A DNA stretch of 64,000 bases from positions 25,110,001 through 25,174,000 of the forward strand of contig OZ076416.1 of assembly GCA_964187785.1 (NCBI GenBank), written 5' to 3'. Shown here in pieces: positions 1 through 64,000 of this stretch. The translations under genes were made by a program, and so were the position numbers. A model generated the notes under the pieces. The model ran no database searches, had not been told where the DNA came from, and saw only the letters and a list, made by a program, of their open reading frames with translations. The stretch is from Amphiscolops sp. MND2022 (Eukaryota). Position 1 is the stretch's first letter; each line of letters starts with the position of its first letter.

Positions 1-3000
1 CTTGTAAAAAGTTTATTAGTTCTTGGTGGTTTGTATCAAAACTAAGTATGAAAGAATCTGTATCCATATAATGTAAATGTATTTTATTTTGCCAATATGG
101 TTGTAATTTGTTATAATAAAATTCATACATTAATAGTTTTGATAGTTCTAGTACTGTAAAACCTAAATAAATTGGTTTATCAAAGACTGTTTTTTCTTTA
201 TCAAACTTGTACACACTAAACATGGAGTAGTGATCCATGATTCCTTTGAAACTTAACTTGGATTGTCTTTTTAGTATTTGATCTATTTGAGAATGATCAA
301 TGAATTCTAGATTGGTTCTATCTCTTACATTTTCCATTGTCTTACCAAAGAAAGCATTGTTCATTAATTTATAAAGATCCTTTTCAAAGTTTGTTTTCGC
401 TACTGTGCGTTTCTGAGTATTATGATCGATATATTTACCTAACCATGGACTTTGTTTAAACTTATAGATAGTATGTATCTTCGGTACTTTCATCCCTTGG
501 TTAAGATAAAACTTAAACATCCTACAATGTATCATATATTTCGATTTATTGGTTACATCACACATAAGTTTTGGGGTTGGTTTGTAATTAGGTTGATTTA
601 CATTATTCATATAAGCTGAGAATAAGTCTGGATCTGCTTTTGTTTGATACGGACAAAAAGGAAAGTTTTTGGTTTTTTCTTTAATTTCAACTGGATATTC
701 TAAATCACATTCTATAAAGAATCCATATTTATTATCAACTGGTATTTGTAATAAATCTTCTACTATTTGTTCTAGTTCATACTCTTCTGGAAAGTTTAGT
801 TTTTCAAATTCACCAATAGGAAGATATTGACTCATTGCCCATCCATACTAATTATTTGCATCGATATATAAGATTTGTTTATTTTCATCAGATTGCACGT
901 GACGATCTCCCATTACACTTGAAATTCCTCCACGGATATTATTTTCTAAGAGTAATAATAATTCTTTACCGGAGGCGCTTAGATTTTATATAGTCTAACT
1001 TTATATTAGTCAACTTCAAACCTGCTTTCCATGTATAACCAGGTAGACTATAAGAGTACAAGGGATTAATTTTATAATCTCGTGTAGAACTTTCCACAAA
1101 GTTTTCAAATACATCAGCTAATTGAAGAACATCCATTTTTAAATATAACATTGTTAATTCTCTTCCATTTTTAATTTTATTTTTATCAATTAATTCTTGG
1201 GTTCTTTTTATATCATCATCTGATGGATAAGATTGTGTTAATGTTGACCAATAATCTTCTTTGGTTAGATTTAATGGTTCCTGAAAGTTATCAAGATTTA
1301 AGTATTCATATGGATAAGCTAATTTCTTTTTGAATAAATCATCACTCATTCCTTCCAATTTCATGATAGGAAAATTGTCTAAACTCTTAACTAATTTATC
1401 TAAACTGGAAGAAAGAAATCGGTATGAATCTAAGAATCTCAAACAACCTACTTGCACACTAACATAATTTTCCAGTGATTTTGGAATTATCGTTGGATTA
1501 TAATTTTGATTGTATGCTTCGGTTAAAAGTTCTTCAATTATAAGATGACAATCATACCCAGAAAAGTTATGGAAAAATATAGGAACAAAACTTGATGACC
1601 TTTGTTTACAATTTATGTTACATATATTATGAGCTGCTCCTCTGTATTTTCCTGTTAGGTGATCATGATCTCTTACTTTACGTAATTCTGTACTTTCAGT
1701 AAAAGGTTGTTCACAAAGCCAACACTCTTCTGCAAGTTGAAATTGTACTTCTTCTTCTTGATTTATTTCTAATTCTAAATTTATTTTAAAATAATTTGAT
1801 GCAATTTTTTCTAAAGTCAACATTTCATTTACAAACCATTTAGTACAATCTGTTCCAAAGTATGAGCTGTAATTATTGCCAAATGGTGAAATCTGATAAT
1901 ATCCTACTGCAATAGGAATTTGTTTAAATAATACTTTGGGGTTATTTTGAGGTTGATTAATACATTCAAAATCAGCATATACTCTTATTGGTACAGGAAC
2001 TTTCATATAATAATCTTCGAACTTTACCTGATCTTTCCAACTGAATGTGATTTTAGTTGGTTGCTGTTTTTGACAACGATCTATATGATCAATTAGAACT
2101 GGTTGTGAACTAAATGCTGTTAAACATCTTCTACATACATGTTTCATATGTGAGTCTTTATTTATTAAACAATGCAACTTTGTAATTAAACAATAGTGAT
2201 TTTGATATAATAATAAATCTATTTGTGGTTGATCATAGTTCGTATTTATATGGATTGGTGTTAGCAGATTTCCTGTGAGTTCGAATACATTTATGCAAAG
2301 CACCTTCGGTATACAGCATTGTTGACCTCCAGTACTTAATCTATTTAAATTTTCAAACTTGGGAATATCTTTGACTTTCATAGGGAATTCTAAACCTTCT
2401 AGGTTGAATTTATCAAAATGTTTTGAATAACTCGATGTTATATTTTTATTATCCTCAACAGGATATAAATATGCTAGGATACACCATAAAAACAATATTG
2501 ATCATTATTTTTTATATATATTATTGATTGGCTGTTTTTATCTTTTGGTGGTAACTCAACCCATGAACTAGCTTGGATATCATTAACTTTATATATTTCT
2601 AAAATAACTTCTTTAATTTCTTGAAACACAAAACCTGATCCTTCTAATTGTTCATCATCTAATTTATGTATTAATGTGTTATGAGTATCTTGTTGTGTGT
2701 GATTATATATTAGATCTGATTTTATCCATCTTTTAAATACTTCTTCTTCTCCATTGATTATTTTTGAAAATTTAGCTAGATAACTCAATTGATATTTACA
2801 TCGAGGGAAGAACCTTTTATTTAATAATTCATTTATATGATCTTCGAGATTACTAGTTGGATTTGTTTTAAGTTTAATGTATGTATTTTCATTCATAATT
2901 ATTTCTACTCCATTACCGAAATTTTGCATGTTTTCCCGTTGACGGTTTTGACGGTTTTGTAAATGAATTTCACTTTGGAAATGTCTTGTTTTATCAGATA

Positions 3001-3232
3001 TATATCTATTACAATCTTCACACCAAACACGTCGTTGTTCGGTTTTATTTTTATGTTCATCTGAATTTAGATGACTAGACTTACCTAATAAGGGCATATA
3101 CAACTTACATTTTTTACAATAATATTGATTTAATTTTTCAAGATGTTTCACTGGTTTATAATGATCAGACTTGAAAGCTTTTTTGTAATCAGAATTACAA
3201 ATACTACATTTCTCCAAATTCTCCATTTCCAT
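1..3232 (-). pseudogene. polB: Polinton/Maverick/adintovirus-type protein-primed family B DNA polymerase, frameshifted; C-terminus runs off the left edge
   Basis: ORFs 2474-3232 and 966-2495 are joined by a 1-nt shift in a T-run near 2490 (CFLWCILA). Manual translation of 1-965 continues with ENNIRGG, YIDANN*YG, YKLMNNAFFGKT and YMDTDS (PolB motifs A, B, C). An endonuclease-VII-like CWLC..DHDHLTGKYRGAAHNICN segment and three N-terminal Cys2His2-like motifs are present. Confidence 0.9.
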
Positions 3233-3419
3233 TTATTAAAGAAAAAATAGTTTAATTAAAAATTTTTCAATTATGATTTTTCAAAAAATTGGTGAAAAAT
3301 ATTTTAATTTTGTGGTGTTAAGGTATTAAAATTTGCCACAGATTTGAATGATAAATACAGCTTTGCTGGTATTGCATATTTCATTTAAGAAAATTTTTAT
3401 AATCTGTAATCAGAAACTC

Positions 3420-3810
3420 AAGACCTTTCCAATGATGTATCACACATGGTAATATCTTGAACTTTTATAATCTCTACATGTTTAAGGGTTTCAGGTTTGA
3501 GATGGTATAGTTTAAGTTGTGGGTGCCCGATCATGAAAATATTCAAAATCTGTGATCTCCAACTCACGACCATTCCAATGATGTATCATACACTGTGATA
3601 TGTTGAACTTTTATAATCTCTACATGTTTAAGGGTTTCAGGTTTTTCGAAGTTTCAGTTGGTATACATTTGTACTATGTTTTTGAATTGTATCTAGATAG
3701 ATAGCCCTTGTCAAGACCTTTTCAATGGTATATTATACTTTGTTGTAACTCAAATATTCGTTGAGTTATGGCTTTTTTCCTGACCTATTAGTAATCTCTA
3801 CATGTTTAAG
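3420..3810. repeat. Degenerate direct repeats (about 150-bp period) upstream of polB
   Basis: CCAATGATGTATCA..TTTTATAATCTCTACATGTTTAAGGGTTTCAGGTTT occurs at about 3428-3498 and 3574-3645, with partial copies near 3714 and 3792. Confidence 0.7.
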
Positions 3811-4185
3811 AGTGAAAGTCTGAATGGAAAAAGTTGCCACTTGAGTGCTTTTCAAGTGGTTTTTGACCCTTTAATCTTTTTCAAAATCACTTTTCTCGAA
3901 AACTATATTAGGTAGAAACATGAAATTTTCAGGGTAGACTACTTACGGTATGAGCTAACGATTGAAACCAAGACCGCCAACCTCCGACTATTACCATGGT
4001 AAGATGGTAAGTGGTATGCTTAAACATGTGGAGATAGGTTATAGCAATGTTTACATATTTGAATTTATTAATTGGTAGAAGTTTTGAAATTGAAAAAAAT
4101 CAAATAATAAGAATTAATTGATTTGAAAGGTTACATTGTAGTATAGAAAGCACCTTCACCGAGTTAATTTACCGTTCAGTCATTG

Positions 4186-4572
4186 TTAAATAATTTGTTT
4201 TGGTATGCTGGGACCCGCCAGGGCCTTCTCCTCTTCATCTTCCTCGTCCCGTTTCCGCTTTTCTGCTCGTTCTTTTTTGATTTTGCCAGCTTCTTTCAGT
4301 GATTTTAACTGCATTTTGTACTGACGTAAACCATTGTACTCTTTTATCAACTTTCGTGTGTCCTGTAGAATGTTTTCCATGTTTTTTAGATTTCGCTCCA
4401 ACACCGCCACATCCAGAGGGGCTTCGCTGACAAACATTTCTTTACAAACGTCCCAAAGCTTAGGGCGAAAGAGATGCTCTTTGGTTGAATCCGCTTGAAT
4501 TTGAGCATATAGATCATTCATTTTTTCTTTCTTTTGGTTTATTCTTTTCACCAGTTCTTTCTTGTTACTCAT
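4186..4572 (-). CDS. Hypothetical 128-aa basic/charged, probably coiled-coil protein
   Basis: Intact ATG ORF with higher GC than the flanking polB region and a K/R/E-rich C-terminus; no recognisable domain. Confidence 0.35.
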   Translation of the reverse strand: MSNKKELVKRINQKKEKMNDLYAQIQADSTKEHLFRPKLWDVCKEMFVSEAPLDVAVLERNLKNMENILQDTRKLIKEYNGLRQYKMQLKSLKEAGKIKKERAEKRKRDEEDEEEKALAGPSIPKQII

Positions 4573-4620
4573 TTTGCTTCAACAATTAATCGATACGGAA
4601 TTCAATACTGAACTGATTGT

Positions 4621-4763
4621 GTCTGGTTTTGGAAAATACTGAACTGTTTGTATCTGGTATTAGAAAATACTAGACAGCTCTGTCTGGTATTAGAAAATAC
4701 TAGACAGCTCTGTCTGGTATTAGAAAATACTAGACAGAGATGTCTGGTACACTGTCTGGTATT
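4621..4763. repeat. 30-bp tandem repeat (three near-perfect and one to two degenerate units)
   Basis: TCTGGTATTAGAAAATACTAGACAGCTCTG recurs at 30-bp spacing from 4651 to 4740. Confidence 0.9.
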
Positions 4764-5192
4764 TTTTCTTTGATTTACGTCTGCCAAGAAATTTTGTGCG
4801 GTGGTTGTTTTATCGACCAGTTGTGTTTTCCACTTGAACGCACCGAAGGCGCTTTGCGTATTTGTTATTCCACTTGAATGCTACTTTCTTTCCAAAAATT
4901 TTTGCTTCACAAATTTTCTCTATTACCATCCACGGCAACATAGAGGTTAGTGAATTTTTGCTTCATGAGAAATATTTTCCACTGGAAAAATTTGCTCATC
5001 GATTTTTATTTTGTTAATTTTTTAGTTGTGAAAAAAGGCTGATTTTTAGATGGTTTGATTGGTATTTTGTGAAAAAGATTAATTTTTTAATGGTTTTACG
5101 AACTTGAATATTTTTTATTTTTTAATAGTGAAAAAACACCGAATTTATCGATTTTTTTTTGGAAAAAATGCTTAAATTTAGCGTTTTGATTA

Positions 5193-8100
5193 TCAAGAAC
5201 GGGAATTCGCATTCTTATTAGTATTCAATCGACGCACAATATAATTGTCATTGGACAGTACTGTCTGAACGACAAAGGGGCCAATCCACCAGTATTCCCT
5301 GAATGGGATTTTTGATGCTTGGTTATCCGCTTTAGGCTGTAAAACGAAGCAATAATCCTTCTCTTTAAGCGGAGCCGCTTTGGCCTTTCGGTCGTAATAG
5401 TCTTTGTACTTTAAATAGGACTGCATAATGTTCTTTTTAGTCTGGTCGATGAAGATTTGTGTCCTCTGTTGTACTTCTTCCGCAAATTCCGTAGTTGGCA
5501 AGAAATTTTTATTGGGATTATTTCCCAATTTGTGATCTAGGACGTTAAAAGGAATTCTGCCATGAAAGACTTTACTCGGCTCACATCCAATACTGGAGTG
5601 GTATGTAGTATTGTAGTTGAGCACGGCCAATGGCAAATATTTATGCCACTGACGTCGATATTCCCCTGAGGCCATTTCCAAGTTGGTCTTGAGTGAGGCG
5701 TGCGTCTTCTCGAGCTTGCCAATTGTTTGCGGGTGCTTTGTAGTGGCGCATTTGAGTGTTATGCCCAAAATTTGAGTTATCTCAGCTATGGTGGTTGATG
5801 TAAATGCGGACCCTTTGTCCGTAATAAGAGTTGTCGGTAAATGTGAATGTTTCGTCATAATGTCTATTATTACTTTGGCTACATTTGTGGCTGTCGCCTC
5901 AATTAGCGGGTAGGCGAATAGGTATCTTGAAAAAACATCAATAGCTGTCATTACTGTTTGGTAGCCGCCACTGGTCGGTAGATTTGGTAACAAATCAATT
6001 TGCATGGCGTCTTCAGGACCGAGGTCTCATTCGGGCAGATTTAGCAATTCTGGTGTAATAGTATTATTAGGGACTCTCTTGTCTCTGGCACGCGTTTCGC
6101 AGCCTTCTACCCACTTCTTGACATGTTTAGCCATTCCGGGATAGTAGTATTTTTGGCGAAATTCTTGTAGCATTTTAGATAAGCCTGGGTGTCGGTGTGC
6201 CGTGCCATGTATTGCTTGTAGTATTTCTTTCAACAAATGTTTTGGCAGTAGAATCTGGTGGTATTTGATTTGGCCTGTTTCATCATAGTATTTCCTTGTC
6301 ACAATTTCGTCGTTGAGGACTATTCGGTCTAGGTTATTCAAATAATGTCTATACCGAATGTCTTGCTGCAAGATTTCTTCAGAGTTTTCCTCATTCTGAT
6401 ATTTTGCTTTTAATTGAAGCAAGATCGGATCTTTGGATTGTTCTACCAGTATTTGGTTAGTTCTGCGTAGTTTCTGCGTGAAATTAGTAATTTCTTCTAC
6501 AACGTTTTCGGATATGGCATCAATCTGGATGACGGTCTCGGCGACCTTGAGTCCTGCTTTCGATTGCTTTTTTCGTTCCCAAATTTGTTCTTCCGTTTCA
6601 TTGTCTTCCTCAGTGAAGAATACTTGTTCCTCTTCGGACACACCGGCCGATTGTACATTGACCTCAATAGGTTGTGTTTCAACGTCCGCGCGAATCTTCA
6701 GGACTAACTTTTCAGTAGGGTCCATTTCCATACGGGACAGGTAGTCGGCCGCTGTATTATTTTTGCCTGGAATGTGAGCGATAGTGATATTGAACTGAAT
6801 GACAAAATCACATGCATTCCATAATGGCGGCGGTATGATCTTGGTCTGGAAGAACCTTGTGACCGATTTGTTGTCCGTAAGGATAATTACCGGTTTGGGT
6901 GTCCCCCAGAATATATGTCCGATTTCTTTAAATGCGTAATATATAGCGAGAAATTCTTTCGCATATATCGACATTTTGAGTTGGGAAGGAATAAAAGTTT
7001 TCGAGCCATAAGCAATAGGCGCGTAGGATTTCTTGATTGATTTCTGGTTTGGGTCGTCTTCAGTGAGTATAGCGTATCCTGCTGCCGTGAAGCTGGCATC
7101 TGTCATCAGGACTAGCTGTCGATTCGGCAGTGGTTGCCTCAAGGCTAACTGGTTACATCGATCCAGGTCTCTATTGATTTCGTTAAATTGTTCGATTAAC
7201 TCGGATGTCACTAAGACTTTCTCGTCCTTCTTGAGTAGTTGAAAGAAGGGTACCAATTTTTCTGACAGTCTCGGTATGTAGTTTCTGTAGTAATTGAGGA
7301 ATCCAAGGTATCTTTGCAAGGCCTTTTTGGATTTCGGGAATTCAGTTTTTTCTAGGAAGTTTGTAATGCTTTCCTTTTGAGGCTTGACGCCCTCGGGGGT
7401 GATTGTTCTTCCCAGAAAGTCTGTTTTGGTCGCACCGAAATGGCATTTGTGCATAGTCAATTTTAATCCAGCCTCTGTAATGCATTCAAATGTGGCTCAG
7501 AGGTTTTTGATCAAGTGTTCAGCATCATTTGCCGCTATGCCAATGTCGTCGACATATTGCGCACATTGATCAACCTTGATAACTCGGTCCAAGTATTCTC
7601 TCATAAAACTGGAGAAGGCCGACAGGGCTCTTTTGAGTCCTTGAGCCAATCTTCTGTAAGCAAAGGTTCTGCTGGCAAAATTGAAGGCCAACATTTCAAT
7701 AGACCTTTGGTCTGCCGTCTGAAGGCAGTGATATGCCTGTGAGCAATCGAGTTTGCAAAAAAACTTCTTCCCGGCCATATGTTGCGCAGCGTCCGTCAAG
7801 GTACTAACTGGGTGGTTATTATTAATATAATCATCGGAGATCAAATTATTGATCTTCCTAAGGTCTACTAATAACCGTAGCTTCCCAATGGGCTTCTTTT
7901 GCGCAAAATAGGACTGGCGTGTTTTGAGAATGGTAACGTGGTTATGATACCGTATTTGTGGAGTAACGCCAACTCAACCAGGATATCCTCTTTTAAATTG
8001 ATGGCAGTCGGTAAGCTTTGGCTAATGGCAGGTGAGTCGTCCTTCGGGGTCAGTTTGACCGTGAACTCCTCATTCATCCCAATATCAAACCTATGGCGGG

Positions 8101-9737
8101 CGATAATGTCGTGAAATTCCACTAAGAGAGCTTCTATTTGTTTGATTTCATGCTGCTGTAATATTGAGTCTTTCCAGTCGAAATTACTGAGGAATTTTTG
8201 CCGAGATTCATCATCTTCTTGAGGGTTGAGGCTTTCTGCTTCTTGCAAATTTCGCAGTTCTCTGAGTATTCGTTTTTGTATTGGCGTGTGGGACGCTTCG
8301 TCCGCCGGATTCTCAGGAGTTGGAAACCAATATTCTTCGTATTGGTCGTTGTTGCTGTTGGTTTTTAGAAGGCTGCTAATATAGTGAACAGCGTCTTCTT
8401 CGTTTTCATTGAGTAGGTGCCAGGTGGACACTGGGTCTATTGGCCTGATGTGTTTCATCTGCTCGGGCGTCATTACTGAAAAGTTGGCTATGTGCATTCC
8501 CTTTTTGAGCTTGTAGGGTTGATCAGTGAAATTATTGACGTGTATCCTTGTGGTCCCTTCATCCAGCGTGATTATAGCAGCGCAGAATGTTATGTCGTTT
8601 TCTTCATTTAGGGGTTCACTGGGCTGTAGGATCCCAGTTACAGCATTTTCTGCGTAAATTCTGGATTGGATTGAGACAATTGTGCGGTCATTTGGCGGAA
8701 TTGTTACATCCTCAGGGTTGAGGATGGGTTCCATGACGTTCGAGTATTTGTGGTCAGCCGTGTTCAATTGCATTGAGAAACAAGGAAAATTTAGTATTCC
8801 TTGGCGCATGTCTAGGACTGTATGGTTTCTTTGTAAGAACATACGTCCAATTATAGGCTGGGTAGTTTTTCCATTACAATGAAGATTTCATGGAACTCAA
8901 TGTCCCCCACTTCAAGTTTCAATTCCACGGTACTTTTAGGAGTCTCTAGGTCGCCATTTGCAACCATTATTTGGAAGGATGGGGCAGGTCCCTCTTTGAC
9001 AATGGGTTGGGGCGCTAGTAGCCGTATTTTCCTGAGGTCCGCTTCTGGTATTCACTGGAGTGAGCCCCAGTGTCTATAAGTCCTTCTAGCGTTAATTCTC
9101 CAAAGTCCATTGGAAAGTATAACATCCGCCTTTTGATTTTAAGTCCAAGGTTGGTGGAAAGGGGAACATATGGCGTCTCGCCTTGTTGTTCCATTAGAAT
9201 ATGCAGGAAGGCTGTTTCGTCCAAAAGGCTGTTGAGGCCTTGATAGTCTTCCTGGTGTTGCGGTTCCTCTATTTCTTCTATAAGTGCTTCAGAATTTGGC
9301 TGCCAGAGTTCAATGAGGGCCCTAGAGAGTTTGGTGTCCTCTATCTGGGGATCGTCCTCATCGTCCGTTGGTGGATAGTCGTCACGTCTGAAATGCAGGT
9401 TTTGTCTATCATATAGTTCGTCGTCCCAATACGGGTCTTTGCCGTACTCAGGATCAGGGTACTGAGGGTGATAATCTTCGATCAAGGGTAAAGGTCGGAA
9501 TTGAGTCTCGAAGTCCTTAGTATAGTCAATTTCGTAAAATCGGTCTGGGCGATCATTATGTACTATTTTATAAGTTCGAATACAGGCTTTTTCAATTTGT
9601 TGCTGCCAGACAACGGTGGGAATGCCTTTTGTATCCTCAGTTCTTTGACTGTAGTTGGTTATTGGAGGGTCTGAAATGACATATTGTCGAACTGACATAT
9701 AGTCATGTATTTGGAGCCGTGGCAAAATTAGTTTTTT
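5193..9737 (-). pseudogene. pol: pol of element A (protease, RT, RNase H, integrase), fragmented
   Basis: LIDTGAHS protease (9015-9725 frame), QYVDDIG RT (7497-7844), DAS/KEFLA/TDNK RNase H (6027-7460), in-frame TGA at 6027-6029, then integrase QID..TDKG..LEKTH and GPF. Confidence 0.92.
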
Positions 9738-11417
9738 GAATCAGTCTTTTTGGTATTGGATTGGCTTGAACTAGTAGCCGTCGAGTCACTGGTTGTTTTA
9801 GGTTTGCCTTCCGAGGTTGAAGCATTTGCATCCTTTTGCTCTGTCTGCAGTCTCTTGGGACGCAGGTGGGCACCAGCGCCTTGCCAACATCTTTCAGTTG
9901 AATGGTTCTTTTTCCCGCATGTGTTACATGGTGGGTAAGTTGGACGCTGTGGTTTTTTTGCCATCTTTTTCCTCCATTCCTTTCTTTTTCTTGAGTTTAG
10001 GACAGCTTTTGTAATAGTGTCCCGTTGCTTTACAATAGGAGCATTGGGCACCTTTGTTGGTATTGATGCCATTAGACAGCAAATTGCTCTGATTCGTGGA
10101 CGCCGAGGCCATAGTGGCCATTGGCAAGTCATCTGACTCTTCTAGTGCATTGAGTTCTAATTCTCTTTCAAGATGAGCAACAATTTCTTCGTTCGTTCCG
10201 TTCTCCAACCGGGCCATGTTGACAGATCTTTTTAGTTTTGGTGGAAGTTTCGCGTATAGCAAGCTGTCAATCATGCTTTTGACATTTTCACCAAAAGCTT
10301 TATCAGCCCCTTGGTTCAATTCTTCTAAGAAGTCCGGCAATTTCATGGTACTTGGGTCAAACATCAGTCGGTGCCATTTGTGTTTTGCCGTCGCTTGGGA
10401 TTCCGGTTTAACATACTTTCTCCGGAATATGACCAGTACGTCCTCCAGAGTCTGACGGTTGATGGAATTTATGTTCCTGAACGTCTGTAATGCCCCTTTT
10501 CGTAACAATGAATGAAAAAGATTGATTTTCATCTGTTCCGTCATTGTAGGTTGCATTTTGATCATCGTGTGGAACAAGTCCTCGAAAAGCTCAAATTTTT
10601 CGCTTTTCCCGTCGAATGTCATTGGCGTTGTTTGGACAGGTCTAATGGTCATATTGTGAGGTTTGTTTTGTAAATTGACTAATACATCAGCCAATCTATT
10701 AAGCGGGTCCTGAGATGTCTCCGGGACCTCGAGGTCCGGGGCTGGCAGAGTCGCATCCAGAGAGACATTGTGGTTAGATTGTTGCCTCTCCAGGTTGGGG
10801 ATTGAGTGGATTCGTCCAGTCAGAAATTCAGGGATTTGCTGTTGGGTGTCAATAGCTCCTGTCACCATGTGAGAACTTTGACCCGTGGTTTCTCTTAGAT
10901 CACCAACAGATCGCGAATCCTTCTTTGTAATCTTTATTTCAGGCCCAGATGCGCTTTCCCTATTTTCCTGACTACTAGGGGACGAACTGGCCTCAGTGTC
11001 CCTGTGCCCCGTAGAGGACATTGAGTTAGCAATGTTTTGAATCTCTGGGATGACTCTTTCAGCTATGGTTGCCGTAATGGCTCTATTTATCTGACTATGC
11101 ATCATTGACATCATTGAATCCATTTCCTGGGACAGTCTAAGGTTAAATTCATTTGAGAAAGTTTCAAATGACTGCCTAACTTCGTTTTGTCTCAATAAGT
11201 CATTTTCGTGTAAATAATTTCTATTTTCATTCCCATGGTACGCATTTGTATCAGCGTCCCCGTGGGCCGATGATTGATCTATGGCGTCTGCTAATTCTCT
11301 TTCTAAGGGGTTATTATTTTCACTCCCTAACATCACGTCTAAGTTTTCAAAGTCAGACATCATGTCCATTTCTCTAGATTTCCTGGCTTTTGCCTTTTGT
11401 CTTCTTGTGAAAGGCAT
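9728..11417 (-). CDS. gag: gag of element A, with two CCHC knuckles and one frameshift in an A-run near 9980
   Basis: ORF 9924-11417 (CSYCKATGHYYKSC) continues in frame 9728-10132 (CNTCGKKNHSTERC) and ends ..DSKN*. Confidence 0.88.
9731..9737 (-). promoter_or_regulatory. -1 ribosomal frameshift slippery heptamer A AAA AAC (element A)
   Basis: TCA AAA AAC TAA at the end of gag; the -1 frame is open into the pol ORF (FKKLILPRLQIHDY). Confidence 0.75.
10855..10867 (-). promoter_or_regulatory. Primer binding site of element A (TGGTGACAGGAGC, tRNA-Leu-like)
   Basis: Directly follows the LTR end ..TCTCACA; resembles the complement of a tRNA-Leu 3' end (TGGTGTCAGGAGT). Confidence 0.7.
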
Positions 11418-12375
11418 AAGAAATTGTCACAAGGTAAAGATGTTAATTATCTTCTAACTTGCAAATATGGTGTGATATTACTGTAACAAGTAACTTTAAC
11501 ATGTAGCTTCTTCACAACTTTTGTGTCCTCGGGGCTAAATGTCCCGGATATATATATTGAAAACTACATGACAATCAGAATATGAATTGTCATATTCTAA
11601 AAGTAGCCTTAAGGGCTTTCTAAGAATAGTAACAATTCTAAAAATAGCAACAACTAGCTATTGACGTCATTATGATGTGAGTGACTTCAAAAGAGATTTC
11701 CCGACAGGTGACATGTTGGCGGGAAGCCCTTGTGTCTAGAAGGCATATTAACAGCATACATATACATAAGCAAATTACATGCGTTCCACCATCTTACATA
11801 AGATTTATTAATAGCACGCAACATTTCATTACCATGCGATCTTTCGACACTACGTACCCATTTCATGAGAAATTAAAGGCTTTTCTAAGTTCTGAGAAAT
11901 TGTATTCATCATTCAGCACCTTTAATTCAAAAGTGGACTCAGCGTCCAATAGACACGGCAGTCTTTATTTGTTTATTGACAGGCGGCATATGGCCGTCAA
12001 GTCCTTTAATCAAAGCGCCGCGTACAGTTTTGAATAAGAGCACTGGTTAATTAAATACTGCACTCTGATTGGTTAAGGTTCGTTCGGACTTGCTGTCCAA
12101 GGCGACAGGCGAGGAAACATTTGAACGCATTTTCTCTACCTGTACGCCTTGGTGTCCAATTTACTAGCAACGTACAAATTAGCGCTGGTATTACGTAAAA
12201 TTAAATCATCACTAAATGATATTTTACATTCAGAATAAATAAATTACATGACTTCTGAGATATAAATGCAGTGTATTTCGAACGTTTCAATTTAAAGGGA
12301 TCGTGTTGGGTAGGGCTTTTTGATAGTTATGGCAAATAGAATACAAGTTGCCATCACAGGCGGACGCCTGGGACA
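10868..12375 (-). repeat. 5' LTR of element A (about 1508 bp, TG..CA)
   Basis: Inner end abuts the PBS. The outer end TCACAGGCGGACGCCTGGGACA closely matches the TSD-defined end of the solo LTR (TCACAGGCGGCAGCCTGCGACA, 36665-36686). Confidence 0.8.
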
Positions 12376-12955
12376 GTTTGAAAATTTTGACATCTTCGAC
12401 TTACTTTTTTATGGGAAACACCAAACTAACCCTTTTGATAGTAATGTTAGGAAATCAGCTATGCGTTTTGGTAAATGCTGAATTCTCATACCGACAAAAA
12501 CGATCGAACCGTGTACAAACGATATTCACAACTATAAACCTTTAAAATTCATTCTACATCGTTTTCGGAAACATAAGAAATCCTATTTTTCTATATGACA
12601 GTATGATAAGTAGCGCAGCGTTTCGTCGTTGAACTCCACCATTACTCATTTTCTTGAAAACATCCGCAAATATAAACAATTCGCATAAACCACGAACGTT
12701 GAGGATAAAAACATTTCAACTTTCCTCGTGGCGTGGAATTCCACGTTTTTGTTTTCCACGATCAACCCTAAACTTCAATTTTTTACGTTATATCGTCGCC
12801 GAGCACATCAGCCACGGTGATCGTTTGTTATCAGCTTTTCTGTAAATCTGTTTTTCTAGTTGGATAGGCATTAATTTTTATACTCATCAGCGATTGGATT
12901 TGTTTTTTGTTCAATTTTATTTGTTGATTTAAATGGATTTGTTTCCATTTATGTA

Positions 12956-14240
12956 TAGCGTTGGACAAAAATAATGAGAATAATTATATTTTTTTGAAAA
13001 GAACATATCATCTGTTAGCGAAATCAAATCAAAATTTCCTTTGGTAAAATTTTTCAAGGTATTATGGTTTAACTTGAGGCATGTTCAAATTTTGTTTACC
13101 CGCGCTAAATTCAGTATAAACTTCCGTTTTGTTGAGTTCATTGTAAAAATGAAAAACGTTAACTGTGTACTTGAATTTCTCTATCGAAATGGTTCAAAAA
13201 ATCCGCGAGAATTATGTGAAAGAACAGGCGTTTCATTAGCTACCGTATATCGAAAAATTGGAAAAATTCGCAACGGAGAAAACTTGGAAATAAGAAAAAG
13301 AAGAGGTCGCCCTCAGAAATTTTCTGCATCCCAAAAAAGGCAATTACGCAAATTGCTTTGAGAAATCTTCTGTTTTCAGCCGCAGACGTTAAAAATTGCT
13401 TCGAAAAATCTCACAAACATTCAGTGTCCTCCCGGACATACCATCAGACACTCTTGAGATCCGGAATATCGAAAAAAATGCCAAGAAAGTTCCGAATATT
13501 TCTCAACAGCAAGAGATCAAACGACTGGACTTCTGCAAGCAATTCAATGTTTCTTCGATAATGTTTTCTTAACAGACGAGTCTACCTTCCAGTTGCATCG
13601 AAATACCATCAAAGTTTGGTCATCAAAGAGCAGCTCGTATCCTAAGAAAATGGTCCCGAAATTCTCCCAAAAAATTATGGTCTGGGGTGATCTGTCGAAA
13701 AAAGGATTTTTCTTGCATATCTACCAAAATAATGCGAATATTAACTCTGTATTGTACCAGGACACCCTTGCCTACTTCATACCTTATGCCAACAAGCTTT
13801 ATCCAGACGGTTGGATTCTTGAACAGGACGGCGCGACCCCACATACAGCAGCCAGCACTCGAGATTACCTGTCAGGGCATGGCATTCAACTTTTGCAGTC
13901 ACCACCGAATTCACCCGATCTTTGGACTATTGAGAATATGCGGCAGATATTCAAGCATGAGATTGAGAAGAAAAATCCGAAAAATCTTGACGAACTTAGA
14001 CAATATGCTTGAGATTGTCGCACAATTCTGGATTTAAAGACGAGGAAGAAATTGATAGATGCAACTTACGAAAGATTTTTGAAATGTGTCAAAAATGAAG
14101 GAAAACTAGTAAAATATTGACTATGTTTTTATGATACCAATTGTTTCTTCTTAAAGTTCACATAATATATATTTCTTTAATATATTCGGTTTTCGAATAA
14201 AATGTGTTTATTCTATTCTCATTATTTTTGTCCAACGCTA
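12956..14240 (+). mobile_element. Tc1/mariner DNA transposon (DD34E), decayed
   Basis: Perfect 27-bp TIR TAGCGTTGGACAAAAATAATGAGAATA (12956-12982 and 14214-14240) flanked by TA on both sides. Confidence 0.93.
13149..14120 (+). pseudogene. Tc1-family transposase, frameshifted
   Basis: HTH and GRP N-terminus, TDESTF, QDGATPH and SPDLWTIE with 34 residues between the second D and E; split over three frames. Confidence 0.9.
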
Positions 14241-14534
14241 TACTTCATGGATGCATAAATAACATCATAGCATGTTACAAAGTGATGGATGCAATCCAGC
14301 AATTGTTGACCCCACTCAGGTCAATTCTACGACTGAGTCATTCTTGGATTACCAATTTCAAAACAATCTCTGTAGTTTGGGATCCTCGAGACATTCATGA
14401 CAGTCTTTTTTCAGTCTTTTTTCTTTAAAAAAGCGACGATAGTCATGACTTTCCCGCAGCTTTTTTCGATACGCCTGAATTAGCCAAAATAGTTGTACCA
14501 AAATACTTCCATTTTTACAAAATTAGTCAATCAC

Positions 14535-15230
14535 TAAGCCTAGTGGTTAACGCAAATTTTCCGCGGTTTAAGATGCTAGGGGTACGTGAGTTCGAGTCTC
14601 GCACTGAACCAAATTTATTTTATGTTTGCAAAAGCAGGCAGGTCCAAAGGGTTTCCCATTGGATTTTTTGCCGCACTATGCGATATTTTCTCAGATTGTG
14701 TTTCAAACCTAAACTACCAACCATGATATTTGGCCGAAACAACAGCGTTTCGCGAGCATAGATTGCGCCTTTTAGTTTTCTTCCGCAAAATGCAACTTAC
14801 AGAAATGAAAAACATTAGAAAAAATCTTTTTTACCTCAATTTTTGGTTTTTGAGATTATTTGTAAAAGAAACATGTTTCCCGAGACTTGAGCGTGACCTC
14901 GTTGTTACCTTTTGATCCAGTGGAAATGATGCGCTTTCTTTTTGATTGTGAAAAAAACCTTTTCTTTTTTTGGCTCTGGACGTCTCGTTTGGCGAGCTGA
15001 AAATATTTCGGCACTATGAGATTTTTCCGAAATCAAATTGACAAAAAGTTAATTTCAGAACTGGTCTTTTGTGTTTCCAGTTGGGATAAAGTGGGTTTAC
15101 GAGTCCTATGTATATCCCTTGGTGTATTTTTTGGCGAAATTGGGTAACAATTTTGAAAAGAGTGACCTTGCATTTGTGGGAACTTTGCACGGGGCACCGA
15201 AATGGGCCGGTGCCGGCTTGCTGCTAGCAA
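14535..15230 (+). mobile_element. SINE-like repeat with tRNA-like (Pol III) head
   Basis: A-box-like TAGTGGTTAA (14541) and B-box GTTCGAGTC (about 14590); ACGTG(A/G)GTTCGAGTCTCGC and the GGGCCG..CCGGCTTG tail are shared with 31490-31860. Confidence 0.5.
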
Positions 15231-15298
15231 CGTTGAATCAGATGTTCAGTTGATCAAAGTTAACCGTTCTCTACAGTTGACAGTAAGGCACTTCCTAC

Positions 15299-16507
15299 TG
15301 TCATACCGGTTGGTATGAATTATAACGACTGAAGAATGAAGTCTTCACCAACCGACTGAAACATTTAAAACACAAACATTTTAAACATATGTAGATGCAT
15401 ACAATGGACGACTGTACTATGCAGTCGTCACCCCAATTTCACCAATGTCACAAATTACCAGTGTGCTTCGACACTTTTTACAAGAACATATTTTCCTTTT
15501 TCTGTTTAGCAATAACGACTAAAACAGATAGTCGAATTCAGCAACCTTTATGTGCAATATATGAAACTTTCACACAAACGACTGGCATATCCGGTTGTAC
15601 CTTTACTTAAACATACATGCAGTTTTTTATATTTAAATCATCAATAGCCCAATTACTAGAACATCGTTTAGTTCACCAATAGTCATTTTGCATCGTTTAG
15701 TTCATAAATACTCAATCAGTCAAAACTGTGCGAAATTACCAGCAACGACTTCGATCAATAGTCGTCCCTTTGTATTTAATGCTAATTAGAGCAATATTAC
15801 CGACGAACAAATGCAGTAATTATATCCAGCACTTCAATCATTAGTACGCGCTGTGAAGTTACAAGGTAAATGATGCATACTGGTGCGATAATAGAGTGAA
15901 AGTACCGAAGTGGTAATTAACAACGACTGAAGTGACCAGTCGTACGAGATGTACCATGAAGTGCTAACAGCAGGTTAACTAAGTGACCAGTTGAGAAGAG
16001 ACTCAAATAATCAAGTGTGATTAACGAGTAATTACGAGTTTGAAAGTGCTACGATAAGTTAAAAATCCAGAGATTAGAACTTTGCTACTGTAGAATCCAG
16101 TCGTTACTTTAACAAGCGCTTTACAATATTCTTATTCCCAAACTTACACTTCATAATTTAAACTGCTTCAAACTATAACTTTTCAATCATGGTAAATACT
16201 CGGTCGAGATTTAACAGAGAAAGTAGAATCGAACAATCTGGAACTAACAGTTATTCCGATAACGAAGACAACATGAGTGTTGCTGACCATTTCGGTGAAA
16301 ATATCCTGGAAAATGAGACTGAAAATGACATGAGAGAGATAGAGAGGGACCACGAAAATCATAGATTTGAACAACGTTTCTTGGAAATGAATCGCCAAAT
16401 CGGAGAACTTACCAGCATTGTGAAAGCCCTTACTGATAGATTATCGAATAGTAGGGAAGAGAACAACAGAGACGTACTTAACTCAGAGACGTCCGCCCGT
16501 TCTGACA
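15299..16507 (+). repeat. 5' LTR of element B (1209 bp)
   Basis: Direct repeat of 29478-30687 with roughly nine differences seen by eye. Confidence 0.97.
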
Positions 16508-17742
16508 TGGGAACAGGAGTCCTGGCGAAGCCACCGCCTACACCCAACACGCAACCACCAAGAAGGACTCCACATTCATTACTTGATCCACAAATGCGAG
16601 AAGTCATGACTGAAATACAGCACCTCAGAACAACAATGACCGATGGAGTGATCCAGCCCAAAATACTCCAAACACAAGTCCCTCTATTCCGTGGCAACCG
16701 AGAGAAGTACAATGAGTTCGAACACTTGCTCAAAAATCATCTCCGGCCACATATGCACAAACTGACGGAAGAGCAGAAATTGAATTACTTCCAAAGCCTC
16801 CTCAGAGATGACGCCATCGACTTCTGGCAAACCCTGAAGATAATGACCGAAACAACACTCACCGAAATCCTCCAGGCATTCAGCAAGGAATACGCCAAAG
16901 AAGACCTCAAAGAAGTATCGAAGTACAAATTCGATCAAATGAGGTACGACCCAACAACGGAGTCATTTGCCGATTTTCTAACGAAATTCAAAAAATTAGC
17001 AAAACAGGGGTATGGTGACAAAGCCAATGACATAGCTGAAACATTCCTGTTTGCCAAATTACCCATACAAATCCAGAATGAGTTGGCAATGGCAGGAAAG
17101 CACGACGCGACCAGCGAGGGAATTAAGACTTTCGTGCAAAGACGATGCCAATATGCACAATTGCTACCCACCCCTGCAGGGATGCAACCTCTGAACAACA
17201 TCCAGAACTACCCCCCGAAGCAACCAACCAACCAACAAACAACTGCCACCAGCAATCCGGGGAAACCAACAGCCAATAAAGAAGTCAAACGAAAATTCGA
17301 AGGCAACTGTAGATACTGCAACATTGTTGGACACAAGTGGATTGACTGCCGAAAACGCCTCCGAGACGAAGCAAACGGAATCCACACAAAAACTTATCAA
17401 CGCACCCAACAGGACAATAACAACCAGCAGCCTCAGACTGACAAACCCCGATACAACTCGAAGCTAGTGTGCCAAATCTGCGGCAAAGTTGGACACTCTG
17501 CACGAGACTGCAGAAACCGAGTCCCAGGTGCATCAGCATACCAGAATGTACCTTATCAAAAACAGTCCACAACGGAGAACCGTGAGTTCCGACGAGATTT
17601 CCGACAATCCCAAAACCCACGACAACAACCACAATACCAGGTATCACAAGCAACAAGTGAGACCAACCAGACCGAAGTACATAATGACTGTTACGACGAG
17701 GATTACAACGAAGAATTCAACCAGAATTCAAAAAACTTGTAA
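16189..17742 (+). CDS. gag: gag of element B (517 aa, two CCHC knuckles); first 106 codons lie inside the LTR
   Basis: Intact ORF with CRYCNIVGHKWIDC and CQICGKVGHSARDC; capsid-like region aligns with gag of element A. Confidence 0.92.
   Translation: MVNTRSRFNRESRIEQSGTNSYSDNEDNMSVADHFGENILENETENDMREIERDHENHRFEQRFLEMNRQIGELTSIVKALTDRLSNSREENNRDVLNSETSARSDMGTGVLAKPPPTPNTQPPRRTPHSLLDPQMREVMTEIQHLRTTMTDGVIQPKILQTQVPLFRGNREKYNEFEHLLKNHLRPHMHKLTEEQKLNYFQSLLRDDAIDFWQTLKIMTETTLTEILQAFSKEYAKEDLKEVSKYKFDQMRYDPTTESFADFLTKFKKLAKQGYGDKANDIAETFLFAKLPIQIQNELAMAGKHDATSEGIKTFVQRRCQYAQLLPTPAGMQPLNNIQNYPPKQPTNQQTTATSNPGKPTANKEVKRKFEGNCRYCNIVGHKWIDCRKRLRDEANGIHTKTYQRTQQDNNNQQPQTDKPRYNSKLVCQICGKVGHSARDCRNRVPGASAYQNVPYQKQSTTENREFRRDFRQSQNPRQQPQYQVSQATSETNQTEVHNDCYDEDYNEEFNQNSKNL
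16508..16520 (+). promoter_or_regulatory. Primer binding site of element B (TGGGAACAGGAGT), variant of the element A PBS
   Basis: TGG directly after the LTR end TGACA; shares ACAGGAG with the element A PBS. Confidence 0.65.
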
Positions 17743-20700
17743 AGCCACGTCATCCTCAACACAACCAGACTACCAGTGCGCGCAAACAACCACAAACTAA
17801 CCACTACCATGACTCGAAGACTCAGACGTCGGAATGTCGGCAGCATTCTGGCAAGCGGTCTCAACACTCCAAAAAATACTACGTACACAAGGTATCACCC
17901 AACAACTACCACATACTCCCACTAGTTGGAGATGACCCTACGTGTACAACAAAGGACTGTACTGCAAAGGACTCACCACCCAACACACGGACTACTCAGA
18001 CGGAAACAAGGGACAAAAACAACCCACCACAAACGAAGTCGTCAAATAACACTAAAACAACGGCTATCAAACCCCTCAGTGCAACATTACAGCTAGACAA
18101 GAGAAACAAAATGCTCTACGTCCCCCTCCATTTCAGAGCATACGAAAACCAAGGGCTATTGGACACAGGTGCTATCCAAGGTGCAATGTCCGAAAATGAA
18201 CTACGCCGGATATTACAAGCCCACCCAGCAGCCCAACTTGAAGAATACCCAGCCCCGGAATTCAAAGTCCAAGTTGCCAATGGAAGCATAGTCGCAGTCC
18301 GGAAACAAGTGGTCCTTCGATTCTTTATCGGAGGAAAAGTGTTCGAGGAAATATTTATGATTTTGCCGACAATGGGAAACATTTTGATCGGAATGTCATT
18401 TTTCAAAAAATATTCAGTAACATTAGACCTCGCAAACAACCTTGTCAGATTCCCAGAAATCACCCTTCAGTTGAGACCACAAAATGAAAAGTTCAAATTG
18501 CAAATGTTGGAACTCAGAGCATCACAGAAGACAACCATACCACCGCAACAACAAGTCTTCATCCCAGTGGTAGCAGAAAAGGACATCGGCCATGTAACAG
18601 GCACGGTGGAAGCGTTCCCGGCATTCGAGCGAAAGACGGAATTGCTGGTATCCCCATCGATGTCCGAAATAAACGACCAGCAGAGCCATGTCCAAATCAC
18701 CAATTACTTGGACCACACAATAACAATACCCCAACACACAACAGTTGCAGTTTTTCGCATTTTAACCCCAAACCAAGCGAAGAACGTCCAACCAATGACA
18801 AACGAGCAACTGACCCTCATTTCGAAGTTTCCAGATGAGGCCAACAACGTGATCAACCAGTTGTTCCAGAAACCTGATGCAAACAAGAACAAACGATGGT
18901 ACCCAACACCCGATACATGTGACGACCCTGATAAACTGAATAAGATTGAACGCCGAATTTACGATGAAATCATCCAACTCCGAGAAGCTGAGAAACTCGA
19001 CCCCACACGTGACGACGACCAACGACGGGCGTTCCTGAAGAATTTCAGCTGGGACGACTCAATCCTCATCGAACAGGAGCAACAAAGGATTGAAGCACTG
19101 TTGGTCAAATACCACACGACTTTTGCACGTCACCGCCTTGACATAGGCATCAACACAGACTTCAAAATCAAATTGACACCCAAGCATGATGATCCGGTGT
19201 ACGCACAGAGCCTACCGACCCCGACTAACCTGAAGGACGACCTCCTTGTCGAACTGGCTCTGATGCAAGAATACGGCATCATCACCACACTTCCATATAG
19301 CAAATACTCGTCCCCGATATTTGCCCAGCGGAAGCCCAATGGAAAATTGCGAATCCTAGTCGACTTGAGACGCATCAACCACCTCCTCAAGAACGACTAC
19401 AACCAACACAATCACCCGGTCACGACGATAGCAGACGCCGCTCAACACATGGCTGGCAAGAAGTACTTTTGTAAGCTCGACTGTTCGCAAGCTTACAACT
19501 GTCTCCAGATGGCCGACGAACAGTCAATCCAGCTTCTTGCATTTAATTTTGGCAGCAGGACCTTTACATACCTTCGTCTTGCTCAAGGATTGAACAGATC
19601 ACTGTCAGCATTCAACAGCACAATCCGAGAGTATCTTGATGCACTAGTGAAAGCAGACAAATGTGCACAATACGTTGACGACATTGGAGTCGCTGCACAC
19701 AACGTGGACGAACTGGCTGCCAACATCGAAGCAGTGTTTCAGCAGATACAGAAGGCAGGACTGAAACTCTCGATGTCAAAGTGCGCCTTTGGACACCCGA
19801 AAATCGAATTCTTGGGACGAAGCATAACAACCAAAGGCATCGCACCCCTTGGAGACCGGATTGACGACTTCCTCAAAAAACTCAAATTGCCAACATCAGC
19901 CAAATCACTCCAACGCTACATTGGATTTGTACAATTCTACAGGCAATACATCCCGAAATTGGTCGAGAAGCTCGTCCCACTGTACAAGCTACTGCAAAAA
20001 GATGTCAAGTTCGCAATGATGCAGGTACACAAGGACGCAATCTTCGACATCAACGAAAATCTAGCACGAGCTGCGAAACTGTCACTTCGACTACCACTAC
20101 CCGACAAGCAACTCGTCATAATGTGTGACGCCAGCGAACATGCAGCAGGGTACGTGTTGCTTATCGAGGACTAAACTGAAAGCAATGACGACAAGAAGAA
20201 GACGTACGCACCTGTTGCTTTCGGGTCCCAACGATTCACTGAAGGCCAAATGTCACTGACTATGTATGCGAAGGAGTTCCTAGCCATGCATTTCGCTTTC
20301 GATGAGTTCGCCCACATTTTATGGGGAGTCAAGAAGCCCACCATCGTGATGACAGACAACAAAGCGCTAACCCGCTTCTTCCAATCAAAGCGAATCCCAC
20401 CGAAATTGTGGAATCATTGCGACCAAGCACTGCAATTTGACTTCGTACTAGCCCACGTGCCAGGTGTGGAAAACCCAGCTGCTGACTACCTGTCCAGGCT
20501 AGACATTAACCCTGAGGATAGGATCCACCTGAAATTGAACGACCAGATCCCCGTCCATTACATCGAGATTGACTTAGCAGCAAAAACCCCGAAGCAGGAC
20601 GACGATGAAGAAGACTACGACCCCGATCAACCACAGCACAATACACCAGCTGACACCCCGGAGCAGGACAAACCTGAGACAACCAACACCCATGATACCC

Positions 20701-22676
20701 TCAGCCAAATGCAATCACTACTGCATTCACTCGCGAACAGCCAGGACCAACCCGACGACGACCGTACCAGAATGATCCAGATCATCAGTCATCACCTCGA
20801 ACCGGTGTTGACAGACGGAACCCCCTCAATCATGCTGACGAAGTTTACCCGAAAACAGCACACCAACACGGTAAACCAGGTATGCCCGCAAGGGGATTCA
20901 CAAATAATCCAAGCACAACTAAGTAACCAAGACGCTCAAAAAATGATAAGAGTCTTAGTTAACGACGAACCCCTCCCTAACCACGTAAACTTTGCCAGTA
21001 CATTCTTCCAAAAACTAGTAAAAAACCGAAAACGTCTTGAAGTAGTCAACAAGGCCTTGTACAGGAAGTTTTTTGATAACACTGGTAGAGTTCTATTTAA
21101 ACAAATTGTAGTACCTCCAGAAACTACGTTGCCCATAATCAGGACGATGCATGGCGACCCCATGCAGGGACACCCTGGGGCAACCAAAATGTTGGTAGAA
21201 CTCCGCAAGCGTTATTACATACCTAAGCTTAGTGAACACGTTTCAAAATTTGTTAGTAACTGCACAGACTGTCTAAAAGCTAAACCTGTTAACCCAAAAC
21301 GCCGAATCCCACCGCTTGAAAAAATCTATGACCCTTGCAACGGTCCTGAAGACATACTTGAAATCGATCTAGTAGGCGAACTGCCCTGCTCAAATGGATA
21401 TACGCACATCCTGACGGCGTGCGATTACTTCTCGCGCTATCTGTTCGCGATCCCGATCCGCAAACCAGACACAAAATCAGTAGTCAATGCACTGTTGCAA
21501 ACCTTTACCCGTCACGCCTACGTACCCAAAACCATCATCACTGACAAAGGCACGGCGTTCACATCCAGCATCATGACTGAATTAATGAAAACTGCCGGAA
21601 TTCAAATCGAACACGCAACTGTAAAACATGCACAGACCATAGGAATGGTTGAACGTTCCCACCAAAAGCTAAAACAGATATTGAAAATCAATGTTGCAGC
21701 TGACTCTCCGCAATGGGACAAGTACGTTAACTTGGCAGTTATGGCTCATAACACGACCTACCACCAATCGCTTAAGTGTACTCCGAGCGAAGTTTTTCAT
21801 GGTAGAGTCCCGTTCAACGCCTTAGACCTTAAATTCAGCAACCCCCTGCAAAACCGCACACAAGACACTGATTTGACGAAATTGGTTGACCAAGTGAAGT
21901 ACAAACAAGTAAACGACAACATACTCCAAGCTTACCACAAGTACAAAAGGTACTACGACCGTAAAGCCCAGGCATCACCTTTAAAGGTTAATGACTTTGT
22001 TTTCATTCTCAACCCGAAAATCACTGACCAGTCCGACAAAATTGCATTCAACCATTTTAAATGGGAAGGCCCTTTCAAAGTAGTAAAAGTCTTAACTAAC
22101 TTCAACTACATCGTGAGAAAAATCGGCACTTCCCGGACACAGTGCGTTCATAGGATGCGTTTACGACCTTTCATCCCGAACGCACCCATACACGACATCG
22201 AAGAAGATCCAAATCTCTTCTTTGCCGACCCAGAAGCGTTCGACGACCAGGATCTATTTAACGACCATGTACCTCAGACGATCCATTTTGAGCGAACGCC
22301 CGCACTGCCGCCTCCTGAAGAACTCGACACTGAACATGGTATCATATACTACGACCAAGCTCACAGGTCACCGGACCGACAAATGGCACAACCTATACCT
22401 GAAAACTCTCCTCAAATATTTGTGCCACCGACTGACGACCCTGTCGTCAGTACTCACCTAGACGACGAAAATCGGGCCGAACCCGATCAACCTGCAACCC
22501 ACCAGAACGAGCTGCCACACAACAACGACGAAGCACCGGTAACCTCGCGCAATAACACTACCCGTTACAACCTACGTGCGCAACCTACACCGAAGACTTA
22601 TCGAGACTTCCTCGTTCACGAACTCCAAGCAAAACCTCTATTACGAAAATTGGTGCAAAACAACCACTCCAACTGA
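17727..22676 (+). CDS. pol: pol of element B (PR, RT, RNase H, integrase) with a single in-frame TAA at 20172-20174
   Basis: LLDTGA, YVDD, DAS/KEFLA/TDNK, HHCC, DLVG/TDKG/VERSH, GPF and RYNLR. ORFs 18111-20174 and 20250-22676 are in the same frame with an open gap. Confidence 0.95.
17730..17736 (+). promoter_or_regulatory. -1 frameshift slippery heptamer A AAA AAC (element B)
   Basis: TCA AAA AAC TTG TAA; the -1 frame is stop-free from 17727 to the pol ATG at 18111 (translated by hand). Confidence 0.8.
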
Positions 22677-24158
22677 AAGCCATAAGAACACTTCACGCAA
22701 ACATGCTACACTACACAACAAACTATAATTTTTTTTAGCACACCAAACATGAAATTCCATTACTTTCGTTAGCTTAATCAAAATTGAAGACATCACTAAC
22801 GACTGCTAATAGCAGTCATGGCAGTCATGAGTCTAGATCGTGCAGGCAATTGTTTTACAATTGCGACACGCAAGAACACTAGTCACCCAACAGCAATTAA
22901 AACGACCATTCATTTCAGGCTACACTACTTGAACAGCGCAAACGCTGAGCACTAACTGCCATTGATAATGAACGGACGGAAACGCAACGACCACAGACAC
23001 CAGTCGTCACGGAAAACGCGATGCGGAAATACATGTTCCATATAAATTAACACGAGATAATTTACTCAATTCATGCCAAAATCACTATAGCCACAGTCGG
23101 AGTAAAATACTCCAAATACGAGACGATCCCAGTGAAACTAACGAAACGTGAACGCAAATAACGTTCCCAAAACGACCAACGAACTAACAGGAACGATCTG
23201 CTGCCTCGCTAACGTTAGGACCACGCAATGATGCCCCACTCAATTAACCTTGAAATCATAGTGCTGGCTGTGTGGGTGCGTCGTTAAAAACGTGCTTGTG
23301 TGGTTGGTCGTCACCATACAGATGAAGGTTGCTCTTTAGCAACTGGATTCAGTGTTAGTTTTGAATGGGTGGTTGCGACGGCAATTCACCTTACAATAAA
23401 CCGAACAATAAACTGAGAAAAAAATGACCATAAAGGTAAATATACGTATTCACCAAAACGACGAAAATGAACGCTCGACCCTTTAAATTAGACCAACAAT
23501 GCGTAGGCCTCGCCTCGCCACAGTAAAAAAATTTTTAGGAGTTCGCGGTCCTACTTACAAACTAGCTGCCCAATACCAACACGCCTAAGACCTTAGTCCA
23601 CCTTCCGTTCACCATAGCAACTACCATAAGGTAACAAGTCAAAAGTTCAAGAAAAATAACGACACACATCAACGATGATGACGTCGACTTAGATAAATAA
23701 CCTCATGCAATACACATGAAACAACATCCTACATGCAAACCTCTAAGCTGCGACAAAAAAAATCAAGGTCAAAATTGTATTTCTTTTTCTAGACACACTT
23801 GAATGCTACGGTGTCAACGAGATAAACGAGAGAGACACACGCAAGACGTATCAAGCCATGTAACTAAAATCTATGCAACAATTGTCACAAATCAAGAGTA
23901 ATAACTAAAATACATGCAAGCCAGTAAAATGCAAAATCAAATGTACCCGTTCCGGGACTAACAATGACAGCCAAATCAGCAATCAACATGAAAAAATTAC
24001 AAATCAGCAGCGAAAAAAGAAAAATGATACAGCGCTCAAGACAAAATCAAAAAGCCATGTAATACAATATGACATCACTACAAGTTTAAAAACAAGCACT
24101 AAAGAGGTCAAAAATGTAGACTCAGCGAGTTCGTTAAACAAATAATCTTCTCAACACA

Positions 24159-27100
24159 CTAGTACTCCTCCGAGGACTCACTCATCAGGACTCTTGACAA
24201 TTTCTGCTTTACGACCTTCTTAGACGCCTTGGTAGACTTAGATTTGGCACGCGCTGTTGCTTTCTTGCCTTTACTGCCACGTGAGGTAGAAGGCAAACCG
24301 ACATCCTTTTGCGATTTTGGAGCTTTACCCCGAACGACATGTCGACTCAACGGCTCATCATCGTCGACGGAAAACGGAACAACAGAACCACGAGATGTAA
24401 GTTTCCGGGAACGGCTTTTCAACTGAACCTTAGCACCGTCGACACCGCTCTTTAACTGTGCACACACTGCTGACCGGTAGTCGTCCACGGAGATCACTGC
24501 TGACTCTACAGTTCCCTCATTGAATACCTGATAGCACCGGGACAACACGTCTTCGACTCCAACTTTCAGCAGCTGATCCCAGGGTCTTCCTCTTTCTGGG
24601 TCTGTTAATCGCGAAACCTGCATGTCCGTTGTCTCACAGTGACGAAGGAATTAATTCACTCGCGCCGCCAACCACGCCAGCACTTGTCCAGCTTCGCACC
24701 AAGTTCATACTGGACAGCAACTGTCCTTGGGAGAGAGCAGTGACACCGACATCTAAGAAATCAGCAACATACTGGCTGCGTGCGGAACAGCAGACGACAA
24801 TTTTAAAAACAGTCAGCAAATCAGCACAGCGTGACCAGAAAGGGTACGAGCACCACAAGTTTATCACATCATCCACCACACGTCCGGAAGACGACTGACA
24901 GCGCCAGCGATGAATGAAATAGTTGTACACAACATCGTACTGCTGAACGACCTTTGCACCTTGGGCGTCAGTAAGGAAACACAGACGGGTCAACAGCAAG
25001 CAACAATCCATCAGCGAATCCACGACTCGATCCTTAGAACGTCGAAACATGGCCTCAGGAGCAAAAGCAGACAGATTCCGTCTCCCTGCGTTGTCTGACT
25101 GATAATCGGCTACAAGGTCCTCACAAAGCTTAGCTAGAAACAACTGAAGCTCGCGATAGAACACACGCTGCTGGTCGAGAACGTCAAAACGGAAGTACTG
25201 CACGAACAAAGCCTTGTAACGCTCCTGTGAAACGGTACCAAGATCGACAGGCCTCGTACTTAGAAGGCGCTCGTGGTCGAAGGCAGCAGGAACCTTGTCA
25301 GCATCCTGGATCATGCACCTCAGGCGTCGTAGGAAAGCAACAAACTCTACTTCAAAGCACAGGTCACGGTCCCGACTGTAAGTACACCCTCGAGGAAAGG
25401 ACTCCACTACTAAAACAAACAAACCAAAACGACATCATTGCGGATTTACCCTAAATAGCCCCCAACCGTAACGAAAAAACTTACAAAAAAAATAAAAATG
25501 ATGATGACACAACCAATTTGCTTCACAAATTTTCCATTTCAATGAACATCGCCGCAAAAAAGATATATACCTGCGAGAGAAAGGATAACAAAAAACAGCA
25601 ACCTATTGATTTATACTCACCTTCATCTAGTAACCATCTCAACATGGCCATCTGTGGCCGAGCCAAACGGTCATTGAATATGACGACACTCAAACTAGGG
25701 ATCGATCTCAGCTCCACCATGGAACCACTGCATTCATTGCCGAAGTAAACAGCCAGATCGTCCCACCGTTCGACAAGCTCCCCACACACAGCAGCCAATT
25801 GTGGTAGAGTCAAGTCGTCACTGTGCACATACTGCAAACAGAATAGCGATACTTGCACCTTGATCCATGAGACGAAAAGCAGGAAACGACCGAATACCCT
25901 AGTCCTACTGCAACAATCATAGGTTTAGTTTACACACACGCTAGAAAAAGTTAACACACCTTAGATATTACACACCTACAACACTTATACCAAAAGAAAG
26001 TACCTGACGTAACAAAGGCATTCTGTCGAAGGCCGATCCATTGACCACGCTTGACAGACGATATTTGAGAAACTCCAAAACATTGTAGGGATCGAGACCT
26101 CCAATTCGTTGCCGAAATTGCTGTCGAATGCTGCGCTGCAACCACTGCACATCGTAAAAGCGCATCACAACAGACTTGCCAGCAGGTCCAAAATGAGCCA
26201 ATGACCGACCGACAGCGACGTGAGTGTCCACTACCACACTACAAAGGCTAGGCAACGGATCCAGACAAGACAATACCGTCACAGTTAGCCGAATCAGCTC
26301 CCCTTTCCAGCGATCGCAAACAGGCCATGTTACAAGGGTCACCGTCCGCAATTCCACGTCGTCCACAAAATGACAGTCGACCCGCCAGAAATTCCCATCG
26401 AAATACACACGTAGCCCCACTTGATTGCCCGCTTGCACGAGGCTGCCCATTTTCTCCATGATGTACGGGAATACCCCGTACAACAACAAGCTCTAAACAA
26501 CACATAACGACATAGACCACCCATCAACCAAACACACATCACACCATGTAACATACAAGTCCTAGCACATGTAACATATATGTAAAACTAGAGAAATACC
26601 CCCCCCCCCCAGAAAACATCATCACATGTAATACATGCACAAAAGGCTATGGTACCTGACAATTCGGAACGGTAAGGCTTCGAGCTACAAAGTTCATCTC
26701 TCCTAGCAAACTGCCAGTCCACCCATCCATGAGTCGCATCAGTGACTGAAATCCAATGACTGCCCCAAAACAGTTCAAAAAGAAGCACAACCACAGATAA
26801 GCAGCACTTCCATCGGGCAAAACCGAACGAGATCCCTCCTCTTCCACTTCACGTTCAAGAGCCACGCGCTCCTCTAGAGTCAAACTGATTGGCGACTCTA
26901 AATAGACTGGAGGCTCGACCATCCGATCAATTCGTATCCGATTGTCCTCCTCGGCAGAAACGGGCCGACACGATTTGTCCAACAACGGACGCTGCGTCAT
27001 GATGCGGAACTTTTGCTCCAGTCGGGTATGTTCCGCACCCTTCCAATGCCCCCACAGATTCTGAAGGCCACGACCCGCGATACTTAAGTCCACACGACAC

Positions 27101-28565
27101 ATGAGGCAACGCGCAAACACGTCAATGATACGTTTGTGCCGCGGAAAGCCAACAAACAGCCCAACCACATTCGACACAAAATAGGATGGCTTCAGCGTGT
27201 TGAGCCTCTTCTTCCTCACTAAAAAACACACACCGAAAAGTCACACCCAAAGAATTTATAAGAAATGTCTGACCTGTCTCTCCCAATAATTACCTTGGCT
27301 TACCATAGAAAAACGCGAAAAACCACACTAGTACCTACACTACCTTCCAAAACGAAATGATAGTAGAGATAGTCTTAACACTTAAGCTTAACCCCCCAAG
27401 TTAGTACAACATTGCATGTGATCTTGAGAATAGTTACCAGGTCTTGGAGCTGCGGACGTCCCGACAACAGGATTCTCAACTGCAGCAACCGAACCAGGCC
27501 CACCTGAACACAGTCGGCACGTGAGAGCTAGTCCCGGAGACACTGCGCACAGGAACGGTACCGTGACTGGTCAATTCCACAGAAGACAACTCGATGGAAG
27601 GAGTGAACCCACGAGGCGTCCCATCCACACGCTGATTCCCGATGACCTCTTGCAGCGCAGTCTTGAAAGTGTGCCAGAACTCATCAACACGAAGAGCCCC
27701 AACAGTCCCGATTTCCCCCAAAGAAGATTCCAGAATAGCTTTGGTCAACTCCCGAACGCTTTTTTCCATTCGGGCCTCTACACGACTCAGAAGATCGTCC
27801 AAGGACAAGACAGCACAGTCCTCGACACCTAAAACCAACCTGACATTCTAGATTATCGCAAATTGATTAATTCCCTAACCAACTGAAGCTAATTCTACGG
27901 CGACACACAACACACCAAGGTCATACATGTTACGCGAACCTACAGGAGTGTTAAACCAGAAGAACTAACGTGCTACTAACCTAATTGAGATTCCATCAAC
28001 TGATGCACTTGCTCGCCCAAGACAGCTGGAGGAGCCTCACTTGTTTGACCACCCCTCTGCGGGAAAGCACGGATGTACTCCAACAAGGTCGACACGTCTA
28101 CGTCGCCTACGACCCGAGAAAAAAAAACAATGAAACAACCATCTCACCACGATACCCCCTAGAATACACTAGCGCCCAAAAGAATTACAAATGACTGGAC
28201 CACTACGATGCAGCGCCCATACTCCCAATGCACAAATCCGGGAAAAATGGAAGAAAAAGACTCGAGCAAAAGAAAGTAGTCACTGACAAGTGACGACGAG
28301 AATGATACAAAAAATAGTACTCACGGAAGTCTTCAGATAAAGCAAGTTCTAGCAACTCGCTCATACCCCCTAGGGATGACGAAGTCACACGCCCAGCGAA
28401 CTGACAGCAAGGCGGGTTTAAATTCGCAGCTTCTGTGGCCAACGCTTCTTCAGACGATGACTCGATACTCGAAGCCATTTCTTCAATATCCTGATAGCTT
28501 CGTTCGGCAAGGGATACCAGCGACCACAAATCAGGATCAAAGGAGGAACCGCCCAGATCGGACAT
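24159..28565 (-). CDS. Inferred 7-exon antisense gene inside element B: BED zinc finger plus hAT-transposase-like protein (about 1,090 codons; two frameshifts in this copy)
   Basis: Exons 28565-28325, 28106-27981, 27828-27438, 27218-26656, 26492-26004, 25831-25621 and 25409-24159, all bounded by GT..AG. C-x2-C-x16-H-x5-H motif in exon 4. See findings. Confidence 0.72.
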
Positions 28566-29465
28566 GCGACGATAAGTAATAAACTACGTAAAGGGGACGA
28601 ATGACTACTCAACAATTCAGTGCTGGTGAAATCGAATATGTGGCCTGATCAACTACATTTTCTTGTATTACTAGCCTTACTTAGTAGTCAAAAGTTACCA
28701 CGATGGATGGTTCTGAATGCAAAAATCAATCCACGGAAATATCAACAGAGAAGAATCATCTCTGATCACAGTAGTCGTTTTTTCTACCCTACTTATCGAA
28801 CAAAACCTATCTGACCAGAACATATTCGATCCCAACCTCGAAAACACGCAGTGGTGAGAAGGGACAAGAAAAAATGATGGGAACAATCAACAATCAATAG
28901 ACAATAATCAAAGAATTAACGGAGAATAACAGTAATGAACAGCAACAAAAGTTTGAACAGCACTGATGCTAACGACAATTGAGCACGAAACTACCAACTG
29001 CTGCAGCTATGATTTGTTTACACAAGCACGAGTAGCGGAAACGGAAAACGAAATGCACGACTCTCTGCATCAAACGTGTTTACTCTTCCGAGAATGAGCC
29101 GACTGCCGCGGCCATTGCTCCTTTACTATTTACTTAATACGATACTTTCTCTCATCAAGCGCACGACCGGATGACGTGGCATACCGAATTCAACTCAGCA
29201 CTACCTACTTCCACTCTTCTACACCAAGATGCACATGACGTCACAGTCCGATGCTACTTCCGCTTACTCGACGGTAAACCAATAACTGCTTCCATTCAAC
29301 GACGACTACCAACCGCAGTCGTTACATGACGAAAAGTTTCATCCAATACACACGACAGCTACCTGCCCCCCTGCTATCCAAACCTTCCAGCCACCGAGCT
29401 AATCAACCTTCCTCAATCACGATTATTAATCAACATTAATTCAGAGCTCCCGCCAACTTCCTTTC

Positions 29466-29477
29466 AAAGAGGCGGAG
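29466..29477 (+). promoter_or_regulatory. Polypurine tract of element B
   Basis: AAAGAGGCGGAG directly precedes the 3' LTR TGTCA. Confidence 0.8.
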
Positions 29478-30687
29478 TGTCATACCGGTTGGTATGAATT
29501 ATAACGACTGAAGAATGAAGTCTTCACCAACCGACTGAAACATTTAAAACACAAACATTTTAAACATATGTAGATGCATACAATGGACGACTGTACTATG
29601 CAGTCGTCACCCCAATTTCACCAATGTCACAAATTACCAGTGTGCTTCGACACTTTTTACAAGAACATATTTTCCTTTCACCTGTTTAGCAATAACGACT
29701 AAAACAGATAGTCGAATTCAGCAACCTTTATGTGCAATATATGAAACTTTCACACAAACGACTGGCATATCCGGTTGTACCTTTACTTAAACATACATGC
29801 AGTTTTTTATATTTAAATCATCAATAGCCCAATTACTAGAACATCGTTTAGTTCACCAATAGTCATTTTGCATCGTTTAGTTCATAAATACTCAATCAGT
29901 CAAAACTGTGCGAAATTACCAGCAACGACTTCGATCAATAGTCGTCCCTTTGTATTTAGTGCTAATTAGAGCAATTTTACCGACGATCAAATGCAGTAAT
30001 TATATCCAGCACTTCAATCATTAGTACGCGCTGTGAAGTTACAAGGTAAATGATGCATACTGGTGCGATAATAGAGTGAAAGTACCGAAGTGGTAATTAA
30101 CAACGACTGAAGTGACCAGTCGTACGAGATGTACCATGAAGTGCTAACAGCAGGTTAACTAAGTGACCAGTTGAGAAGAGACTCAAATAATCAAGTGTGA
30201 TTAACGAGTAATTACGAGTTTGAAGGTGCTACGATAAGTTAAAAATCCAGAGATTAGAACTTTGCTACTGTAGAATCCAGTCGTTACTTTAACAAGCGCT
30301 TTACAATATTCTTATTCACAAACTTACACTTCATAATTTAAACTGCTTCAAACTATAACTTTTCAATCATGGTAAATACTCGGTCGAGATTTAACAGAGA
30401 AAGTAGAATCGAACAATCTGGAACTAACAGTTATTCCGATAACGAAGACAACATGAGTGTTGCTGACCATTTCGGTGAAAATATCCTGGAAAATGAGACT
30501 GAAAATGACATGAGAGAGATAGAGAGGGACCACGAAAATCATAGATTTGAACAACGTTTCTTGGAAATGAATCGCCAAATCGGAGAACTTACCAGCATTG
30601 TGAAAGCCCTTACTGATAGATTATCGAATAGTAGGGAAGAGAACAACAGAGACGTACTTAACTCAGAGACGTCCGCTCGTTCTGACA
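29478..30687 (+). repeat. 3' LTR of element B (1210 bp)
   Basis: Direct repeat of the 5' LTR, followed by TSD CCTAC. Confidence 0.97.
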
Positions 30688-30770
30688 CCTACGAACCACT
30701 GACGACAAGTTTTTTAGAACCTTTTGAGTCAGTGCCTGAAACTTCTCGACGTCAGTCAGGACGTGAATGA
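30369..30770 (+). CDS. LTR-encoded gag N-terminus reading out into flanking DNA (133 aa chimeric ORF)
   Basis: Matches gag 16189.. up to SARSD, then gains 27 codons starting at the LTR end and running into the flank. Confidence 0.5.
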   Translation: MVNTRSRFNRESRIEQSGTNSYSDNEDNMSVADHFGENILENETENDMREIERDHENHRFEQRFLEMNRQIGELTSIVKALTDRLSNSREENNRDVLNSETSARSDTYEPLTTSFLEPFESVPETSRRQSGRE

Positions 30771-31489
30771 TTCAGGAGTTTTTTGCCATTGCGATTACAG
30801 AGGCGGCGAAAACCTCCAATCTCGAGAAATTTGGGAATAAGATGTGTTCGCTTACAAATTTGAAATAGTTCAACGCAATTTAGTTCACAAAGTGTTAACT
30901 ACAGAACCGTTCAAAACACACCAAGTTATACAAAAACCAGAAATATAGTGCAACCGCTCAGCCAATGAAAATGTCAACCAGCACACCGGGAGTCAAAACC
31001 CTGTGGATACATCAATTTTCTTAGACCCTTTCGTAAGGAACTAGTTGAAAACAAAAACAGCAAAATGTTGAAAAATACATCCTTCGCTATCCAACAATAT
31101 AAAGATCTTACAGTGAATGACGCTACTGTAGTTCATCAACGAAAGGTTTTGTTCAATCGGCAGAAGACTCACTGCTGCATTCGATGACGTTCCGTTCACT
31201 GCTGATGGTATTCATGGTTCCGAAAATTCACTTCTCTTTTATCCAACTGAAAGTGATGATAAGTTCCCAAATCATAAGCCCTAATAACCATACAATATCA
31301 GACGACGAAAGAAGAAATAGTTAATTCTAGCTCCATAGGTATTTTTTAGTCGGCGCTTTTCGTTTAAACGCAGACTGTAGCACTGGCTTTTTTAAGACCA
31401 ACAAAGTGACGGATTTCATCAGCTTTATAAGCTGGCTTCCACTAACAGGCGCTATAAACTAATACTTCTACTGGCACTTGGCATAGAGG

Positions 31490-31860
31490 TTAATTAGAAT
31501 TTTTTGAGGTCTGCCGAGCAGAAGGACGTGGGTTCGAGTCTCGCCCTTGACTAAAATTTTTTGTGCATATTGTTTCGGCTTTGTGACAAGTTTTTTCCGC
31601 AAATTTTTTTAATGTCTCCAAAGGGTCCCCCTTCAATTTTTTTCTATTTTGCAACAGAATGGATGTTCAAAAAATCCCAAAGGATTTACATTTTTGACAC
31701 AATGCGACCTACCGGAGACATCAAAAAAGTTTAGAAAAAAATTTTGGACATTTTTTTTTCAATCGGGTACTGTAGAAGAAAATACTTGACACTTTGAAGT
31801 CCTTTTGCTATTTTTGAACCTTGGATATAGAGCCGAGTTGGGCCGTTCCCGGCTTGTTAT
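31490..31860 (+). mobile_element. SINE-like repeat, same family as 14535-15230
   Basis: B-box GGTTCGAGTC at 31531; shared AAGGGT..CC body motif and GGGCCGTTCCCGGCTTG tail. Confidence 0.5.
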
Positions 31861-32879
31861 AAGTTAACTTCGATAACAGTAGAGTGTTTTCCAAGGTCCT
31901 CAAATATGCAAAAAGGTACCAATCTACACAATCTACATGTTTGTTGAAAGTCTCCTCGCGAAAATTACCGACCCTTGATCTGTTCTGTTTGTTTCGAAAA
32001 AAACCTTCAAGAGCGTTCTATTTAATAACCTAAGTTAATTTTTCAGACACGAAAAACTTGCTGTTTCCTAGGCATTTAGGCTTCAGTTCTAAAAACAACT
32101 TATCTCACTTATTGCTGAAATTACGGAACTAATTCGAAGTAAGTTTCAATCTCAAAAACTTTTGTCTTTTGTTCAATCTTCAAAACGTTTTTAAAACAAG
32201 GATCATACGTACTTGTTTGAAATCGGAAACATATGATATTAACATAGGTTTGAGCTTGGATTGGTTCAGATCATTTTTTAAGAGGCGAAATCGAAGTGCT
32301 CTAACAAACGATGAAAACTGGAAACCATGAATCATTCAGTTTGGAGTACCTCAAGGATCACAATCGAGGTCCAGCATTTTCTGGTTTAAATGAGAATGAC
32401 TGTCCGAACTCAAGTTGAACTTTGCTAACCCCAGGACATCATCATTCGTCCCTATGTAGGGGCAAATTGAATATCAATCTTGTTTTCAAAATGAAGAAGA
32501 ATTAAAACCACGATGGATTTGTATGAACAAATCGACTCTTCACATTGATGAAAAGCGGTTGGTTCTTTTCTTCAGTTGCTGAGACAAAACTGTTTCAATG
32601 GAAAACGAAGCAAGCGAAGCGCCTGGGTGTCCTAATTGAACTTCTTCTATGAAACCCACATCCATAGAGAAAAAAGTTATTTTTCGCCCCCACAAATTTA
32701 TTTGTGAATGGGGGAGGAAAATCATAATCTGTGTTACGTTTTTTACCAATTCTGCCAAATCTCCACAATCTCCATCCACTTCACTTAGTTACTTGACTAC
32801 TTTAGTTACTTGACCATTTTACTGCTAGTATTTACTATATTACTAGTAACTATAATGGTCAAGTACCTACTATAGTTAC

Positions 32880-32950
32880 TTTGGCGCTCAGTTTGTAGTG
32901 CGTCTGCCTGGCAGACACGAGCTCGTGGGTTAGAACCCGTGCTCATGCGT
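32880..32950 (+). mobile_element. tRNA-derived SINE head (not a functional tRNA)
   Basis: TGGCGCTCAG A-box-like and GGTTAGAACCC B-box-like motifs at tRNA spacing; no intact cloverleaf. Confidence 0.4.
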
Positions 32951-33197
32951 TACATTTTGGTAAAAAAATATCCCGGTGCTTAGTGTGAGTCTTGTTCGTC
33001 ATTTATCCGTTATTACACGGCTCATACATTATTGTATTAGCACTATAGTCTGAAGATAGTAGAGCTTGTGTATGAAACCCGTCACATAACATGGATTGTT
33101 GATGAATGAATGCACTAATAAAAAACAAGAAAAAAGTTGTTTTGCTCATCCAGAGAGGAATTAGACCTTTTTTGAAATGCAGAAGCTATAGCTTCCC

Positions 33198-33963
33198 CAG
33201 TGTTCGAAGCCATGGAACGCTTGCCATGGTCATGGTTAATCTTGCTCAATCATGGTTAACCATGGTACCCTTGTCAAGATATGGCAAATCATGAAACATG
33301 GAACGCTATTCAAGACCATGGCAAGATCATGGCGAGATCATGGCGAGATAACTTGAGCTGCTTTTTATTAAATAATTTATTCTTTTCACAAAAATTTCTT
33401 GTCGTCTCCAATTTCCGCATGAGCCGTTGTGATAACTTCGGACATAACCTTTATTAATCGAAAACTGTTTTTTAAACTGAAAAGTATACAATACTTTTCA
33501 ATAATTTGCTGCACCTATTGACCGAGTTTTGTTACTTGAGAGCACGGCATCGTTACTAATATGAATTATCATACAAAGCAAACTCCGAGTCAAGTTATTG
33601 CAACTTGCGGGTTTGCGATATTGGTGTGAGAACCATCTTTCTAGCTATTATTTGGTAATCTTGCGAAAACCTCACCTATTGAGGTAACGTGTTGAAGCTA
33701 CTGAAATTCGAGAATGCAATAGAAACTAGTGCAATAAAAATGAATAGAATTAGAAAATAAGAGTTACCAAAAACCGCGATTTGCTACCATGAAACCCTTG
33801 TCAAGAACATGGTTAATCTTGGCATCCTTGCCAAAATCATAGTTAGCCTTTGCACGATCTTGCATAGCCATGGTAGCCTTGCCAAGATCTTGCGATGATC
33901 TTGGCAAGGCTAGCAAGGAACTTGCCATGGATCTTGGCAAGAATACCATGGCTTCGAACACTG
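33198..33963. mobile_element. MITE-like element with 18-bp TIR and CATGG-rich subterminal repeats
   Basis: CAGTGTTCGAAGCCATGG (33198-33215) and CCATGGCTTCGAACACTG (33946-33963); no convincing TSD. Confidence 0.7.
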
Positions 33964-34901
33964 CATATCGAAAAAGGTATAATTCCTCTCTGGATGAACA
34001 AAACAACTTTTTTCTTGTTTTTTTTCTAGTGAATTCATTATATATATAATGATAACATGAGAGCGGAATGGTGAAGCTTTTTTACTTTTTTTCTTTGAAT
34101 TTTTGGAATTATCGTTGCATTTAGACAGACTGAAGTGAACACGAAGACGCTTCTCCTTCATTTAAACTCAACTCTCACTCGAAGCGTTTCCTGCAATTTT
34201 TTGTCACATACCCGACTCACCGTCCTCAGTGGGGCGTCATATACGTTACTGCAGAATCTTTTACCACAAACTAAAGACCAGCTTCATTTTTCGAACAAAG
34301 TTGGTCCGCATTATTTGCCAAATCCAGCCAGCTTTTTATTAGCTGATTCCGGCGTTTTTAGATACTTTCGGCATTGCCCTCAAACCAAAGATATTGCTTA
34401 TCTTGAATTCCTTTTATAGTTTAGTAATATACGTAACAGGCAAGAGCTTGTCAACAGTCTCATTTAGTGAGTTTTCTCATGAAGTTTTTTCTCTGGAACG
34501 TTTTTCCATGCAGAAAATGGTTTCTCAACGCAATTTAAAGAGCTGCTGTAAAAGAAAGCATACCTATCTCAGCTGCTTTCATGACATTTTTCAACCATCG
34601 CTATGTTTCGAGCATCAAACAGTTCCTTTTTTTCTTCCAAAATTTAGCGAAATTATTCCAAAGGTACTTCTGCCTGGTTTCTGTGTTGTCCGTCATTTCA
34701 TCCATGAAACCATCTGTTTCGTCGCCCTAACCTTTTTGGAATTCTTGGCCTCGCTTTCGAAACATTGTCAAATAAACACATCATATTGGCTGCGAATCCG
34801 CAATCTTTTACAATTTGGGTAAATTTCATCGCCTTCACTGTCCGTACTGCTGCAACAGAATCTTCTTCTGGTATTTTGAAATTTTGATAACTTGCAGAAG
34901 G

Positions 34902-35795
34902 TTAGTTGTCGCAATCTATTGAGATCTCCCTATTCAAACCTCTATGACTGCTGAATTTTGGATTTTTCTTGATGTTGTTTTGTTGGTCTTGCGGGCCAAA
35001 ATGCTCTCCTGAGTCATTGTCCGGTCTAGTGGACCTGTGGGCCGATACACCACTACAGCATTTAGAGCCTCTGTCTGGTCCTGTGGACCTGCAGTCCACT
35101 TGGCCATATCGGTCTCCTGGGTTTTCATCCAGTCTATTGGACTGGTGGTCCGTTTGACCTGGATAGACTCTTAGGCCCCTATCTAGTTGTCTGGACTGGT
35201 GTGTCGTATGGCCAGATTGATTCCTTCGGCCCTTGATATTTAGTCCTTTGGACCAGTGGTCCATACTATTGGGATGATCTGTAAGGCCCTCATTAAGTCC
35301 ACTGGACTGGTGGTTCATATGGCTAAAATAATCTTCGGGGCTCCTGTTTAGTCTACCGGACTGGGGGTCCCTAATTGTGTCTGATCCCAAATTCTGAACT
35401 CCTAGTACGTTTTGTATGCTAGGAAGTGCCTTTTCAGCAATTGCTGAGTTGATAACTTTAAAAATCTGTATATTTAAGTCACTTCTAATCTCATCTAGTT
35501 TCCTTGTCACTTGTGATGTGATTTCATTATTTATCAGCCGTGCGGTCTCAAGGTTAATTTCACTGTTTTCCCTACTATTTGTATTATTCAGTGACCTGAA
35601 GTCTTCACTGATAGGATTTGCAGTTTGAAGGCCATTAGACTAAAGGTCTAACTCAGTCTCTTTTTCTCCTAACTGACTGTCTAACTCATTTCTAGAGTAA
35701 TTTCCTAACATTATATCCACATTTTTCAAGTCAGACGTCACGTCCGATTGTCTTGACCTTTTCTCCTTAGCCTTTTGCTTTCTTGTTGAAGGCAT
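34902..35795 (-). pseudogene. LTR-borne gag N-terminal ORF (about 297 codons, one in-frame TAG) with about seven 18-aa repeats
   Basis: ATG at 35795 is in frame with track ORF 34902-35510; TAG near 35640 (ELDL*SNGLQ). Confidence 0.75.
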
Positions 35796-36686
35796 TTAAA
35801 GAATTAATTCTTCTGGAGAGAATATATTGAGCTTTTATCAATTAACTAAACTTGAACTGAAAGGAAGTGAAATCAACAGAATAATAGCAGAGATGTGTCA
35901 AAGAGAAACAATTTGTGCTTTTTGGTTTATATCGTTGTATTCAAGGATTTTTGAGTCCTACGGTCTACGGGGGTTGGCTATTTATAGTAAATAGAGCCTT
36001 AGCGGCAAAATATTGGTGGTCATGATTCTAAAAATAGCAACTCTCATGGGTAAAAATAGCCTTGATGTCTGACGTCAATATTACATAATTATTAGGTCAT
36101 ACCTAAGTTAGCATCGGCTGGGGTCTGATTCTTTAAATAGAGCGGGGGGACTGCAAGGCGGTCAGCCTTTCAAGTTTATAGTTGATGGTTTGAATGACAA
36201 GCACTTGTTTACCTAACACTCTATATGTGAATAATACAGCATGGCGGACTAACAGTCCGCTAGACCAGGTAATATTAGCAAACACAGCATATTTGACTGG
36301 TGGTACGTACAACTAGAGAATACTAGCACGTGATTGGCTAATAATCAAAATGGACTGCGCGTCGAACTGGACAAAGTGAATTTCACTTTGAACGCGTTTC
36401 CTTTATAGCATACAGCTTAATTACAGTACCTGTTTCAAGTATCAATCTAACAAGCATCGATCATCTTTTTCTGGTTTACATTAACACTAGTATATGTTAC
36501 ATGTCTAATAACAGTAATCTAAAATAATTTACATACTGAACATACTGATTCAAGTCTAAAAGTTTAAGACAAAGGGACCAATGGTCCAACTAATCACAGT
36601 GGTAGGACTCCGGGTATGTAGGGACAAGTGACTGTCGTTGGGGGCCACTTGGTACTTGTTTCCGTCACAGGCGGCAGCCTGCGACA
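34907..36686 (-). mobile_element. Solo LTR (1780 bp) of a gypsy family related to element A
   Basis: TGTCGCA..TGCGACA termini, TSD TTAGT (34902-34906 and 36687-36691); internal ORF MPSTRKQKAK.. is homologous to the gag start of element A, MPFTRRQKAK.. Confidence 0.92.
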
Positions 36687-39599
36687 TTAGTCCTCTGTTA
36701 CTAAGAAGTGTAACTACTTTTAGCCAAGTGCCAAACAGGTTCCAAACCCCAGCGCTAGTTAATTCCTCAGTTAAGAACGCGTAATATCTTTTACCACGAA
36801 ACTCTGTCTTATCGTAGCATTTGAAAAATTAGGCCCGAAAAGATATTTTTTTGCTTTGTAATTTTTGACACCAAAATTAACTGACAGAAGAAAACAGATG
36901 TAAAAAAACTAAAATGGCTCTTTAGAACCTTCATCATCACGTTAGCTGCGTGGTGCCGCAAGGATGAAATAGAAGTAGAGCTTGCCGGAAGTACACTGTA
37001 AAACAAACTGCAAGGTGTAGAAGATATAGCTTTTTGTCAACTATGAAACTGGAAGTAGAGAAGGAATTATTTACTATGTAAACAAACAACTCATAGACAT
37101 ACTTTACCGGAAGGCAATATCCACTGAAAATTAACCGAAATGTAGTCAACTTGAAGAAAAACGAAAAAAGGCACTAATTGAGCTGGACCTGCTTTTCCGG
37201 CAGTGTCAGGCAATGCTGGGAATCATTTTTTACTGCTAATTATCAGTATATTGAGGAGAAAGAACTCGAGAAACTGCTTATACGTTCAAATGTGACCCTT
37301 CGCTTGACGATGATTTTGAGCCGAATTGTCCTCCGCCGTCTCACCAAAATGTCAATAGTGATGGTATTCATAATTCGTGAATGAGTGGCAAGTTGAACGT
37401 TTTGAAGATTCAAGTGGAATAGCAATCGTGTGTCGATACGAACGTGACCAACAGACTAAAGACGATGCACGTGATGAAACAAAAGCCGTAAAAGTATCTT
37501 TTGGAAAAAAAAAGTTTTGGAGCTGAAGCAAAAACTTCTGGACAAAATCGTTTCGAACGATGGTGAAAAGTGGAACAACTGCATTAGTAATAGAAATTCG
37601 TGAACAAATGCAGTGGCACAATCTAACGCTAACGCGTATACTCAACTGAGCAATGGCCACCGCAAGCAATTAGAGAAAAGAGTTTGGAAGTTTAGACCTT
37701 GCTCAAACCCACTACATGGAATGGACGAAAGTGTTCAATTGAATCCAAATGGCATCCCATATGCAAAAATTTTGAGAAGCATTTGCAGAGGAAATATCTT
37801 CGATGGAATCGCGAATGGATTCTTCAGCAGCACAAACAAGAATAAGTTTTGAAAAAGGACCGGTCTCATTGGAAAAAATGTTACGCAACGTGAATCTTTT
37901 GGACAAAGGAATTTACTGGTGAAAAACCAGAACCAGATGAAATTTCGAATGATGAGAAATTGAGTGTATTAGAGAACGCGCATAAATTGAAGAGGCTAAT
38001 GAGCAGTGGAATGCTATTGAAGATAGATGAAACGCATTGTCGCGCAGATATTGAGAAACTGACTTGAAAGAATGTCGAATTATCTTGGAAATTTTTTTTC
38101 GGATCTCAGCTGATTCATCAGAGCTGAATTACACAAGTGAAAGCATCATTAGTTTAATTTGTCAAGCGTCCTACAGCCGGAAACGTGGCTCAACACAAGC
38201 GACGTGGGACGTTGATGTTGAACATTCTGACAAATGGGATTATCAAATCGAACGACAAAACAGTTTTGGCAAAACTTTTAGTGGGAAATAGAATGATGTG
38301 GAAATCAATTGTATTGACAGTGGGCTGCAAGAAAAACAAAGAACAAGTGGTAGATCAAATGGGAACAGAACAAACAACCCACATATATGGCACAGGAAGA
38401 GGAAATTCTACAATGAAAGCGAAATCGATTACAAAGTGAAAAGTCATGGAGTGAAACAGGCACCCTTGGTCTATGGAAGTGACTTTCGGGAGAACAAAAG
38501 GCCGGCGATAATGGCACCAGTCAATTGCAAGTTCGGAAACTGAAATTCGAACATGACTGATGAAAATAACAACTTGGAACACTTTTAAACATTGTCAAGA
38601 TTTTTCTTGGAAAACTTTTGCTTTTAGCAAAAATGACCATGTACAGAAAAATACCGCCCCCTTTTTTGGAGAAGCACTTACCCAACTACCTCAAGACTTA
38701 GCATGTTTAAATTAGAGGTGCTAACTCAACCCGTATCTCTTTGGGCTCCGAGCAATTAGCACCGGAAGTGGTGTAAGTTGACCCCCTCAATATTCAATTT
38801 CGTGATTTAAAAAATGTGATTATTGTTTGTGACCTTTTGGAAATTGTAACTTTGTTTTAATTATTTATTTTTACCATGTGTAACTATAGTTTCGAGCCCA
38901 CCTAAGAATCTTGCCAAAACCGCCACATAGTTTGTTTACGTAACCAATAACTTCATATTATGCTCCGAATGACAATAATTCACATTTATTTATACTCGCT
39001 TTATATTTACTGAAGAATTGTGAACAATATTTAAACCAATACCAGCTAGAGGTTTTAACGACTGCGTAGCTGTAGTTAAGGTGGGTCTCAAGACCTTGAG
39101 ACTGGTTAACTTTACAGATCTTCACAATTTTTAGCTAGAGTCAGAGCGAACAGGTAGTTACTCTCGTAGCTGGAGAGTTGGAGCGTGTGAAGATACAGAG
39201 CGGGATGTTGGTGATCGATGTAAGAAAATCTTTGCTAGTGTGAACTGGGATCGCAGGTATTCCTACGGGTCATACCGGACCCACCAGCTACAAGTAACAG
39301 TGCTTTGCGAACATAAAAACCAGGATTCTTTAATCACTGTCCGCAAACGTAAACAACGGATCAGGACGACGTAAAAATTGTCAAGCTTCACCGCAAGATG
39401 AGGGCATGGAGCCGTTACAGTAAGGTCGAAAATCATCACGTTCTTTTCCTTCCTGTATCACATCACAAAACTCCTCAAAAGTGTAAGGAAATTCGGTCCT
39501 GTTTCCTTGTTCGATTTGTCATCAGAGTTTTGTGCTCATGAAATTTTAAACCTTGAAAATTTTTCTACATTGGTGTTATCCGAGAAGTAAACTTTCCTC

Positions 39600-39810
39600 T
39601 CCTTATCTTTCTGCATGAGTGCCGCGTTTCTTGCGTTTCTTGGCGACAGTGAAATCAGAGACCTTGTCCTCGCCTATAGCCAATCTAGTTCCAGCCCGAA
39701 CGTTGCCAATGCCTACTTTGGTTCGAATCGAGCGCAGTGGCCGAACCAACTCACTTTCCTGTTGCGACCGTCCTCTTTTGTCTGTTTTGGGTGCTTGCCC
39801 GGATAAGCCT
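39600..39810 (-). pseudogene. Degenerate LINE ORF2 C-terminal remnant (RTE/L2-like); second copy at about 47060-47250
   Basis: Minus-strand translation gives RNRKVSWFGHCARFEPK, resembling the WFGHxxR motif. Confidence 0.4.
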
Positions 39811-42379
39811 TTTGATTATCGCGCTGAGTGATGACTTCTAGCGTACTTCTCATTGTTGTTGTTTGTCCATAAAAGCTCAATAAAGCCGGCGGTGAGCACG
39901 ATAAGGCAGTTTTTCAGGGGTTTTGACAAATTGCAAGTTCGTCTTTGATCTAGTTCCTTTGGTCTTGAGGAATTCGATTCAATTTTTGGATCCAACTTTT
40001 GTATCTAATTCGATCTAGTTACTTAACATCTGTAGTCTGACGAAAATGACCAGTTTAAGGGTTAATGTCCGAAACAGTTGCTCATTCGGGCATTCTATTT
40101 CTTCCATAAAACTTTTTTTTGCAATTTCTTTCGAGTAAGAGCTCGTTTCGTTGTGCAATTTCCAATCTGTGTGAAACTTATCGATTACAGTTGGTTTATT
40201 ATTTTCCAACAGTAATCGCACTGATTCGTTTGGGGGTTGCTGTATCACTTTTGTGACAAATTCAGCTCAATGTGGTTGTTGTTGTTGTGTGAATTCCCAG
40301 ATTAACTGGAGAGATTTTTCTCGATGTTTCATTAAACAAATATCCAGGTGTTGCGTCAGTTTTGACAATCACGCGCGATTGTACAAAATCAAATCAAACT
40401 TTCATTGTATAATGTTCGGATGTCGCCCTACATGTGGTATAAAAGCCGATTGTTGAGGCCATCTGAATTAAAAAGTTTCACATTGTGGTTTTGGTGGTTT
40501 ACAGTTCTGCAAGTCCTGAAACGAAATTCCGCAAGGTGGGAAGCTTGAAACTTGTGTGTCTACGATTGTTCTTCACTGTTTCATAGAGCTTTGTACTTTG
40601 TTGGCAAATTTTTGAGAGGCAAAGATGGTTATTAGGTTGCCAGGACATTCGAAGCGGTAAGGTATTGAGATTCACCATGAGGGTATAATAATACGAGTAA
40701 TAATCACAGATACTCATCGAAGTTCTGACGAGAGAAGTTGTAGGAGCAAAGAAAGTGATCTTCAGAAGTAGTGCGAATTTTAAACCACTAGTTTTGCATC
40801 ATAATTCATGTCGAAAAACACTCTGGAAAGTATTGTTTGCTTTTTCACTATTTTCATCGAAATCGTTCATAAAGTTCAAATCCGCAGGAAGAAGTATTCC
40901 CAAATCGTTAATGAAATTTTGATCATTCAGGGAAAAACTCTGTTTAGTCCACCGGAATTGCAAGACAAAGCTTTTATCCTCAGCCAGGCTCTTTTTGTTA
41001 ATTCTGATCTAGTTTTCCAAAGCTCTAAGGTCTGAGATAGTTTTGGTTGACTGCTGAAATGCTAGAAGTTTTAGATTATCAGCATACAGAAAACTACGCA
41101 GGCAGGTGTTGTTGTTGTTTGTCTATTGGAGGAAGCGGCGACATATATCAAGTCGAAAATATTTGGTCGAAAATACTCTGATCGAAAATGGTCGACAAGG
41201 AGTTAGGTCGAAATTGATGGGGGATTGTTTTTTGGTCGACATATTCTAGGAGCGAAGACCAATCGGGAACGGAGATCGCGAAGAGATCGTAGTGTGAGCT
41301 GGTCTTTGCGACGGTGAGGGCAAGCGTGCATACACCGGATATGCCCCACAATTCAGTTTTTAGATCTTATTCCTTTATATCTTGGGTGGTGGAGCACTCA
41401 GGATCTTGTGTGAAGGATGTCCAGTTTGTAGAAGATAATGATCCAGTTTGTAATATATATTCTACAAACTTGACCACCTAGGACCAGTTGTATAATTCTA
41501 CAAATTGGTATTCTACAGACTGGACTTAATTCAAATTTTCGAACTTCGTTTTTTCTTGGAAAGTTTCAAAATGATCTGTAGAATTTAGTTTATTGGAAGA
41601 ATGAAAACTTTTAACAGAACAAACACGTCTACAGTAGGCGTTTCGAAAGTCAATTGCAGTTTCACGTTAGAACAGAGCCTCAATTTGACCACAAAAGTGT
41701 AGAAAAAAATTCTCATCTTCGAGCGTTTTCAGTAACTTTTCGCCGGCTAGTTACTGGTATCCACACAGTTCGACAACAGAACAATTAGATAATTAATGTG
41801 TTTTATGAACACGTGTTTCTTTTTAAATGGGATGACAATGATCAAATGCGTCGCAACTTTTTTCAAACTTCTATGCATTTTGATATTGCGTTGGTTACTC
41901 TTGGCCCTCAAAATTATGTCGTCGTAGAACAGTTTGGCCTAAAAATATCCTACTGGTCAGCGGGAGTCTCGGTTTTTTCTAATCTATAAAATAGGTTTTT
42001 TTGTATATTGTGACGTGGTGTTTTTATTTGCATATCGATTTGTTGAGCAGTTTAGCTATTAATTTTTCTTCGGGAAACAAATTTACTCGAATTGAATTTT
42101 TTTAATTTTGATTGCCGATGCTTTTATTCTCTATTTTTGAAACCAGATGACCAACGCATTGATGTCTTGTTGCAGTTCTCTTAGATAGAGAGAGAGATAA
42201 AAGACTCAATTCTCACTAGAGATTCAAAAACAAATAGCAAAACAAATTATAGAAAGCTAAAATAACAACAGATGAAATACTGCGTTCTTGTCAATGGATT
42301 GAAACATAGCACATGACACGTGATACTATGAGATGGATCGACTTGAATACAAAATGGATAGACTTGTCTGCTGACATCA

Positions 42380-44040
42380 TAGAAAGCTGAGTCAGATAAC
42401 ATTGAGAGTACATTTACATTTACTTTATGAACAACAAATGAAATTTACAAGCTGATGCCTGTCATTGACATAGGAACTGAGAAGTTCCAGGAATTCATCA
42501 TCAAGTCCAAACCTGGAAAGCTTCGATAACAGAACGTTCAGGGGAACTTTATCGAATGCTTTGGCATAATCAAGATAAAGATTGTATTGTTGATCGAACC
42601 GGCCAAACTTCATAGTTTCAATGAAATCATGCAGTTGTAAGACATCACTCTTACGTGACTGAAATCCAAACTGACTTGGATGATATGGTGTCTGATCTTC
42701 TCATAACGAAAGTTGAAGCGCAGTCATTCAAACACTAACGAGTTTTTTGGTAACAAGTTTATAGGCCTATATTTAGCATTATCATTTTTGACTCCAGACT
42801 TGAACATCGGATTAATATACGAAATTTTCCAGATAAGAGGAAATGAGCATGTTAAAATGATTGCTATTAGTTTTTTTTCGGGAAACAAATTTACTCGAAT
42901 TGAATTTTTTTAATTTTGGTTGCCGATGCTTATTTTCTCCATTTTCGAAACCAGAAGACCGCAAGACAAGACGCATTGATTGTCTGCTGACATCAAAGAA
43001 AGCTGAGTCAGATAATATTGAGAGTACATTTACATTTACTACATGAACAACAAATGAAATTTACAAGCTGATGCCTCTCATTGACATAGGAACTGAGAAG
43101 TTCCAGGAATTCATCATCAAGTCCAAACCTGGAAAGCTTCGATAACAGAACGTTTAGGGGAACTTTATCGAATGCTTTGGCATAATCAAGATAAAGAATG
43201 TATTGTTGATCGAACTGGCCAAACTTCATAGTTTCAATGAAATCAAGCAGTTGTAAGACATCACTCTTACGTGACTGAAATCCAAACTGACTTGGATGAT
43301 ATGGTGTCTGATCTTCTCATACCGAAAGTTGAAGCGCAGTCATTCAAACACTAACGAGTTTTTTGGTAACAAGTTTATAGGCCTATATTTAGCATTATCA
43401 TTTTTGACTCCCGACTTGAACATCGGATTAATATAGGAAATATTCCAGATAAGAGGAAATGAGCATGTTAAAATGATTGCTATTAATTTTTTTCGGGAAA
43501 CAAATTTACTCGAATTGAATTTCTTTAAATTTTGGTTGCCGATGCTTATTTTCTCCATTTTCGAAACCAGAAGACCACAAGACAAGACGCATTGATGTCT
43601 TGTTGCAGATCTCTTAGAGAGAGAGCAAAAAAAAGACTCAATTCTCACTAGAGATTCGAAAGCAGCTGGCAAAACAAACTATAGAAAGCTAAATTAACAA
43701 CAGATGAAATACTGCGTTCTTGTCAGTTGATTGAAACAGCACATGACACGTGATACTATGAGATGGATCGACTTGAATAAAAAATGAATAGACTTGTCTG
43801 CTGACATTATAGAAAGCTGAGTCAGATATTATTGAGAGTACATTTACATTTACTACATGAACAACAAATGAAATTTACAAGCTGATGCGTGTCATTGACA
43901 TAGGAACTGAGACGTTCCAGGAATTCATCATCAAGTCCAAACCTGGAAAGCTTCGATAACAGAACGTTCAGGGGAACATTATCGAATGCTTTGGCATAAT
44001 CAAGATAAAGAATGTTTTGTTGATCGAACTTATCAAAATT
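42380..44040 (-). pseudogene. Three shuffled fragments of a CR1/L2-type reverse transcriptase; further copies at about 49860-50080 and 52214-52880
   Basis: YLDYAKAFD(K/N)VP..LLSKLSRFG repeated; YRPI.LLP motif in ORF 43340-43672. Confidence 0.8.
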
Positions 44041-45439
44041 GATTTCATCACTGAAAAACGACAATCGACAATTTTAGCATCTTTCCAAAAACTTTTTCCC
44101 GAGATCAAAACACTAAATAAAGATGAACTTATCATTCTTGGTTCACCGCTCGGCCCGAAATCACAAGCAGATTTATTGGAAAAAAATTAATGAAGTGGAT
44201 AAAGTTAACGGGATTGTTGAAAAACCAGATGCGCACTATGGTTTTTTTATGTTGAAAAATTGCTTCAGTTTGCCAAATTTGTTGTACTTCCTGAGAACCA
44301 GTACATGTTTTAATCATCCAGCTCTCTTGGAGAAATATGACAAAGCCGTGCGCGACGGGCTTTCCAAAGTGTGTAACGTGAACTTCGACGATATTTCGAG
44401 TACTCAGCTGGCTCTGCCTGCTGAGATGGGTGGTCTTGGGGTTTCATCCGCATCATTATTAGCACTTGCCGCCTTTTTGGCCTCAGCTTTTGGTGCCAGC
44501 GATTTTCTCACGACGATTTTCTCGGAAACATTCGAAGATGTTTCATTTACAAAAGCGCTTGAGAAATGGTTGAGTTTGACGAATGAACAAGAAAGTCCTC
44601 TCGATGGAACCCAGAAAAATTGGACACAACCTGTCTTCGTCAACACCGCCCGGGATTTGATTTCTAGAATGGATGACAGACGTTCGAAAATTTTCAACGC
44701 TCATCAAGGCAAATTCGGGTCTCAATGACTGAACGTGTTCCTTGCAAGAACCTAGGCCTGAAACTTGATGATCAACAGCTTCGGATTTCATTTGGTTTGC
44801 GTTTCGGGGCCAACATCTGTGTTGCGCATACGTGCCACTGTAGTAAAAGAGTTGAACGGGACAGTTTACACGGTCTTTTTTGCACCAAGAGTGCTGGTCG
44901 CTTCTCACGTCATGCTAATCTCAATTCTCTCAAAGCAGACGTTGGGATCTCTCGACTTGCCTTCAGTGCTCGAACCACGTGGACTGTATCGAACTGATGG
45001 CAAACGCCCAGACGGAGTTACCATGATTCCGTGGAAAATGGGTAAACACCTGGCGTGGGATGTCACGGTTGTGGATGCTCTTGCACCCAGTCGCCTGAAT
45101 CAAGGCTCTTTATGCAACCCGGGAACCGCCGCCACCGAGGCTGAAGCGCGTACAATTGAGAAGTATCGCGAATTAATAGACAATGGATACATTTTTCAGC
45201 CGGAGGCTTTGGAAGTACAGGGTTCTTTAGGCGAGAGCAGTGAAATTTTCATCACGCGTCTCTGTAAAATGCTCTGTCGTTCGCATGACGATCAACGAGC
45301 TGGCAGCATTTTGAAGCAACGGATTTCAATGGCTCTTCAGATCGGCAATGCAGCGGCCTGTGTTCTAGGAACTGTGAGCGACAGAGCTGCGTTCGAAGAA
45401 ATTTATTACATACAGCTTTTTTTTACCTTTATATCATAG
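44040..45439 (+). mobile_element. 5'-truncated non-LTR retrotransposon with restriction-like endonuclease (CRE/NeSL-type), copy 1
   Basis: LALP..GGLG, Q*LNV.P..GL, CHC..H...C knuckle and [14 protein letters not shown] (PD-D/ExK-type). Confidence 0.85.
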
Positions 45440-45699
45440 CAGCTTGTGCCGGTCAACTATAGTGGCTGGTTTGAGTAGTCTGTTGGTTTTTTTGTTACTG
45501 GTATAGTGGCTGGTATGGGGTCCCCTACTTTCGTTGCAGACCACGTGTGTGTGTCTTCTCCCTCCAACATGATGATACACATGGCACTTGATTGATGACG
45601 AAGATCCATGATATCTGATAGAGAAAAAAAATTGTTTAGGGTTAACTTGTTCTATCGTTCAACCCTATATTGTTTATTCAAAGTATAATTTTAGTTGCA

Positions 45700-46195
45700 A
45701 TGAGTCCTTTTGTGTCTTTGTCAAGAGTCGACTACTTCAGCGCAGCTCACAGGCTCAACTCTTTCAGGTTGTCACCTGAGGAAAACAAGAAGGTCTTTGG
45801 AAAATGCAATCATCCGAATTCCCACGGTCATAATTACAAAGTTAGCCCGTTTTCATTTCATCTGATGGCTGTTTTTCCTGTGATCTTGTGGGCCTCTGTT
45901 TTGACAGATTGAAATAACGGTCCGAGGTCCGCCGGACAATGTGACTGGAATGGTGATGAATTTAGAAGATCTGAAGCGATACATCAAAATGGCAATTTTT
46001 GATCAAATGGATCATAAAAATTTGGACTTGGATGTGGCTTACTTCGCTGAAAGACCCAGCACGGTGGAAAACATCACCATTTTTATTTGGCATGAACTGA
46101 AAAAAGTAATGTACTTGGAAGGAACTGATTACTTGCTGTACAAGGTGAAAGTTTGGGAGACCGAAAAAAATGTTGCCTCTTTTAAAAGAGAGTGA
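45700..46195 (+). CDS. PTS: 6-pyruvoyl-tetrahydropterin synthase, copy 1 (exons 45700-45840 and 45908-46195; 142 aa)
   Basis: [38 protein letters not shown] and ET.KN; 67-bp GT..AG phase-0 intron. Confidence 0.95.
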
Positions 46196-49100
46196 TCCTA
46201 TTGATGATCACTGGGACCTCAAGTAACAGGATCGATGCTGCCCTTAACTAGTAAGTGAAAACGGAACCCATTAGTATGCGGAGGCAGTCAACGTTTTGTA
46301 GTTGAAGCAACTCTGAATTTTGAACAAATCGTCAAGAATCGCTGGCATGCGCTGAACGTATCATAAACGGAATGCTCAGTATCCTGGAATCTAGATTTAC
46401 ACTCGTTGTCAATAGCTTTGAATAATCTTGGTTCATTTCTTCCGGTAGTTCTACCTGAAAATTATATGTTGCATCTAAACCCCGTTATGAGCAATTCTAC
46501 AATTGACGAGGCTCAATATGTTTATAGTTTTTTAGTTTCGATTTTCATTCCTGATTATGTGTTTAATTTGTCAACTCGCTCAATATCAGAAGGGCAAAAG
46601 TTCCAAGTATAATTTGGAGTCATTGGAGTGAAATTCGCAAAATGAACAGTTTTTGTTCAGATTGGCCATTCAGAGGTTCTATCTGTTTGTGATCGATGTA
46701 AGAAAATCCTTGTTAGTGTAAACTGGGATCGCAGGTATTCCTACGGGTCATATCGGACCCACCAGCTACAAGTGCTTTGCGAACATGAAAACCAGGATTC
46801 TTTAATCACAGTCCGCAAACGTAAACAACGGATCAAGAGGACGTAAAAATTGTCAAGCTTCACCGCAAGATGAGGGCATGGAGCCGTTACAGTTCTTTTC
46901 CTTCCTGTATCACATCACAAAATTCCTCAAAAAGTTAAGAAAGTTCGGTCCTGTTTCCTCGTTCGATTTGTCATCAGAGTTTTGTGCTCATGAAATTCTA
47001 AACCTTGGAAATTTTTCTACATTGGTGTTATCCGAGAAGTAAAGTTTCCTCTCCTTATCTTTCACCATGAGTGCCGCGTTTCTTGTCGACAGTGAAATCA
47101 GAAACCTTGTCCTCGCCTATAGCCAATCTAGTTCCAGCCCGAACGTTGTCATTGCCTACTTTGGTTCGAATCGAGCGCAGTGGCCGAACCAACTAACTTT
47201 CCTGTTGCGACCTTCCTCTTTTGTCTGTTTTGGGTGCTTGCCCGGATAAGCCTTTTGATTATCGCGCTGAGTGATGACTTCTAGCGTACTTCTCATTGTT
47301 GTTGTTTGTCCATAAAAGCTCAATAAAGCCGGCGGTAAGCACGATAAGGCAGTTTTTCAGGGGTTTTGACAAATTGCAAGTTCGTCTTTGATCTAGTTCT
47401 TTTGGTCTTGAGGAATTCGATTCAATTTTTGCATGTAACTTTTGTATCTAATTCGATCTAATTACTTAACATCTGTATTCTGACGAAAACGACCAGTTTA
47501 AGGGTTAATGTCGGAAACAGTTGCTCATTCGGGCATTCTATTTCTTCCATAAAACTTTTTTTTGCAATTTCTTTCGAGTAAGAGCTCGTTTCGTTGTGCA
47601 ATTTCCAATCTGTGTGAAACTTATCGATTACAGCTGGTTTATTATTTTCCAACAGTAATCGCACTGATTCGTTTGGGGGTTGCTGTATCACTTTTGTGAC
47701 AAATTCAGCTCAATGTGGTTGTTGTTGTTGTGTGAATTCCCAGATTAACTGGAGGGATTTTTCTCGATGTTTCATTAAACAAATATCCAGGTGTTGCGTC
47801 ATTTTTGACAATCACGCGCGATTGTCCAAAATCAAATCAAACTTTCATTGTATAATGTTCTGATGTCGCCCTACATGTGGTCTAAAAGCCGATTGTTGAG
47901 GCCATCTGAATTAAAGAATTTCACATTGTGGTTTAGGTGGTTTACAACTCTGCAAGTCCTGAAACGAAATTCCGCAAGGTGGTAAGCTTGAAACTTGTGT
48001 GTCTACGATTGTTCTTCACTGTTTCATAGAGTTTTGTACTTTGTTGGCAAATTTTTGAGAGGCAAAGATGGTTATTAGGTTGCCAGGACATTCGAAGCGG
48101 TAAGGTATTGAGTTTCACCATGAGAGTATAATAACACGTGTAATAATCACAGATACTCATTTCAAGACGTGCGTTTGAAAAGAATGGTGTTTTTTCATCG
48201 AAGTTTCAACGAGAGAAGTTGAAGGAGCAACGAAAGTGATCTTCAGAAGTAGTACGAATTTTAAACCAATAGTTTTGCATCATAATTCATGTCGAAAAAC
48301 ACTCTGGAAAGTAATGTTTGCTTTTTCACTATTTTCATCGAAATCGTTCATAAAGTTCAAATCCGCAGGAAGAAGTATTCTCAAATCCTTAATGAAATTT
48401 TGATCATTCAGGGAAAAATTCTGTTTAGTCCACCGGAATTGCAAGACCAAGCTTTTATCCTCAGCCAGGCTCTTTTTGTTAACTTTGATCCAGTTTTCCA
48501 AAGCTCTAAGGTCTGAGATAGTTTTGGTTGACTGCTGAAATGATAGAAGTTTTAGATTATCAGCATACAGAAAACTACGCAGGCAGGTGTTGTTGTTGTT
48601 TGTCTATTGGAGGAAGCGGCGACATATATCAAGTCGAAAATATTTGGTCGAAAATACTCTGATCGAAAATGGTCGACAAGGAGTTAGGTCGAAATTGATG
48701 GGGGATTGTTTTTCGGTCGACATATTCTAGGAGCGAAGACCAATCGGGAACGGAGATCGCGAAGAGATCGTAGTGTGAGCTGGTCTTTGCGACGGTGAGG
48801 GCAAGCGTGCATACACGGATATGCCCCACATTTCAGTTTTTAGATCTTATTCCTTTATATCTTCGGTGGTGGAGCTCTCAGGATCTTGTGTGAAGGATGT
48901 CCAGTTTGTAGAATATAATGATCCAGTTTGTAATATAAATTCTACAAACTTGACCATCTAGGACCAGTTGTATAATTCTACAAACTGGTATTCTACAGAC
49001 TGGACTTAATTCAAAGTTTCGAACTACGTTTTTTCTTGGAAAGTTTCAAAATGTTTTGTAGAATTTAGTTTATTGGAAGAATGAAAACTTTTAACAGAAC

Positions 49101-50089
49101 AAACACGTCTACAGTAGGCGTTTCGAAAGTCAATTGCAGTTTCACGTTAGAAAAGAGCCTCAATTTGACCCCAAAAGAGTACAAAAAAATTCTCATCTTC
49201 GAGCGTTTTCAGTAACTTTTCGCCGGCTAGTTTTTGGTATCCACACAGTTCGACAACAGAACAATTAGATGATTAATGTGTTGTATGAACACGTGTTTCT
49301 TTTTAAATGGGATGACAATGATCAAATGCGTCGCAACTTTTTTCAAACTTCTATGCATTTTGATATTGCGTTGGTTACTCTTGGCCCTCAAAATTATGTC
49401 GTCGTAGAACAGTTTGGCCTAAAAATATCCTACTGGTCAGCGGGAGTCTCGGGTTTTTCTAATCAATTAAGTAAGTTTTTATGTATATTGTGACGTGGTA
49501 TTTGTATTTGCATATCGATTTGTTGAACAGTTTAGCTATTAAGTTTTCTTCGGGAAACAAATTTACTCGAATTGAATTTTTTTAATTTTGATTGCCGATG
49601 CTTTTATTTTCTATTTTTGAAACCAGATGACCAACGCATTGATGTCTTGTTGCAGTTCTCTTAGATAGAGAGAGAGATAAAAGACTCAATTCTCACTAGA
49701 GATTCAAAAAGAAATAGCAAAACAAATTATAGAAAGCTAAAATAACAACAGATGAAATACTGCGTTCTTGTCAATGGATTGAAACATAGCACATGACACG
49801 TCATACTATGAGATAGATCGACTTGATAACAAAATGGATAGACTTGTCTGCTGACATTATAGAAAGCTGAGTCAGATATTATTGAGAGTACATTTACATT
49901 TACTACATGAACAACAAATGAAATTTACAAGCTGATGCCTGTCATTGACATAGGAACTGAGACGTTCCAGGAATTCATCATCAAGTCCAAACCTGGAAAG
50001 CTTCGATAACAGAACGTTCAGGGGAACATTATCGAATGCTTTGGCATAATCAAGATAAAGAATGTATTGTTGATCGAACTTATCAAAAT

Positions 50090-51466
50090 TGATTTCATCA
50101 CTGAAAAACGACAATCGACAAATTTAGCATCTTTCCAAAAACTTTATCCCGGGATCAAAACACCAAAGAAAGATGAACTTATCATTCTTGGTTCATCGCT
50201 CGGCCCGAAATCACAAGCAGATTTATTGAAAAAAAATTAATGAACTGGATAAAGTTAACATGATTGTTGAAAAACTAGATGCGCACTATGGTTTTTTTAT
50301 GTTGAAAAATTGCTTCAGTTTGCCAAAGTTGTTGTACTTCCTGAGAACCAGTACAAGTTTTAATCATCCAGCTCTCTTGGAGAAATATGACAAAACCGTG
50401 CGCGACGGGCTTTCCAAAGTGTGTAACGTGAACTTCGACGATATTTTGAGTACTCAGCTGGCTCTGCCTGCTGATATGGGTGGTCTTGGGGTTTCATCCG
50501 CATCATTATTAGCACTTGCCGCCTTTTTGGCCTCAGCTTTTGGTGCCAGCGATTTTCTCACGACGATTTTCTCGGAAACATTCGAAGATGTTTCATTTAC
50601 AAAAGCGCTTGAGAAATGGTTGAGTTTGACGAATGAACAAGAAAGTCCTCTCGATGGAACCCAGAAAAGTTGGACACAATCTGTCTTCGTCAAAACCGCC
50701 CGGGATTTGATTTCTAGAATGGATGACAGACGTTCGAAAATTTTCAACGCTCATCAAGGCAAATTCGGGTATCAATGACTGAACGTCGTTCCTTGCAAGA
50801 ACCTAGGCCTGAAACTTGATGATCAGCAGCTTCGGATTTCATTTGGTTTGCGTTTCGGGGCCAACATCTGTGTTGGGCATACGTGCCACTGTAGTAAAAG
50901 AGTTGAACGGGACAGTTTACACGGTCTTTTTTGCACCAAGAGTGCTGGTCGCTTCTCACGTCATGCTAATCTCAATTCTCTCAAAGCAGACGTTGGGATC
51001 TCTCGACTTGCCTTCAGTGCTCGAACCGCGTGGACTGTATCGAACTGATGGCAAACGCCCAGACAGAGGTACCATGATTCCTTGGAAAATGGGTAAACAC
51101 CTGGCGTGGGATGTCACGGTTGTGGATGCTCTTGCATCCAGTCGCCTGAATCAAGGCTCTTTATGCAACCCGGGAACCACCGCCACCGAGGCTGAAGCGC
51201 GTAAAATTGAGAAGTATCGCAAATTAATAGACAATGGATACATTTTTCAGCCGGTGGCCTTGGAAGTACAGGGTTCTTTAGGCGAGAGCAGTGAAGTTTT
51301 CATCACGCGTCTCTGTAAAATGCTCTGTCGTTCGCATGACGATCAACGAGCTGGCAGCTTTTTGGAGCAACCGATTTCAATGGCTCTTCAGATCGGCAAT
51401 GCAGCGGCCTGTGTTCTAGGAACTGTGAGCGACAGAGCTGCGTTCGAAGAAATTTATTACATATAG
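50090..51466 (+). mobile_element. RLE-type non-LTR fragment, copy 2
   Basis: Near-identical to 44040-45439, with the same TGA and frameshift. Confidence 0.85.
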
Positions 51467-51753
51467 CCTAATTTTTTTGACCTTTATATCATAGCAGCTT
51501 GTGCCGGTCGACTATAGTGGCTGGTTTGAGTAGTCTGTTGGTTTTTTTGTTACTGGTATAGTGGCTGGTATGGGATCCCCTACTTTCGTTGCAGACCACG
51601 GGTGTGTGTCTTCTCCCTCCAACATGATGATACACATGGCACTTGATTGATGACGAAGATCCATGATATCTGATAGAGAAAATAATTGTTTAGGGTTAAC
51701 TTGTTCTATCGTTCAACCCTATATTGTTTAATCAAAGTATAATTTTAGTTGCA

Positions 51754-52549
51754 ATGAGTCCTTTTGTGTCTTTGTCAAGAGTTGACTGCTTCAGCGCAGC
51801 TCACAGGCTCAACTCTTTCAGGTTGTCACCTGAGGAAAACAAGAAGGTCTTTGGAAAATGCAATCATCCGAATTCCCACGGTCATAATTACAAAGTTAGC
51901 CAGTTTTCATTTCATCCGATGACTGTTTTTCTTGTGATCTTGTGGGCCTATGTTTTGACAGATTGAAATAACGGTCCGAGGTCCGCCGGACAATGTGACT
52001 GGAATGGTGATGAATTTAGAAGATCTGAAGCGATACATCAAAATGGCAATTTTTGATCAAATGGATCATAAAAATTTGGACTTGGATGTGGCTTACTTCG
52101 CTGAAAGACCCAGCACGGTGGAAAACATCACCATTTTTATTTGGCATGAACTGAAAAAAGTAATGTACTTGGAAGGAACTGATTACTTGCTGTACAAGGT
52201 GAAAGTTTGGGAGTTTTTCGGTAACAAGTTTATAGGCCTATATTTAGCAATATCATTTTTGACTCCAGACTTGAACATCGGATTATCATACGAAATTTTC
52301 CAGATAAGAAGAAATGAGCATGTTAAAATGATTGCTATTAATTTTTCTTCAGGAAACAAATTTACTCGAATTGAATTTTTTTTAATTTTGGTTGTCGATG
52401 CTTATTTTCTCCATTTTCGAAACCAGAAGACCACAAGACAAGACGCATTGATGTCTTGTTGCAGATCTCTTGGAGAGAGAGAGAGAAAAAAGACTCAATT
52501 CTCTCTAGAGATTCGAAAGCAGTTAGCAAAACAAAATATAGATAGCTAA
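51754..52549 (+). pseudogene. PTS: PTS copy 2, truncated after VWE and fused in frame to 111 codons from the antisense strand of a LINE-RT fragment
   Basis: Exons 51754-51894 and 51962 onward; junction GAG|TTTTTCGGTAAC near 52213. Confidence 0.88.
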
Positions 52550-52899
52550 ATTAACAACAGATGAAATACTGCGTTCTTGTCAGTTGATTGAAACAGCACA
52601 TGACACGTGATACTATGAGATGGATCGACTTGAATACAAAATGGATAGACTTGTCTGCTGACATTGTAGAAAGCTGAGTCAGATAATATTGAGAGTAGAT
52701 TTACATTTACTACATGAACAACAAATGAAATTTACAAGCTGATGCCTGTCATTGACATAGGAACTGAGAAGTTCCAGGAATTCATCATCAAGTCCGAACC
52801 TGGAAATCTTCGATAACAGAACGTTCAGGGGAACATTATCGAATGCTTTGGCATAATCAAGATAAAGAATGTATTGTTGATCGAACTTATCAAAATTGA

Positions 52900-54276
52900 T
52901 TTCATCACTGAAAAACGACAATCGACAAATTTAGCATCTTCCCAAAAACTTTACCCCGGGATCAAAACACCAAAGAAAGATGAACTTATCATTCTTGGTT
53001 CATCGCTCGGTCCGAAATCACAAGCAGATTTATTGAAAAAAAATAATGAACTGGATAAAGTTAACGGGATTGTTGAAAAACCAAATGCGCACTATGGTTT
53101 TTTTATGTTGAAAAATTGCTTCAGTTTGCCAAAGTTGTTGTACTTCCTGAGAACCTGTTGTACATGTTTTAATCATCCAGCTCTCTTGGAGAAATATGAC
53201 AAAACCGTGCGCGACGGGCTTTCCAAAGTGTGTAACGTGAACTTCGACGATATTTTGAGTGCTCAGCTGGCTCTGCCTGCTGAGATGGGTGGTCTTGGGG
53301 TTTCATCCGCATCATTATTAGCACTTGCCGCCTTTTTGGCCTCAGCTTTCGGTGCCAGCGATTTTCTCACGACGATTTTCTCGGAAACATTCGAAGATGT
53401 TTCATTTACAAAAGCGCTTGAGAAATGGTTGAGTTTGACGAATGAACAGGAAAGTCCTCTCGATGGAACCCAGAAAAATTGGACACAACCTGTCTTCGTC
53501 AAAACCGCCCGGGATTTGATTTCTAGAATGGATGACAGACGTTCGAAAATTTTCAACGCTCATCAAGGCAAATTCGGGTCTCAATGACTGAACGTCGTTC
53601 CTTGCAAGAACCTAGGCCTGAAACTTGATGATCAGCAGCTTCGGATTTCATTTGGTTTGCGTTTCGGGGCCAACATCTGTGTTGCGCATACGTGCCACTG
53701 TAGTAGAAGAGTTGAACGTGACAGTTTACACGGTCTTTTTTGCACCAAGAGTGCTGGTCGCTTCTCACGTCATGCTAATCTCAATTCTCTCAAAGCAGAC
53801 GTTGGGATCTCTCGACTTGCCTTCAGTGCTCGAACCGCGTTGACTGTATCGAACTGATGGCAAACGCCCTGACGGAGTTACCATGATTCCTTGGAAAATG
53901 GGTAAACACCTGGCGTGGGATGTCACGGTTGTGGATGCTCTTGCACCCAGTCGCCTGAATCAAGGCTCTTTATGCAACCCGGGAACCACCGCCACCGAGG
54001 CTGAAGCGCGTAAAGTTGAGAAGAATCGCGAATTAATAGACAATGGATACATTTTTCAGCCGGTGGCCTTGGAAGTACAGGGTTCTTGAGGCGAGAGCAG
54101 TGAAGTTTTCATCACGCGTCTCTGTAAAATGCTCTGTCGTTCGCATGACGATCAACGAGCTGGCAGCTTTTTGAAGCAACCGATTTCAATGGCTCTTCAG
54201 ATCGGCAATGCAGCGGCCTGTGTTCTAGGAACTGTGAGCGACAGAGCTGCGTTCGAAGAAATTTATTACATATAGC
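52900..54276 (+). mobile_element. RLE-type non-LTR fragment, copy 3
   Basis: Near-identical to copies 1 and 2, with an extra stop near 54087. Confidence 0.85.
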
Positions 54277-54562
54277 CTAATTTTTTTGACCTTTATATCA
54301 TAGCAGCTTGTGCCGGTCGACTATAGTGGCTGGTTTGAGTAGTCTGTTGGTTTTTTTGTTACTGGTATAGTGGCTGGTATGGGATCCCCTACTTTCGTTG
54401 CAGACCACGGGTGTGTGTCTTCTCCCTCCAACATGATGATACACATGGCACTTGATTGATGACGAAGATCCATGATATCTGATAGAGAAAAAAATTGTTT
54501 AGGGTTAACTTGTTCTATCGTTCAACCCTATATTGTTTAATCAAAGTATAATTTTAGTTGCA

Positions 54563-55058
54563 ATGAGTCCTTTTGTGTCTTTGTCAAGAGTTGACTGCTT
54601 CAGCGCAGCTCACAGGCTCAACTCTTTCAGGTTGTCACCTGAGGAAAACAAGAAGGTCTTTGGAAAATGCAATCATCCGAATTCCCACGGTCATAATTAC
54701 AAAGTTAGCCCGTTTTCATTTCATCCGATGACTGTTTTTCTTGTGATCTTGTGGGCCTATGTTTTGACAGATTGAAATAACGGTCCGAGGTCCGCCGGAC
54801 AATGTGACTGGAATGGTGATGAATTTAGAAGATCTGAAGCGATACATCAAAATGGCAATTTTTGATCAAATGGATCATAAAAATTTGGACTTGGATGTGG
54901 CTTACTTCGCTGAAAGACCCAGCACGGTGGAAAACATCACCATTTTTATTTGGCATGAACTGAAAAAAGTAATGTACTTGGAAGGAACTGATTACTTGCT
55001 GTACAAGGTGAAAGTTTGGGAGACCGAAAAAAATGTTGCCTCTTTTAAAGGAGAGTGA
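54563..55058 (+). CDS. PTS: 6-pyruvoyl-tetrahydropterin synthase, copy 3 (exons 54563-54703 and 54771-55058; 142 aa)
   Basis: Same motifs as copy 1; ends ..SFKGE, like animal orthologues. Confidence 0.95.
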
Positions 55059-55960
55059 TCCTATTGATGATCACTGGGACCTCAAGTAACAGGATCGATG
55101 CTGCCCTTAACTAGTAAGTGAAAACGGAACCCATTAGTATGCGGAGGCAGTCAACGTTTTGTAGTTGAAGCAACTCTGAATTATGAACAAATCGTCAAGA
55201 ATCGCTGGCATGCGCTGAACGTATCATAAACGGAATGCTCAGTATCCTGGAATCTAGATTTACACTCGTTGTCAATAGATTTGAATAATCTTGGTTCATT
55301 TCTTCCGGTAGTTCAACCTGAAAATTATATATTGCATCTAAACCCCGTTATGAGCAATTCTACAATTGACGAGGCTCAATATATTTATAGTTTTTTAGTT
55401 TCGATTTTCATTCCTGATTATGTGTTTAATTTGTCAACTCGCTCAATATCAGATGGGAAAAATGTTCCAAGTATAATTTGGAGTCATTGGAGTGAAATTC
55501 GCAAAATGAACAGTTTTTATTCTGATTGGCCATTCAGAGGTTCTATAAAAGTTAATGGAGCCAAACGACAATATCACTATTACAGTTTTGAGCAAAGTTC
55601 TAAATGTTAATTGAAATTGTTCTAAAAATCTATTTTCATCGAAAGTATTTCACCATGACTAATCTGGTACTTTTTCAGAGAAGAATTTTCTGTTTTGAAA
55701 TGTTTTGTATCCAGGTTGATGTGTCGTAATTTTTGCCCGGAATGTTTTCTTCGCGTTGAAACTCGGACAGTGCTATAAAGTCACATCCTGCCATTCTGTC
55801 TGCAGGGGTCCGCAATTAAAAATTGATGAAGCAATAATTGCAATTATAATTGATCAATTAATTGATTTTCTCATCTTGCATTTTTCAATTATTGGAAATT
55901 AACAAGCCAATTATTGCAATAATTGATTGAGCGCAATGCATTATCTTTTTCAGGTTTGAA

Positions 55961-57589
55961 ATGACATCTAAAGTTGAAGCGCCAAAAGACTACAAGGCTT
56001 TAACGAAGAAGTATTTCACTAAACTAGAGAATGATGTTTACGGGAACAAGACGTTTCGGCACAAGACGTTTCGGCAACAAGATGGCGGAAGACGTTTCGG
56101 CAACAAAATGTTGCCGAAACGTCTTTCACCTGCTGTGAAGACGTTTCGGCACCAAAGACGTTTCGGCAACAAGAAGAATAATCTGTAGTTTTCTTTAGTA
56201 TGAAACGTGCCCCATATATGTCCCCATTTCCTCTAGTGCCCCGCGGCCCCTTGGGGCCGCTTATATTCCCATCTTGCTAAGCGAGGTCGAACAGGAGCAA
56301 AGACCTAGCGGAAACGGAGATCGCGAAGCGATCGTAGTGGGAGCTGGTCTTTGCGACGGTGAGGGCGAGCGTGCATACACCGAATATGCCCCCACATTAG
56401 AAGGGGAAAGTACTGAAAATTTGTTGCCGAAACGTCTTTCACCTGCTGTGAAGACGTTTCGGCACCAAAGACGTTTCGGCAACGAAAAGTTGCCGAAACG
56501 TCTTCCGCCATCTTGTTGCCGAAACGTCTTGTGCCGAAACGTCCGGAACCCATGTTTACAAGTGCCACTGTGGAAAACTTCTAAAAAGGAAAGATGGTAC
56601 AGGCTGGTCTAACCGGTCAGAGTGCTAGCGACATGTACGAATACATCTCATTCGTTTTATCGCAATATGGCAAGACCATGAACAACGTTGTAGCAATTAT
56701 CGCCGACAACTGTGAAGCCAACAAATGCTTGAGTGATCAATGCGAGGTTCCACTCATCGGTTGTCATTCCCACCGACTTGCATTGGCAGTGAAAGAGTTC
56801 CTCAAACAGGACGAAGCTGTCTTGAGCAAGGTTCATGCTTTGATGGTGAAATTGAAGTCTCCCAATCTGTCGGGTGAACTCAAAAAGTATACTAGCTTGC
56901 GACCTATTGTCAATAACACTACACGTTGGCTCAGTGTTATGCAAATGATTGAGAGATACATGAAGATCAAAGATCACCTACAGCATATACCAGCAATGAT
57001 ATCCTTCATGCTATGCCCCGCGGAAGATGCTCGTCTCAAAGAACTCGGCGTGCTTTTGGAGCCCTTGAAATCGGTTACTCTTGCCCTTCAGCGCTCAGAC
57101 ATGGATATGGCAAGTGCACGCCTTCTGCTAGATGAAATCATCAAAAAGGTGTCAATCGATGGTCGCAAGAAGTATATTCATGTCAATAGTAGCATTGTGA
57201 AAAACAAAGACTTCGAGAATGGCGTCGTAAAAATATTGAACTCTGATGAGAATCTGACTTTGCAAGAGAACTTGGCCGTGAAAAAATTGCGGCTTCATGT
57301 CCAAGAAGTTGAAGAGATGGGGAAGGAGAATGAAGTGCCCTTGGATTTTGCCATGGAAATTCTGAGGAAGAGAAGATGCGAGCGGCGGTCAGATAAATAT
57401 TTGGACTGCAGATTTCTGGTTCCCACGTCGAACTTGATGGAGAGACTTTTCAGCCGGGCTGGATATGCTTATGATGACTTGCGACGGAAGATACAACCTA
57501 TTTATCTGGAGCAGCAGCTGTTTCTGATGTCGAACAAGAGACTGTGGGACCTGAGTCTCGTCAACGAAGTCGTCAACGCTACTGAATGA
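55961..57589 (+). pseudogene. hAT transposase remnant (BED finger start, second D, CxxH, C-terminal E)
   Basis: MTSKV..NDVY|KCHCGKLL..GW is split by a MITE; then IIADN, CHSH and SNLMERLFS; the first catalytic D region is deleted. Confidence 0.88.
56042..56551. mobile_element. 510-bp MITE with long GACGTTTCGGC-array inverted termini, nested in the hAT gene
   Basis: 8-bp TSD ATGTTTAC (56034-56041 and 56552-56559); mirror-image arrays at both ends. Confidence 0.9.
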
Positions 57590-59615
57590 CTCTTTGAGTT
57601 CATTATTTTTGGGCAAATTTTCATCAATTTTGTCTGAATTTATGCATTGACAACTGTTGTTTTGATTTGCCAATTATTGCAATAATTGTTTCATGAAGTG
57701 TCCAATTTTCAATTAATTGGTTTTTAAAATTTTAAATGCCAATTTAATTGCAATTAATAATTGCGGACCCCTGTCTGTCTGTCTTTCCAACAATTGTGAC
57801 ACTACAATGCTGTACTCATACTCCACTGGCCATGCACTAGACGTCCACGTTTTATGGTTTCAATCCATGTTAAAGTGAGCTGAGTTAGGAAACAAACTTG
57901 AAACAAAAATAAGACCGTCAGTACTGAAACCCCGAGTTCAGAATAAACAGCGAATGCTAAAAAGCTCTTGTTGAAGAAAAGGTTTTTCAGTACGGCGAAG
58001 CTAGCTTTTTTCCTTATGTGCCATATGAAGAGAAGTGGAAGTGTAAATACCCCATTACAGCGGGGTGGACGCCGAATAAGCAGTTCTACTTTTCTAAGTC
58101 AGTGCCCTTTTCGGGTGTACCATATTTGCAGCCAAATGATCGGCTTGAAGCTGTGGTTTCAAAGTGATCTGCTCAAGCTGAGCTGAGTTTCTCATTTCCT
58201 CTGTCGGTGAATTTTCCAGCTGTTGCCAATTTTGCACCTGAGTTTTAACCTCTCGATATACCATTTTTCCTGTCATATTGGTTTCGTTTGAAGCAGCTGA
58301 TTTTCAGACTTTTTGTTAAAATTTTAGTTCTTCGGTTAGTGTATAACATGATCATTCCGAACGACCTGCAAGATTTCGGTGGCAAAATCAACTTTCTGAA
58401 AAAAAAAGTTTTTTGTAGCAGACTCTTCTTGAGTAAATACCTCGTATGGTGATCGGTCGAGACACGCTCCGACACATGTGATAGGTTTCATAGGATTTCC
58501 ATTTTTACTGCCTTTAACTGTTGGGCTACCTTTCAGGGCTGAACATTAAGTGGTCTCGTTTTATATTGGTTTTGTTGTAAGTATCTTGTCTCGGTCCCAA
58601 CTTTTAAACAAAATGGTGCGTCTATTCTCATTATTACTGCTTCGATAGAGCGCTTGTTTGTCGTTTTCCTGGTTTTTCGAAGGTTTTTGCATACAGAAAT
58701 ACTAGTTACCCCTAAAGCGGTTCAAAATAAATAGTTGATGACTAGCTTAAAACATGTTTGATTTGTTTTATATCGGTAATGCATTAAATTGTTCCTTTTA
58801 TGCACTATCTTTTTCTCTTTGGAGTCCAAATTTTGACCAAATCCTAGACAGAGCTATAGCATTATCGTTGTTGTGTCATGAATAACTAATCAAGCCAGAA
58901 CCTAAAGAATCTTTAATTTTACTTTGAATATTTCTGCGCCATTCCTTTTTTTGAAATGCCATTTTTTGCCCAACTTGGATTTAATCCTTGTCAATTATCC
59001 ATTTTTATTTATGTGCTTATGTCTTTCAGATATTAACAATGGGGCCAATGTGATAACTAATACCAATCATAAAGTGCCCACGAAGGCGGAGTAGGTCGTA
59101 CACTGAAGGAAGTTGTTGTCATCATTGGGTCTCACGAGCCAGATGCGTTTGATGGGATCATCCCCTAGAGGTCAGGTCAATCGTCTTCAATTCCAAACGT
59201 TACTCCGCTCAATAAATGATAATATTCAACTTGTCGTCTTTGAAATCCGACTCATGTTTATCTAAAAAAGAATCCATGAAGGCATGTTTGTAAGTGTACA
59301 GGGTTAATTCAAGGCAAAAGGCTGACTAAGCGCATCTTTGTACGTGAATTCCTCGGGATTTAGGCGCGAATTAACACAAAGAGTCGATTTATGCATCGTT
59401 TCGTCTCAGCACGCTCACGGATAGCTGTTATGTTGACTCACGCCAAGATGGAGCCAAATGGAGGTAGCAAACGTTCTTTAGCTCTCTGCACTCTTTCTGC
59501 ATTCAAATAAAAAAACACTGTTTTGATCTTTGTTACTAAAATCATGAAAGATTCAGTAAAAAAATAGTGTACAAATACAATTTAAAAATATTGAGGTCGA
59601 AATTAAAAAGAACAT

Positions 59616-62600
59616 TCATCTAAATTGATAATCCCTCCAACATTTTTTACCGTAATCGGGTGTATCCACTTCTCGTTCAAGTTGTTTGAGGAAAAAAGCT
59701 TTGGTCTTGTTCTTTATAGTTGCATATGAGTACGATTTAGTTTTCAAATTTTTCGGCAAGGTGTTCCATAGAGGGACGGTTTTCTTAAAAAAGCTATTTC
59801 TCATGAAAGTACTCTCACAGCGCCCAGTATATACAAGTATATCTGTTCTTTCAAGAAATCTGAGCTGAGCGGTTGATGGTTCATTTTCACCAATAAGAGC
59901 CGGGATCATTTTATTTTTCCATTTCCAAAAATAAAGTACCGTTTTCATGTTGAGCAAATATCGTACCGGTAAGATTTTATACTGTTATTTCAGATCTGAG
60001 GAATGATCGTATTTAGTGCGAAAAAAAACATGCCTTAATAGCCCAGTTAAGTTGTTTCTCTAACGTGGTCATTAGATTCTCAAAAATTCCGGTCAAAAGA
60101 ATAGCCGAGTACTGTAGATGACTAACTACCAATGCATTTAACAGCATCAATCGTGTTTTTTTTTCAGGAAAGAGATCTCCTATTGAGTATAGACATTTGA
60201 TACCACAACTCATTTTCTGCAAAATACTTTTTACTTCATCTTGAAATGTGAGATTCTGATCAAGGAAAATTCCCAGATATTTGACTGAGTTCGAATGTTT
60301 AATTATTTGATCTTTCACGTGCAATTTTTAACTTTTGACATCGTTGTTTTTTGATGGTTTACAAAAAAGTATAAATTCTGTTTTGTCTGCATTGATTGTC
60401 AGCCGATGGTTTTCAAAAAAATGTATAAGTTGTTCAATATCTTTTTCCAACTTGTTGAGAGCATGATTTTCATCTTTATCAGAACATAATATCATGGTAT
60501 CGTCTGCATATTCTACCAATTTACATTGATTGGAGATGGTCTGTTTCATACTATTTACATAAATATTGAAAAGTAGTGGCCCTAATACGGTGCCTTGAGG
60601 AACACCTTGATATAATTCGATCCAATCAGAATTACATGAATCCAGGGTGACTTTCTGAATTCTTCCCGTGATAGTTTTTTATAACTGAAATTGCTTTGTC
60701 CTCGAAATTGAGTTCCTTTAATTTTTCAAAAAGGATGCAGTGTGATATTGAATCAAACGCCTTTGATAAATCAAGGAAAGCGGCCGCTACAATGTTTTTT
60801 TCATCAATTTGTTTTCGAATGGTCTCTGTTGCGAAAAGCAGCGCATCTGCTGATGAAAAATGAGAGCGAAAACCGAACTGACTGTAACTTAAAAGATTAT
60901 TTTTGTTCAAAAATTCGACGATTTGATCCTTCAGAACGGTTTCAAAGATCTTTGATAGAGCCGAAGTGATGGAACTCATTTTCTGCAAAATACTTTTTAC
61001 TTCATCTTGAAATGTGAGATTCTGATCAAGGAAAATTCCCAGATATTTGACTGAGTTCGAATGTTGAATTATTTGATCTTTCACGTGCAATTTTTAACTT
61101 TTGACATCGTTGTTTTTTGATGGTTTACAAAAAAGTATAAATTCTGTTTTGTCTGCATTGATTGTCAGCCGATGGTTTTCAAAAAAATGTATAAGTTGTT
61201 CAATATCTTTTTCCAACTTGTTGAGAGCATGATTTTCATCTTTATCAGAACATAATATCATGGTATCGTCTGCATATTCTACCAATTTACATTGATTGGA
61301 GATGGTCTGTTTCATACTATTTACATAAATATTGAAAAGTAGTGGCCCTAATACGGTGCCTTGAGGAACACCTTGATATAATTCGATCCAATCAGAATTA
61401 CATGAATCCAGGGTGACTTTCTGAATTCTTCCCGTGATAGTTTTTTATAACTGAAATTGCTTTGTCCTCGAAATTGAGTTCCTTTAATTTTTCAAAAAGG
61501 ATGCAGTGTGATATTGAATCAAACGCCTTTGATAAATCAAGGAAAGCGGCCGCTACAATGTTTTTTTCATCAATTTGTTTTCGAATGGTCTCTGTTGCGA
61601 AAAGCAGCGCATCTGCTGATGAAAAATGAGAGCGAAAACCGAACTGACTGTAACTTAAAAGATTATTTTTGTTCAAAAATTCGACGATTTGATCCTTCAG
61701 AACGGTTTCAAAGATCTTTGATAGAGCCGAAGTGATGGAAATCGGTCGGTAGTTGTTAGGTTCTTCGATATCGCCTTTTTTGTAAATTGGTACAACAAAT
61801 GCTTGTTTCAAATGATTGGGGAACTCACCTAGATCTAAGAAACTATTTATCATAAAGCAGAGGGGTTCAGCAATAACATTCTATCAAGACAATCTTTCAA
61901 AGCCCATGCAGGGATAGATGATGGGCCTAAAGGTTTATTGATGTTTAACTTTTTGATCAGTCTTTTGCATTGGAAAAGACTTATGGGTTGAAATTGAAAC
62001 TTTTTGTGACACAAAACTTCATTCGATTTGGGATAGATTTTTCTTTCACCAAGGTAGTCACCCAATTTGGAGAAGCGATAGTTCAAAAGGTTGGCAACTT
62101 TTTTCTCATCAGTGACAATGTCATCAAAACAATTTCTTATGCTTCTTATTTCTGTTTTGGTTCGTTTTTCATTCCTAACTTCATTGATAAAATTCCATTT
62201 TCCCTTTTCAGTCGTGAGAGTCTTGAACAAGTTTGTCTGATAGTTCATTCGATCGTCCTGAATGTTGTCAAGAAACTGACTTTTTTTGAAAAATTGAACA
62301 ATCAAATTTTTCTACACTTGCAAGGTTTCGCCTTTGTACTGGTGTGTCGGGCGAAACGCTTAGTACTTGATAACAAGATTTTTTGAAAAACCGGGAGGGC
62401 AGTTCGGTGATGTTGCATGTCAACTATACCGATGCCAGAAAACTGTCCATAATTCGATAAACGCTGCGAAAAAGTTGAAAGTGTTAAGTTTCAACCAATT
62501 AGATGGCACGATTTCAGTCGTCGCTTTCGCTATCGGCACTTATTCGAATATTACGTAGCTTTCGCTTCTCTGCGGCTTCAGTTACAAGCAACCTTATGAA

Positions 62601-62720
62601 TTCTTATGAGACGTTTTTTTCTTGCGTCTGTGAACGTGGCTATGATCGATTGATGTTTCATTGTTCGTGAATATTCAAGATGACATTTTGTTTCCTGCTT
62701 TCAATGTGTAGTTACATAAC
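59616..62720 (-). mobile_element. CR1/L2-type LINE (ORF2 fragments: endonuclease end, RT, C-terminal domain), degenerate
   Basis: KPLGP, PIYKKGD..NYRPIS, FLDLSKAFD, GVPQGTVLGP, EYADDT, YLGIFLD and PLWNTLP; several frameshifts; 5' boundary approximate. Confidence 0.88.
60209..61740. repeat. 766-bp tandem duplication inside the LINE RT (60209-60974 and 60975-61740)
   Basis: Identical ORF translations at a 766-bp offset; AA microhomology at the junction. Confidence 0.93.
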
Positions 62721-63699
62721 TGAAAAAGCCTTTTTTTTCAAAAGCATGTGTGACTTCAAACTCTTCGCTAATGAAAAAAATCCTGGTCAACGTGTCCTCC
62801 CCGTGAGTTTTTTCCCGTTTCGTCTCGCTTTTTTAACCCCGCGAGTCTGTTTTAGGTACGAGAGGTGAACAACTGAATGGAATGACACCCCCTCGACAGA
62901 CAACGGGGTTCAAGGGGGGTTCCACTGACAGTGGGGTCGGTAGCAACGGGGGTCGCATGACCAACAGTAGCAGTTCTACAAGTCACTGGTACCGCCTTGT
63001 TTTATATTTTCTTCAAAAAATTTTTCACTTGAGATTAGAATTCCATCTTGGGTAGGTATTTCTAGCCGTGGAAGTTCACTTTACAATGGGCGACCTTGTG
63101 TTACAAAGGGTTATGGAATCCCAGAAGGCGTTGTTCATTGAGCATAGTTAATCAATTTAATTAATTCTCTATTCTCAAGAAGTTGTTTTGGAAGACCTTT
63201 TGCTTGTCGATGAAGTAGGCTGTCATTTTAACAGAAGTTGATTGATTACGAAGTTGAGAAAGAAGTAACTTTCATAATATTCAATACAATATAAGTTGTT
63301 GGTATCTTATTATTTCTGCGATAGCAGGAATATTATTGAAATCTGAATTATTCAACTTTTTTCAGTTCAATTTTCGTCTGATTCCGAGTACCTACGGAAA
63401 AATTCCCAGTGCCGAATCCATTGAAATGAAGCGAACGAGTGTTAATTATTCGTTCGCCGAGAGCTTCGCCTGCATTCAAATGCGAATGTGAAACTTCGTC
63501 TACGCTTAGGAGTTATGTTTTCTTTAGTCCGAGAAGAATTAAAGGCGGTGTAAACTGGTAGAGTGATTAATTGTGCGCTATATAAATGATATGCTTCTAT
63601 ATGCAATATAAAAGATATGCTTCTATTATTGAGCATGAAAGCCTAAAAGCAGAAATATACTGTGCCCCACGGGGGCCTATTTTACAGAATATAGGAAAA

Positions 63700-63985
63700 C
63701 TTGTCGAAAAGCAACTCGGCGAAATTCCCAGGCGGAAAACTTGTCGCAAGTAGAGCAAATCATCTCAGTCAAATATCGCCCCAACTTTGTGATCCTACTG
63801 TTTTGAAGTTCTTAATTATTATGAAATATTGCACTGTAAACTATAAAAGTGATTATATTACTATAAAAGTTATAAAACTTTAATTGTAATTATTCGACGA
63901 GTTTGTACTCAATTATTCGACGAGTTAATTCAGCCAATTTTCCGTCCTTTAATTTCGGCGAGTTATTTTCGACGACTTGCATTGT
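63700..63985. repeat. Possible MITE with GTCGAAAA/ACTCG.CGAAATT inverted motifs
   Basis: GTCGAAAAGCAACTCGGCGAAATT on the left resembles the reverse complement of the right-hand AATTTCGGCGAGTTATTTTCGAC. Confidence 0.35.
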
Positions 63986-64000
63986 GCATGCCCTTATTAC

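Follow-up and report, generated by a model that had tools for sequence, protein, structure and literature searches.

Some repeat-database entries contain ORFs that start within a long terminal repeat (LTR). In the yeast element Ty1 the LTR is 334 bp long, the RNA starts at position 241 and has a 53-nt UTR, and the primer site occupies RNA positions 95–104 (excerpts of PMC5454406 and PMC4974528). About 41 nt of GAG can be computed from the figures excerpted from PMC5454406 to lie in the LTR; a preliminary description of the present locus had said that Ty1 gag begins in U5 only by a short stretch. In intermolecular first-strand transfer, as treated in an excerpt of PMC6894440, R/U5 from one RNA becomes linked to U3 from a second. 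A window of 64,000 nt from Amphiscolops sp. MND2022, which is the whole stretch of DNA analysed here, was examined together with related copies elsewhere in the genome. Two retroelements (A and B) and a solo LTR are located in this window. The most probable reading, in which we have considerable confidence, is that a single Gag is made from an ATG within the LTR, that its frame continues through the end of the LTR and a primer site for tRNA-Leu, and that the N-terminal third of the protein is reassorted, likely by first-strand transfer.

The window holds no second LTR of element A, and the genome was therefore searched with window positions 10600–12400 as the query. The 3′ LTR of element A was found about 17 kb left of the window (locus L006), with 18 mismatches in 1,508 positions (99 % identity). 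A 5-bp target duplication, CAAAC, flanks the element before the 5′ LTR and after L006, and many genome copies match exactly query positions 26–1533, equivalent to window 12375–10868. The paired 3′ LTR, the duplication and the family copies thus place the LTR end at 10868 (Table 1). The claim that gag starts deep inside the LTR, with 550 nt of its frame there, was borne out by this boundary, as was that of an in-frame ATG at the junction with the primer site, which reads CAC A/TG GTG ACA GGA (slash, LTR end). The gag frame runs from 11417 to 9924 on the minus strand and departs from the family frame past the first knuckle, giving 497 aa versus 562 aa. Four of the five end differences in the LTR pair are private to the 3′ copy. 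A mutation-free stretch between the two LTRs (−118 to +477) was considered as a signal and rejected, being absent from other LTR pairs. The integrase of element A is split by a large A+T-rich insertion that occupies window 1–5190 and extends about 15 kb leftward; one piece of it matched Pfam Endonuclease_7 (E 8e-05), another had no Pfam match, and one ORF carries what we take to be motifs of a protein-primed DNA polymerase B (presumably Polinton-like).

Table 1. Positions of retroelement features in the window
Feature	Position	Strand	Remarks
5′ LTR of element A	10868..12375	-	1,508 bp, TGTC...ACA; paired 3′ LTR and CAAAC duplication; family copies end at same base
TATA-like box	11548..11556	-	From sequence; 139 nt upstream of gag ATG; putative function
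Out-of-frame uORF	11443..11502	-	19 codons, read from sequence; presumed leader; uATG at −85
LTR-coded gag of element A	10868..11417	-	550 nt (183 codons plus 1 nt); ATG at 11417; phase 1
Junction ATG	10866..10868	-	Final A of LTR plus TG of primer site; internal Met; use as a start not supported
Primer-binding site of element A	10856..10867	-	12 nt complementary to 3′ end of host tRNA-Leu (CAG/AAG); codes M-V-T-G
Post-junction gag of element A	9924..10867	-	Linker, capsid domain, CCHC knuckle
pol of element A	5193..9698	-	Decayed, several pieces: PR, dUTPase-like, RT, RNase H, integrase; interrupted by large insertion
dUTPase-like domain	7868-8842	-	Flanked by PR and RT; E 4.9e-05
5′ LTR of element B	15299..16507	+	gag ATG at 16189; 319 nt within LTR; phase 1
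Primer site of element B	16508..16519	+	Two mismatches private to window copy
3′ LTR of element B	29478..30687	+	106-codon gag fragment; frame continues 27 codons into flanking DNA
Solo LTR, related family	34907..36686	-	ATG at 35795; 889 nt to LTR end; duplication TTAGT

Element B is flanked by a CCTAC target duplication. The length and phase of LTR-coded gag first given for it (319 nt, phase 1) hold, but the GGA ACA GGA read after its junction ATG is a private two-base decay, other B copies having TGGTGACAGG. For the solo LTR, the 889 nt from ATG to LTR end was confirmed, but the ORF is interrupted by a stop at codon 52 and falls 21 nt short of intact relatives (910 nt). That three divergent LTRs keep the same phase is also correct; they are not independent witnesses, however, since element A and the solo LTR share an N-terminal peptide and all three share one capsid lineage. 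In element B, the region separating pol from the 3′ LTR contains antisense ORF pieces (window 24159–28565, minus strand), four of which were tested and had no Pfam match, and window 39400–56400 comprises a tandemly duplicated block of several kb with 92–98 % identity.

Pfam matches in element B occur in the order PF13975, PF00078, PF17917/PF17919, PF17921, PF00665 and PF22938, corresponding to PR-RT-RH-IN with RNase H and integrase families of Gypsy type, and not to the PR-IN-RT-RH order of Ty1/Copia. Element A has the same pol pieces in decayed form plus a weak dUTPase match. Judged from sequence, by pol order and by RNase H and integrase families, the elements belong to the Ty3/Gypsy (Metaviridae-type) lineage. 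The best solved match of the RT in a PDB similarity search was the PR-RT 7kse (E 1e-28), followed by Ty3 RT (E 3.5e-16); entries of the 7kse type are, we assume, from foamy virus. Paired TG...CA LTRs, a target-site duplication, a tRNA primer site and a purine-rich tract ahead of the 3′ LTRs, all expected of LTR retrotransposons, were found. The post-junction part of Gag is predicted to have a capsid-like fold: all Foldseek matches listed were capsid proteins, with none at E 0.001 (best 0.077, probability 1.0), and element B has CCHC and Retrotrans_gag Pfam matches.

The 3′-end pattern of tRNA-Leu had 846 matches in the genome, and three of the eight loci inspected were called as tRNA-Leu genes. 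Of 90 sampled junctions, 88 had a contiguous match of 12–13 nt to this tRNA at the primer site, one had 14 nt and one 18 nt. Two loci (L078 and L174) have the full 18-nt tRNA-Leu complement in place of 12 nt, with the tRNA copy open in the gag phase, which is likely a trace of primer copying. Elsewhere, tRNA-Leu-like 3′ ends form a large tandem array with a spacing of about 296 bp (contig C8, 35.59–35.64 Mb and beyond).

A junction-spanning 14-mer was present in 7,527 exact genome copies, compared with one for the reversed control. Phase was determined in an unselected sample consisting of the first 90 among the matches listed, all on contig C1. At least 95 codons were open upstream in phase 1 in 69 of these junctions, at least 200 were open downstream in 58, and both applied to 51, while none of the 90 was open on both sides in phase 0 or phase 2. 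Open-frame elements from all loci (n=79) fell into 13 families, defined at 80 % post-junction identity, with 310–910 nt of gag in the LTR. Phase conservation, which the preliminary description had proposed to check, was observed as one phase across all 13 families. The 3′ LTR was sought for 20 chosen representatives and had the same CA end in 16 (13 exactly and three with one chance extra base); among the other four, one was ambiguous by a few bases, one was tandem and two had 3′ LTRs out of reach. All six representatives with the 5′ LTR start in view had a target duplication. A spacer search provided no out-of-phase control group, as 95 of the first 100 among the matches listed had CA followed directly by TGG. 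Six loci (L136, L137 and L194 on contig C1, and L139, L153 and L174) have the same primer site with the gag frame absent on both sides and are likely non-autonomous derivatives minus the LTR frame; L136 and L137 are in tandem, 2.7 kb apart. The Gag of P0128 contains several junction-like peptide repeats ahead of the true M-V-T-G, which suggests tandem duplication of the LTR edge.

Comparison of 30 intact family-A copies, most of them picked by capsid identity and hence enriched for shared cores, showed that 24 combined one post-junction gag (mostly 0–2 differences per 50 nt) with three LTR-ORF types. The three LTR-coded N-termini differ by about 12–20 % in DNA, with up to 15 differences per 50 nt, and the last differences between types are located 16–32 nt ahead of the junction. 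Phylogenetic trees built from U3, from the LTR-coded part and from the post-junction part of gag disagreed (21 of the 30 copies), with 15 rows forming one tight clade after the junction (100/100) and three groups ahead of it. The differences between L093 and L099 extend from about −195 to the LTR end, with U3 and the interior shared, and L099 and L101 show the reverse pattern in U3. Two further families, of 310 nt and 568 nt, whose copies were chosen by junction and not by capsid, also had breakpoints at the edge. In one insertion (L035/L056, duplication CTCAG), the ORFs of the two LTRs carry different subfamily haplotypes. Breaks at the LTR edge are those that first-strand transfer predicts, which indicates that the N-terminal third of Gag is reassorted; this is evident as a pattern, for which strand transfer would be the mechanism. 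In some pairs the upstream breakpoint lies about 40 nt ahead of the TATA box and not at the putative start, and several breakpoints fall within the ORF (+182, +350 to +440), so ordinary template switching also acts and the start site is not exactly readable from them.

Gene conversion or ectopic LTR recombination after insertion, rather than reverse transcription, might also have generated these mosaics. LTRs provide long and abundant homology, the breakpoints within the ORF would agree with such an origin, and the differing haplotypes of L035/L056 could represent a conversion tract. However, the same mosaics recur in numerous young copies that are dispersed and have matching LTR pairs, indicating that they have been replicated, and the breaks are near the primer site in three families, so that this explanation is considered unlikely. 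A mixed version, in which mosaics originated by conversion and then spread, is possible.

With strand transfer as the preferred source of the mosaics, the role of the junction ATG can be considered. The LTR ends in ACA and the primer site starts with TGG in 31 of 31 representatives (a sample picked by the CA-TGG pattern), and the ATG is invariant because ACA plus TGG always spells it. Phase 0 across the primer site reads TGG TGA and is closed by a stop, and phase 2 has a stop immediately ahead of CA in 34 of 90 sampled junctions. The shared phase is thus a product of inheritance and constraint and not of selection for a start, and one ancestor crossing in phase 1 explains it. The last LTR codon in phase 1 is N-A-C, and all four residues (Y, H, D and N) were found, indicating that the att end and not the protein fixes these bases.

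Two Gag isoforms, a long one from the LTR ATG and a short one from the junction ATG, had been suggested. The short form, comprising capsid and knuckle, would arise through internal initiation or be translated from an internal transcript, and might act as a p22-like restriction factor. In favour of this reading, the junction Met never varies and G occupies +4. Because this Met lies in a linker predicted to be disordered, ahead of the entire capsid domain, folding of a shortened product is conceivable, and an internal RNA is the source of p22 in Ty1 (excerpt of PMC5408680). The invariance is, however, forced by ACA and TGG, and the −3 purine is not kept, this base being free (5 G, 4 A, 3 C and 1 T in 13 families). 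Between three and 20 AUGs precede the junction ATG (17–20 in family A), which excludes leaky scanning of the full RNA if one reasons as for Ty1, whose upstream AUGs are held to preclude p22 synthesis from full RNA (same excerpt of PMC5408680). There is also no AUG-poor leader ahead of the junction ATG, with 13 out-of-frame AUGs in the preceding 99 nt compared with 11.5 expected, and an intact gag starting only at the junction was present in no sampled family. The suggestion of two isoforms was not supported, and we regard such an arrangement, for which an internal promoter might serve as in Ty1 p22, as distinctly improbable.

Evidence that the LTR part encodes protein comes from selection. The dN/dS test called for in the preliminary description detected purifying selection, with values of 0.06–0.16 in 20 of the 21 subfamily pairs of family A (the remaining one was saturated) and of about 0.06–0.45 in other pairs where estimable, compared with mostly ≤0.05 in the capsid core; these pairs are not independent and derive from open frames only (79 elements). 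Variable sites in the LTR part were distributed over codon positions as 60/49/141 of 183 (eight representatives), and indels were about tenfold fewer in the LTR ORF than in the upstream LTR (57 versus 581; 31 pairs). Indel length modulo 3 was rejected as evidence of coding, as the 38 shifting and 19 in-frame gaps include artefacts of DNA alignment and open frames were preselected. Differences between 5′ and 3′ LTRs were near neutral (44 non-synonymous and 16 synonymous, pN/pS 0.68), and this decay after insertion indicates that selection on the LTR frame acts during replication. Selection, phase and the ACA/TGG junction together uphold the proposal that att end, primer-binding site and gag coding are superimposed and mark the LTR ORF as real coding sequence. 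The LTR-coded part has a basic N-terminus, a long predicted helix at residues 67–135 and a disordered linker spanning the junction. AlphaFold gave pLDDT 84–94 at residues 81–130, with an overall pTM of 0.25 and low confidence outside the helix, and dimer prediction for the helix gave a score (0.02) that speaks neither for nor against a dimer. It is scarcely credible that the LTR ORF is fortuitous and goes untranslated, with Gag truly starting at the junction, as the lack of a Pfam family for the LTR-coded part (best E 0.07) and the low model confidence beyond one helix would allow, given the dN/dS values and third-position bias, the deficit of indels relative to the upstream LTR and an ORF open in 69 of 90 unselected copies.

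Selection on the LTR part, and the presence of only R/U5 at the RNA 5′ end, suggest a start site upstream of the LTR ATG. In element A, transcription may start about 30 nt downstream of the TATA-like box, as positioned from sequence. A similar box is present 120–240 nt upstream in most families; none was found in the B clade, and the 560–580-nt clade has a TATA-like word about 280 nt upstream that may be another motif. Out-of-frame AUGs were depleted in the 99 nt ahead of the LTR ATG (one compared with 9.3 expected in 13 families; 0 of 300 shuffles as low). Exceptions to this AUG-poor leader include element A and three related subfamilies, which carry an out-of-frame uORF in the presumed leader; a uATG at −80 to −89 was seen in four of 31 representatives. 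The context of the LTR ATG is weak in family A, with a pyrimidine at −3. A search of the LTRs for a poly(A) signal found no conserved AATAAA. CTA(A/T)4TAG words are repeated upstream of the TATA box (window 11600–11650 and LTRs of L093, L142, L085, L152 and L183); these are presumably MEF2 sites, which would hint at muscle-type regulation.

These observations can be arranged in a model of six steps. The LTR edge, primer site and open frame coincide, as read directly at the junctions, and the LTR part encodes protein, as selection indicates. Transcription would start past the TATA-like box, roughly 100 nt ahead of the LTR ATG, placing the ORF in R/U5 and making the LTR ATG normally the first AUG. 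The junction ATG is forced, by simple arithmetic, from ACA and TGG. LTR-coded N-termini and post-primer-site gag have separate histories with breaks at the LTR edge, as observed in the comparisons of copies. Finally, the primed RNA would serve as template for R/U5 and the RNA packaged with it as template for the interior; each intermolecular transfer would thus yield a chimeric Gag, which the common phase would keep in frame. A further possibility, about which we are doubtful, is that Gag is a two-module protein split at the primer site, in which ordinary first-strand transfer would move the N-terminal helical module, along with the nearby promoter and leader, to a different capsid, and the phase common to the lineage would keep such exchanges functional; the element may thereby diversify the faster-evolving and possibly host-facing end of Gag, and open-ended copies of the module in every 3′ and solo LTR could disturb assembly or seed new host genes. 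Mass production of fragments from solo LTRs was rejected, since 218 LTR ends versus 105 junctions in one young subfamily imply few solos.

These elements show that a complete protein domain of an essential gene, here a predicted helical domain, can reside in an LTR; under the model, the template jump of reverse transcription is then a domain-shuffling step for a capsid precursor, with thousands of natural copies for its study. For annotation, gag predictions that start past the primer site omit as much as one third of the protein or more, and spurious host-gene models arise from 3′ and solo LTRs.

No description of a gag-in-LTR layout in a Gypsy lineage was found in the mainly open-access literature searched, and the excerpts of PMC8396678, PMC13709905, PMC5408684, PMC2582038, PMC3601003, PMC1142308 and PMC9283973 describe no long gag segment in an LTR. 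The rotifer elements Juno, Vesta and TelKA can be likened to the present elements by domain order, with a dUTPase-like domain between PR and RT (weakly matched here), but differ from this lineage in their 159–551-bp LTRs (excerpt of PMC5408684). For mosaics of R/U5 versus U3 arising by first-strand transfer, the predicted product is the same, with R/U5 from one RNA and U3 plus interior from the other; the exchanged part is regulatory in the excerpt of PMC6894440, whereas here it also includes 100–300 Gag residues. The p22/p18 proteins of Ty1 are the model for a short Gag form, but p22 depends on a separate internal transcript and contains the C-terminal half of the capsid (excerpts of PMC5408680 and PMC13709905), whereas no sign of a separate leader was seen at the junction here. 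Ty1, a member of the Pseudoviridae, shares with these elements a GAG start in the 5′ LTR and a primer site translated as Gag (excerpts of PMC5454406 and PMC4974528), and in both the primer site adjoins the LTR end. It differs in the length of GAG within the LTR, about 41 nt (computed as above from PMC5454406) compared with 310–910 nt, or 100–300 codons, and in being primed by initiator Met tRNA, where the present elements use tRNA-Leu and have the order PR-RT-RH-IN. The elements described here therefore have a Ty1-like layout within the Ty3/Gypsy lineage, with an LTR-coded gag 7–22 times longer than that of Ty1.
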